DNA from: Deltaproteobacteria bacterium | GTDB taxonomy: Bacteria; Bdellovibrionota; JACOXK01 | Assembly: GCA_016182335.1 (NCBI GenBank) | Contig: JACOXK010000058.1 | Span: 1-32,000 of the forward strand | DNA: 32,000 bases | Direction of reading: 5' to 3' | Part shown: positions 1 to 32,000 of the stretch, one piece after another | Numbering within the stretch: the first letter of the stretch is position 1 | How the letters are laid out: each line of letters starts with the position of its first letter | Translations under genes and position numbers: made by a program | Notes under the pieces: generated by a model | Seen by the model: the letters and a program-made list of their open reading frames with translations, nothing else | Databases searched by the model: none | Told to the model about the DNA's origin: nothing

Positions 1-360
1 GCAACCAAAGATGATCTGAAGAGCTTTGCAACCAAAGATGATCTTCAAAAATTCGAAACAAGGATTGATAAAAAATTTGCTACCAAGGATGATTTGCAAA
101 ATGAATTATCTCGTTTTGCTACAAAAAATGATTTAATCGATTTTGAGAAAAGGATCGATACAAAAATTGATAAAAAAGTTGACGAAGGAATTGGCATTTT
201 GAAAGTTCTTATCGAAGATTTACGGAGTGATGTAAAATTACTAGCTGAAGGCAGGGAACCGCACACTCAAAAGCTTGAGCAACATGATAAAATTTTAGAT
301 GATCATGACAACAGAATTATCCAGCTGGAAGATTTTAATTATACAAAAAAAGAAATTTAA
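1..360 (+). CDS. 3' end of a coiled-coil protein with ATKDDL-type repeats (5' truncated by window)
   Basis: Frame 1 is open from base 1 to TAA at 358-360: ATKDDLKSFATKDDLQKFETRIDKKFATKDDLQNELSRFATKNDL... then a charged heptad-like tail. The track lists only the internal ATG at 94. Confidence 0.75.
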   Translation, partial: ATKDDLKSFATKDDLQKFETRIDKKFATKDDLQNELSRFATKNDLIDFEKRIDTKIDKKVDEGIGILKVLIEDLRSDVKLLAEGREPHTQKLEQHDKILDDHDNRIIQLEDFNYTKKEI

Positions 361-365
361 GCATG

Positions 366-1013
366 TTATTTTCGGTATAAAATAAATTCTTCTTCAGAGG
401 AAAATTGCAAGTAAGGATTGTTTTTGAACTCTTCTCTCAAAGTGGATGTAGGTTGAATTCCATAATGATGGGAGGGGTAAACTTTTAAATCCATGGGGAG
501 TGATTTGATTTTTCTATAAAGGGAGTCATACAGACTCGCTGGATCGCTCTGCGGTAGGTCACATCGGCCGCAACCTCCAATGTGTAAAGTATCCCCTGTA
601 AAGAGTTTATTTTCTAGGAGAAAGCAGAGGCTATCAGGAGTATGTCCTGGAGTATGAAATGCTTGAAATGTGAGGTTTCCAAGACTGATCTTATGAGCCT
701 CAAGAACAGAAATAAAATGGGCTTTAATATAAGACAGCTTATGAAGTCCATCGGGGTGAGCATATATTTTAAGATCAAAGTTTAAGCATAACTCTAAGAG
801 AGATTCGAGCTGATCTGCGTGAGAGTGTGTTAAGAGAAGAGCTTCGAGTTTTAGAGAGTTTTTATCGAGCAGCGAAACGCAGTTTTCATAGTCCAAAGAT
901 GGATCAATAATACAGGCCTTTGCTGTTTCCTGACATCCAATAACATAACTTAATTGATGAAAGGGACTGGATGTAACTTGTTGAAAATAATAAATTTTTC
1001 TAAATAACTCCAA
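366..1013 (-). CDS. MBL-fold metallo-hydrolase, ETHE1/glyoxalase II-like (persulfide dioxygenase-like)
   Basis: Motifs THSHADQ, HTPGHTPDS, LFTGDTLHIGGCGRCDL, DPASLYDSLYRKIKSLP, VYPSHHYG match the ETHE1-like pattern. Confidence 0.85.
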   Translation of the reverse strand: MELFRKIYYFQQVTSSPFHQLSYVIGCQETAKACIIDPSLDYENCVSLLDKNSLKLEALLLTHSHADQLESLLELCLNFDLKIYAHPDGLHKLSYIKAHFISVLEAHKISLGNLTFQAFHTPGHTPDSLCFLLENKLFTGDTLHIGGCGRCDLPQSDPASLYDSLYRKIKSLPMDLKVYPSHHYGIQPTSTLREEFKNNPYLQFSSEEEFILYRK

Positions 1014-1076
1014 AATATTACCTTTTCTCCCCTTGAATTTTATGACATGATACTTATATTAGTAGCTCATACAAAC

Positions 1077-3491
1077 ATGGATAAACAAGACAATCAACAA
1101 CAGCCTTCAGATCAGGAGCAAGATTCTTCAATTTTTCAGAGCGATCCTTATAGCCCAATTAAAACTCCTGATAACATTCCCACAAATCTTTTTATTCTGC
1201 CTTTACGAAATATTATTATTTTCCCAGGCATGATGTTTCCAGTAGTTGTTCTCAAAGAAAATCTTATTGAAACAGTAAGAAGCTCTCATTCTCAAACCCC
1301 TTATATTGGATTGATAGCCAGAAAAAAAACAGATCATGAGGATGTTCTTCCTCAAGATCTGTATGAAATGGGAATCGTCGCAAAAATTCATAAGATTATT
1401 AATCTTCCTGAAGGGGGTATTAGCCTTGTAGTACAAGGGTTGAAAAAAATGAAGGTTGAGCGCTATATTCGCACGACCCCACATCTTATAGCTAAAGTTC
1501 GTTACATTGATGATATCATTCAAGATGATGACGAAACCAAGGCTCTGTTTCGAAATGTTCAAAATCTTCTGAAAGAAATCATTTCTCTGAATAGGGATAT
1601 TTCCGAAGACATGAATCTAGTTCTTGCAAACATGACGAGTCCTCAGGTTTTAACAGATTTTATTGCTTCTCACTTCAAAATGAAACTTTTTGACAGACAG
1701 GATCTGCTTGAAACATTAGATGTCAAAGAAAGGCTTAAAAAAATAAGTTTGGTTCTATCTAAAGAACTCAACCTCTTAAAACTTGGCGACAAAATTCAAA
1801 GACAAATCAATAAAAAAATTGAAAAAAGTCAGAAGGAATTTTTTTTAAGAGAACAACTCAAGGCTATTCGAAAAGAGCTTGGCGAAGGAAAGGACGAAAA
1901 ATCTCTTGATATTGATAGATTTGAACAAGAGCTCAAAAATTTACCAGAATATGCAAAAAAAGGTATCGAAGAAGAAATCAAAAGAATGAAGTTGATGATG
2001 CCTGAGTCAGCTGAATATCATGTTATTCGAAATTATATTGAGAGCATTCTCAAGCTTCCCTGGACAAAAACTACAACAGATAATTCAAATATTGATCATG
2101 CTGAAAAGATACTCAACCGAGACCATTATGGATTGGAACGGGTCAAAGAAAGAATCCTAGAGTTTATGGCTGTACGTCAGCTTAAACCCAAAGGACATGG
2201 TCCTATTCTTTGTTTTGTAGGCCCACCAGGTGTTGGTAAAACTTCCTTAGGAAAATCCATTGCTGAATCCCTTGGAAGAAAGTTCTATCGTCTTTCGTTA
2301 GGTGGTATGCGAGATGAAGCTGAAATTAAAGGACATCGACGGACCTATATAGGTGCCATGCCTGGAAGAATCATGCAAGGAATTAAGATTTCAGCAACTA
2401 ACAATCCCGTATTTATGCTGGATGAGGTCGATAAAGTAGTGAGTTCCTATCAAGGTGACCCTGCCGCAGCTCTTCTCGAAGCGCTTGATCCAGAGCAAAA
2501 TGGAGAATTTCTAGATCACTACCTGGATATACCCTTTGATTTATCAAAAGTGATGTTCATTTGTACAGCCAATGTTTTATCAACAATTCCTTCTGCTCTG
2601 CTAGATAGAATGGAGGTCATTGATTTACCCGGATATATTCCTGAAGAAAAAATAGAGATAGCAAAGAAATATCTATTGCCAAAACAAATTGACGAAAATG
2701 GTATTCAACCTAAAAATATCAGCATCAATACAGAGACAATAAAAGATATCATTATGCATTATACTCAGGAAGCTGGGGTACGAAATCTCAATCGAGAAAT
2801 AGGCAGAATTTGCAGAAAAATAGCGACTCGTATAGCCAGAGAGTCCAATTCAAAATTATGTGTTGAGGTTAATGAGAAAAATTTGGATAAGTTTCTTGGA
2901 CCCCCAAAAGTTTTTGATGAAATAGTTCGAAGAGTTCAAAGTCCTGGGGTTGCAGTCGGGCTTGCCTGGACAAGTTATGGCGGAGAAATTTTATTCATTG
3001 AGTCGGCAAAAATGCCAGGCTCAAAATCGCTTGAAACAACTGGGCAGTTGGGGGAGGTGATGGAGGAATCTACCAAGATAGCCCTAAGTTATATCCGTTC
3101 TCACTGTTCAACATTTAAACTTAAAAAAATGCCACTTAAAGATATTGATATCCACATTCATTTTCCAGCAGGGGCAACTCCTAAAGATGGTCCTTCTGCG
3201 GGTATTGCGGTTGCAACTTCGCTTTTATCCCTATTTAAGAATAAACCGATGAAGCCCAGGTGGGCAATGACAGGAGAACTGACTCTTACGGGGCGTGTTT
3301 TGCCGGTTGGAGGAATCAAAGAAAAAGTTGTTGCAGCAAAGAGGAGTGGAATCAGAGATATTATTTTGCCCGAGAGAAATAAAAAAGACCTTGATGAAAT
3401 ACCTAAACATGTCTTGAAGGGCCTCACTTTTCACTTTGCAGAAACCTACCCGCAGGTCTACGAACTGGCGTTTTCAAAGGGAAGAGTCTAA
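1077..3491 (+). CDS. lon: ATP-dependent protease La (Lon)
   Basis: Walker A GPPGVGKTSLGKS, Walker B PVFMLDEVDK, proteolytic Ser motif PKDGPSAG, N-terminal LPLRNIIIFPGM. The ORF opens at 1047; MDKQDN... at 1077 is the more plausible start. Confidence 0.97.
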   Translation: MDKQDNQQQPSDQEQDSSIFQSDPYSPIKTPDNIPTNLFILPLRNIIIFPGMMFPVVVLKENLIETVRSSHSQTPYIGLIARKKTDHEDVLPQDLYEMGIVAKIHKIINLPEGGISLVVQGLKKMKVERYIRTTPHLIAKVRYIDDIIQDDDETKALFRNVQNLLKEIISLNRDISEDMNLVLANMTSPQVLTDFIASHFKMKLFDRQDLLETLDVKERLKKISLVLSKELNLLKLGDKIQRQINKKIEKSQKEFFLREQLKAIRKELGEGKDEKSLDIDRFEQELKNLPEYAKKGIEEEIKRMKLMMPESAEYHVIRNYIESILKLPWTKTTTDNSNIDHAEKILNRDHYGLERVKERILEFMAVRQLKPKGHGPILCFVGPPGVGKTSLGKSIAESLGRKFYRLSLGGMRDEAEIKGHRRTYIGAMPGRIMQGIKISATNNPVFMLDEVDKVVSSYQGDPAAALLEALDPEQNGEFLDHYLDIPFDLSKVMFICTANVLSTIPSALLDRMEVIDLPGYIPEEKIEIAKKYLLPKQIDENGIQPKNISINTETIKDIIMHYTQEAGVRNLNREIGRICRKIATRIARESNSKLCVEVNEKNLDKFLGPPKVFDEIVRRVQSPGVAVGLAWTSYGGEILFIESAKMPGSKSLETTGQLGEVMEESTKIALSYIRSHCSTFKLKKMPLKDIDIHIHFPAGATPKDGPSAGIAVATSLLSLFKNKPMKPRWAMTGELTLTGRVLPVGGIKEKVVAAKRSGIRDIILPERNKKDLDEIPKHVLKGLTFHFAETYPQVYELAFSKGRV

Positions 3492-3759
3492 GAAATTTTT
3501 GATAATTTTATAATCTTCAGGTTCTAGTTTTGTAAATTCAATACCTATGCCTGCTGGATCAGTTGTTGTTTCCTCTTTTGGGTTTTTGCACCATTTCACC
3601 AACCCCTCCACTTTTAAGAGCTGAGGGTTCGCTCAGATTATGAGAAACATAGGTTTTATAATCTTCTTCAACTGCGCCTTTAATGTGCAAAACAACCTGT
3701 GCTTTCACCTTTTTTCTAAAATAATGCCTTCTTTCTTGATCTTGAAGCATCTGCGACAT
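3474..3759 (-). pseudogene. PilZ-domain protein, disrupted by an internal frame-shifting deletion
   Basis: N-terminal part MSQMLQDQERRHYFRKKVKAQVVLHIKG...YVSHNLSE (frame ending 3559) is followed, in the +1 frame from 3632, by ANPQLLKVEGLVKWCKNPKEETTTDPAGIGIEFTKLEPEDYKIIKNFLDSSL* (stop 3474-3476). The two halves together look like a PilZ domain lacking its middle strands. Confidence 0.75.
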
Positions 3760-3801
3760 CTTATTTTACTCCTAACACGAGGGAATGGGCTTGTCGATGT
3801 A

Positions 3802-4272
3802 TCACTCAGACAAGAAGGAACGAAGCATCCACGCCATTTTTTCATGTTTTTCCATAAGACCGGTGAGAAAATCACTCGTTCCTGCATCTCCAAAATCTTT
3901 GTCACATATGACGAGATCTTTTCTCAAATACCCAATAATGGACTCATGCATTTTTAATAAATTTATTATCATAACCCGCGATTTATCCGTATTGGAACTA
4001 GCCTCGTGGACTCGAGCAAGTTTTGTTATTTGTTTTAAGGCGCCCTGAGCTATCGATCCCAATGTGCGAACGCGCTCGGCAACACTGTCTACCACTTCAA
4101 GTAACTCTTCGTATTGAGAATTGAAAAACTTATGCAAATCATTAAACTGAGGACCAGTGACATTCCAATGATAGTTAAGCGTTTGCGTATAAAGAACAAA
4201 TTCATCTGCTAAAAGTTTATTAAGTAAAGTTCCTACCCCTTCTCTAGAGTTTTCTGATAGACCGATATTCAT
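3802..4272 (-). CDS. dps: Dps/ferritin-like DNA-protection protein
   Basis: YHWNVTGPQFNDLHKFFNSQYEEL...DSVAERVRTLG; strong SD AAGGAGGTCAT immediately before the ATG. Confidence 0.88.
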   Translation of the reverse strand: MNIGLSENSREGVGTLLNKLLADEFVLYTQTLNYHWNVTGPQFNDLHKFFNSQYEELLEVVDSVAERVRTLGSIAQGALKQITKLARVHEASSNTDKSRVMIINLLKMHESIIGYLRKDLVICDKDFGDAGTSDFLTGLMEKHEKMAWMLRSFLSE

Positions 4273-4362
4273 ATGACCTCCTTTTCCTCCATGTAAACAA
4301 ATGAAAAGAATCGGGTCAATCGTCTGGACGAATGTGTTAGCTTAGATTAATCTCTCCTTATT

Positions 4363-5913
4363 ATGGAAATTTCAGAAAAAATTAAAGAACTTCACAAGAA
4401 AAATGAAGAAGCTGAACAGGGTGGAGGAAAACTTCGTCTGGCAAAACAAATAGAAGTTGGGAAGCTCACCTGTCGTGATAGGATTGCTCTTTTGCTAGAT
4501 GAACATTCATTTTCGGAAGTTGATAAATTTGTCACTCACCATTGCTCAGATTTTGGAATGGAAAAGAATAAGATCTTGTCCGATGGCGCTGTCACTGGGT
4601 ATGGAACTATTGATGGAAGACTTGTCTTTATTTTTTCTCAAGACTTTACCGTTTTCGGTGGTTCATTAAGTCGCACAAATGCAAATAAAATATGTAAAAT
4701 CATGGATTTAGCTCTTGAAAATGGAGCGCCGCTCATAGGCCTTAACGACTCAGGGGGTGCTCGAATCCAAGAGGGGGTTGAGAGCCTTGGAGGATATGCT
4801 GATATCTTCTATCGAAACACCCGAGCTAGTGGCGTTATTCCGCAAATCTCTGCTGTTTTGGGTCCTTGTGCAGGGGGTGCAGTTTACTCGCCGGCCATCA
4901 CTGATTTCATTTTTATGGTCCAGAAGACAGGTTATATGTTTGTTACCGGACCTGATGTTGTTAAAACAGTAACTCACGAAAATGTGGATAAGGATCAGTT
5001 GGGAGGATCTTTAGTTCATGCTTCTAAAAGTGGGGTCGCCCATTTTTCTTGCCAGGATGAGAGAACAACTTTGTTGTTGATTCGTGAGCTCTTGCGTTTT
5101 CTTCCTTCAAATAATTTGGAAGATCCGCCCCATCATGCAACTGCCGATGACATTCATCGGCTTGATAAGAATCTTAATTCTCTGATTCCACTCAATTCAA
5201 AAACCCCATACGACATGAAAGATCTTATTCATACGGTCGTCGATGATAAGTTTTTTTTAGAGGTTTGCGCACTTTATGCACCTAATATTATTATAGGGTT
5301 TGGTCACATGGGTGGACGGAGTGTTGGCATTGTTGCGAATCAGCCGAATCATTTAGCTGGGTGTTTAGATATACACGCCTCTATTAAAGCCGCCCGTTTC
5401 GTGCGTTTCTGTGACGCATTTAACATTCCCATTATTACATTTGTGGACGTCCCTGGTTTTTTGCCTGGACTGGATCAAGAACACGGAGGCATTATTAAAC
5501 ATGGAGCAAAACTCTTGTATGCCTTTGCTGAAGCAACTGTTCCTAAATTCACAGTCATAACAAGAAAGGCCTATGGTGGGGCTTATGATGTTATGAATTC
5601 AAAGCATATTGGCGCTGATCTCAACCTTGCTTATCCAACTGCTGAGATTGCTGTTATGGGTCCAGATGGCGCTGTCAATATCATTTTTAAAGACGAGTTA
5701 TCCAAATCGAAGGACCCACAACAGAGAAAAGAAGAGCTCACACAAAATTATAGAGAAAAATTCGCTACCCCCTATCAGGCTGCTTCGTTGGGTTATATTG
5801 ACGAAATCATTGAACCTCAATATACCCGAGAGCGTCTCATCAAGGCCTTAAACATTTTTAAAAACAAGAGAAAGAAGAATCCTTCCAAAAAACATGGCAA
5901 TATCCCGCTTTAA
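4363..5913 (+). CDS. pccB: Acyl-CoA (probably propionyl-CoA) carboxylase, carboxyltransferase subunit
   Basis: 516 aa; [78 protein letters not shown]. Confidence 0.92.
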
Positions 5914-7417
5914 AAAGATACTCATTGCAAACAGAGGAGAAATTGCAGTGAGAGTCATTCGTGCTTGTCGAGAATTAGGTATTTTATCTGTTGCGATTTA
6001 CCCATCACCAGATAGAACGTCTCTTCATGTCCGTATGGCCGACGAAGCCTACTGCCTGGGTGAAGACCCGATGGGATATCTCAATACAGAAAAAATTGTT
6101 GAAAGTGCTGTAAAATCAAATACTTGTGCCATTCATCCTGGCTATGGTTTTCTTTCTGAAAACCCAGAGTTTGCACAAGTCTGTGAGCAAGCCGGGATTG
6201 TCTTTATAGGTCCAAAACCTTCTTCAATTGAAAAAATGGGGCACAAAATTGTTGCACGAAAACTCATGCACAAAAGTGGAGTTCCTATTGTCCCAGGTTC
6301 TACAGAGCCCCTTCAATCGGCCGAACAGATTCAAAAATTAGCTCGTGAAATAGGTTTTCCACTTCTTCTTAAGCCAGCTGAGGGTGGGGGTGGTAAGGGA
6401 ATGGTTTTGGTCAGAGAAGAAAGTGAATTACAGCAGGCTTTCCAATCGTCTCGGCGAATTAGTAAATCTGCCTTTGGAAGTGATCTTGTTTATGCGGAAA
6501 AATATGTTGAACAACCCAGACATGTAGAAGTTCAAATATTGGCAGACTCTTTTGGGAAAACTATTCATCTTTTTGAAAGGGAGTGTTCTGTTCAGAGAAG
6601 GCATCAGAAGATTATTGAAGAAACACCATCAGTTTTTCTGAATGAACAGCAGAGAGAGGATATTTGTTTAAAGGCAGTAAAAGCAGCTGTGGCCATAGAT
6701 TATATAGGAGCAGGAACCGTTGAGTTCATTATTGATAAAAAACATAATTTTTACTTTATGGAAATGAACACCCGTCTTCAAGTCGAGCATCCCATTACGG
6801 AATGGGTAACAGGGGTTGATATCGTGAAGGAACAGATCAGAATTGCTCAGGGAGAAAAACTTCTTCTTGATCAAAATTCTCTTTCCCAAAAGGGGCATTC
6901 TCTTGAGTGCAGAATTTATGCAGAGGATGCAGAGAACAATTTTATGCCATCTCCTGGAAGGATTCATCATCTTGAAATGGCTCAAGGACCTTTTATTCGA
7001 GTGGATTCTGCCATTTACGAAGGCTATACTGTGCCACAGTTTTATGATCCTTTAATAGCCAAACTTTCTGTATGGTCATACAATCGATCTGCTGCTATTT
7101 CAAAAATGATATCATCTTTAAACGAATTTAAAATCTTTGGTATCAAAACAACTGAGAGATTTTTGATTGATTTACTAAACAACAATGATTTTAAAGAGGG
7201 TCGTTATGACACCCACCTTGTCGAAAATCATCTTAAGAAGAATGGTTTTTTAAAAAAAATGACAGAAGATGAAATAACTTGTGCGCTTATTGCATCTGGG
7301 ATTTGTGCTTATGAGTCCAGACATAGATCTTTGCAAGATAAGTTTTTCAATACAGATGCATCATCTTGGAAAGGGGTGAGTCGTCGTGAGTCTCTGAGAA
7401 ATTCTTATGATATTTGA
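5894..7417 (+). CDS. Acyl-CoA carboxylase biotin carboxylase subunit
   Basis: [76 protein letters not shown]. The start overlaps the CT gene. Confidence 0.94.
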
Positions 7418-7907
7418 GGCCCAGATTGCTGAGAAGTCTTATAAGATCGATGTTCAGAAAAAAATGGCATCCTACGTTATAAAGATTGATTCTTCAGTTT
7501 ATGATATTCCCTTAAATTGGGAAAATCTGTTTGAACTTCATCATAAAACTCAGCAGGTTATTGCTTCCACAGTTTCAAAAACAAAGTTACGCTGTTTTAT
7601 TAATGGTCGGGCTTTGGATGTATTTATTCAGACTGAACAGGAAAAAATTCAAAGTTCACTTTCGCAGGCTGAAGAAGGACGTGAGTTGATAACTTCTATG
7701 CCCGGGAAAATTGTAAAAATTCTTGTAACTCAGGGCCAAAAAGTATCGAAAAATGAATCTGTTCTCATTATGGAAGCTATGAAAATGGAAAACATTTTGA
7801 AATCCCCTTGTAGTGGGGTTGTTCAATCGATTTATGTTAAAGAAAATGATAGTGTTGAGGCACAAACTAAGGTGCTTGAGATTGAATGTGAACAAGAAAA
7901 AATTTGA
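7407..7907 (+). CDS. Biotin carboxyl carrier (biotinyl/lipoyl) subunit of acyl-CoA carboxylase
   Basis: Biotinylation motif [10 protein letters not shown] plus a C-terminal lipoyl-like domain ([23 protein letters not shown]); overlaps the BC gene. Confidence 0.9.
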
Positions 7908-9474
7908 AACAACCTCTCATATCGAAGTCAAAGAACTCTATACTAGAGAGGATGTTGAGGGTGAAAGTGGGAAGAACAGAATTGAAACTTCTGGCGCTTT
8001 TCCTTTCACTCGCGGCATTTATCCATCCATGTATCGAAAAAAATTATGGACAATGCGTCAGTATGCTGGGTTTGCTACAGCGGAAGAGTCCAATAAAAGA
8101 TATCGATATTTGTTTGATCATGGACAAACAGGATTGTCTGTAGCTTTTGATCTACCAACCCAGATGGGATTTGATTCTGACTCCCCAAAAGCGTTTGCTG
8201 AAGTAGGGCGCTCAGGAGTTGCTATCGACTCTTTACAGGACATGGAAATTCTTCTTAAAAATTTACCACTGGACCGCATTTCAACTTCTATGACGATTAA
8301 TGCAACGGCTGCCACTCTGCTTGCATGCTACATTGTGGTTGGTGAAAAGCAGGGCGTTGATACAAAAAAACTTCAAGGCACTATTCAAAACGACATTCTT
8401 AAAGAATATATTGCACGGGGTACTTATATTTATCCTCCAGAACCCTCTTTGAGATTGGTTTGTAATATTTTTTCATGGTGTCAGAAGAATTTACCCCAGT
8501 GGAATACAATCAGTATTAGCGGCTATCATATCCGAGAGGCTGGATCGAGCGCTGTGCAAGAACTGGCGTTTACACTTGCAAATGCAATCACTTATGTGGA
8601 GCAGGCTCTTAAGTCTGGCTTGAATATTGATGATTTTGCAGGACGCCTTTCCTTCTTTTTTAATGGGCATAATAATTTTTTGGAGGAGGTAGCTAAGTTT
8701 CGTGCTGCAAGAAGAATGTGGGCCAATATTATGAAAAATCGGTTTGGTGCTAAACTTCAGAGATCCTGGATGTTAAGGTTTCATACTCAAACAGGCGGGT
8801 CTACACTGATGGCAAATCAAATTGAAAACAACGTCGTGCGAGTTACTCTTCAAGCTTTGGCAGCAGTTTTAGGGGGGACTCAATCGCTTCATACAAACTC
8901 AAAAGATGAGGCTTTGTCTTTACCTTCAGACTCTGCTGCAAAACTTGCCCTACGAACTCAGCAAGTGATTGCCTACGAGTCAGGGGTAGCAGATTTTGTT
9001 GATCCGCTGGGTGGGTCTTACGCCGTTGAGAGTTTGACAAATGAGATTGAAAAGAAGGCCCTGGACTATATTTCGTTTATTGAAAAAAGGGGCGGAGTTG
9101 TTGCCTGTATTGAAGAAGGTTTTTTGCAATCTGAGATTCAGAAAGAAAGTTATGCTTATCAACAGTCTATCGAAAATAAAGAACAATTCGTTGTAGGAGT
9201 TAATATTTTCCAGGAGAATGAAAAAAAGCTTTCAAAAGTTCAAAAAATAGATGAAAGATCAATTAAGAAACAAATCAGCAAACTTCAAACATTGAGAAAG
9301 AAGAGAAATTCAAAGCTAGTACGTGAAAGTCTTTCTCGATTGGAGCAAGCCGCCAAAACGGCATCAGAAAATCTCTTTCCGTATATTCTTGAAGCCGTTC
9401 GTGGCTATGCAACGGTAGGAGAAATATCTAATACTCTGAGAAATGTTTTTGGAGAATACAAACCGTCATTTTAG
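7888..9474 (+). CDS. Methylmalonyl-CoA mutase family, large (catalytic) subunit lacking a B12-binding domain
   Basis: [90 protein letters not shown]. The track ATG at 7813 lies deep in the BCCP gene. In-frame GTG 7888 or TTG 7882 are likelier starts. Confidence 0.9.
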
Positions 9475-9557
9475 GGTTTGATAATTCATTTTATTCTGTT
9501 TTATTTCAGAATTTGAATCTCAAGGCACTTTCAAATACAAATTCACTCTTTTTATTT

Positions 9558-9647
9558 TTCAATGGATGGATTGGTGAAGATCACGAAGGATTCCTTTAAT
9601 CTCATCGTTTTCAGGATCGAATTGAAGGGATGACTCAAATTCTTTGA
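9558..9647. repeat. 90-bp direct repeat, copy A: orphan duplicate of the 3' end of the TPR gene at 21544-22041
   Basis: ttcaatggatggattggtgaagatcacg...caaattctttga matches 21543-21632 at 88/90 positions. The minus strand still reads KEFESSLQFDPENDEIKGILRDLHQSIH*. Confidence 0.97.
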
Positions 9648-9686
9648 AGTCTTTCCCGAATACAATCTCTTAGTAAGGTGTGCTAT

Positions 9687-11324
9687 TCAACGTAGGGTCG
9701 GATGATCCCTAAAAACACCGGGTTGCACCCACAATTGATCGCGCTGAATTTCCTCTAAATTTAACTGACCATTATGAAAAAGTGCTTTGAGACTTGTTAA
9801 AACTGCCTTTTCTGCAGCAACTATCTTCGATGGCGTCACTTTTCGCTTGAAATCTTCTTCAATATGAAGAGCGACATATTCAGCAATTTGAGGAGGAAGT
9901 TTAGAAATAATTAAGTTTTTATAAGCAGAGAGCTTTCCTAGAAGAACAGCGACAATGTCATCTCGTGAAAGTTGGCTTAAAAATAGAGTCAGGTCATTTT
10001 CTTCCAGAAGACTTACAAGATCAAGTGTTATAATGCTTGATTTTAATTTCATGCCAAGCGTTGTATCTGCTTTTAAAATATCGTCTGCAAGTTCGTCGGG
10101 TTTATCATGAGATTCAACTAAATTGATAAGTGCATTAAATCCGGATGTTTCGTACAGATTCAAACTTGTGAGTTGAGCAGCTCGGTGGGCCAAGCGAAAA
10201 CTTAAATACTTAAGCTCATTCCAAGGCAGTGTTTCTATTGTGGCCAGTTCCAAAGCGACTGATTTCTGATCACTATCTTTTAAATTTTTAAACACGTTAC
10301 TTCGTGTTTCAATATCGAGTTGTAAAAGAAGGAGCGCTTGGCATCGAATATCTTCACCTTTAACCAAGTGAGCTATTTTTGTTGGTTCTAAATTTTTAAG
10401 AAAATCAAAATTGGACTCAATAACTTGATTTTCTTTCAGAGACAACAAACTTTCAAGTTCTATTTCATGACGAAACTGTGTTCCTATGCGCTTTACATCG
10501 GATACGCTTAAGTGCTGCATTTTTGAAAACTCAGATGTGAGCTCCTCTGCAGAGTTATTATTAAGAACTCCCTTAAGCTCTGATCGAAGATGAGTAGGAA
10601 GTGTGATAAGGACTTGAAGTGCATGGTGTAAACCCTGCGGCGATGCTGCCCACCGTTTCAACACATTTTTTGCTGTGCTCAGATGAGAAGCAACGAGATC
10701 TGCATAATGCGCTGGGCTTTGAATTGTTAGAGAATCTCCAATCGATATCCCTTGAGGGATTTCCTGATATGAAGGCACGACAGTGGGGGAGGGTTGAGAT
10801 TCGTGTTTTAAAACTGATGGCAAAACTGTTTTTTTCCTTTGACGACGCATAAAATAGAAGATGCCCATAATAGCTGCAAGAGTGGACATAATAAGAAAAA
10901 TCAGTAAAAAATAACCTCTTAAGTTTGAGAATATAGTTGGGTGAGGCACGGCTACAAATGAGTAATTTAAATGAAGTGCTGATTGAAATGGTTGTGCTTG
11001 ATGTTCAATATATTTTTGAAGAAAATCCCTAGTTTTTTGTGGAAGTTTCTCATCAGCCAGAATATTAACATCAATACCAGAAATAACAGTAGATGTTTGT
11101 GCTGCACTACCAGATTCTTCAAATCCAGGTTCCACAATACTACGTTGAACTGTAGTTTTTGAAGAGGATTTGATGAATACATCTAAGCACAGCTGTGGAC
11201 AATGGAGTTTGAATAACTCAAGAATGACAGGTTTCAAAACGCTTTCAGGCGTTTGTCCTGCACTGAACAAAGTCGTCATCGAGAGACTCACTACTAATTG
11301 ACTTAAGAGAATGAGTTTTTTCAT
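9687..11324 (-). CDS. Membrane protein: signal peptide, extracytoplasmic domain, one TM segment and a cytoplasmic FliG-C-like domain
   Basis: N-terminal MKKLILLSQLVVSLSMTTLFSAG; TM GYFLLIFLIMSTLAAIMGIFYF followed by RRQRKK. C-terminus VSLLEENDLTLFLSQLSRDDIVAVLLGKLSAYKNLIISKLPPQIAEYVALHIEEDFKRKVTPSKIVAAEKAVLTSLKALFHNGQLNLEE resembles the FliG C-terminal pattern. Confidence 0.7.
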   Translation of the reverse strand: MKKLILLSQLVVSLSMTTLFSAGQTPESVLKPVILELFKLHCPQLCLDVFIKSSSKTTVQRSIVEPGFEESGSAAQTSTVISGIDVNILADEKLPQKTRDFLQKYIEHQAQPFQSALHLNYSFVAVPHPTIFSNLRGYFLLIFLIMSTLAAIMGIFYFMRRQRKKTVLPSVLKHESQPSPTVVPSYQEIPQGISIGDSLTIQSPAHYADLVASHLSTAKNVLKRWAASPQGLHHALQVLITLPTHLRSELKGVLNNNSAEELTSEFSKMQHLSVSDVKRIGTQFRHEIELESLLSLKENQVIESNFDFLKNLEPTKIAHLVKGEDIRCQALLLLQLDIETRSNVFKNLKDSDQKSVALELATIETLPWNELKYLSFRLAHRAAQLTSLNLYETSGFNALINLVESHDKPDELADDILKADTTLGMKLKSSIITLDLVSLLEENDLTLFLSQLSRDDIVAVLLGKLSAYKNLIISKLPPQIAEYVALHIEEDFKRKVTPSKIVAAEKAVLTSLKALFHNGQLNLEEIQRDQLWVQPGVFRDHPTLR

Positions 11325-11337
11325 AGAACCACCTTTT

Positions 11338-11982
11338 TTAATAAATTTTTAACGTTACCCTTCTGTTTATATTTCTGTATTCCTCAGCATCTGCAACTTC
11401 AGCTTTCTCTTCAAGTTTTTTAGGTCTCGTATGGGCAAATCCCCTTAATTGAATTCGATTTTCATCAATGCCGTGAAAACGCAAAAAATTAAGGAACTCC
11501 ATAGCCCTGTAGGCTGACAATTCCCAATTAGATGGAAATTTAAGTGTATGAATGGGTACATTATCTGTATGTCCCTCAACAATAAACGCCCATTTGTGAT
11601 CAATTGTTTTTAACTCCGAAACAAATGTCAAAATATGTGGCTTAGCCTCTTCCAAGAGGGCACTTTCTCCGGATTGAAATAAGAGAGAATGACTAAAATC
11701 AATTTCCAGAGACTCTTGTCCAATGCTTGTTGAAATCTTGGATTCCAAATGATTTGAGATGATAATAGAGTCAATCTGTTTTTTTAAATCGGCCAAAGAA
11801 TATTTAGGTTTTTTTTTGAAGTAATTCGTGAGCGATTCAAACCGATATGTGCTCATCACTGACATGGAGAGGAGAAATGCAAAGAAAACATAGAGATTTG
11901 TGATGAGATCTGAATAAGAAAGCAGCCATGGTGACTCATCATTCCGTGCAAACATGCTGTTTTGTACCAGTTCTTCAAGCAT
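11338..11982 (-). CDS. MotB-type stator protein (TM + OmpA/MotB peptidoglycan-binding domain)
   Basis: N-terminal WLLSYSDLITNLYVFFAFLLSMS, matching the MotB TM with conserved Asp. OmpA-like VEGHTDNVPI...NWELSAYRAMEFLNFL...RNINRRVTLKI. Confidence 0.9.
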   Translation of the reverse strand: MLEELVQNSMFARNDESPWLLSYSDLITNLYVFFAFLLSMSVMSTYRFESLTNYFKKKPKYSLADLKKQIDSIIISNHLESKISTSIGQESLEIDFSHSLLFQSGESALLEEAKPHILTFVSELKTIDHKWAFIVEGHTDNVPIHTLKFPSNWELSAYRAMEFLNFLRFHGIDENRIQLRGFAHTRPKKLEEKAEVADAEEYRNINRRVTLKIY

Positions 11983-12804
11983 TTAGATTTCCAAGCGGAT
12001 TGTCGTCGTCCCCATTTTTGGATGCGAAACAATTCGAGAGGAGCTTTCTGTGGCTGTTATGAAAGCAGCAAGATTTTCTTTTAATATCGGTCCATATACC
12101 TGGTTTTTAATAAGCTCTAAAGCTTCAATCATCATGGCATGAGATCTAGATTCCAGTTCCACATGATTGTTCACGTGACGAATGACTGGGAAGTAAAAAG
12201 CATAACTTGCAAGCAATCCGTACAAAGTCGTTAGCAACGCAAGCGCCATGCCAGCCCCAATCTGACTAAAATCGTCCATATTCTGTAACAGTGAAACCAA
12301 TCCTAACACTGTTCCCATCATGCCAAGAGCAGGTGTTATTTTTGACGAAAAATCAAACACCGAGATTTCTTTGAGGTCCTGAAGTCGCTTTGCATGCCAT
12401 TTATTTTTCAAAATACTTTTCAGTTCATCGGCATTATAATTTCCATTAAAAGTATGAATGCCTTCTCTTAAAAAGAGAGGCATATCTTGTGTGGGCGCAG
12501 CGATACGTCCACTTCGCTGATACTCTTTGGAACAATCCACAAGATGAGAAATGAGGCGTTGCTGTGATACTTTTTCAGGAGAAAAAAATACTTTAATGAG
12601 TCGACCCCAGGCCTTTAAAATATCTGAAAGTCCAAAGCTGTAGAGAACAATGAAAATGTGCCCTACAACTACAAATAAGAAGCTTGGTAGGTTAAACAAG
12701 CCTTTATATTCACTCGATCTTGATTGCATGATAAACAACAGGATCCACAAAAAACCGATAAGACCTATAAGGCTTGCGCATTTTCTCACCCACTGATAGT
12801 TCAT
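11983..12804 (-). CDS. MotA/TolQ/ExbB-family proton channel protein (MotA-like)
   Basis: Four hydrophobic segments; SSKITPALGMMGTVLGLVSLLQNMDDFSQIGAGMALALLTTLYGLLAS. Directly abuts the MotB-like gene. Confidence 0.88.
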   Translation of the reverse strand: MNYQWVRKCASLIGLIGFLWILLFIMQSRSSEYKGLFNLPSFLFVVVGHIFIVLYSFGLSDILKAWGRLIKVFFSPEKVSQQRLISHLVDCSKEYQRSGRIAAPTQDMPLFLREGIHTFNGNYNADELKSILKNKWHAKRLQDLKEISVFDFSSKITPALGMMGTVLGLVSLLQNMDDFSQIGAGMALALLTTLYGLLASYAFYFPVIRHVNNHVELESRSHAMMIEALELIKNQVYGPILKENLAAFITATESSSRIVSHPKMGTTTIRLEI

Positions 12805-13430
12805 GATTTTGTTTTTGGTGAAAGAGTTGTAGGTGAAGACGCAGGGAGGCGAGAAATAGCCTGACGAATAATAGTATTAGCAGGATCTTCTTTAAGAACC
12901 AAAGACCATGATTCTCTGGCTAAATCATACATTCCTACCTTGGATGCAACGGTCCCGCGCAAGGAGAGAAGCTTCGTATCGCTTGGATAGGATTCAACAA
13001 GGGATTCCAATGTTACGAGTGCTAGTTCATAGTCTTTTTTACGAAAATGCTCTTTTACTTTCGCCAAACCTAAGAGATAACTTTGTCTGGCTAAAGATTG
13101 GCCAGATAAGGCAACCACATCTTGACCTTGAATCTGAGAATTGTCGTCACCAGATGATGGTATAGTTTGTAACCCATCAGTGTGAGAACTTTTAAGCTCT
13201 GCAAGAGTGTAGCGCACTAAAGTCGATTCACTATTTTCTCCAAGTGCTATTTCAATAGCATTCAAACCGAAGGACCGGCGAATGGTAATGGGTGATTTCG
13301 ATGACTGAGCTGTGTCTATGGTAAATGGATTGGATATTTCAGGGGAAGAGTGTTTGGAAATTTTGCGCATGGAAGCACATCCAACAATAAGAGACAAACA
13401 GATAATGACAAAAAGTTTTTTTCTATTCAT
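12801..13430 (-). CDS. TPR-like lipoprotein
   Basis: Lipobox LSLIVGC at the N-terminus; TPR-like YELALVTLESLVESYPSDTKLLSLRGTVASKVGMYDLARESWSLVLKEDP. Overlaps the MotA-like start by 4 nt. Confidence 0.7.
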   Translation of the reverse strand: MNRKKLFVIICLSLIVGCASMRKISKHSSPEISNPFTIDTAQSSKSPITIRRSFGLNAIEIALGENSESTLVRYTLAELKSSHTDGLQTIPSSGDDNSQIQGQDVVALSGQSLARQSYLLGLAKVKEHFRKKDYELALVTLESLVESYPSDTKLLSLRGTVASKVGMYDLARESWSLVLKEDPANTIIRQAISRLPASSPTTLSPKTKS

Positions 13431-13433
13431 TGT

Positions 13434-14591
13434 TTACCACCTCATATTGATATTGAATGCAATATCTAAACAAAAACCAGAAACTTTTTTCGATTGTTTA
13501 TCAGACGAAAATTGTATTTGATTGCCAATGAGTTGAATCTTTTCAGAGCTCAGCATGGCATCTGACGGAAATAAGTAATTGATGTTGGCAGAAATTCCAA
13601 ATTTCTTTCCAATATCGAGCAAAAAACCTGGACCTAAAACAAAAGACTGATAGTTGTTTGTAAGAAGTGGGCCGCCGCCTACTGTTATATATTTTCTAAA
13701 TTTTTCTCCGCCCAGATTCATGAGGAGTTTTAACTCAAGAAGCCCCCCAGCATTGAGAAGAATGTCTTTATTGCTGGAATCTGAGAGTGGCTCAGTAAAT
13801 CCAGAGAGAATAATGCCAAAGTGATCAATAAACCCTCCCATGTACTCGAGTAGAGAGAAACTCACACTTGGATAATTCACATGATTTTCAAATCCAGGTA
13901 ATAGGAAAAAACCAGGGCTTACGGCGAGCCGATATTTAGCAAGGATGTTCACCGAGTCCGAAGGCCGTTTTGTGACAGAATCTTGTGATAGCAGCTGTCG
14001 CTCTGGATCGAGCGAAGAATATTTATCGCTCCAAATGACTTCTCCCTTAATAGCATCAAAAATGGCAACGCTCAAAACGATTTCATGTGGGGTATAATGG
14101 AATGTGCTTTCCAGGAAATAGCGAGTTCCCAAACTATGAGAGAGAGATTGCAATTCTTCATTTTTTTGCACACCCTGTTGCACAATAAGGTCATTAGCAT
14201 CCGTTGTGACAAGAGTGCGAAAGCAGCTCATACATTTGATAGATTTAATGGAGACTTTTTCAATGAGGGCCTGATCGATTCTATCTCGAAGAATATCGCG
14301 AAACTTAGGTTGGATATCACCCTGGAGATTGATTTTATACTGGCTTAATTTTTGAATACGTAAGTTTGAACTCGAAAGATCTGTAGCAAATCTCTCAACA
14401 AGAGAGTCCAGTACAGAGTAGAAATCAATTTTTCCATCAAGCGTGCTTGCATATTCCGCATTGACGTGATTTGAAAAAAACACAACACAGTTTAATCCAA
14501 GAAAAATAACGAGAAATCGCAGTAGAACAAAACGATTTTGCAACACAAAACGACCTTCACCCAACGCTAACTTTTTTTGATAAGATGTCAA
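13434..14591 (-). CDS. Secreted protein with CsgG/FlgO-like N-terminal domain and outer-membrane barrel-like C-terminal region
   Basis: Signal-like VLLRFLVIFLGLNCVVFFSNHVNA; LVERFATDLSSSNLRI...LSHSLGTRYFLESTFHYTPHEIVLSVAIFDAIKGEVIWSD; the Gly/aromatic-alternating C-terminal half resembles a beta-barrel. Confidence 0.55.
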   Translation of the reverse strand: MTSYQKKLALGEGRFVLQNRFVLLRFLVIFLGLNCVVFFSNHVNAEYASTLDGKIDFYSVLDSLVERFATDLSSSNLRIQKLSQYKINLQGDIQPKFRDILRDRIDQALIEKVSIKSIKCMSCFRTLVTTDANDLIVQQGVQKNEELQSLSHSLGTRYFLESTFHYTPHEIVLSVAIFDAIKGEVIWSDKYSSLDPERQLLSQDSVTKRPSDSVNILAKYRLAVSPGFFLLPGFENHVNYPSVSFSLLEYMGGFIDHFGIILSGFTEPLSDSSNKDILLNAGGLLELKLLMNLGGEKFRKYITVGGGPLLTNNYQSFVLGPGFLLDIGKKFGISANINYLFPSDAMLSSEKIQLIGNQIQFSSDKQSKKVSGFCLDIAFNINMRW

Positions 14592-14598
14592 CTTTCAT

Positions 14599-15639
14599 TC
14601 AGGGTAACAGTATGTGATAGCGGATATCCACTTGGTCACCAGCAGCCACATGAGACCTTTTGAGGAAAAACAACTCCTGTGTTGACTCGTTATAATGCCA
14701 CTCACTTGGGTTTGCTTTAAGACCATTAAGATAAACCTCAATAGAACCGCGTTGTGCAGCATAGGTTAAAACTTTACGAGTCATATGCTCAAAAAGTATT
14801 TGTATTATTTTATTTATGACTTGTTTTGAATCTTGCAAGAGATCACACAATTCAAGACTTATGCCAGAAGTTTGACTTACAAATTCAGCAAGAGTTGTTG
14901 CTCGTCGATACTCCAAGTTATTGCATTGATCACTTCCCTCTTTGAAAATGAGGGCAATAGGTTGGAACAGTGCTTTTGATTTTAATGTCTGCATAGAGGC
15001 TACAATGTGATCGACTGGAGTTGTTCCTTCGTCATCCGCGTTAGATATAAAAATTGGAAAGAAATGGGTATTTCCTTCTCGAAGGAATCCGCTTTTCATG
15101 AGGGTTACCAACTTCTCAAGTGGGAAATTTGATGCTTCTCCCCCAGTAAAGTTTAAAGCTCCAAGAGTTTCTGATAATTTATTGAGTCCACTCACCGTGA
15201 AAGCGTTATTCGCAAAAATATCCTCTCCCCATGGAGTACTATCATGGGATGTTATCAACCGAAGTTTGAAAGAAAGCTTTGGTCGAAGATGGTGATATTC
15301 TGGAGGGTCCATGAGAGAGGCTAAGAGAAGATGACTTGATTCTTTGAGGGCTTGAATAAAAGGTGACATTTTTTTCTTGGCATGAAGAATAAATGCTATA
15401 TCAAGGTTTCCCTGTGGCACTTCGTGAATGAAACCATCCAACCACAGCTGTGGCAGGGATGTGGCGGGAGGTTCTAATAATGGGGGATTGTCAGGTTCGT
15501 AATGTGGGCTAACAGGCGCAGGTAACGGTTTCTCTTTTTGCTTAGGTGCAATAAATTCAGGAGCTCCACAATGAAGAAAGAGTGTTGCCACAAGAAGGGA
15601 TATAAATTTATGGATTTTGAGGATCTTGTTTGACACCAT
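14599..15639 (-). CDS. Lipoprotein, VWA-like with degenerate metal site (paralog 1)
   Basis: Start at MVSNKILKIHKFISLLVATLFLHC (lipobox). LDIAFILHAKKKMSPF sits at the position of the MIDAS DxSxS in the neighbours. C-terminal domain SEWHYNESTQELFFLKRSHVAAGDQVDIRYH is shared with the paralogs. The track ORF opens at 15777. Confidence 0.6.
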   Translation of the reverse strand: MVSNKILKIHKFISLLVATLFLHCGAPEFIAPKQKEKPLPAPVSPHYEPDNPPLLEPPATSLPQLWLDGFIHEVPQGNLDIAFILHAKKKMSPFIQALKESSHLLLASLMDPPEYHHLRPKLSFKLRLITSHDSTPWGEDIFANNAFTVSGLNKLSETLGALNFTGGEASNFPLEKLVTLMKSGFLREGNTHFFPIFISNADDEGTTPVDHIVASMQTLKSKALFQPIALIFKEGSDQCNNLEYRRATTLAEFVSQTSGISLELCDLLQDSKQVINKIIQILFEHMTRKVLTYAAQRGSIEVYLNGLKANPSEWHYNESTQELFFLKRSHVAAGDQVDIRYHILLP

Positions 15640-16846
15640 ACAACACTGTAATTTTTCCACCTTGCGGCACTTTGGGTTTGTTCGTAAGGATGATTTCATT
15701 TTTTTGAGTATCATAAGTAAAGTCACGTCCCATAAGCAGTGGATAATAATTATAAAGAACTTTAAAAGACTTGCCATCGAAAGTATGGGGAATTTTTTTA
15801 AGAATAATTCTTTTTGTGTAGGATAAAGAGAGTTGTGCTACATCACTCAATGTATTCTTTTTCAAAAGCTCACATAAATCCAGTCGATGTCCATAGAAAT
15901 GTTGGTGACTGAGTTGTTCTAATTTATCTGATGTCTTGGTTAAACTGTAAGGACAAGTCTGAATATTCATGCGAAATAGCGCTGTAAATACGCTTAAGTA
16001 CGGTGGTCTATAAATTTTATGAATTTGTGACAAAAAATGAGAGGTTGCTATGTCATGAGAAAGCTCGTCCGAACTTATGAAGAAAAATACACTGAGCGCA
16101 TCTTCCTCTCGAAAATCGGCAGAGTTATGTAATAACTCCAGTGTTTTAGAATAAGAAAGAATATGAGGTTGGCCTTGATATCCAAGCTGTGACATGAATT
16201 GAGGAAAGACGGCAAAATCTCGTGCCGTACTTATAAAGTTTTTCCCACTCACAGAAATGAGACGTGCTTCATCAGAAGGCATGAATCCTATCTTATATTG
16301 AAGATGAGAGAGATTGTTTGATAAAAATTCTGGAGCAAATTTTGTGCTTGCTAAGACAAGATCAGAGTGAATGTCTTCCATAGGTTCCGAGGTATCAACG
16401 ACAAAAAGTATTGAGAGTTTTCCAGAAGGAAGGCCGTAATAAAAATCTTCCTCATAAAGTTGAAAATCTGGAGGAGTTGGCCCACCAGGTTGTGTAGGAT
16501 CTGGAAGAGGAATGGGCACTGGATCAGGATTGCCTCCTCCCCCGCCCCCTGGAGTTCCACCTTCACCGGGATTGGTACCTGGTGCGCTCCCCCCTCCTGA
16601 ACCGCCATTAGGAGGAGATCCCGGAGTGCCACCGCCTCCTGGGTTGGTGTCAGGTGAACCATTACTATCTCCACCAGAACCAGCGTCTGGAGGGACAATT
16701 TTTCCATCCGGTGTTTTATTTTCAACATAGAGATTAAAGACTCGGCGAGAGCTTGAACCGCAAGATAAATTGAAAACTAACGGTGCAACAATGGCTAATG
16801 GAACTATTACTGACTTCACGGTTGAAGGTAACCTTAAGTCATTCAT
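15608..16846 (-). CDS. Lipoprotein, VWA-like domain with Gly/Pro-rich linker (paralog 2)
   Basis: Lipobox LVFNLSC; linker of G/P/N residues; LSILFVVDTSEPMEDIHSDLVLAS; C-terminal DFTYDTQKNEIILTNKPKVPQGGKITVLY. GTG at 16819 is an alternative start. Confidence 0.7.
   Translation of the reverse strand: MNDLRLPSTVKSVIVPLAIVAPLVFNLSCGSSSRRVFNLYVENKTPDGKIVPPDAGSGGDSNGSPDTNPGGGGTPGSPPNGGSGGGSAPGTNPGEGGTPGGGGGGNPDPVPIPLPDPTQPGGPTPPDFQLYEEDFYYGLPSGKLSILFVVDTSEPMEDIHSDLVLASTKFAPEFLSNNLSHLQYKIGFMPSDEARLISVSGKNFISTARDFAVFPQFMSQLGYQGQPHILSYSKTLELLHNSADFREEDALSVFFFISSDELSHDIATSHFLSQIHKIYRPPYLSVFTALFRMNIQTCPYSLTKTSDKLEQLSHQHFYGHRLDLCELLKKNTLSDVAQLSLSYTKRIILKKIPHTFDGKSFKVLYNYYPLLMGRDFTYDTQKNEIILTNKPKVPQGGKITVLYGVKQDPQNP
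16481..16694 (-). repeat. Low-complexity segment encoding a Gly/Pro/Asn-rich linker
   Basis: Encodes PDAGSGGDSNGSPDTNPGGGGTPGSPPNGGSGGGSAPGTNPGEGGTPGGGGGGNPDPVP... Confidence 0.85.
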
Positions 16847-16858
16847 TCAGGTAATTTT

Positions 16859-16887
16859 ATTACAAAAGCTCTTCGTATCATTGTCAA
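16859..16887 (-). promoter_or_regulatory. Putative sigma70-type promoter for the minus-strand operon
   Basis: On the minus strand: TTGACA (16887-16882), 17-nt spacer, TGTAAT (16864-16859), just upstream of the 16846 start. Confidence 0.5.
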
Positions 16888-16891
16888 ATAA

Positions 16892-16919
16892 TTGGAGCTT
16901 TGTTAGATCATAATATAAT
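16892..16919 (+). promoter_or_regulatory. Putative sigma70-type promoter for the plus-strand operon
   Basis: TTGGAG (16892-16897), 16-nt spacer, TATAAT (16914-16919), ahead of the GTG start at 16936. Confidence 0.45.
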
Positions 16920-16935
16920 TAGGTATCGTTGTTCA

Positions 16936-18012
16936 GTGAAAAAAATTATCATTTTAGTTGCTTTTGCATCTCTGACATCGTGCGAAAAAACGGGTCTTAA
17001 GTACGAAACTTCTTTAGAGGATGATCCTTCACGTATTGTTTTTGTTGATCCTCGAATTATTTCCTCCCATAAACCTCCATGGATGCAACCGTATAGACGC
17101 GTCATTGAGCGTGATACTGCGCCTGTAAATCAACCGCCTTCGCGCGGAATTTTTACTAACGTGGTGGATAAGTATGAGAAGAAAAAAAATCATGAAGAGG
17201 CTGATATTTTATGGGTTATTGATAATTCGTGCAGCATGGCTGAAGAACGTGACAAAGTTTCACAAAATCTCGATGCTTTTATGAGGGACTTTAAATTGAG
17301 TCATGTTGATTTTCATATGGGTGTTATTTCAACACACACCCATGATGCTCTTTTTTATGGAGCCCCACCCGTGCTTCTTTCAAATGATCCAGAATTAGAG
17401 CGCAGATTTTCAGAACGTGTTCGGATGCCGCAAGTATGCGGTTTTTCTGCTGCTTTGCATGCTGCCCATTTGGCGCTGAGCGAGCCGCGAATTTCTGGAT
17501 ATAACAAAGATTTTTTACGATCAGAAGCGCATCTCATTATTATTATCATTTCTGACGCAGATGAAGACTATAAAATGAGCAGCTCTGAATATCTTAGTTT
17601 TTTCCAGTCACTTAAAGCAAGTGAACCGCATAAAGTCGTCATTAACTCCATCGTTGGAGATTCTCCGAGTGGTTGTTCATCTGCTGGCGGGAATGCAGAA
17701 CCTGGGTTGCAATACATTGAATTAACACAAAGTACTCGAGGTTTTTTTGAAATCATTTGCAGTAACAACTTTAAAGAAAGCATGAACAATATTGGCCGTA
17801 ATCTCGATAAATATATCAACTCTTATCCACTGACTCATATTCCTTCAATTCGATATCCTCTTGTTGTTACAATCAATGGTCGTGTCGTGGAGCGACACCC
17901 AATACATGGCTGGGTGTACAATGCCGAACTCAATCTTATTTTATTTGAGGGAGATATTAAACCTATTGTTGGAGATAAAATTGAAATCGCTTACCTTCAT
18001 GAAGAAAATTAG
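16936..18012 (+). CDS. Lipoprotein with VWA domain, intact MIDAS (paralog 3)
   Basis: GTG start gives VKKIIILVAFASLTSC (lipobox). ADILWVIDNSCSMAEERDKVSQNLDAF carries DxSxS; C-terminal HGWVYNAELNLILFEGDIKPIVGDKIEIAYLHEEN. The track ORF begins at TTG 16900. Confidence 0.82.
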   Translation: MKKIIILVAFASLTSCEKTGLKYETSLEDDPSRIVFVDPRIISSHKPPWMQPYRRVIERDTAPVNQPPSRGIFTNVVDKYEKKKNHEEADILWVIDNSCSMAEERDKVSQNLDAFMRDFKLSHVDFHMGVISTHTHDALFYGAPPVLLSNDPELERRFSERVRMPQVCGFSAALHAAHLALSEPRISGYNKDFLRSEAHLIIIIISDADEDYKMSSSEYLSFFQSLKASEPHKVVINSIVGDSPSGCSSAGGNAEPGLQYIELTQSTRGFFEIICSNNFKESMNNIGRNLDKYINSYPLTHIPSIRYPLVVTINGRVVERHPIHGWVYNAELNLILFEGDIKPIVGDKIEIAYLHEEN

Positions 18013-19033
18013 TCTTCTTATAAGCTTATTTCTAGTGGGCTTGACCTCTCAAGGATTAGCACTGGTTTGGTGGGGCGAAGAAATAACCTCACTTAAATAC
18101 ATTATGCCCATCCAATATTTTGTACGAAATGAAGATGTTTTTTACATGGGGCTTCAAAACTTTGGTATTGATCGTGTCATTTACAATAATTACAAACTTT
18201 CTCGTGATAAAGTTTTTAGATTCTCTGGTATCATGGACCCTTCTGTGAAATTAAACTTCCTTCTTAAAGGCGATATGCTCATAGTTGGAGGCATTTACGA
18301 CGGTTTTTTAGCACTCGATACAAAATCGGATTATCCATCACCCACTTCAAAGAGACATGATCTTGTTTTTAAGCCCAATGAAAATACAATTGTTTATTCT
18401 TCTCTTCTCAAATCCCTCTTATGGAAAGGTCAACTTGTACTTCTTACGGCTGATCAGGTTATTCTGGGTAGTCTGCAGAACCCACTTAAGTTTAACGTCA
18501 ATGCGAGCGTTGGTTTAGCGCCAAATTATCCTTTGCAACCCAATGATTGGAAAGAATTTTGGGCTACCGATATGGCGCTCTATGGCAATTATTTGTACGT
18601 TCTTCTTGCGCATGAGAAAACTCCGCAGATTGCATACCTTAACCTTTCACAGCCACTGGAAAGTCTTAAAGTAAATTATGTTCCCCTCAATGTTTCAGAA
18701 TATTATCTTAAATCCTTAGCGGTTAGTGATAGTAGATTATATATAACTCAGAATAAGACACTTCATAGTTTTGTCATTGATGAAGAAGGCATGCCGACCG
18801 TGGAGTGGTCGCATACCCAGAAGCACTTCATAGAAACTGTAACTACGTTTTCGATGGGTATTATTCTCTCGTTCTTTGAGGCTGGACTTGCGTTCTTTGA
18901 AAATCAAGACCTTACAAAAGAACAGGCCATTATTTTTCCTCCAAAAACTTGGGAGCAGGTTGAGGTTGTGGATAATCTTTTGTTTGGTTCAGCAGGAGAA
19001 GATGGTTTTTATGTATATCAAAAATATAATTAA
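17999..19033 (+). CDS. Secreted protein of unknown function, beta-propeller-like
   Basis: Internal ATG at 17999 gives MKKISLLISLFLVGLTSQGLALVWW (signal peptide) and overlaps the preceding stop by 14 nt. Repeated hydrophobic strands such as KGDMLIVGGIYDGFLALD, YGNYLYVLLAHE, SDSRLYITQNKTLHSFVI. Confidence 0.6.
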   Translation: MKKISLLISLFLVGLTSQGLALVWWGEEITSLKYIMPIQYFVRNEDVFYMGLQNFGIDRVIYNNYKLSRDKVFRFSGIMDPSVKLNFLLKGDMLIVGGIYDGFLALDTKSDYPSPTSKRHDLVFKPNENTIVYSSLLKSLLWKGQLVLLTADQVILGSLQNPLKFNVNASVGLAPNYPLQPNDWKEFWATDMALYGNYLYVLLAHEKTPQIAYLNLSQPLESLKVNYVPLNVSEYYLKSLAVSDSRLYITQNKTLHSFVIDEEGMPTVEWSHTQKHFIETVTTFSMGIILSFFEAGLAFFENQDLTKEQAIIFPPKTWEQVEVVDNLLFGSAGEDGFYVYQKYN

Positions 19034-19667
19034 GACATTGATATTTTTCTCTTTGTGGGGATGGACTGGAACTATCTTGGGTGAGTCGCCTTCGCAAAGC
19101 ACTTGGCTGGATTACGAAATCCGTCTTAAAGCCGTGTACAACCAAAAATATGAGCACCATCATCGACATGAGCTCTCCACTTTTTCATCACTGTATTTTA
19201 GAAATGATCTTAATTTATCATATGGTTTTGGAGCTGATTATGCCTATCATTTCACTCCTACTTTAAGTTGGGAAGCGGCTCATTTTCTTTACTTAAATCA
19301 AGTTGAGACAATACTGCGCCAGGATATAAGAAATAAAACAGGTTTGATACCGGATGTAGAAGAAAATGAATTCTTTGTTACTTCTTCAATCATGTTTCAT
19401 CCTGCGTACGGCAAATTGGCTTTCTTTGGAAGGCACATTGCGTATTTTGATCTCTATGTTGTTGCGGGTGGAGGCATTCGAAAACTCTTGAACCTTTCTC
19501 AACTTAAATCTGCTTTTTCGTTTGGTGCAGGTTTCAGATGCTATCTGAGTCACAAACTTACTCTCAAGATTGATGCCAGAGACATGTTGTTTCAGGAAGA
19601 ACATCAATCCGGTGCATCTATTATTCATTCTTTTACACCTGTTTTAGGATTGAGTTTACTTCTATGA
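19011..19667 (+). CDS. Outer-membrane beta-barrel domain protein (myxobacterial/Bdellovibrio-type)
   Basis: Signal MYIKNIIKTLIFFSLWGWTGTILG, then RLKAVYNQKYEHHHRHELSTFSS...LSYGFGADYAYHFTPTLSWEAAHFLYL...FDLYVVAGGGI, resembling the delta-proteobacterial outer-membrane barrel family. The track ORF opens at 18876. Confidence 0.7.
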   Translation: MYIKNIIKTLIFFSLWGWTGTILGESPSQSTWLDYEIRLKAVYNQKYEHHHRHELSTFSSLYFRNDLNLSYGFGADYAYHFTPTLSWEAAHFLYLNQVETILRQDIRNKTGLIPDVEENEFFVTSSIMFHPAYGKLAFFGRHIAYFDLYVVAGGGIRKLLNLSQLKSAFSFGAGFRCYLSHKLTLKIDARDMLFQEEHQSGASIIHSFTPVLGLSLLL

Positions 19668-20734
19668 AGTTAAAACTCTGTGTCATTACATATTTCATAT
19701 TTACTTTTGCCAATGCAGACTTTCCCCGAATGGCGGATGCATGGCGTGCCTATGCTAACCAAGATTACATTCAATCTTTGCAACAGTTGTACAGGGTCCG
19801 CAGCATTGCTCAAGAAAGAGTGCTTGCTGAAACCTTTTATTTGGAAGGACTTTTGGCTTACCGATTGGGTTATAGTTTGAGGTTGGCAGCCATTTATCAG
19901 ACTTATGAAGTGCAGTTCATGCATAAGCTCTCTTCATTGCCAAATAATATAAAAAAAGATGTTTGCTTGTATTGGGTGAGGCTCTCAAGTCTTCTAGCAG
20001 ATGTTTATAAAAGTATGCTGGTGGTACAATCTGTAGAATTGTTCCAGTCTTTGTCTTCGACTGAAAGTGCACTTCGCACGCCTTCTGGATCTGGGGCTTA
20101 CACGTGGCCTCTGATACTAGCTACTGAGAAAGAAGTACAGGAGGTATGGTTGGATGAATTGGGTGCTGATACCATAATCACTATTTCTGAAAAGAAAGAA
20201 AAGGGGGAGAGTCTTACTCCTGAAATTATTTTTGTTCGTTTAAGCGATGCAGTTTCACGCTCTCTTGTTTTTTATGAACAAAAAATTCTAGAGAAGGATT
20301 TTTTTTATAATCGCCTGCGTTTGCTCTTTTTAGATTATAAATTGGATAGAGGAGAAGGAGGAGAGGAGTTTTTGGTTGTATCTCAAAAAGCTTATCTGAA
20401 ACTCTATGGAGAAAGTCGGTTTTCAATGCTCCAGTCACTCATTCAACTTCGGCTGAGTAGAATCAACTCTAAACTTAAGACATTAAGGGCCATGAGTTTT
20501 AAGAAAAGTGTTACTGCAGTGACAAGCCAAAACTACAAAACTGATCAACCCAATATAGAGCATGTTATTGTTCTAGGCATGATTGAAACAAAGCCTATTC
20601 GCAAGGAAGCAGTGAGGCAAGGGGTGTCTTCTTTTTTCTCGGCTGATCCTGTACCCTATATACCTGGTGCCGGTCCGGAGAGTTGGAATGAGAAAATTGC
20701 AGAGTCCATCCATGACAAAAAAATCTCAGATTGA
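19664..20734 (+). CDS. Secreted/periplasmic helical repeat (TPR-like) protein
   Basis: Signal MKLKLCVITYFIFTFANA; helical repeats WRAYANQDYIQSLQQLYRVRSIAQERVLAETFYLEGLLAYRLGY; overlaps the previous gene by 4 nt. Confidence 0.55.
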   Translation: MKLKLCVITYFIFTFANADFPRMADAWRAYANQDYIQSLQQLYRVRSIAQERVLAETFYLEGLLAYRLGYSLRLAAIYQTYEVQFMHKLSSLPNNIKKDVCLYWVRLSSLLADVYKSMLVVQSVELFQSLSSTESALRTPSGSGAYTWPLILATEKEVQEVWLDELGADTIITISEKKEKGESLTPEIIFVRLSDAVSRSLVFYEQKILEKDFFYNRLRLLFLDYKLDRGEGGEEFLVVSQKAYLKLYGESRFSMLQSLIQLRLSRINSKLKTLRAMSFKKSVTAVTSQNYKTDQPNIEHVIVLGMIETKPIRKEAVRQGVSSFFSADPVPYIPGAGPESWNEKIAESIHDKKISD

Positions 20735-21539
20735 GTTTCGGCTGCTTGTCTTCAACAAGTCTTCTCTGATTAAAAAACTATCTTTTCGAACGGAAGAACT
20801 CATTCTTGGTTCGATAGCTCAATCTCAGGTTAATTTAACTAAGGCAGATGGTACTGTTCTTTTAGAAGGTAGATTCTACTGGAAGTCGAGGTACGTTCTG
20901 ATTTTTGAAAAACACTTCATGCAATCAGAAGAAATACAAGCAACTTTACTCCAGAATCACAATGCAAGTGCTGCCACGTTTGAGTATCAGAATGATGAGA
21001 TGGTAATACAGGTGAGATCTTTGCTCATAGGAGAACCGCCTGATTCTCTGTCAATACGACCTACCTTCACTCAAAATCTGTCTGTTCCAACGATAAAAAA
21101 ACAAGTTCATAAATCAGTATTTGTGACTGCAATGATAGTTCTTGTTGTGCAACTGAGCTTAATAGTAAAACTCAATGAGCGCAAAAACGTGAGATTAGAG
21201 GGGCATGAACAACAAATCTCTAAAGTTTTAGCCCCCACGGTCAACAAACCGTTCATGCCACGTATCCCAGGGCCTAAGCATTATGAAAAAATTATCTTAA
21301 AGAACAAAAAGGATATCGAGTTTTGTCAGAAAAACTTCGATTTTGAGGATGGCCCCGTTCAGTTCAAAGTGCTTATTAATCCTATGGGTGGAGTCTTTTC
21401 TGTCGATGTTTTGTCTTCCACACTTGGTGTGGAAATAATGGAGTGCTTGAATGCGAGAATTAAATCATGGTTGTTTCCCCCTATTGAAAATATTTCAAAA
21501 ACATTATTTTTTGCTGTGAATTTTAAAAAGGAATCTTGA
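20712..21539 (+). CDS. Single-TM protein with AgmX/PglI (GltG/GltJ)-type C-terminal domain and possible degenerate FHA-like N-terminus
   Basis: TM SVFVTAMIVLVVQLSLIV; C-terminus DIEFCQKNFDFEDGPVQFKVLINPMGGVFSVDVLSSTLGVEIMECLNARIKSWLFPPIEN matches the AgmX/TonB-like pattern. Start MTKKSQIEFRLLVFN at 20712; the track ORF opens at 20667. Confidence 0.7.
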   Translation: MTKKSQIEFRLLVFNKSSLIKKLSFRTEELILGSIAQSQVNLTKADGTVLLEGRFYWKSRYVLIFEKHFMQSEEIQATLLQNHNASAATFEYQNDEMVIQVRSLLIGEPPDSLSIRPTFTQNLSVPTIKKQVHKSVFVTAMIVLVVQLSLIVKLNERKNVRLEGHEQQISKVLAPTVNKPFMPRIPGPKHYEKIILKNKKDIEFCQKNFDFEDGPVQFKVLINPMGGVFSVDVLSSTLGVEIMECLNARIKSWLFPPIENISKTLFFAVNFKKES

Positions 21540-21542
21540 CCA

Positions 21543-21632
21543 TTCAATGGATGGATTGGTGAAGATCACGAAGGATTCCTTTAATTTCATCGTTTTCGGG
21601 ATCGAATTGAAGGGATGACTCAAATTCTTTGA
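21543..21632. repeat. 90-bp direct repeat, copy B, within the intact TPR gene 3' end
   Basis: 88/90 identical to 9558-9647; the two differences are synonymous in the TPR reading frame (GAG/GAA and CCT/CCC). Confidence 0.97.
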
Positions 21633-22041
21633 TGGCTTGATTGAGCCAACCCTTTTCGAAATAAATTCTTCCTAAATTAATATGGGGGTAGTGCCTGTAG
21701 GCGTACCTCTTCGATAGTTTTGCCATTTCAAGCCAAGCCATAGCTTCATCCATTTTTCCAAGCCTCATAAGATAGGAGCCTATATCATTGTAGGGATTCC
21801 CAAAATCTGGATCAATAGCAATGGCTTTTTTGCATAATTCAATGGCTTCGCTCAGTTGCTCTTTCATAGACAGCATCCAACCCCAGTAGGTATAGGCCTC
21901 TGGAGTTGGTTCATGACCAATGGATTGTTTGAAACATGAAATCGCAGAATCAATATCTTTTTGGGCCGCATAAGAGCAACCGCTATCCACAAGTTGCAGT
22001 GCCAAGAGAAGCTTCTTATCTAAAATCTTTCTCTCATTCAC
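21544..22041 (-). CDS. Tetratricopeptide repeat protein
   Basis: TPR motifs: PEAYTYWGWMLSMKEQLSEAIELCKKAIAIDPDFGNPYNDIGSYLMRLGKMDEAMAWLEMA and HINLGRIYFEKGWLNQAIKEFESSLQFDPEN. Confidence 0.85.
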   Translation of the reverse strand: MNERKILDKKLLLALQLVDSGCSYAAQKDIDSAISCFKQSIGHEPTPEAYTYWGWMLSMKEQLSEAIELCKKAIAIDPDFGNPYNDIGSYLMRLGKMDEAMAWLEMAKLSKRYAYRHYPHINLGRIYFEKGWLNQAIKEFESSLQFDPENDEIKGILRDLHQSIH

Positions 22042-22044
22042 TTC

Positions 22045-23778
22045 CTATTCCACATATCCATAGCTATCGATATCAAATCCATACGTTGAAACGATTTGAT
22101 CTGCTGCAAGCACAATTTCGATTGTATCTCCATCGACTTCATAGGTCCAAAAAGGCGTTTGAACCCCATCGTAGAAGTCTTCAACTTCCCCTTTCGCATT
22201 TTTAATATAAACAAAATCATATCCCGTTTCAGTTTCAAACTTACTAAAATGAACTCTCATTTTTTTTGCACCCGAATGAGTGATTTTATAGGTATATTCT
22301 TTACTATTGTCGTAATCGTGGGGAGTTGAAATGAGGTGCGTTACATTCTTAAAAAGACTTGGATCGGTAGGGGTACTTTTGGGTGCTTCAAAGTTTGTGA
22401 GTGCATAAAACGCATTGGCTCTTCCATGAGAAATTTTTCTTCGAAGAATTTTAATCTCTTCGGAAGATGTATAAAGTATTTTTTTCAAATCCTGCATTGC
22501 AAGATTCGGATGAGAAGACAGAAGAAGTGCAATCATCCCAGAAATATGCGGCGTGGCCATAGACGTTCCGCTCATGTAACCATAATTGTTCCCAGGTATC
22601 GAACTATAGATAGAAACCCCAGGAGCTGCAATATCGACAGTTGTTTTTCCGTAATTTGAAAATTTTGCTAGCTGATCTTGATTATCCGTTGCTGCAACTG
22701 AGATGACATTCTCAAATTCGTAATTGGAAGGATAGTGAGGGACGACATCGTTATTACCTGCATCATTTCCAGCGGCGGCCACAAAATAAATGCCAGCATC
22801 GGATGCAGACTTGATAGCATCAGCAAGGGCTTGTGAAAATCCCCCCCCACCCCAGCTATTGCTCATCACGTGAACTCCTAAAGTATGCGCATATTCAATA
22901 GCCTTGACTGCATCTTCAAGGGTGCCGGAGCCTCCTGAGCTTAAAAATTTTACTGGGATAAGAGATACACGCCAGGTTACTCCTAGTATACCCACTTCAT
23001 TATTCCCATATGCGCCAATTGTTCCAGCTACGTGGGTTCCATGGCTGTGGTCATCCATGGCGTCATTGGAATTTGAAACAAAATTCCAACCCCTGACGTC
23101 ATCAATAAATCCATTACCATCATTATCAATTCCATCAGTTTCTTTAAAGGCCTGTGCACCTTTATCGTTCGTATATTCGCCTAATTCACCAGGATTTTGA
23201 TATATATTGTTGACTAAGTCTTCATGAGTATAATCGATACCTGTGTCGATGACTGCAACTTTAATTGCTCGACTTCCTATTTCCTGGGTCCAAGCTTGAA
23301 GGGCATCGATATCACTCCCGGGTTTTCCTATTTGGCCGCTTACATCCGTCTGTCCGACATTGTTTAGACCCCAGTTTTTTTCAAACTCAGGGTCTGAAAT
23401 CATGGTTGATTGATCGATTCCCATGATTTGTCTCACTCTGCGTGGAGAGAATGAGGACATATCAATTGAATAAATATAGTTAGGTTCTGCATATTCTACC
23501 TGAGGAAGGTTTCGAATCTTATTTAAAAGAGAGTTGAGTGAGATTTGAGGAGAAAACTTGAGGATGAATAAGTTGAGTTTGAGACTTACCGTTGCAATTT
23601 CCCTAAAACTAAATGCCTTCAGATGGTCTACTGTTGCGCCAGGCTTGAGTTTAACAATGACTTCACCTGGAACATATTTAATTTTGGGTTCCGCCTTCTT
23701 AGAATGGGTTTGGGACTGATAAACCCCCATTCCAATGGCAAAGCTGAGGAATACAACTGCACATAACAACTTTTTCAT
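22045..23778 (-). CDS. Secreted S8 (subtilisin-like) serine protease with C-terminal CUB-like domain
   Basis: Triad motifs VAVIDTGIDYTHEDL, HGTHVAGTIGA, SGTSMATPHISGM; propeptide VPGEVIVKLKPGA. Start MKKLLCAVVFLSFAIGMGV at 23778 after SD GGGGGAGAT; the track ORF opens at 23820. Confidence 0.93.
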   Translation of the reverse strand: MKKLLCAVVFLSFAIGMGVYQSQTHSKKAEPKIKYVPGEVIVKLKPGATVDHLKAFSFREIATVSLKLNLFILKFSPQISLNSLLNKIRNLPQVEYAEPNYIYSIDMSSFSPRRVRQIMGIDQSTMISDPEFEKNWGLNNVGQTDVSGQIGKPGSDIDALQAWTQEIGSRAIKVAVIDTGIDYTHEDLVNNIYQNPGELGEYTNDKGAQAFKETDGIDNDGNGFIDDVRGWNFVSNSNDAMDDHSHGTHVAGTIGAYGNNEVGILGVTWRVSLIPVKFLSSGGSGTLEDAVKAIEYAHTLGVHVMSNSWGGGGFSQALADAIKSASDAGIYFVAAAGNDAGNNDVVPHYPSNYEFENVISVAATDNQDQLAKFSNYGKTTVDIAAPGVSIYSSIPGNNYGYMSGTSMATPHISGMIALLLSSHPNLAMQDLKKILYTSSEEIKILRRKISHGRANAFYALTNFEAPKSTPTDPSLFKNVTHLISTPHDYDNSKEYTYKITHSGAKKMRVHFSKFETETGYDFVYIKNAKGEVEDFYDGVQTPFWTYEVDGDTIEIVLAADQIVSTYGFDIDSYGYVE

Positions 23779-24150
23779 AATAATCTCCCCCTTAGGAACA
23801 CCACACCAGTTCCCTTTCATTTGAGAGCCGTTAAAAAAAATTGCTTGATGAGAAGTGAATATCCGCCTTATAATTTTAACACTAGCATATGATGAGAGAG
23901 TGTCGCAAGTATATTCAGTTTTAAGTTGTTTAAAGTTTTTGCAATAGTGTTTTAATTTTAGTTAATAGGTATAAGAAAATATACAATATATATTAAATTA
24001 ATATATCAAATGAGTTATAGAATTAATGAAAATAATTTTCATTTATCGTTTATAATTTAGACAAATTATATTTTTATTAAACATGGTGAGGCGCTATGAA
24101 AAATGTTGATTTATTTACATTATTGTAGTTATTTGGACATTCTTGCTTTT

Positions 24151-24166
24151 TGGCACAGCACTTGCT
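24151..24166 (+). promoter_or_regulatory. Putative sigma-54 (-24/-12) promoter
   Basis: TGGCAC-AGCAC-TTGCT fits TGGCAC-N5-TTGCW. Confidence 0.5.
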
Positions 24167-24176
24167 ATATAAACAT

Positions 24177-24286
24177 CCGTAAAGTCCACACAGAAGCTTT
24201 TCAAAGAACACCTTCTGTCAAATTTTACACAACACAACGATACCTTATGGAAAACGGCCCGGCACCCAGCTGGGCCGTTTTCTTTT
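24177..24286 (+). ncRNA. Candidate small RNA, about 110 nt (5' end estimated)
   Basis: Lies between a sigma-54-like promoter and a strong terminator. Contains a perfect 7-bp inverted repeat ACAGAAG (24190-24196)/CTTCTGT (24212-24218). No convincing ORF. Confidence 0.35.
24251..24286 (+). terminator. Intrinsic, probably bidirectional, terminator
   Basis: AAAACGGCCC (24251-24260)/GGGCCGTTTT (24272-24281) perfect 10-bp stem, followed by CTTTTT. Also lies directly after the stop of the minus-strand glycosyltransferase. Confidence 0.88.
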
Positions 24287-25389
24287 TATCTAGCTTTTAA
24301 TATGGTCTTGTATACTTTCTCTGTAGTCTGGATTTGATCATCAAAAGTGAATCCCTTGAGAAGCTTACCTCGACCTTGACGGGCCATTTGTAAGGCATCT
24401 TCGGGGTGCTCTATCATCCAAGTTAAAGCTTGAGAGAGGGCCTCTGAATCGTTTGGTGGCACAAGGAGTCCCGTGACCCCGTCCTCTATAATTTGAGGAA
24501 TGCCCCCTACCTTTGTTCCAATAACAGGAGTGCTCATTGCCAAGGCTTGAGGAAGTACTTGTGACGTTGCCTCATTAGCATACGAAGGCAAGACTACAAT
24601 ATCTAATGCTTTCATAATCTGTGGAATATCATGTCGATGTCCTGTAATCAGAACTTTTTTTTCTAGATTCAATTCTTTAATTCTACTCATTAAATGAGTC
24701 TTTCGCGGGCCATCTCCGATAAACATATAGAGTGCCCTAGGAAATTGATTTTGCAGGGTCTGAATAGAGTCTAAAAAACAATCATGCCCCTTCCAACTTC
24801 GAAGGACACCAACAACTCCAATGAGAGGTGAAAAATGTGCTAGATCAAATTCTTTGATAAAAGAACGTTCATCAATATCTGGATGGAATTTATTGAGATC
24901 AACGCCAGCTGGAACACTCACTACTTTTCCTGGAGGGATATTATTTCGATGTATGAGATGGTTTCGAATATCTTCACCGCTTGCAATAACAAAACGCGTG
25001 AGTTTGTCGTAAATAACTTTTGAAGTCCAGTGTTTTTTAACTAGGGTCGATAAATGACGACTTCTGACCATAGGAACTCTTGAAAGATAAGCTGCAATAC
25101 CTGCCGTCCAACTATCTTTTCCACTGTGAGTGTGGACAATGTCTACATTCTCCACACTTATAAGTTGTCGAACCTGCAGTATTCCCTGTGGATCAGCACA
25201 AAAACGAAAAGAGATAGGATAAAAGGGAAGCTTGACACTCTTTGCTTGTCTTCCAAGCTCACTATCGCAAGTACCCGCGAGAAGTACTCTATAACCCTTT
25301 TCTTGAAATCTTAGAGACTCTTCAAGGATGCGAATCTCCTGGCCTCCCCAGCCGTTTGAAGATTCTGTATGAAGCACAGTGATTCGCAT
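24286..25389 (-). CDS. Glycosyltransferase family 4 protein
   Basis: HTESSNGWGGQEIRILEE, PAGVDLNKFHPD, GVVGVLRSWKGHDCFLDS, LPSYANEATSQVLPQALAMSTPVIGTKVGGIPQIIEDGVTGLLVPPND. Confidence 0.92.
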   Translation of the reverse strand: MRITVLHTESSNGWGGQEIRILEESLRFQEKGYRVLLAGTCDSELGRQAKSVKLPFYPISFRFCADPQGILQVRQLISVENVDIVHTHSGKDSWTAGIAAYLSRVPMVRSRHLSTLVKKHWTSKVIYDKLTRFVIASGEDIRNHLIHRNNIPPGKVVSVPAGVDLNKFHPDIDERSFIKEFDLAHFSPLIGVVGVLRSWKGHDCFLDSIQTLQNQFPRALYMFIGDGPRKTHLMSRIKELNLEKKVLITGHRHDIPQIMKALDIVVLPSYANEATSQVLPQALAMSTPVIGTKVGGIPQIIEDGVTGLLVPPNDSEALSQALTWMIEHPEDALQMARQGRGKLLKGFTFDDQIQTTEKVYKTILKAR

Positions 25390-25394
25390 ATTTT

Positions 25395-26606
25395 TTAAGC
25401 ATCAGTTGTCTGTTTACGAATAAAAGTCGGGATGTCGTATTCCTCGTCACTCAACCCCAATTCTTTGGCAATTTTTTTTGCCTGTTCAAGATCTTCATCT
25501 CTCTTTTTGCGTACCATCTGTGGGATGTCTTTTTTTACTTCGGACTTTACTTCAGGTCTTGGCTCTGGTTTTATTTCTCTCTGTTTTAAAATAAAATCTT
25601 GTGCCTGAACGACGGGAATGCTTGCAACACTGGCAGCTTTTCTAGCATCAGCGCCCGTAAATCCCGTAGCAATAACCGTAACTCTGACTTCATCTTTTAA
25701 AGAAGGATCTATTACTTGACCAAAAATAATATCTGCATCTTCATGAGCTGCATCGTGAATAAGGGATGAAGCGGCATTAACTTCATGAAGTGTAAGATTT
25801 GGGCCGCCAGTAATATTAATAATAATTCCCATAGCACCATCAATGGCTATGTCTTCTAAAAGGGGAGAAGATATAGCCATGTTGGCAGCTTCTACGGCGC
25901 GATTACTTCCTGTAGCAATACCCGTTCCCATCAGGGCCAATCCTTTATTAGACATAATGGTTCGAACATCAGCAAAATCTAAGTTGATATGACCTCGAAT
26001 ATTAACCAAATCAGAGATACCCTGAACAGCTTTTAATAAAACCTCATCAGCTTTTTTAAAGGCCTCTACAATGGACATGTCTTGTTCTGCCAGAGAAACT
26101 AATTTTTGATTAGGAATAACAATAAGCGTATCAACACTTTCTCGAAGCTCATCCAAACCGCGCTGAGCTTGCTTCATTCTTTTCTTTCCCTCAAAAAAGA
26201 ATGGCTTAGTGACAACACCAACCGTTAAAGCGCCAACCTCTTTTGCAGCATCTGCAACAACAGGTGCCCCCCCTGTGCCCGTGCCGCCTCCCATGCCGGC
26301 AGTAATGAATACAAGATCACTTCCTGAAAGGACATCTACTAGTTTTGCATAATCTTCCAAGGCTGCGTTGCGACCCACATCAGGATCAGCACCTGCTCCC
26401 AAGCCCTTCGTGAGTTCCACACCTAATTGAATTCTATTGTCCGTAGGTGCAGCCAAAAGTGCCTGCTTATCCGTGTTAGAAACAATAAAATCCACCCCCC
26501 TTAATTTGCTAGTGATCATAGTACTAATGGCATTGCCTCCACCGCCACCTACACCAATGACTCGGATTCTAGCACCTGAATGGGGATTTTCTTCAAATTC
26601 AAACAT
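25395..26606 (-). CDS. ftsZ: Cell division protein FtsZ
   Basis: [50 protein letters not shown]. Confidence 0.98.
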
Positions 26607-26615
26607 AGTGGCCTC

Positions 26616-27842
26616 CTAAAATATTTCTTTCATCCAGTTTGACATCACAGATTTCACTTTTCCATAAATATTGTCTTCACGAATTCTAAAAAGTGGACTT
26701 TGCTGATTTTTTGCCCCATAAAACACAAGTCCAACTCCTGTTGAATAAATCGGACTACTGACAATGTCAGTTAATCCCCCAATGTGTTGAGGCAGCCCTC
26801 TCTTAACAGGTAAGTCAAAGATGTATTCTGCTAACTCCGTTGTCCCTTGGAGAAGGGTAGACCCCCCAGTGATGACAATTCCAGAAGCAAGAAGTTCTTC
26901 ATAACCACTTTTAACAATTTCTCTTTGAACAAGAGCAAAAATCTCTTCTACACGTGGCTCAATCACTTCTGTCAGGGCTTTTCGAGACACACTTCTTGGC
27001 TTTCGTCCTCCGACAGTAGGAACTTCGATGATTTCATCCTTATCCACCATGGACAACATGGCGCAACCGTATTGACATTTAATTTTTTCAGCAGAAGCAG
27101 TAGGTGTTCTTAAACCTACAGCAATGTCGTTTGTCAGATGGTTGCCACCTAAAGACAGAACTGCTGTGTGCACAATGCTTCCTTCAGAAAATATGGCAAT
27201 ATCGGTTGTTCCTCCGCCAATGTCCACCATAGCTACCCCTAATTCTTTTTCATCTTGAGAAAGTACTGCTTCACTTGAAGCAATTTGTTGAAGGACAATA
27301 TCAATGACATTTAAGCCAGTTCGATTAGCACATTTAATAATGTTTTGGGCTGAGGAAACAGCAGCTGTGACTATATGAACTTTTGCTTCAAGGCGAACCC
27401 CACTCATTCCTAAAGGCTCTTTGATTCCGTCCTGATCATCAATGATATATTCTTGAGGGATGATGTGGATAACTTCTCTATCTAACGGGATAGCAACTGC
27501 TTTGGCGGCATCAATCACCCTTTGAACATCTGCTTTTTTAACTTCTTTCTCTTTGACAGCAACAATACCGTGGCTATTGAAGCCCTTAATATGGCCACCG
27601 GCTATTCCGCAATAAATGGAAGAAATTTCACACCCTGCCGTTAGTTCTGCCTCGTCAATCGCTTTTCGGATGGATTCAACCGTACTCTCGATGTTGATGA
27701 CGACACCTTTTCTCAAACCATGAGAGGGACTTGTTCCGACACCGACGATGTTAACACCTTTATCAGTCAGCTCTCCAACTATGGCGCAAATTTTAGTGGT
27801 TCCTATGTCGAGTCCGACAATCAACTCATCTTTTTTCCCCAT
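26616..27842 (-). CDS. ftsA: Cell division protein FtsA
   Basis: ELIVGLDIGTTKICAIVGE, VDIGGGTTDIAIFSEG, GIVITGGSTLLQGTTELAE. Confidence 0.97.
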   Translation of the reverse strand: MGKKDELIVGLDIGTTKICAIVGELTDKGVNIVGVGTSPSHGLRKGVVINIESTVESIRKAIDEAELTAGCEISSIYCGIAGGHIKGFNSHGIVAVKEKEVKKADVQRVIDAAKAVAIPLDREVIHIIPQEYIIDDQDGIKEPLGMSGVRLEAKVHIVTAAVSSAQNIIKCANRTGLNVIDIVLQQIASSEAVLSQDEKELGVAMVDIGGGTTDIAIFSEGSIVHTAVLSLGGNHLTNDIAVGLRTPTASAEKIKCQYGCAMLSMVDKDEIIEVPTVGGRKPRSVSRKALTEVIEPRVEEIFALVQREIVKSGYEELLASGIVITGGSTLLQGTTELAEYIFDLPVKRGLPQHIGGLTDIVSSPIYSTGVGLVFYGAKNQQSPLFRIREDNIYGKVKSVMSNWMKEIF

Positions 27843-27913
27843 TTATGCTCCTTAAAAAAATTATACTGGGAACTCTCACAAGCTAGGCACTATTCACCTA
27901 TTCTAATCTCAGG

Positions 27914-28780
27914 TTATGACCTTTTGCGGACTTTTACAACCACATTTTTTTTGAAATTAAGATCAATCTCCGAAGCAATGATATTTCGCTTCTGCAGATC
28001 TTCACAGACTTTTTCTAGACGTGTCAATTTCTTGACGAAATCATCAATTCCCAATTTAATACGAGTGGAATGGGGAAGACTCACAACCATTAACCCTTTG
28101 GATTCCTGAAGGTGAATTTCGGATATTTTTGATGCATTCAAATAAAAACTCTGAGAGGTATTTTTGAGGAGCCACAAAGCCTTTTCAAAATATTGCATTT
28201 CTTCTTCACCCGAGGCAGAGCTTGTAATAACGGGATAGTTTAAGCCTTCTTCAGAAGCGACCTTCTTAATCATCTCGCCTCGTAGATCAATATAGTAAAG
28301 TTCTTTACCTTTTTTTAGGACACTTAGTATTTTTTTTTCTTCTATTTGTACTTTTAATTTATGTGGTAGAATTCTATAGATTTCTACCTTAAGAACCCAT
28401 GGGTTTTGGAGGATTTTCGTTTCAACCTCTTTTAAGTTCAGAGATAAAATATTGACAGTGGGAGTCAATCCAGCCAGTTCAAGAACGGTTTCACGAGAGA
28501 CCTTCTGAATTTTATTAATTTCAATCGATTCCAAGCTAAAGAGCGGGGTTGTGATAATGAAGTGGTATCCAAAATAGAAGAAACTTATGAAAACAAAAAA
28601 AATAAAAGAAGCCCCTGCGGTGGCAATGCAGGTTTTAAAAATTCTCCGTCGTCTTTTTTTCTGCTCTTCTATGCTTTTTACTTTTTTATTTTTTTTAAAT
28701 TTTTTTAAAAAAAGACCATTTCTTGCTTTAATGTCCCTTCCCCTTTTGAGGTCTTTATTTTTTTTTTTAAAGAAAGCCAT
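27914..28780 (-). CDS. ftsQ: Cell division protein FtsQ (POTRA domain)
   Basis: N-terminal basic region + TM, FSLESIEINKIQKVSRETVLELAGL (POTRA), position between ddl and ftsA. Confidence 0.88.
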   Translation of the reverse strand: MAFFKKKNKDLKRGRDIKARNGLFLKKFKKNKKVKSIEEQKKRRRRIFKTCIATAGASFIFFVFISFFYFGYHFIITTPLFSLESIEINKIQKVSRETVLELAGLTPTVNILSLNLKEVETKILQNPWVLKVEIYRILPHKLKVQIEEKKILSVLKKGKELYYIDLRGEMIKKVASEEGLNYPVITSSASGEEEMQYFEKALWLLKNTSQSFYLNASKISEIHLQESKGLMVVSLPHSTRIKLGIDDFVKKLTRLEKVCEDLQKRNIIASEIDLNFKKNVVVKVRKRS

Positions 28781-28782
28781 GA

Positions 28783-29712
28783 TTAAAGATCGACAGATCT
28801 AAGAATTTCTTCAACAAGCTTGATAAAACTTAAGCCAAACTCTTTGGCAGCCTTGGGTACAAGGCTTGTCTCCGTCATTCCTGGTAATGTGTTAATCTCT
28901 AAAAACCAAGCCTTGTTATTTTTATCTACAATAAAGTCAGATCTAGCAGCTCCTCTGCACCTAAGAATGTCATAGGCCTTTAAACTAGTGTTCTGTATTT
29001 TCTGAGTGATCGATTTTGAAAGAGGAGCGGGGCAGAGATATTCAGTTTGGCCTTTTGTATATTTAGATTTGTAATCATAAAAACCGCTTTTGGGCTTAAT
29101 TTCAATGAGAGGAAGAGACTTTCCATTAAGAACAGAAGCCGTAATTTCCTTACCTGAAATAAAACCTTCTACAAGAACGCATGAATCAAATTTTTGAGCC
29201 ACCATAAGAGCATTTTTTAATTGTGAAAACTTTTTAATAATAGAAATACCCACAGTAGAACCTTGGGCATCTGGTTTAACAATGACCGGGGGTTTGAGAG
29301 ATAGTTTTTTCATGAATGAATCAACTTTTTCTTTAGAAGAATCCCAAAGTATAAAAGTTGGCGTCAAAATACCTTCTTTTTGGACAACCATTTTGGTCCA
29401 GGATTTAACCATGCATAAAGAAGAAGAGGCTACATGAGATCCCGTATAAGGAATTTTTAACATTTCACAAGCGCTTTGAACAACACCATCTTCTCCCCAG
29501 GTGCCATGAAGGGCATTAAAAATAATATCAATTTTTGCTTTTTGTAGAGTTTCAATAATATTATCTTGAACTTCAAGAAATTGAACTTGATAACTTTTTG
29601 ATTTCAAGGCTTCGAATACAGCCTTACCTGTTTTTAATGAGATCTCTTTTTCACTTGAGATACCGCCAGCCAAAACACCAATTCTTTTTTTACGTAATTG
29701 AGTTAACTCCAT
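28783..29712 (-). CDS. ddl: D-alanine--D-alanine ligase
   Basis: GVLAGGISSEKEISLKTG, VKPDAQGSTVGISI, RGAARSDFIVDKNNKAWFLEINTLPGMTETSLVPKAA. Start MELTQLRKK at 29712. Confidence 0.95.
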   Translation of the reverse strand: MELTQLRKKRIGVLAGGISSEKEISLKTGKAVFEALKSKSYQVQFLEVQDNIIETLQKAKIDIIFNALHGTWGEDGVVQSACEMLKIPYTGSHVASSSLCMVKSWTKMVVQKEGILTPTFILWDSSKEKVDSFMKKLSLKPPVIVKPDAQGSTVGISIIKKFSQLKNALMVAQKFDSCVLVEGFISGKEITASVLNGKSLPLIEIKPKSGFYDYKSKYTKGQTEYLCPAPLSKSITQKIQNTSLKAYDILRCRGAARSDFIVDKNNKAWFLEINTLPGMTETSLVPKAAKEFGLSFIKLVEEILRSVDL

Positions 29713-30560
29713 ATTTTGACCTCTTCCTCCAGAGTAACACCACATTTTTCCTGTACGGTTTTTTTTGCAAGAGAAATAAGAGATATAATATCATCAAAGC
29801 GAGCCCCCCCCTTATTGATAATAAAGTTTGCGTGAAGATTAGAAATTTGGGCATGTCCCATGCGAGTTCCTTTAAGCCCAGCCTGATCAATGAGCTGTCC
29901 GGCACTGACGGGTGTTGGGTTTTTGAAAATACAACCACAATTAGAGTGACTTACAGGCTGAGTTTCTTGTCTGTGTTTTAAAATGGATTGAATAGTTTTA
30001 GAAACATTCTCCTTTGTGTTTTTTTTCAATTTAAACACACCCTCTAAAAACACGGCACCTGTGGGTACATGTACTGAGCGGTATCCAAAACCCACTTTTT
30101 CCTTTGGGAGTTTTTCAAGTTTTCCTTGGGGGAATAGAATTAAGATTTCCTCGGTCATTGTGCCAAAGTCCCCTAAGGGTGTTCCAGCGTTCATGGCCAG
30201 CCCTCCGCCTATGTTGCCAGGAATGCCAGCGCAAAATTCCATACCTGAAAACCCAAGATCTTTGCAAAAAGATAAAAAACTAAATTTTGAAATAGATGCA
30301 GACGCTTGGATCCAAACTTCCTGTTCTGTTTCTTTAACAACTTTAAGAATTTTAGGTAAACGATCAAGTTTAATCACGGTTGCTGCTACACCTTCATCAG
30401 GGGCAAGCACATTGCTTCCCCCTCCTAAAAGATAATAATGGGGAGAATGATAGATGAAATTTGCAAGTTCTTGATAAGAAGTCGGATAAAAAAACGAGCT
30501 AGGTTTTCCACCAACTCGCATAGTAGTCATTTCGCAAAGGCGCCCATTTTTTTTAATCAT
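29703..30560 (-). CDS. murB: UDP-N-acetylmuramate dehydrogenase (MurB)
   Basis: TMRVGGKPSSFFYP, LLGGGSNVL, GMEFCAGIPGNIGGGLAMNAG, SNCGCIFKNPTPVSAGQLIDQAGLKG. Confidence 0.95.
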   Translation of the reverse strand: MIKKNGRLCEMTTMRVGGKPSSFFYPTSYQELANFIYHSPHYYLLGGGSNVLAPDEGVAATVIKLDRLPKILKVVKETEQEVWIQASASISKFSFLSFCKDLGFSGMEFCAGIPGNIGGGLAMNAGTPLGDFGTMTEEILILFPQGKLEKLPKEKVGFGYRSVHVPTGAVFLEGVFKLKKNTKENVSKTIQSILKHRQETQPVSHSNCGCIFKNPTPVSAGQLIDQAGLKGTRMGHAQISNLHANFIINKGGARFDDIISLISLAKKTVQEKCGVTLEEEVKIWS

Positions 30561-31914
30561 TTTCTAAAAATTTTTCTCCAACTGTAAAGATATTGCCGGC
30601 GCCTAGAGTGAGAAGCACGTCCCCGGGTTTTACCATAGTTTTAAGAAGAATGGGTATTTTTGATAACAAAGCTTCATAGAAGACCTCAACCCCTTGTTTG
30701 CGTATTTGCGCAGCTAGTTTCTCAGCAGAAACTCCGCTGATAGGAGACTCGCTAGCCGCATAAATATCAGTTAAAATTAATAGATTAGTCTCTCTAAAAC
30801 ACTTAACAAATTCACTGAATAAGGCTTTTGTTCTCGTGTAACGGTGGGGTTGAAAAACCGTTATCAGTCTTCGATTGGGCCAGCATCTTTTGCAAGCAGA
30901 TAAAGTTGCCTGAATCTCGCTCGGATGGTGTCCATAATCATCCAGAACAAGAACATTATTTTTTTCACCCTTGCGATGGAATCGGCGCTCAACACCTGAA
31001 AACTCAAGCAGTGCTTTTTGAATATCAGATATTGATATATTGAGCTCTCTAGCTGCAGCAATGGCAGCAAGACAATTGAGGACATTATGTTCTCCGCTTA
31101 AGGGAGTTTTTATTCGAGCTAGTTTTCGGCCCTGAAATTCGCAATCAAATTCGGTCGATGATTCAGAAAAAGAAAGATGCGTTGCCCGATAATCGTTCTC
31201 CAGACTCAACCCATAGCGTATAATTTTCCTTTGAACGTTGGGAAGAATGTCTCTTATGTTTTTATCTTCAGAGCAGACAATAACGCTTCCTTCGGGTGAT
31301 ACTTTCAACAAAAAGTCGGTAAAAGCTCTTTTGATATGAGGCAGATCCTTATAAAAATCTGCATGTTCAAAATCGATATTAGTGACAATGGCATGAAGAG
31401 GAGAAAGCCTTAGAAAAGAGCCATCACTTTCATCAGCTTCGGCGACCAAATAATCGCCATGACCCAGTTTGGCATTCGAGCCTAATCCACGGACTCTTCC
31501 CCCAATAATAGCTGTAGGGTCAAAGCCAGCACTTTCTAAAATCATTGCAACGAGGGAAGAGGTCGTTGTTTTTCCATGAGCGCCTCCCACAACAATCGAC
31601 TTTTTAGATTTTGATAAATCAGCAAGTAATTGACCGCGGGTAAGAATGGGAAGCCGATATTCTTTTGCGCATATCAGCTCAGGATTATCAGAGTGTATTG
31701 CCGAAGATATAACAACTATATCAGTATCTTTTGGAACATGGGAAGCTGCGTGACCTTCAAAAATCTTGGCTCCTAAACCTTGCAATCTTTGCGTTAAAGG
31801 AGTGAGTTTTGCATCTGATCCGCAAACTTGATGACCTAAGTTTAGCAGAACCTCGGCCAGTCCGCTCATGCCAATACCGCCGATGCCTATGAAGTGATAT
31901 TTTTTCTTATGCAT
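30553..31914 (-). CDS. murC: UDP-N-acetylmuramate--L-alanine ligase (MurC)
   Basis: HFIGIGGIGMSGLAEVL, GAHGKTTTSSLVAMI, EADESDGSFLRLSP, DDYGHHPSEIQATL, FQPHRYTRT. Confidence 0.97.
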   Translation of the reverse strand: MHKKKYHFIGIGGIGMSGLAEVLLNLGHQVCGSDAKLTPLTQRLQGLGAKIFEGHAASHVPKDTDIVVISSAIHSDNPELICAKEYRLPILTRGQLLADLSKSKKSIVVGGAHGKTTTSSLVAMILESAGFDPTAIIGGRVRGLGSNAKLGHGDYLVAEADESDGSFLRLSPLHAIVTNIDFEHADFYKDLPHIKRAFTDFLLKVSPEGSVIVCSEDKNIRDILPNVQRKIIRYGLSLENDYRATHLSFSESSTEFDCEFQGRKLARIKTPLSGEHNVLNCLAAIAAARELNISISDIQKALLEFSGVERRFHRKGEKNNVLVLDDYGHHPSEIQATLSACKRCWPNRRLITVFQPHRYTRTKALFSEFVKCFRETNLLILTDIYAASESPISGVSAEKLAAQIRKQGVEVFYEALLSKIPILLKTMVKPGDVLLTLGAGNIFTVGEKFLEND

Positions 31915-32000
31915 TCTAATATTTTTTGTGAAGATTCACTCCAATTTAAGTCGCCAAATGCTTGCTTCATTTTTTCTAAACTATGTTCGTAGGTCATCAA
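31887..32000 (-). CDS. murG: C-terminal end of the upstream dcw gene, probably MurG (partial)
   Basis: Open frame LMTYEHSLEKMKQAFGDLNWSESSQKILECIRKNITS* overlapping the murC start; assignment rests on the usual gene order. Confidence 0.5.
   Translation of the reverse strand: MMTYEHSLEKMKQAFGDLNWSESSQKILECIRKNITS

What the first reader, a model, noticed from the sequence alone, without database searches (positions are those of the whole stretch)
9558..21632. 90-bp direct repeats bracket the whole machine-like gene block
9558-9647 and 21543-21632 are in the same orientation and match at 88/90 positions, offset by 11,985 bp. Copy B is the last 29 codons plus stop of the intact TPR gene. Copy A is an orphan fragment with an in-frame stop just upstream. 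Both differences are synonymous, so the copies may derive from diverged alleles of a functional gene rather than a recent slip. Repeat B starts 3 nt after the stop of the last plus-strand gene. This resembles insertion at a gene 3' end with restoration of that end, without a visible integrase or terminal inverted repeats. RecA-mediated recombination could precisely delete the cassette and leave an intact TPR gene next to the mutase gene.
Basis: partly seen in the sequence, partly recalled or inferred. Interest (0 to 1): 0.82.

Follow-up and report, generated by a model that had tools for sequence, protein, structure and literature searches.

The report
Gene-end repeats flank inserted motor cluster
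A 12-kb cluster of genes for a motor-driven cell-envelope machine lies between two near-identical 90-base copies of the end of a neighbouring gene, which is the footprint of an insertion that rebuilt the gene it landed in. This is a familiar kind of genomic island, unusual mainly in carrying no enzyme for its own movement.

Summary
9558-9647 and 21543-21632 match at 88/90 positions (96 nt at 96%, blastn E=9e-39) and are the only repeat of that strength in the window. Copy B is the 3' end plus stop of an intact 165-aa TPR gene. Copy A is an orphan with an in-frame TAA upstream and no start codon. Both differences are synonymous transitions.

A related groundwater MAG (TPR 66% and mutase 72% aa identity), and an independent assembly of the same organism, have the TPR gene tail-to-tail with the mutase gene and nothing between them.

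The interval holds exactly 12 genes: a MotA/MotB stator, a membrane-anchored FliG-like protein, VWA/MIDAS-like lipoproteins and an outer-membrane barrel. All 12 recur together in another MAG, next to a different gene. The window contains no integrase, transposase, tRNA or terminal inverted repeat, and the block's composition matches the host's.

Best reading: a recent Campbell-type insertion at the TPR 3' end that restored the gene, topologically like e14 at icd. The recombinase acted in trans, was lost, or was host RecA. This is a known kind of feature. Evidence comes from one MAG contig and one fairly distant empty site. The allele-origin argument is not significant (n=2).

The parts
9558..9653 (-). 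Copy A: orphan fragment equal to the last ~29 codons plus stop of the TPR gene (core 9558-9647). It is left beside the mutase gene, in the position the TPR 3' end occupies in the empty site.
   Evidence: position relative to the mutase compared with L001
21543..21638 (-). Copy B: the functional 3' end plus TGA of the intact TPR gene (core 21543-21632). The homology ends 1 nt past the stop codon.
9475..9557 (.). 83-nt AT-rich spacer between the mutase stop and the copy A stop. It is presumed original intergenic DNA. It is absent in L001, where the two genes overlap by 4 nt.
   Evidence: no Rfam family and no unusual fold
9648..9686 (.). Left junction: 39 nt between the copy A core and the stop of the FliG-like gene. 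It shows no similarity to the TPR sequence upstream of copy B.
9687..11324 (-). FliG-like protein (545 aa): signal peptide, one TM helix, then FliG_M and FliG_C domains. Last gene of the 7-gene minus-strand operon.
   Evidence: Pfam FliG_C 40.5 bits (cutoff 23.3) and FliG_M 31.8 bits (cutoff 25); FliG structure 3hjl E=8e-5; TIGR00207 far below cutoff; topology read from the sequence
11338..11982 (-). MotB-type stator subunit (plug plus OmpA-like peptidoglycan-binding domain).
11983..12804 (-). MotA/PomA-type stator subunit.
   Evidence: Pfam MotA_ExbB; best solved relative PomA 8bri, E=4e-25
12801..13430 (-). Small lipoprotein with weak TPR signal (209 aa).
   Evidence: ortholog in L023
13434..14591 (-). 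Unknown 385-aa protein. It is the first gene of the module (385 / 209 / MotA / MotB / FliG-like) that is inverted here relative to L023.
14599..16846 (-). Two paralogous lipoprotein-like ORFs (14599-15777 and 15608-16846), distantly related to the MIDAS/VWA protein at 16900. The second has a Gly/Pro-rich linker.
16900..18012 (+). VWA/MIDAS-type lipoprotein with a DxSxS motif (DNSCS). It is the best conserved block protein: 53-61% identity to homologs in L004, L022 and L023.
   Evidence: NF052240 partial hit E=2e-10, below cutoff
17861..19033 (+). Unknown 390-aa secreted protein, conserved in all block loci.
18876..19667 (+). Outer-membrane beta-barrel protein.
   Evidence: TIGR04565 OMP_myx_plus 99.5 bits (cutoff 60)
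19664..21539 (+). Last two block genes (356 aa and 290 aa, unknown function). Both have orthologs in L004 and L023, so they are not mobility genes. The 290-aa gene ends 3 nt before copy B.
21544..22041 (-). Intact 165-aa TPR gene, the insertion target.
22045..23820 (-). S8 (fervidolysin-like) protease gene, immediately upstream of TPR on the same strand. The same pairing is seen in L003.
7813..9474 (+). Methylmalonyl-CoA mutase gene, the original convergent neighbour of TPR.

Best explanation
In an ancestor of this bacterium (a low-GC Bdellovibrionota-like groundwater MAG) the small TPR gene lay tail-to-tail with the methylmalonyl-CoA mutase gene. A 12-kb piece of DNA then recombined into the TPR gene about 29 codons before its stop. 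That DNA consisted of exactly one 12-gene system plus a copy of the last ~90 nt of TPR ending at the stop codon. The topology is that of a Campbell integration, in which one crossover between the TPR-like segment on the incoming (circular or att-bearing) DNA and the chromosomal TPR end leaves that segment duplicated as a direct repeat on both sides. Copy B keeps the TPR reading frame complete. Copy A is the displaced, promoterless stub still attached to the old spacer and the mutase gene. The block encodes no recombinase. The crossover was therefore catalysed by something outside it: a site-specific integrase acting in trans or since lost (as in cis-mobilizable elements), or the host's homologous recombination acting on the ~90 nt of homology. 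The host-like composition of the block and the 98% identity of the repeats point to a recent event. The donor was a very close relative or another locus of the same genome. The repeats are long enough (43-nt perfect run) for occasional RecA-dependent deletion, which would restore TPR next to the mutase. Shown: the repeat, the gene content, the empty site in a relative, and the absence of mobility genes. Inferred: the direction of the event (insertion rather than loss), its recency, the circular intermediate, the catalyst, and the capacity for excision.
For: The repeat is real and unique in the window. Its boundaries are sharp. One boundary falls 1 nt past the TPR stop codon, as expected when the incoming copy serves only to complete the ORF. 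An empty site, TPR convergent with the mutase and followed by BCCP, biotin carboxylase and carboxyltransferase, is present in L001 and in the independent Logan contig L002. The repeats are 97.8% identical, whereas TPR in the window and in L001 is only 73% identical at the nucleotide level. The duplication is therefore much younger than that split. All 12 genes between the repeats have orthologs clustered in L023, and most are also in L004 and L022. The repeats thus bracket one complete functional unit with 39 nt and 3 nt to spare, and both terminal genes are full length. The visible flanks of the block in L023 (left) and L004 (both sides) are unrelated to mutase or TPR. No close homologs of block proteins come from L001's assembly. 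The e14 element at icd, with its icdC C-terminal pseudogene, has the same anatomy (PMC13626634).
Against: No integrase, transposase, tRNA, terminal inverted repeat or dyad in the repeat was found. No decayed mobility gene is present either, because the block is fully occupied by the 12 conserved genes. There is no compositional contrast with the flanks. Only one empty site is known, and it is in a relative with 46-75% aa identity whose gene upstream of TPR differs. No second filled site, no attP-like copy of the TPR end and no variant of this organism was found in metagenome or viral collections. The structure rests on a single MAG contig whose proteins are singletons in the databases, and the reads could not be inspected.
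Confidence: 0.62

Rival explanations
1. Intragenomic rearrangement without a Campbell-type crossover. The block is native to the lineage and was moved to the TPR/mutase junction by an illegitimate or replication-based event. Candidates are template switching, capture of DNA at two nicks ~90 nt apart followed by fill-in, or homology-facilitated illegitimate recombination. The ~90-nt duplication is a by-product, possibly of the same event that inverted the 385 / MotA / MotB / FliG-like module.
For: The block's composition is that of the host. The five-gene module ending in FliG-like, whose 3' end forms the left junction, is inverted here relative to L023, L004 and L024. L025 shows yet another arrangement, so this block rearranges often. 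No recombinase or att-like dyad was found. The left repeat boundary is fuzzy, with 4 of 6 matches just beyond the core.
Against: A random duplication has no reason to end 1 nt after the TPR stop codon. Known target duplications made by staggered cuts are far shorter than 90 nt (general knowledge). Both terminal block genes and TPR are left intact. No microhomology or other scar was identified.
Confidence: 0.18
2. The block is ancestral at this position. Either L001's lineage lost it by recombination between the repeats, or copy A is a late local duplication. No insertion occurred in the window's lineage.
For: Only one empty site is known, and it is in a distant relative. There is no compositional signal of foreign origin. 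Deletion between direct repeats would leave exactly the L001 arrangement.
Against: The repeats are 98% identical although copy A is non-coding, while orthologous genes of the two lineages differ by 25-54% at the protein level. That would require continuous gene conversion. A late 90-nt duplication would have to land by chance exactly where the TPR end lies in the empty site. More distant TPR loci (L006-L008, L026-L028) have neither the block nor the mutase next to TPR.
Confidence: 0.08
3. Assembly artefact. The contig path through a short repeat is wrong, and the real molecules are an uninterrupted mutase/TPR locus plus a separate (possibly circular) 12-kb molecule, or two strains mixed together.
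For: This is a single MAG contig with no independent assembly. Contig L003, from a related organism, loses homology to the window 9-15 nt from the repeat boundary and continues into an N-terminally truncated Asn_synthase fragment, as a mis-join would.
Against: The two copies differ at two internal positions, and the longest shared exact run is 43 nt. That is shorter than the k-mers and reads normally used, so the path is determined. Both junctions must exist in reads in any case. Composition is uniform across both junctions. Even the alternative path implies a 12-kb circle carrying a TPR-end copy, which is the proposed integration intermediate.
Confidence: 0.07

Closest known systems
e14 element (and phage 21) integrated in the icd gene of E. 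coli K-12, with the icdC C-terminal pseudogene
   Same: The element sits inside the 3' end of a protein-coding gene and supplies a replacement 3' end, so the gene stays intact. The displaced original end remains as an orphan fragment at the far side. The two copies differ by a few conservative or synonymous changes. Deletion between them regenerates a single functional gene (PMC13626634, citing Hill et al. 1989).
   Different: e14 encodes its own integrase/excisionase and phage genes and excises on SOS induction. The block here has no recombinase or phage gene at all. Its composition is host-like and its cargo is a single 12-gene envelope system.
Cis-mobilizable elements (CIMEs): decayed ICE/IME that keep attL and attR but have lost integration and transfer genes
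   Same: Flanked by direct repeats that include the 3' end of the target gene, and with no integrase of its own. Movement is possible only with a recombinase supplied by another element (definition in PMC5704250).
   Different: CIMEs are recognised by remnants of ICE/IME modules and by a cognate element that uses the same att site. Neither was found here. The repeat is also much longer than the att repeats I recall for the Streptococcus CIMEs (own recollection, not checked against a source).
Agl-Glt gliding / bacterial focal-adhesion machinery of Myxococcus (cargo comparison)
   Same: An ion-driven inner-membrane motor combined with TPR lipoprotein(s), outer-membrane beta-barrels and a VWA-domain lipoprotein adhesin (CglB) in an envelope-spanning complex (PMC9946355). 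The block's barrel matches TIGR04565 'OMP_myx_plus'.
   Different: The motor here is a MotA/PomA-MotB type stator with OmpA-like anchor plus a membrane-anchored FliG-like protein, not TolQR-type AglRQS. No Glt protein family was matched by name.
Flagellar stator-rotor pair MotAB/PomAB-FliG
   Same: MotA, MotB (with plug) and FliG_M/FliG_C domains are encoded side by side. The best solved relative of the MotA is flagellar PomA.
   Different: All three score far below the NCBIfam equivalog cutoffs. The FliG-like protein has a signal peptide, a periplasmic segment and a TM helix instead of FliG_N. No other flagellar gene is nearby. Published phylogeny places flagellar stators in a clade apart from non-flagellar ones (PMC12505986), so a flagellar-type stator in this neighbourhood would be atypical.

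Membership tests
Integrative island at the 3' end of a protein-coding gene with 3'-end restoration (e14/icd type) | Direct repeats at both ends, one being the 3' end of the intact target gene and the other an orphan fragment | tested here: met
Integrative island at the 3' end of a protein-coding gene with 3'-end restoration (e14/icd type) | Empty site in relatives: the target gene directly abuts the far-side flank | tested here: met
   L001 and L002 have TPR convergent with the mutase. This is one species only, at 66-72% aa identity.
Integrative island at the 3' end of a protein-coding gene with 3'-end restoration (e14/icd type) | Integrase/recombinase gene inside the element, next to an att site | tested here: not met
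   Pfam, NCBIfam and PADLOC scans of all 12 block ORFs and all flanking ORFs found none. All 12 genes are conserved members of the cargo system.
Integrative island at the 3' end of a protein-coding gene with 3'-end restoration (e14/icd type) | Atypical composition relative to the host | tested here: not met
   GC 38.9% vs 39.0%; tetranucleotide distance within the null; the block's signature is closest to its own flanks
Integrative island at the 3' end of a protein-coding gene with 3'-end restoration (e14/icd type) | Excision to a circular form and regeneration of attB | not testable with these tools
   This needs the reads of the source sample or PCR. The source contig is not in the look-up index.
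Cis-mobilizable element (CIME) | attL/attR retained, integration and transfer genes absent | tested here: inconclusive
   The repeats are present and no mobility genes are found. Whether the repeats are recombinase substrates is unknown. No dyad was found in them.
Cis-mobilizable element (CIME) | Remnants of ICE/IME modules, or a cognate element using the same att site | tested here: not met
   There are no remnants. The TPR-end pattern is absent from viral and metagenome contigs. Block proteins are absent from plasmids.
Transposon / insertion sequence | Transposase, terminal inverted repeats, short target-site duplication | tested here: not met
   No transposase. No terminal inverted repeats. 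The duplication is ~90 nt.
Zorya anti-phage system (cargo) | Long-tailed ZorA plus ZorB plus ZorC/D or other effector genes | tested here: not met
   PADLOC gave only generic ZorB-type hits to MotB and a ZorA2 hit at E=0.003. The MotA is 273 aa, and no ZorC, ZorD or ZorE was found.
Flagellar motor (cargo) | MotA, MotB and FliG reach equivalog scores; other flagellar genes present | tested here: not met
   Scores are 118 vs 341 (PomA), 117 vs 283 (MotD) and 34.7 vs 226.7 (FliG). There are no other flagellar genes in the window.
Agl-Glt type gliding machinery (cargo) | TolQR-type AglRQS motor with Glt outer-membrane barrels, TPR proteins and a VWA adhesin | tested here: inconclusive
   The barrel domain TIGR04565 is met. 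VWA/MIDAS and TPR signals are partial. The motor is MotAB-type, not TolQR-type.

The most novel reading that the evidence does not exclude
A complete, self-contained ion-driven envelope machine moves between closely related genomes or loci as a discrete 12-kb cassette. The machine combines a flagellar-type MotA/MotB stator, a membrane-anchored FliG-like coupling protein, VWA/MIDAS lipoproteins and an outer-membrane barrel, and is a candidate gliding or adhesion apparatus of Bdellovibrionota-like bacteria. The cassette carries no recombinase and relies only on a ~90-nt copy of a host gene's 3' end for integration and reversible loss.
Probability: 0.2. Interest if true: 0.65.

Novelty: new member of a known kind. 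Interest (0 to 1): 0.4.

Why it matters
If the insertion reading is right, a whole proton- or sodium-driven surface machine can be gained, and probably lost, in one step at a defined chromosomal site. The pair L001 (empty) and window (filled) then offers a natural with/without comparison for a system of unknown function. The cargo may matter more than the bracket. It places a flagellar-type stator and a FliG-like protein in a non-flagellar, adhesin-rich neighbourhood in a phylum whose gliding motor and adhesins are still unidentified (PMC13104615). The bracket itself is an ordinary island footprint. Its only unusual point is the complete absence of mobility genes or their remnants.

Tried and rejected
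1. Extended or degraded homology beyond the repeat. An apparent IVFGK/IYFEK resemblance upstream of copy A was tested and is not better than shuffles.
2. Terminal inverted repeats of the block and dyad symmetry inside the repeat: none.
3. Integrase, transposase, tRNA or tmRNA anywhere in the window: none.
4. An RNA family or stable structure in the mutase/FliG-like intergenic region: none; fold z-score -0.03.
5. Promoter and terminator scans: at chance level.
6. Composition contrast (GC, tetranucleotides): none.
7. Retrieving the source contig or an independent assembly by exact protein look-up: not on record.
8. Back-translated patterns of the TPR C-terminus searched in JGI metagenome contigs (two scans) and viral contigs: no match.
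9. tblastn of block proteins against plasmids: no match.
10. The genome-contig scan with a TPR alignment returned only L001's contig as a close relative. The window's own MAG is not in that collection. More distant TPR loci have other neighbours and no repeat of the TPR end.
11. Flanking direct repeats around block homologs L004 and L023: none within the little flank available.
12. Zorya as the identity of the cargo: rejected.
13. L003 as a second event at the same site: left open. Both genes at its junction are truncated, so a chimeric contig is at least as likely.
14. L023 being the same organism as L001, which would have shown the block at another locus of the empty-site genome: rejected on tetranucleotide signature, r=0.56 against 0.80-0.84 between L001 and the window flanks.

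Full report
OBSERVATION. The repeat is real and is the only one of its kind in the window. Alignment, the repeat finder and a window-versus-window blastn all give 9558-9653 versus 21543-21638. That is 96 nt with 4 mismatches (E=8.6e-39), an 88/90 core and an offset of 11,985 nt. No other non-self hit exists in the 32 kb.

In the frame of the TPR gene the two core differences are GAG/GAA (Glu) and CCT/CCC (Pro). Both are synonymous transitions. Copy B is the last ~29 codons, the TGA and one further base of an intact 165-aa TPR ORF at 21544-22041(-). Copy A has an in-frame TAA eight codons before the homology starts and no start codon. Copy B begins 3 nt after the stop of the last plus-strand gene. 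The 80 nt on either side of the repeat are no more similar than shuffled sequence, so both boundaries are sharp. One boundary falls 1 nt beyond the TPR stop codon.

WHAT LIES BETWEEN AND AROUND. To the left are the propionyl-CoA carboxylase subunits and methylmalonyl-CoA mutase (7813-9474, +). To the right are TPR, an S8 protease, a glycosyltransferase and the cell-division genes FtsZ, FtsA, FtsQ, Ddl, MurB and MurC. These are core genes.

The interval is completely filled by 12 genes in two divergent operons. On the minus strand lie two lipoprotein-like paralogs, a 385-aa unknown, a small TPR-like lipoprotein, MotA (best solved relative PomA, E=4e-25), MotB (plug plus OmpA domain) and a 545-aa protein. 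That last protein has a signal peptide, one TM helix and FliG_M plus FliG_C domains (Pfam above gathering cutoffs; FliG structure 3hjl E=8e-5). On the plus strand lie a VWA/MIDAS-type lipoprotein with a DxSxS motif, a 390-aa unknown, an outer-membrane barrel (TIGR04565, 99.5 bits against a cutoff of 60) and two further unknowns.

Nothing in the window resembles an integrase, transposase, phage gene, tRNA or Rfam family. There are no terminal inverted repeats and no dyad inside the repeat. Only 39 nt and 3 nt separate the terminal block genes from the repeats.

RELATED SEQUENCES. The window comes from a 41-kb contig of a groundwater MAG labelled 'Deltaproteobacteria bacterium' (locus tags HYS98_). 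The nearest TPR homologs further out belong to Bdellovibrionota.

The closest relative with usable context is L001 (GCA_016186995.1). Its aa identities to the window are TPR 66%, mutase 72% and carboxyltransferase 75%. In L001 the TPR gene is directly convergent with the mutase gene, their ends overlapping by 4 nt, and the same carboxylase genes lie behind the mutase. An independent Logan assembly of the same organism (L002) shows the same junction. Copy A in the window sits exactly where the TPR 3' end sits in that arrangement. More distant TPR loci (43-51% identity) have other neighbours. TPR-mutase adjacency is therefore a feature of this small clade.

The block is rare but real. The FliG-like protein has two full-length relatives among billions of proteins. 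All 12 genes recur together in L023 (GCA_964507905.1; 27-67% aa identity), and most recur in L004, L022 and L024. The visible flanks of those loci are unrelated to mutase or TPR and carry no flanking repeat. L023 is not L001's organism (tetranucleotide r=0.56). No close homolog of a block protein comes from L001's assembly, although that MAG may be incomplete.

In L023, L004 and L024 the module 385 / 209 / MotA / MotB / FliG-like is convergent with the two lipoprotein genes. In the window it is inverted, making a single 7-gene operon. L025 shows a further arrangement. The left junction of the block in the window is thus the 3' end of a module that has itself been turned around.

COMPOSITION. 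GC is 38.9% inside and 39.0% outside the block. The tetranucleotide distance between inside and outside lies within the distribution for arbitrary 12-kb segments. The block's normalised signature is closer to its own flanks (r=0.82-0.85) than to the homologous blocks L023 and L004 (r=0.70-0.71).

INTERPRETATION. The simplest history has three steps. TPR and mutase were neighbours. A 12-kb DNA carrying a TPR-end copy then recombined with the chromosomal TPR end. The homologous segment ended up on both sides, as in a Campbell integration. Three observations favour this over a random duplication.
- Copy A is at the ancestral position of the TPR end.
- The homology stops at the stop codon, so the incoming copy does just what is needed to keep TPR intact.
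- The repeats enclose one complete conserved gene set with intact terminal genes.

The 98% identity of a non-coding orphan, set against 73% nucleotide identity of TPR between the window and L001, makes the event much younger than that split. Together with the host-like composition, this points to a donor that was a very close relative or the same genome.

The catalyst is unknown. The anatomy is that of e14 at icd with its icdC stub (PMC13626634). The lack of any recombinase recalls cis-mobilizable elements (PMC5704250). However, no remnant of a mobile-element backbone and no cognate element were found, so membership in either family is not established. Host homologous recombination on ~90 nt is an equally viable catalyst.

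RIVALS. (a) An illegitimate or replication-based relocation within the genome, perhaps linked to the module inversion, would explain the host-like composition and the missing recombinase. It would not explain the stop-codon boundary.

(b) An ancestral block lost in L001, or a late local duplication making copy A, would require long-term homogenisation of a non-coding stub or a remarkable coincidence of position.

(c) An assembly artefact is unlikely. The copies differ internally and share at most 43 identical bases in a row, so the path is determined by ordinary k-mers. Both junctions must exist in reads. The alternative path through the graph would itself be an empty site plus a 12-kb circle carrying the TPR end. 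I could not inspect reads.

THE SYNONYMOUS-DIFFERENCE ARGUMENT. Two sites cannot distinguish 'diverged functional alleles' from 'identical at birth, then two neutral transitions'. At both sites the outgroup L001 has the copy-B base, which is what drift in the orphan copy would produce.

AN UNEXPLAINED NEIGHBOUR. L003 is a 1.5-kb ENA scaffold from a closer relative (TPR 83% aa, S8 upstream as in the window). It loses homology to the window at 21647, which is 9-15 nt from the repeat boundary. It ends TPR with an immediate TGA and runs into an Asn_synthase fragment lacking its first ~47 profile positions. A second rearrangement at the same spot would hint at a recombination hotspot. Two truncated genes joined on a short metagenomic scaffold are at least as likely to be a mis-join.

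VERDICT. The insertion-with-restoration reading is supported by an empty site, but the mechanism and any present-day mobility are unproven. As a genomic feature it is a new example of a known kind, an integrase-less island bracketed by a duplicated gene end. The more unusual element is the cargo: a flagellar-type stator and a membrane-anchored FliG-like protein embedded among adhesin-like lipoproteins and an outer-membrane barrel. It is reminiscent in logic of Agl-Glt (PMC9946355) but uses a different motor class (PMC12505986), in a phylum whose gliding motor is unidentified (PMC13104615).

Noticed in passing
window 9687-12804 (with L023 2147-5293): A MotA/PomA-type stator, a MotB with plug and OmpA domain, and a FliG_M/FliG_C protein that carries a signal peptide and a TM helix are encoded together with no other flagellar gene nearby. 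HMMER against 1.84 billion representatives finds 318 relatives (E<=1e-3). Most of the best-scoring hits listed are 600-830-aa proteins with the FliG-like part at the C-terminus, and canonical ~330-aa FliG proteins rank lower. This looks like an undescribed family of membrane- or N-terminally extended FliG-like proteins.
   Followed up: partly
window 9687-14591 vs L023 425-5251, L004 132-1772, L024, L025: The five-gene module 385 / 209 / MotA / MotB / FliG-like is inverted in the window relative to L023, L004 and L024. L004 lacks MotAB upstream of the FliG-like gene, and L025 has the FliG-like gene convergent with MotB/MotA. That makes at least four arrangements of the same gene set.
   Followed up: partly
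L003 1140-1559 (aligns to the window up to 21647): In a closer relative (TPR 83% aa) the TPR gene is cut after ...RIYFEKG, 9-15 nt from the window's repeat boundary, and is fused to an N-terminally truncated Asn_synthase-like ORF. This is either a chimeric scaffold or a second rearrangement at the same spot.
   Followed up: partly
L020 8390-11266 (GCA_975651895.1, GC 70%): A distant homolog (36% identity) of the block's VWA/MIDAS lipoprotein lies immediately after a MotA_ExbB / ExbD pair and near a VIT/VWA protein. The association of this lipoprotein family with ion-driven motors is therefore not confined to the MotAB-type block.
   Followed up: no
window 14599-15777 and 15608-16846: The two lipoprotein-like ORFs overlap by 170 nt as listed. 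Homologs align only from about residue 59-94 of the 392-aa ORF, so its true start is probably downstream. The 412-aa protein has a long Gly/Pro-rich linker (about residues 45-125), and its L004 homolog contains an 11-copy 9-nt tandem repeat (L004 4525-4677).
   Followed up: no
window 21544-23820 vs L001 8785-10498: Synteny between the window and L001 also breaks on the 5' side of TPR: S8 protease, glycosyltransferase and FtsZ in the window, against M20 peptidase, GSDH and PBP1 in L001. The small TPR gene therefore sits at a rearrangement boundary on both sides.
   Followed up: no
L027 1-221: In a distant TPR locus (51% identity, ENA WOOD18-1 scaffold) a Phage_integrase gene lies about 5.8 kb upstream of TPR, on the opposite side from the TPR 3' end. 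No link to the TPR end was seen.
   Followed up: no

Follow-up and report, generated by a model that had tools for sequence, protein, structure and literature searches.

A FliF-FliG fusion encoded with a flagellar-class stator beside candidate surface adhesins

What would a bacterium do with the rotor and stator parts of a flagellar motor encoded apart from any flagellum? The question is raised by the window analysed here, a 32,000-nucleotide stretch of Deltaproteobacteria DNA in which a sequence-only reading had singled out one gene block (9687-21539) as an apparently undescribed MotAB-powered, FliG-like envelope machine, devoid of filament, rod and export genes. We indeed found none of these in the 32-kb window, nor any gene for FliM or FliN. 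The block consists of two tightly packed divergent operons (Table 1), and all twelve of its predicted ORFs are real genes, since two further assemblies (L001 and L027) encode conserved products at 27-67% identity. The near-abutting or overlapping arrangement described earlier is borne out by gaps of 13, 0, -4, 3, 7 and -32 bp between the minus-strand genes and -14, -32, -4 and -23 bp between the plus-strand genes (refined starts), with two VWA lipoprotein genes and five motor genes forming a single abutting minus-strand operon. The divergent region, estimated at roughly 90 bp, spans 89 bp on the assumption of the NCBI-called GTG start at 16936 (product P0003); promoter-like hexamers are no commoner in it than in shuffled sequence. 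An ftsQAZ cluster lies approximately 3 kb from the block.

Table 1. Features of the divergent gene block, with window coordinates
Feature	Length	Coordinates	Strand	Basis or remarks
FliF-FliG fusion	545 aa	9687..11324	-	Pfam, AF2, Foldseek, hhalign
MotB-type stator B subunit	214 aa	11338..11982	-	Pfam MotB_plug and OmpA
MotA/PomA-type stator A subunit	273 aa	11983..12804	-	PF01618, 67.8 bits
TPR lipoprotein	209 aa	12801..13430	-	Lipobox LIVGC, Ala at +2
Secreted protein	385 aa	13434..14591	-	Conservation, weak family matches
VWA-like lipoprotein paralog	346 aa	14599..15639	-	Starts at Met47 of the ORF; MIDAS lost (HAKKK)
VWA-like lipoprotein paralog	412 aa	15608..16846	-	Gly/Pro-rich linker; MIDAS partial
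Divergent intergenic spacer	89 bp	16847..16935	.	Between the two operons
MIDAS-bearing VWA/integrin-I-like lipoprotein	358 aa	16936..18012	+	AF2, Foldseek, conserved residues
Secreted protein	344 aa	17999..19033	+	Conserved in orthologs
OMP_myx_plus family outer-membrane beta-barrel		19002..19667	+	TIGR04565
Secreted protein	356 aa	19664..20734	+	N-terminal half of longer TPR-containing orthologs
Bitopic inner-membrane protein	275 aa	20712..21539	+	TM prediction, NF033768

The rotor-like fusion and its stator

The 545-aa protein had been read as a TM-anchored FliG-C-like protein; the anchor and FliG-C are both there, but they belong to a natural FliF-FliG fusion with a complete FliG and a periplasmic ring-building domain. 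A cleavable signal peptide (residues 1-22) is followed by a periplasmic alpha-beta-beta-alpha-beta domain resembling a ring-building motif (26-124, with conserved Cys42 and Cys46), a TM helix (~137-160) trailed by RRQRKK, a disordered linker (164-201), a helix like the FliF C-terminal tail (~204-226, ..VLKRW..) and FliG N/M/C-like helical domains reaching to residue 531. Pfam recovers FliG_C, FliG_N and FliG_M at 40.5, 32.2 and 31.8 bits, each over its cut-off. The AF2 model (pLDDT 77.9) shows the succession of periplasmic domain, TM, linker, tail helix and FliG, and its Foldseek match to full-length FliG (3hjl, E 1.9e-9) confirms the proposed FliG fold. The TM-plus-FliG layout is shared by 119 of 120 long cluster representatives, the fusion architecture occurring in at least 119 sequence clusters. 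As for the N-terminal domain of the window clade, its Foldseek matches to PrgK, MxiJ and FliF are weak (E 0.04-0.17) and interleaved with OsmC, and direct profile comparison with FliF is not significant. The window fusion aligns with a FliF-like subfamily in hhalign (probability 89.8%), and the N-terminal HMM of this subfamily aligns in turn with E. coli FliF 234-550. From the predicted topology, the weak Foldseek matches and these transitive profile matches, we infer that the domain is FliF-like.

The MotA-like and MotB-like genes recognized earlier are equally well founded. MotB combines a TM helix (26-44) with the channel Asp (Asp25, in SYSDLIT), a plug (MotB_plug 40.3 bits, cut-off 24) and an OmpA-like peptidoglycan-binding domain (42.3 bits), as do the stators of the flagellar core, and in NCBIfam it scores highest against flagellar MotD, MotB and MotS (103-117 bits, under the equivalog cut-offs). 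MotA, with four TM helices and a cytoplasmic loop of about 100 aa, has Vibrio PomA as its closest solved relative (E 4e-25) and scores 118 bits against PomA (cut-off 341) versus 18.9 bits against TolQ. By these sequence criteria, the pair is a PomA/MotA-class ion-driven stator able to anchor to peptidoglycan. FliG_C and the MotA loop are further predicted to meet through charged residues, as in the flagellar core. Equivalents of E. coli FliG K264, R281, D288/D289 and R297 persist in the Bdellovibrionota fusions, whose MotA retains the paired charges; in the window clade, R281 is replaced by Q and MotA is without the equivalents of PomA E96/E97, the other charge pair being kept on both sides. 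This reciprocal loss (FliG R281 / MotA E96/E97) is alignment-dependent and, although seen in three sequences, counts as a single evolutionary event.

Two further proteins accompany this motor. The 209-aa protein has the lipobox expected of the TPR lipoprotein proposed earlier, but its TPR matches (aa 118-195) are all sub-threshold in Pfam; it also shows weak YbgF-type matches. Its orthologs lie upstream of the fusion or stator genes in 19 of 19 Bdellovibrionota loci as well as in L027 and L029, while a TPR protein occupies the position in L026 and L028. The 385-aa protein, with a conserved N-terminal alpha/beta domain (CxxC) and a beta-rich C-terminal half whose last residue is aromatic, probably forms a barrel in the outer membrane and carries a periplasmic domain. 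It is conserved in 18 Bdellovibrionota loci and L027, and weakly in L026 (E 7e-5), has no match among PDB sequences, and shows only weak family matches (among 17 members, DUF3575 in five, FlgO in one, E 0.009, and OMP_b-brl in one), which leaves its earlier designation as CsgG/FlgO-like unproven.

The envelope module and its sporadic linkage to the motor

The candidate adhesins are VWA lipoproteins. The 358-aa plus-strand product, which has the lipobox LTSC and a C-terminal beta-sandwich, preserves an intact and conserved MIDAS (DxSxS..T..D: D108, S110, S112, T145 and D219), and its AF2 model (pLDDT 83.9, pTM 0.74) retrieves integrin beta I-like headpieces in Foldseek (E 1e-10) along with the SpaC pilus adhesin, in agreement with the MIDAS-bearing VWA lipoprotein called from the letters. 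Over the MIDAS region, it weakly matches the NF052240 'MIDAS family adhesin' model (40-48 bits, cut-off 700). The two minus-strand VWA-like lipoproteins of that reading are its distant paralogs, in which the MIDAS is lost (346 aa; 46% identity to the L001 ortholog) or degraded (412 aa; DTSEP in the window and DxSET in orthologs; 40% identity to those of L001 and L027).

Among the other plus-strand products, the predicted outer-membrane barrel is upheld by TIGR04565 (99.5 bits, cut-off 60; 114 bits for the L001 ortholog). The 275-aa protein has a cytoplasmic N-domain, a TM helix (ORF aa 151-169), a Pro-rich linker and an AgmX/PglI (TonB-C-like) C-terminal domain; its assignment to the AgmX/PglI type is favored by the C-terminal NF033768 match (25.6 bits, E 1e-5) and by weak matches to the C-termini of GltG and GltJ, but this score and that of the L001 ortholog (38.4 bits) fall under the cut-off of 40. 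Two calls are unproven. The 'propeller-like' 344-aa protein (41-45% identity to its L001 and L027 orthologs, the position being filled in L031 too) belongs to a family with a single weak beta-propeller match, in an ortholog (E 0.022), and the 'TPR-like' 356-aa protein corresponds to the N-terminal half of orthologs of 563 and 526 aa (27% identity over aa 14-268), with the TPR_2 match (28.8 bits) falling in the half missing from the window copy.

The co-occurrence in other genomes expected of a dedicated machine was found chiefly for the motor half. Its core of MotA, MotB, the fusion and the TPR protein, most often joined by the 385-aa protein, recurs in 22 further loci from at least two phyla (19 from Bdellovibrionota, one from Elusimicrobiota, L026, and two unclassified). 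MotA and MotB adjoin the fusion in all 18 Bdellovibrionota loci extending far enough (the 19th, L011, stops at the fusion gene) and in L026, L027 and L029; there is no MotAB on the 5-kb contig of L028. The annotated neighbors of the 22 loci include no flagellar gene, so that homologs beside filament or rod genes, as expected of ordinary flagellar accessories, were not encountered; the conserved neighbors, among them leuS, prs and pth, have housekeeping roles. The adhesin half adjoins the motor in three genomes only, in two arrangements: twelve of twelve genes are present in L027, where the motor half is inverted, and eight of twelve in L001, in unchanged order at a contig end. Thus, the motor half is widespread by itself, whereas the adhesin linkage is confined to these three genomes. 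Distant homologs of the MIDAS lipoprotein are located after an ExbB-ExbD set in L002.

Relationship to known systems

The closest relatives of the motor parts are those of the flagellar core (FliF, FliG, MotAB/PomAB), with which the fusion shares FliG N/M/C with the torque helix and a FliF-type ring-building motif, TM2 and FliG-binding tail. It differs in joining FliF and FliG in one polypeptide, with one RBM in the window and two in Bdellovibrionota, and in having neither the RBM1/RBM2 export-gate housing nor the beta-collar. Unlike flagellar FliG, it has lost the FliM-binding EHPQR motif; in the torque-helix region, the acidic cluster is intact and three basic residues are replaced. Moreover, FliM/N, rod, hook, filament and export genes are not nearby, and NCBIfam scores stay far under the cut-off of every flagellar equivalog (FliG, 34.7 against 226.7; PomA as above). 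The nearest precedent is the Chlamydiaceae FliF-FliG(M) fusion of about 330 aa, with both FliF TM helices and only a FliG-M-like region, for which no MotAB partner is reported and which is proposed to meet the injectisome (Bergeron 2016, PMC4768692). Both fusions join a shortened FliF periplasmic RBM region and TM to a FliG-like part with no complete flagellum around, but in the window family FliG is complete, torque domain included, and comes with a dedicated MotAB.

The envelope half instead recalls the Agl-Glt gliding system of Myxococcus, in which an ion-driven 5:2 motor is likewise co-encoded with a TonB-C/AgmX-type protein, TPR proteins and barrels, force is proposed to be relayed outward from the inner membrane to an adhesin on the cell surface, and CglB, an outer-membrane lipoprotein, combines a VWA/MIDAS domain with a C-terminal beta domain (Islam 2023, PMC9946355). 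The Glt/Agm-like label thus holds for the CglB-like lipoprotein, the OMP_myx_plus barrel and the AgmX-type tail, but not for the motor, which is flagellar-class MotAB rather than TolQR-class AglQRS and is partnered by a FliF-FliG fusion absent from Glt, or for most Glt proteins: GltC/D/E/F/I/K were not detected, and matches to the GltG and GltJ models reach 22-26 bits (cut-offs 450-650). On these grounds, we rejected identity with Agl-Glt. Polar-flagellar scaffolds (Vibrio FlgO/FlgP/FlgT, Campylobacter PflA/PflB and alpha-proteobacterial MotC/MotK) similarly comprise outer-membrane and TPR proteins encoded with a stator. None of the window proteins matches them significantly in sequence; the weak FlgO hit is in one member of the family of the 385-aa protein. 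The Bdellovibrio MIDAS-family adhesin Bd0875, likewise a lipoprotein, also carries a MIDAS and an integrin-like VWA domain, but no MotAB/FliG module is reported with it (Tyson 2024, PMC11003981), and the window protein scores far below the NF052240 cut-off. The searchable literature yielded no description of this module, consistent with the initial impression of novelty.

A proposed stand-alone motor and its alternatives

These observations point to a stand-alone motor, as yet undescribed, by which envelope adhesins may be moved or loaded. More specifically, we propose, with roughly even confidence, that the genes specify a rotor-stator motor of flagellar type, independent of any flagellum and joined to a platform of surface adhesins. 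The fusion would oligomerize into a ring resembling a small MS-ring, and MotA would turn the cytoplasmic FliG face of this ring during ion flow, while the TPR lipoprotein and the outer-membrane protein could form a periplasmic stator scaffold by analogy to polar-flagellar accessory rings. Since the FliM-binding motif, the export-gate housing and the rod are all absent, the output is presumably not a filament. In the window lineage, it might be handed to the divergently encoded envelope module of the TonB/GltG-like inner-membrane protein, periplasmic proteins, the outer-membrane barrel and three CglB-like VWA lipoproteins, such that adhesins would be moved, exposed or loaded for gliding, surface adhesion or prey contact.

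An unlikely but still appreciable alternative is that the fusion and MotAB serve a conventional flagellum, as a stator reservoir, docking site or regulator, or with the fusion in or beside the MS/C-ring. MotA and MotB are plainly of the flagellar class, and the stator is possibly B. bacteriovorus MotAB1, an identity drawn from gene-pair length only (1553 bp against 1567 bp for HD100 motAB1) that could link it to swimming. All three MotAB pairs are said, in work by Morehouse from 2011, to contribute to swimming. In 8 loci, the fusion and MotA genes are separated by one for a cNMP-binding protein, which would fit a regulatory device, and Bdellovibrionota are flagellated, with 1-4 motAB pairs each (PMC11323537). 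However, a reservoir needs no rotor-type partner with a ring-building domain and FliF tail, the FliM-binding motif is missing, the module is beside flagellar genes in none of the examined loci and, in the window, shares an operon with adhesin genes; further, epibiotic relatives are without motAB1 and motAB2, whereas motAB3 is universal (bioRxiv 10.1101/2025.02.19.638989).

It is rather less probable that the fusion is a non-rotating transducer in a Tol-Pal/TonB-like energizer, pulling or remodeling outer-membrane and peptidoglycan partners without sustained rotation, with possible roles in outer-membrane tethering, lipoprotein surface exposure or division-site function. The parallel inventory of a 5:2 motor, OmpA-like anchor, TPR protein, TonB-C-like protein and outer-membrane proteins, the SLT transglycosylase following MotB in 7 loci and the nearby ftsQAZ cluster would suit such a device. 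Yet Tol/Ton/Agl motors use the TM helix of their partner, whereas the MotA loop is here presented with the FliG torque domain of the fusion, the arrangement of rotary motors; MotA also matches PomA far better than TolQ, and the ring-building motifs point to a ring.

Returning to the rotary motor-adhesin proposal, the coupling itself may be lineage-specific or non-existent because the adhesin module does not adjoin the motor in the 19 Bdellovibrionota loci. That the two operons are functionally separate neighbors, adjacent by chance or shared regulation, would accord with those loci, with L026 and L029, where the motor half also stands without the adhesin half, and with MIDAS-lipoprotein homologs in unrelated contexts (L004, L005 and L006), but we consider it quite improbable, as the halves are adjacent in three genomes with 36-67% identity although one half is inverted, and two VWA genes lie inside the window motor operon with gaps of 7 and -32 bp.

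The rotor-like fusion protein and its stator

The block between 9687 and 21539 resolves into twelve ORFs, whose starts were refined against orthologs and an NCBI-called product (locus tags HYS98_03190 and HYS98_03225 in the source assembly, a groundwater-type MAG that carries the NCBI label Deltaproteobacteria bacterium). Orthologs of all twelve products, at 27-67% identity, are present in L027, and of eight of the twelve in the end-truncated L001, these being the two other loci of the window clade; therefore, the twelve ORFs are real genes. The minus- and plus-strand sets diverge from a spacer of 89 bp, in line with the roughly 90 bp given by the earlier sequence-only reading, and its statement that filament, rod and export genes are missing holds across the 32-kb window, which has zero flagellar genes. 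Both flanks are housekeeping in nature: Lon, propionyl-CoA carboxylase subunits and methylmalonyl-CoA mutase to the left, and to the right a TPR protein, an S8 protease, a glycosyltransferase and ftsZ-ftsA-ftsQ-ddl-murB-murC. The first two on the right are convergent to the block end; they are a 165-aa TPR protein and a secreted subtilase whose prodomain is of the fervidolysin type and whose C-terminus carries a CUB-like domain (22.5 bits). No compositional island is evident, with GC at 0.34-0.43 throughout the window, which also contains no tRNA genes or Rfam families and scores at background level in promoter and terminator scans. We hold the identities of the individual parts, as set out below, with high confidence.

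Coordinates, spacing and gene order of the block and of related loci
Feature	Locus	Coordinates	Strand	Spacing or gene order
Seven minus-strand genes	window	16846 to 9687	-	gaps of -32, 7, 3, -4, 0 and 13 bp
Five plus-strand genes	window	16936 to 21539	+	overlaps of 14, 32, 4 and 23 bp
FliF-FliG fusion, 545 aa	window	9687-11324	-	
MotB	window	11338-11982	-	
MotA	window	11983-12804	-	
TPR lipoprotein	window	12801-13430	-	
385-aa protein	window	13434-14591	-	
VWA paralogs	window	14599-15639, 15608-16846	-	
MIDAS lipoprotein	window	16936-18012	+	
356-aa protein	window	19664-20734	+	
TPR protein and S8 subtilase	window	21544-23820		convergent to block end
Motor genes	L027			385-aa protein, TPR, MotA, MotB, fusion
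Remaining genes	L027			two leftward VWA; rightward VWA, propeller-like, barrel, TPR-like, small gene, AgmX
Motor module	18 of 19 Bdellovibrionota loci			385-aa protein, TPR lipoprotein, fusion, (cNMP-binding in 8 loci), MotA, MotB
Motor module	L011 (19th Bdellovibrionota locus)			contig ends at fusion gene
Motor module	L026 (Elusimicrobiota MAG)			fusion, 357-aa protein, TPR protein, MotA, MotB
Motor module	L029 (2.17-Mb contig)			TPR, fusion, MotA, MotB, then MoxR-DUF58-DUF4381-VWA
Motor module	L028 (5-kb contig)			two response regulators, TPR, fusion, barrel-like protein; no MotAB on contig
MoxR-DUF58-DUF4381-VWA set	L029	10496-13573		
Cyclic-nucleotide-binding protein	L012	12226-12717		between fusion and motA
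Divergent lipoprotein	L016	7274-8023	-	precedes module
SLT lytic transglycosylase	L016	14287-15987		after motB
Two MIDAS-lipoprotein homologs	L002 (same in L003)	8390-12664		after ExbB-ExbD-ExbD

The motor half includes the fusion protein, in which the FliG_N, FliG_M and FliG_C Pfam models all score above their cut-offs. An AlphaFold (AF2) model built from a 21-sequence alignment (pLDDT 77.9) places, in order, a signal peptide, an alpha-beta-beta-alpha-beta domain at residues 26-124 (block pLDDT 62-93), a TM helix at about 137-160, a disordered linker and an all-helical region at 204-531. The conserved Cys pair of the small domain and the RRQRKK stretch directly after the TM helix locate that domain in the periplasm and the FliG part in the cytoplasm. 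The FliG-like fold first proposed from the sequence is borne out by Foldseek, which aligns 327 columns to full-length FliG (3hjl, E 1.9e-9) and also matches the helical region to FliG of Salmonella C-ring structures. FliF, SctJ and SpoIIIAG have this alpha-beta-beta-alpha-beta order in their ring-building motif (RBM), and the modelled periplasmic domain is predicted to carry this topology; its Foldseek matches to PrgK (E 0.04), MxiJ (0.15) and FliF (0.09-0.17) are weak and interleaved with OsmC.

Searching 1.84 billion cluster representatives exhaustively with HMMER recovered 318 matches at E <= 1e-3, the top ones being proteins of 580-970 aa and not the ordinary 335-aa FliG; among the best 148 of the 318, 120 are at least 450 aa long, and 119 of these 120 have an internal TM helix before the FliG part. 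Two periplasmic types dominate, namely an 'RGD..F' type (57 clusters) and a Cys-pair/GFE type (39 clusters), the latter including the window protein and two-repeat Bdellovibrionota proteins. When the N-terminal 330 residues of twelve long fusions (nine belonging to the RGD..F type) are built into an HMM, a single comparison matches it to E. coli FliF 234-550 with 36 bits (E 2.5e-13), aligning the end of RBM3 (..VAVVVN..EKRGDSLNVVNSPF), TM2 and the C-terminal FliG-binding tail (DPRVVALVIRQW). The window-clade N-terminal profile has no significant match to E. coli FliF; its residues 80-239, a stretch that takes in the last RBM elements, then the TM helix and a 'VLKRW' helix, align to the RGD..F subfamily in a profile-profile comparison (prob 89.8%, E 1.7e-6). 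The most plausible reading of the protein is that the C-terminal half of FliF has been naturally fused to FliG. Other searches recovered little: a word-index search with the fusion found one relative only, the 21-sequence profile found the query alone, and a genome scan with the window protein and metagenome scans with the propeller-like protein and the window-clade fusion gave no match.

The fusion departs from both of its flagellar namesakes. Flagellar FliG is soluble, whereas the window protein is membrane-anchored and does not reach the FliG equivalog TIGR00207 (34.7 bits versus a cut-off of 226.7); flagellar FliF has two TM helices, RBM1-3 and a beta-collar housing the export gate, whereas the fusion pairs a signal peptide with a single RBM and a single TM helix. 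The Chlamydiaceae FliF-FliG fusion (Bergeron, 2016; PMC4768692) differs in having two TM helices and only a FliG-M-like part, without a MotAB partner. That case was the only one returned from the searchable literature on FliF-FliG fusions outside flagella, FliG-like or paralogous proteins and Bd0141-0145, which describes no MotAB-linked FliF-FliG fusion module. The E-ring proteins FlgY, FlbB and MotE, which are small and have a periplasmic MgtE_N/FliG-ARM-like head (PMC13023049), are ruled out as the type by topology, as the FliG part of the fusion is cytoplasmic, follows the TM helix and includes FliG_C.

The stator genes encode a MotA of 273 aa with four TM helices and a large cytoplasmic loop (PF01618, 67.8 bits), whose closest solved relative is Vibrio PomA (8bri, E 4e-25), and a MotB of 214 aa with both the plug (MotB_plug, 40.3 bits; cut-off 24) and the OmpA domain (42.3 bits; cut-off 27.2), its channel Asp25 lying within SYSDLIT at the start of the TM helix. 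Among NCBIfam models, the flagellar PomA, MotA and MotP score 88-118 bits against this MotA (PomA 118) versus 18.9 for TolQ, and the equivalog score of no named flagellar stator is reached (118 versus 341 for PomA; 117 versus 283 for MotD). Zorya was rejected as an identification: PADLOC returns only a generic MotB-ZorB cross-hit without ZorA, ZorC or ZorD, and ZorA has a long tail, in contrast to the 273-aa window MotA.

At the presumptive rotor-stator interface (E. coli FliG numbering checked on the K-12 sequence), the Bdellovibrionota fusions retain equivalents of FliG K264, R281, D288/D289 and R297, and the corresponding MotA loop retains a KK pair and an acidic residue. The window-clade fusions retain the acidic cluster (EED, DPE and EDD) and have L/I/A, Q and T/A/K in place of the three basic residues, the window fusion itself combining EED with L, Q and T. 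In window-clade MotA, the equivalents of PomA E96/E97 are gone (P-T or S-T), and a basic residue stays at the PomA K89 position. In this clade, the MotA E96/E97 and fusion R281 equivalents are lost and the other charge pair is retained on both partners. This paired loss, a single event in three sequences and dependent on the alignment, would fit a cognate interface. The FliM-binding EHPQR motif is reduced to its Glu in all the fusions (EDIR in the window, ES.T in Bdellovibrionota and EPVT in L026, from an Elusimicrobiota MAG); this loss and the lack of fliM or fliN nearby make a switch complex at the module unlikely.

The two remaining motor-half products are less readily classified. The TPR lipoprotein has sub-threshold TPR matches and weak matches to YbgF and the spirochaete collar protein FlcA. 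In the 385-aa protein, which carries a signal peptide, the N-terminal domain is conserved and bears a CxxC motif, and the C-terminal half is beta-rich and ends in an aromatic residue. Its earlier label as CsgG/FlgO-like is unproven: across 17 family members, weak Pfam matches are to DUF3575 in five, FlgO in one (E 0.009) and OMP_b-brl in one, and the family profile finds no match among PDB sequences. The most economical reading of these sequence features is a putative outer-membrane barrel with a periplasmic domain.

Phyletic spread of the motor module

The expectation that the motor half is conserved beyond the window is upheld by 19 loci from a pattern scan of one genome per species, all in Bdellovibrionota-type assemblies (Bacteriovoracaceae, Oligoflexia, Bdellovibrionales, a Bdellovibrio sp. 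ZAP7-related MAG and Bacteriovorax stolpii), together with L026 and a locus on a 2.17-Mb contig, L029. Its conserved neighbours are of the housekeeping kind (leuS, prs, pth, trmFO, xerC and a gene for an SLT transglycosylase); no flagellar genes are found among the annotated neighbours of the module loci.

Several further genes accompany the module. In eight of the 19 loci, a cyclic-nucleotide-binding protein of about 170 aa (PF00027, E 1.6e-24) is inserted between the fusion and MotA, which suggests second-messenger control of the module. In 15 of the 19, the module is preceded by a conserved, divergently encoded lipoprotein that has a Pro-rich tail, matches no Pfam family and has no window counterpart. 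In seven loci, the gene after motB encodes an SLT lytic transglycosylase containing TPR-like repeats, a position that may be mere synteny with prs and pth; in Myxococcus, the lytic transglycosylase AgmT connects the gliding complexes to peptidoglycan.

The adhesin half and its comparison with Agl-Glt

The plus-strand set opens with the VWA lipoprotein, whose earlier description as MIDAS-bearing is confirmed by a complete and conserved site (D108-x-S110-x-S112, T145 and D219). Its structural model (pLDDT 83.9, pTM 0.74) matches the SpaC pilus adhesin and, at E 1e-10, integrin headpieces that combine the beta I-like and hybrid domains, and the protein has a weak NCBIfam match to a Bdellovibrio MIDAS adhesin family. 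The two minus-strand lipoproteins are its distant paralogs; one carries a Gly/Pro-rich linker and reads DxSE[TP] at the MIDAS site, and in the other the motif is lost (HAKKK). The predicted outer-membrane barrel is a 221-aa member of OMP_myx_plus (99.5 bits versus a cut-off of 60). Two further assignments are unproven: the 'propeller-like' protein yields one weak propeller match, in an ortholog only, and the supposedly TPR-like 356-aa protein corresponds to the N-terminal half of 563- and 526-aa orthologs whose TPRs sit in the part missing from the window copy. Also missing from the window is a small gene of 81-95 aa that follows the 563/526-aa ortholog in L001 and L027.

The last plus-strand product is bitopic: its N-terminal domain is cytoplasmic, and a Pro-rich linker joins the TM helix to a putative AgmX/PglI (TonB-C-like) tail. 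Its AgmX/PglI-type assignment is tentative, the match to NF033768 lying below the cut-off of 40 (25.6 bits in the window, 38.4 in L001); the tail has weak matches of 22-26 bits to the C-termini of GltG/GltJ, whose cut-offs are 450-650. The broader comparison to the Glt/Agm machinery extends at most to this tail, the OMP_myx_plus barrel and the MIDAS lipoprotein, whose architecture (lipobox, VWA fold, full MIDAS and C-terminal beta domain) would fit a CglB-type protein. Agl-Glt is driven by AglQRS, a TolQ/TolR-type motor, whereas the only motor of the block is of the MotAB class, and none of the twelve products has an NCBIfam or Pfam match to GltC, D, E, F, I or K at E <= 0.1. Accordingly, a true Agl-Glt complex is rejected, the motor class being wrong and most Glt proteins absent.

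A proposed envelope motor and its alternatives

The module would work like the flagellar rotor-stator core yet departs from FliG (equivalog score, EHPQR, solubility), FliF (RBM1-3, two TM helices) and the named stators (equivalog scores), and we rate it as the flagellar rotor-stator principle in a new, flagellum-less configuration. Our overall proposal, which we regard as evenly balanced between right and wrong, is of a flagellum-independent rotor-stator motor that acts within the envelope and, in the window lineage, drives adhesins. The fusion would assemble into a small inner-membrane ring, and peptidoglycan-anchored MotAB units would rotate this ring via its FliG_C face. FlgO/P/T, PflA/B and MotC/K systems scaffold stators in polar flagella; the TPR lipoprotein and outer-membrane protein might scaffold the stators in a similar manner. 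The output would be confined to the envelope because the module has no export gate housing, rod or FliM site. In the window lineage, it would be handed on to the TonB/GltG-like protein, the barrel and the VWA lipoproteins, paralleling the action of the Myxococcus Agl motor on the Glt outer-membrane platform and CglB (PMC9946355).

A bolder and rather improbable reading is that of a free-standing minimal rotary motor powering adhesins, or a relative of a pre-flagellar motor, spanning Bdellovibrionota, Elusimicrobiota and other lineages, with neither export gate nor rod nor filament and with its torque used inside the envelope. Such a motor could have descended from the flagellar motor by loss of parts, or it could be a relative that survives from the pre-flagellar ancestor of that motor. 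On this bolder reading, it would be a previously unrecognised gliding, adhesion or prey-invasion engine driving integrin-like adhesins. To our knowledge, flagellar-class stators and FliG have been assumed to exist only for spinning flagella. A conserved MotAB/FliF-FliG operon that lacks axial and export parts would demonstrate that rotor and stator together can function as an independent module. This bears on whether, when the flagellar motor arose, a rotor-stator pair predated the type III export apparatus or existed independently of it, as well as on the role of the 'extra' MotAB pairs of predatory bacteria. The link to integrin-like adhesins suggests a new way of powering surface movement or prey attachment. 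The module is also present in Bdellovibrio sp. and Bacteriovorax stolpii assemblies, which have cultivable and genetically tractable relatives, so the hypothesis is open to direct test.

The chief rival is that the module is a flagellar accessory or stator reservoir, whose loci nevertheless adjoin no annotated flagellar genes. It bears on the three MotAB pairs of B. bacteriovorus HD100: motAB1 (Bd0144/Bd0145) spans 1553 bp, close to the 1567 bp of the module pair in locus L024, while motAB2 and motAB3 span 1844 and 1793 bp, and from pair length only we guess that motAB1 is the module stator. Morehouse reportedly found in 2011 that all three pairs contribute to swimming, which would favour the accessory explanation if this mapping is right. 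Both motAB1 and motAB2 are missing from epibiotic relatives and motAB3 is universal (bioRxiv 10.1101/2025.02.19.638989); on the same mapping, this absence hints at a role tied to periplasmic invasion. A second rival, a Tol/Ton-like non-rotary energiser, could accommodate the TonB-C-like tail, but the plug, the OmpA-type domain and the large cytoplasmic loop of MotA are traits of the flagellar (FIT) class and not of Exb/Tol (Puente-Lelievre et al., PMC12505986), and the A subunit of the window stator is nearer in sequence to MotA/PomA than to ExbB/TolQ.

The weakest rival, that the two halves are unrelated neighbours, draws on the finding that adhesin genes adjoin none of the other motor loci and that other homologs of the MIDAS lipoprotein lie in unrelated contexts, and is opposed by the survival of their adjacency through rearrangement. 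In the window, a single operon of abutting genes takes in the two minus-strand VWA genes together with all five motor genes; L027 has all twelve genes with the motor half inverted relative to the adhesin half, and L001 has the same order as L027 from the fusion onward. This argues for a probable functional linkage of the two halves within the window lineage. The divergent adhesin core is also kept in L031, on a 3.7-kb contig.

VWA proteins adjoin motors elsewhere too. In L029, a Bat-like set of MoxR AAA, DUF58, DUF4381 and VWA genes lies directly after TPR-fusion-MotA-MotB, and is a second, independent motor-VWA association. In L002, from a different organism, and likewise in L003, two homologs of the MIDAS lipoprotein (33-36% identity) directly follow ExbB-ExbD-ExbD near a VIT/VWA protein; this adhesin family therefore also adjoins another class of 5:2 motor.

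Follow-up and report, generated by a model that had tools for sequence, protein, structure and literature searches.

A membrane-tethered protein combining a putatively FliF-related periplasmic domain with a complete FliG, encoded in a conserved cassette with a MotAB-type stator

The window analysed here, a stretch of 32,000 nt, contains five genes on the minus strand which form a tightly packed operon. A gene for a FlgO-like outer-membrane protein is followed by genes for a TPR lipoprotein, a MotA-like and a MotB-like protein, and the last position is occupied by a 545-aa ORF with an ATG start (9687..11324), the product of which is identical to the NCBI MAG protein HYS98_03190 ('Deltaproteobacteria bacterium'). 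As was noticed in an earlier note on this DNA, the motB- and motA-like genes are located directly upstream of this ORF; they are on the same strand, with gaps of 13 nt and 0 nt. The structural elements which that note ascribed to the ORF were all recovered by Pfam, PDB sequence searches, Foldseek and direct reading of the sequence; the conservation of the five-gene cassette and the existence of a large protein family are findings beyond it. According to Pfam, PDB sequence matches, AF2 modelling and Foldseek, the whole ORF has the architecture FliF(RBM3-like)-TM-FliG(N-M-C), which means that a small periplasmic domain, putatively related to FliF, is joined in a single chain to a membrane helix and to all of FliG. 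This architecture is not a chance pattern, since three independent methods agree and it recurs in more than 100 sequence clusters.

FliG is the rotor and switch protein of the flagellum, a soluble protein of about 330 aa which is non-covalently bound to the C-terminus of FliF, the protein forming the MS ring of about 34 subunits. The window protein does not fit this description, having 545 aa, a signal-type N-terminus and a TM segment at residues 137-159. The similarity of its C-terminal region to FliG_C, on which the earlier note was built, was corroborated by Pfam, phmmer and Foldseek, and extends to a complete FliG homologue. Pfam detected FliG_C at residues 416-523 (E 3.6e-10, 40.5 bits at a cut-off of 23.3) and FliG_M at residues 314-382 (E 1.7e-7, 31.8 bits at a cut-off of 25), while phmmer aligned residues 306-522 to the M and C domains of FliG from A. 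aeolicus (3hjl, 8e-5) and T. maritima (1lkv, 7e-4). No PDB chain other than FliG gave a significant sequence match to the protein. In the AF2 model (pLDDT 80.6) residues 204-531 are all-helical, in agreement with the Arm-like helical region proposed to precede FliG_C, and comparison of residues ~220-545 with FliG, suggested as a check, gave a match to the FliG fold: Foldseek aligned the model to full-length FliG in 3hjl with E 7.9e-9 over 324 columns and to FliG of the Salmonella C-ring over 308-325 columns. Since the alignment spans full-length FliG, the FliG_N, M and C domains all seem to be represented in the predicted structure. They correspond to a FliG_N-like helical domain with a long connecting helix (residues 204-304; 10413..10715), a FliG_M-like domain (residues 305-390; 10155..10412), and a FliG_C-like domain with the torque helix PPQIAEYVALHIEEDF (residues 391-531; 9732..10154), all on the minus strand. 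In the window protein itself, FliG_N is supported at the level of structure prediction only; in the relatives P0039 and P0062, which belong to a sister subfamily (type B, see below), Pfam detected FliG_N at the equivalent place.

The protein is nevertheless very divergent from flagellar FliG, reaching 34.7 bits with the FliG equivalog model TIGR00207 at a cut-off of 226.7. In the alignments to 3hjl and 1lkv, the protein has EDIR in place of the EHPQ of the FliM-docking motif EHPQR, and Glu at the position of the distal Arg, so that only the Glu of the motif survives (E324, invariant in 64 relatives). The charged torque-helix residues, K264, R281, D288, D289 and R297 in E. coli FliG, are at most partially retained. 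The acidic pair equivalent to D288/D289 (EED) is kept in the torque helix of the window protein, shifted by an insertion of two to three residues, and is retained in all subfamilies. R281 is replaced by Q and K264 by L, and the window clade conserves neither equivalent; R297 is lost as well.

The N-terminus of the protein starts with MKK, followed by a hydrophobic stretch (residues 4-20) and SAG/Q, with the hydropathy peak at residues 4-22. Thus, the postulated signal peptide is supported by a signal-peptide-like start at residues 1-23 (11256..11324, minus strand), but whether it is cleaved cannot be told, and the same residues could alternatively be an uncleaved first membrane anchor similar to that of FliF. 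Both the single TM segment and the basic stop-transfer RRQRKK described in the earlier note were found: the segment G137-M159 is directly followed by R160-R-Q-R-K-K165 (10830..10916, minus strand), a positive-inside cluster marking the cytoplasmic side, and AF2 predicts a helix at residues 132-163. About 125 relatives likewise have a single strong TM segment at the corresponding position. In the window protein, the basic cluster is followed by a P/S/Q-rich linker (residues 166-203; 10716..10829, minus strand), which appears disordered (pLDDT below 50 at residues 165-201). With this predicted topology, the N-terminal domain would be periplasmic, and the FliG part would be located in the cytoplasm directly under the membrane.

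The periplasmic domain comprises residues 24-130 (10935..11255, minus strand) and harbours a C42-x3-C46 pair that is invariant in 37 of 37 N-domain modules. Its AF2 model (pLDDT 89, pTM 0.74) shows the order alpha-beta-beta-alpha-beta, which at the level of the model is that of a ring-building motif. The domain was suspected to resemble FliF or secretin periplasmic domains (residues ~25-140), and this held only for RBM3 of FliF, by an indirect route, and not for secretins, RBM1 or RBM2. A direct comparison of the window protein with FliF yielded no Pfam match, including none to YscJ_FliF, and a profile of N-domains of the window type (type A) retrieved nothing from the PDB sequences. Type A and type B N-domains, in turn, were aligned by hhalign with 94.8% and E 4.9e-8. 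The Pfam family YscJ_FliF_C, which corresponds to the RBM3 region of FliF, was matched by 18 of the 64 family members scanned (best E 7.2e-8; P0010 reached 24.8 bits at a cut-off of 23.8), and all matches inspected individually fell in the periplasmic region of type B members. The top PDB match of the type B profile was the 'RGD..V...F' segment of FliF, but only with E 0.34. Foldseek did not discriminate, since OsmC-like folds ranked above the PrgK/FliF rings, all with TM scores of about 0.35-0.5, and FliF RBM3 was matched with E 5e-3 to 2e-2, which did not set it apart from unrelated alpha/beta folds. Hence the relation to RBM3 is putative and only indirect, resting on transitive homology via type B. 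RBM1 and RBM2, the PrgK-homology region housing the export gate, are absent from the window protein, which has one domain of 110 aa between signal sequence and TM segment. In our reading, its anchor is one RBM3-like periplasmic domain and one TM helix.

The neighbouring motB-like gene (11338..11982, minus strand) encodes a plug, a TM segment with the conserved Asp (YSDLIT) and an OmpA-like peptidoglycan-binding domain, as judged from Pfam (MotB_plug, OmpA), NCBIfam (MotD/MotB/MotS) and PDB matches. The product of the motA-like gene (11983..12804, minus strand; Pfam MotA_ExbB) has four TM helices, a cytoplasmic insertion between TM2 and TM3 and the conserved Pro and Thr residues of TM3/TM4, with Thr at the PomA positions 158, 185 and 186. 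It is closest to flagellar PomA (NCBIfam 3.9e-34; PDB 8bri, E 4e-25) and not to TolQ (1e-3) or ExbB. Its PomA score of 118 bits is far below the equivalog cut-off of 341 bits, and NCBIfam equivalog cut-offs were not reached by the pair, so that we regard the two proteins as a divergent member of the flagellar-type stators. At the interface, a basic residue is found at the position of PomA K89 in the window, L002 and L006. Type B has retained the FliG R281 equivalent as well as the MotA counterpart of PomA E96. Both are missing from the window clade, in which the MotA loop retains only one basic and one acidic residue. Two other assignments of the stator genes were rejected. Membership in the Zorya anti-phage system rested on PADLOC hits to ZorB, explained by general MotB homology, and on ZorA with E 0.003; MotA has only 273 aa, and ZorC and ZorD are missing. 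Membership in Tol-Pal or ExbBD-TonB is at odds with the TolQ and PomA scores given above and with the FliG-like partner.

Upstream of the stator genes, the TPR lipoprotein (12801..13430, minus strand) has the lipobox IVGC, a weak TPR match in Pfam, and homologues in L002, L018 and L009. It is preceded by the gene for a secreted protein of 385 aa (13434..14591, minus strand), which consists of an N-terminal alpha/beta domain and a beta-rich C-terminal part ending with ...NMRW, and is probably an outer-membrane protein. Homologues exist across both subfamilies, and no other neighbour accompanies the fusion gene as constantly. The N-terminal domain is FlgO/LpoB-like in relatives, albeit below the cut-off: Pfam FlgO was detected in three of seven members of this protein family, at best with E 4.2e-4 and 20.6 bits (cut-off 22.6). 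Seven further genes of unknown function (14599..21539) are present beside the cassette in three close relatives, according to blastp synteny with L001 and L002; a Pfam search with them gave no matches, and their link to the cassette is uncertain. The idea that neighbouring lipoproteins contain vWA domains, guessed from DxSxS motifs, was not supported by Pfam or PDB profile search. A scan of the operon for promoters and terminators resulted in counts at chance level.

The cassette consisting of the FlgO-like outer-membrane protein, TPR protein, MotA, MotB and the fusion protein was found in 7 of 11 informative loci (the window, L002, L018, a Silvanigrellales contig, L006, L009 and L011), the gene order varying, and is carried by Elusimicrobia, Silvanigrellales and unclassified lineages. 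Four relatives, including L012, have no adjacent motAB. In the window the cassette is located among housekeeping and envelope genes, and a DsbA-like gene is located directly upstream in two independent relatives. Inspection of about 15 loci revealed no flagellar gene at a distance of up to about 10 kb, no other flagellar Pfam families were found in the cassette neighbourhoods examined, and none is present in the 32-kb window, the rest of this genome being unseen.

The family is large: in an exhaustive search, the architecture was common to about 125 of the best 150 matches, and it occurs in more than 100 clusters at 50% identity. By sequence comparison it appears to be split into the two subfamilies, type A (window-type) and its sister type B. 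A single-protein search with the window protein retrieved only one relative (40%), a family alignment of 29 sequences retrieved only the query when it was used in a word-indexed protein search, and a scan of genome contigs with three close orthologues retrieved only the MAG contig already known; a metagenome scan with type B sequences yielded six loci. Lon of the window has only two close relatives (66-69%), followed by others of about 50-55% across many phyla, and therefore this lineage is poorly sampled.

The earlier note proposed that the protein merges the MS-ring anchor and the torque-receiving element, and this is the reading which the full FliG homology and the indirect link to RBM3 favour. 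We consider it somewhat better than an even guess that a minimal FliF-type anchor and a complete FliG have been fused to build a MotAB-driven ring of an envelope machine with unknown output. With the same limited confidence, and as a reading only, we see in the gene product the subunit that acts as rotor or receives the force in an envelope machine powered by MotAB, which is not flagellar and has an unknown output. In this machine, a co-transcribed stator of the MotA5B2 type would be anchored to peptidoglycan by the OmpA-like domain of MotB and conduct ions through the channel with the MotB Asp. The cytoplasmic loops of MotA would act on FliG_C by pushing its acidic torque helix, a contact which is inferred. 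Neighbouring fusion subunits would probably join to form a ring turning in the inner membrane. As in the MS and C rings, they would be connected by the RBM-like domains outside and by stacking of ARM_M/ARM_C inside; both the ring and its rotation are inferences. A FliM/FliN switch would be missing, because the EHPQR motif is lost, and so would the type III export gate, rod, hook and filament. Finally, coupling to the outer membrane is inferred, with the periplasmic face passing work to the TPR lipoprotein and the FlgO-like outer-membrane protein. The function of such an envelope-spanning, ion-driven machine is likewise inferred, candidate outputs being the movement of surface adhesins (gliding) or envelope maintenance. 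Rings are formed by engineered fusions of full-length FliF and FliG (PMC6079021, PMC10941966), and thus a covalent FliF-FliG design is workable.

The same genes could serve a force transducer without rotation, in which MotAB energises the tethered FliG protein in a manner similar to ExbBD-TonB or TolQR-TolA. Single subunits or small oligomers would then be pushed or remodelled, pulling the TPR lipoprotein and an outer-membrane partner, and no ring would be needed. The cassette indeed follows a Tol-Pal-like logic, with a stator, a partner anchored in the inner membrane, a TPR protein (with a weak match to ybgF-type TPR) and an OmpA-like domain; ring formation by the fusion is not shown, and the Foldseek assignment of the N-domain does not separate FliF rings from other folds. 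We still consider this unlikely, since MotA is of the flagellar type with a cytoplasmic insertion and matches TolQ only at 1e-3, all three FliG domains, which polymerise into a ring in known systems, are kept, the periplasmic domain has an indirect relation to a ring-building motif, and a periplasmic part of 110 aa is too short to cross the periplasm alone. It is rather improbable, too, that the protein is an accessory of an ordinary flagellar motor, e.g. an extra ring, a stator scaffold, or a brake or decoy binding stators, which would operate only in flagellated cells. A flagellum-associated role is not excluded, because at least one of the carrier lineages, the Silvanigrellales, has a complete flagellum (PMC7386786, PMC12321486), and the partners of FlgO-like and TPR type are reminiscent of the H-ring, PflA/B, FlcA and MotX scaffolds (PMC11870540). 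But MotA and MotB are encoded in the cassette itself, which resides among housekeeping and envelope genes, the loci lack flagellar genes within about 10 kb, and a TM-tethered FliG without the FliM-binding motif cannot be accommodated in a C-ring.

Two further explanations carry very little weight. That the cassette is a functionless relic, comparable to flagellar leftovers in non-motile lineages, could be argued from a precedent among remnant flagellar genes, the FliF-FliG(M) fusion of chlamydiae (10.1101/023564), and from the strong divergence from FliG in TIGR00207, but the ORFs are intact, the operon is tight, the architecture is shared by the many clusters mentioned above, the cassette is conserved across phyla and catalytic and structural key residues are kept. 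Hardly any support remains for a reversed topology with a periplasmic ARM-like part, as in the E-ring proteins FlgY/FlbB, which have an N-terminal anchor and a periplasmic MgtE_N/ARM domain. Weak MgtE_N matches in Pfam and the E-ring precedent (PMC11870540, PMC13023049) speak for it. However, a signal-type N-terminus with one later TM segment places the C-terminal part in the cytoplasm, six K/R residues directly follow the TM segment while one precedes it, the N-domain has the conserved Cys pair, the gene has DsbA-like neighbours in relatives, and the match is to the full three-domain FliG and not to a single ARM head. Thus, of the two outcomes that would have refuted the earlier note, a non-FliG fold is contradicted by the predicted fold, which is that of FliG, and reversal is disfavoured by the positive-inside cluster and the Cys pair.

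No description of the fusion or of the cassette was found in the searchable literature. In common with FliG and FliF of the flagellum, the fusion has the N, M and C ARM-like domains, the acidic pair of the torque helix, a predicted position under the membrane beside a MotA/PomA-type stator and an anchor indirectly related to RBM3; in contrast to them, it is one chain and not two, has one RBM-like domain without RBM1 and RBM2, lacks EHPQR, is encoded away from genes for FliM/FliN, the export gate, rod or hook and scores far below the FliG equivalog cut-off. The FliF-FliG(M) fusion of chlamydiae and the engineered FliF-FliG fusions come closest as precedents. The chlamydial protein has about 330 aa, with a signal sequence, a TM segment and only a FliG_M-like segment, and is thought to act with the T3SS (Bergeron 2016, PeerJ; bioRxiv 10.1101/023564). 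It shares with the window protein the signal sequence, a reduced periplasmic region of the RBM type, the TM segment, a cytoplasmic FliG-like part and a genetic setting lacking a full flagellum, whereas FliG N-M-C in full and an own stator cassette are present only in the window and no dedicated MotAB in the chlamydial case. This comparison is based on the published description (10.1101/023564) and not on direct sequence comparison. With the engineered Salmonella and Vibrio fusions (PMC6079021, PMC10941966, PMC11481574) the covalent link between anchor and FliG is shared, but those are laboratory constructs with complete FliF (RBM1-3) acting within a normal flagellum, while the window protein is natural and RBM3-like only. 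The stator resembles PomAB/MotAB in its PomA-like MotA, in the plug, Asp and OmpA domain of MotB, and in having TPR-type and FlgO-like partners, which recall the periplasmic scaffolds of the Vibrio T and H rings (MotX, MotY, FlgO, FlgP, FlgT), PflA/PflB of Campylobacter and FlcA of spirochaetes; it differs in scores far below the cut-off, partners of weak similarity and a location outside a flagellar locus. An ion-driven stator delivering work outward with TPR or OmpA-like helpers is also found in Tol-Pal, ExbBD-TonB, AglRQS-Glt gliding, GldLM/T9SS and Zorya, but in comparison to these 5:2 motors the A subunit is of the flagellar type, the partner is FliG-like and not similar to TonB, TolA, GldM or GltG, ZorC/ZorD are missing and ZorA similarity is weak.

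To our knowledge, FliG and MotAB are known as a rotor-stator pair only as part of the flagellum, and it has long been asked how this pair came to be linked with the type III export core. Our data suggest that the cassette is an undescribed, stripped-down rotary or force-transmitting machine. It is possible, although we propose this only tentatively, that it is a free-standing ion-driven rotary motor, in which a ring of the FliF/FliG fusion is turned by PomAB-type stators with TPR and FlgO-like partners, without flagellum and without type III export. Such a motor would either descend from the rotor-stator module in a state separate from the export machinery, or represent a flagellar motor core re-used for another envelope task, e.g. 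the movement of surface adhesins. Proteins of this kind are at present annotated as 'FliG' or 'hypothetical' and can mislead the inference of motility from genomes. If the proposal is true, the cassette would be a new member among the 5:2 ion-driven motors powering envelope processes, and with five genes and one rotor protein it would offer a simpler system for the study of torque generation. It would also mean that a module for torque generation can exist independently and come under selection even where export gate, rod, switch and filament are absent.

The ORF at positions 9687-11324 (minus strand) is real. Its 545-aa product is identical to HYS98_03190, a protein without annotation from a MAG of groundwater type ('Deltaproteobacteria bacterium'). 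In this protein the Pfam families FliG_M (residues 314-382) and FliG_C (residues 416-523) are both matched above their curated cut-offs, its only significant matches among PDB sequences are FliG chains, and residues 306-522 align with FliG of A. aeolicus and T. maritima over its middle and C-terminal domains. The proposal of a FliG-C-like C-terminal region in the earlier note was thus borne out. The AlphaFold2 model, calculated from an alignment of 29 family sequences (mean pLDDT 80.6), begins with a short helix at the N-terminus, which is followed by an alpha-beta-beta-alpha-beta domain (residues 26-124), a long hydrophobic helix (132-163), a disordered stretch (165-201) and an all-helical region (204-531), which includes the Arm-like helices expected ahead of FliG-C. 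By Foldseek, this helical region matched entire FliG chains (3hjl, E 7.9e-9, 324 columns; FliG of the Salmonella C-ring, 308-325 columns). FliG is thus represented by all three of its domains, N, M and C, and not by FliG-C alone.

Only two close orthologues were found in the databases searched, P0002 (40% identity) and P0003 (36% identity). The database gene call for P0002 (start at 132 in its locus, L001 81-1772) is without the signal sequence; an in-frame start at 81 gives 563 aa. An exhaustive profile search retrieved 488 proteins with E up to 1e-3. Approximately 125 of the best 150 of these have 520-990 aa and share a common plan with the window protein: a hydrophobic N-terminus, a periplasmic region, one strong TM segment and FliG_M plus FliG_C, the latter two being present in all 64 members scanned. 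There are two subfamilies. Type A, which includes the window protein and proteins of Silvanigrellales MAGs, harbors two tandem C-x3-C modules ahead of the TM segment, whereas the window protein and both of its close orthologues have a single such module. Type B, with a protein of an Elusimicrobia MAG among its members, is devoid of Cys and is marked by the motifs 'LPGLP' and '...D..RGD.v.V....FP'.

The periplasmic domain was compared with FliF. Modelled separately and with confidence, residues 22-130 (pLDDT 89, pTM 0.74) show the alpha-beta-beta-alpha-beta order of elements of a ring-building motif (RBM). Profile comparisons told more than the model. The Pfam family YscJ_FliF_C, corresponding to the RBM3 region of FliF, was matched by 18 of the 64 scanned members (best E 7.2e-8), with the relative P0010 exceeding the cut-off; the matches inspected singly (P0009, P0010, P0014 and P0062) are all of type B and lie within the periplasmic region. 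The best PDB match of the type B profile was the FliF segment 'ENRGDLLNVLSMPF', a weak one (E 0.34). The window-type module was in turn aligned to the type B domain by hhalign (94.8% probability, E 4.9e-8, 106 columns), but with the window-type profile alone FliF was not found. The kinship with FliF that the earlier note had suspected is thus supported by way of type B and not directly, and since the link takes this route, we consider it likely, though on indirect evidence, that the domain is similar to RBM3 of FliF. The window protein lacks RBM1 and RBM2, the motifs that house the export gate of flagella.

The single TM segment (G137-M159) followed by RRQRKK (160-165) and the signal-like N-terminus (MKK, a hydrophobic core and SAG) are present where they had been predicted. 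By analogy to FliF, the N-terminus could alternatively be an uncleaved first anchor; in both cases the domain that follows it is periplasmic. A reversed topology was considered, as the ARM/MgtE_N proteins FlgY and FlbB of flagellar E-rings are periplasmic (PMC11870540, PMC13023049). The evidence is against it: in addition to the type of N-terminus, there is one K/R just before the TM segment versus six just after it, the C-x3-C pair of the N-domain (C42-C46; window 11187-11201) is invariant in every type A periplasmic module (37 of 37 aligned), and the gene next upstream of the fusion gene is DsbA/thioredoxin-like in two independent relatives, both without motAB (L004 8922-9902; L017 203-1210). 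Together, these features put the FliG part in the cytoplasm. The invariant pair and the DsbA-like genes, which share 38% identity, also suggest a dedicated disulfide-forming helper.

The fusion gene is the last of a run with 0-13 nt gaps or small overlaps, which starts with genes for a 385-aa secreted protein and a 209-aa TPR lipoprotein, followed by motA and motB; its position directly downstream of MotB/MotA-like genes was correctly noted before. MotA (11983-12804) belongs to the flagellar type (NCBIfam PomA 3.9e-34 versus TolQ 1e-3), with V. alginolyticus PomA as the best PDB match (4e-25). It retains Thr at the PomA positions 158, 185 and 186, the TM Pro and the motif LLTTLYG. In Vibrio PomA these Thr residues and this motif belong to the Na+ site, and judging from the sequence the stator may be sodium-driven. 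MotB contains a plug, the channel Asp (YSDLIT) and an OmpA-like domain. Its length is 214 aa in the window clade (the window and close relatives), where the TPR protein has a gene of its own; the type B MotB proteins (L006 14575-15570; L009 4864-5982; L011 5259-6356) have 330-370 aa and C-terminal TPR repeats after the OmpA-like domain.

The five genes are found together, in variable order, in the loci L002, L018, L006 (Elusimicrobia MAG), L009 and L011 and on a Silvanigrellales contig, i.e. including the window in seven of the 11 loci with enough flanking sequence; in four relatives motAB is missing beside the fusion gene. The secreted partner (370-430 aa) is homologous in both subfamilies. 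For three of seven members, the N-terminal domain matched FlgO below the threshold (best E 4.2e-4, 20.6 bits versus a cut-off of 22.6); there was also a weak LpoB match. Its C-terminal residue is aromatic in the window clade and L018, as in outer-membrane barrels. Other flagellar Pfam families were detected neither in the window nor in any retrieved neighbourhood. The Zorya defence system was rejected as an identity for the cassette.

For the rotor-stator interface, the C-terminal domains of both subfamilies were aligned with canonical FliGs, with E. coli FliG as the reference. An acidic pair taken as the counterpart of D288/D289 is kept throughout both subfamilies. At the position of R281, type B has Arg, most type A proteins have Glu/Asp and the window clade has Gln. 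At the PomA E96 position (E. coli E98, the partner of R281), the type B cassette MotAs have Glu and those of the window clade Pro/Ser. The two partners are thus kept jointly or lost jointly, which is suggestive only, as two clades are concerned. The window, L002 and L006 have a basic residue at the PomA K89 position. The FliM-docking EHPQR motif is reduced to its Glu, which fits the absence of fliM and fliN.

A block of seven genes without Pfam matches has remained beside the cassette in each of the three close relatives (window 14599-21539, on both strands; L001 2555-10516; L002 5300-12579), although the cassette is inverted relative to the block. Among their products (392, 412, 370, 390, 263, 356 and 290 aa) are two lipoproteins with DxSxS-type motifs (VVDTSEPM, VIDNSCSM), for which a vWA domain was not confirmed, one protein with a long Gly/Pro-rich linker, and the 263-aa protein, which resembles a small outer-membrane barrel. 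Two ORFs at 16351-16730 (both strands) lie across the Gly/Pro-rich stretch of the gene for the 412-aa lipoprotein, one of 125 aa (same strand, other frame) and one of 72 aa (antisense); they look like low-complexity by-products, not genes. Farther away are a gene (22045-23820, minus strand) for a subtilase that has a prodomain of the fervidolysin type and, at its C-terminus, a match (22.5 bits versus a cut-off of 21.4) to CUB, a domain mostly known from animals, and an ordinary cell-division and cell-wall cluster (24286-31914, minus strand; murC, murB, ddl, ftsQ, ftsA, ftsZ and a GT4 glycosyltransferase), which confirms the chromosomal context. No more than two relatives of Lon (1047-3491) exceed 60% identity, a sign of poor sampling of this lineage. 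In two unrelated loci, genes of type IV pilus or T2SS type are located within 1.5-5 kb of the fusion gene (L017 5147-11180: pilM, pilO, pilP, secretin; L006 16090-21334: PilX_N, T2SSF, T2SSE), which may be coincidence. In the type B cassette of L009, motB is directly followed by a gene (5991-7070) of the PorP/SprF family of outer-membrane proteins, a family associated with T9SS cargo and with adhesins for gliding. These pilus genes, the PorP/SprF gene and the window-clade lipoproteins beside the cassette are possible hints on the output of the machine.

The only related fusions we found in the literature are the chlamydial FliF-FliG(M) fusion (Bergeron, bioRxiv 10.1101/023564 / PeerJ 2016) and engineered ones. 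A stator phylogeny (PMC12505986) does not mention such a cassette, and no earlier description was found in open-access papers or preprints, although one elsewhere is not ruled out. Every part has flagellar homologues; the architecture, the gene set and the context are new.

The family is broad and intact, and this makes a relic without function unlikely. It is possible that the cassette is an accessory of ordinary flagella, as Silvanigrellales are flagellated (PMC7386786, PMC12321486), but its own stator genes and its non-flagellar neighbourhoods speak against this. The best-supported explanation is that the protein is a natural FliF-FliG fusion, which receives force from its own MotAB stator within a five-gene, envelope-spanning cassette. 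A non-rotary use of the fusion, similar to TonB/TolA, cannot be excluded. Because a ring-building-type domain outside is combined with polymerising FliG ARM domains inside, and because engineered FliF-FliG fusions form rings (PMC6079021, PMC10941966), we regard a ring-shaped rotor as its most likely form.
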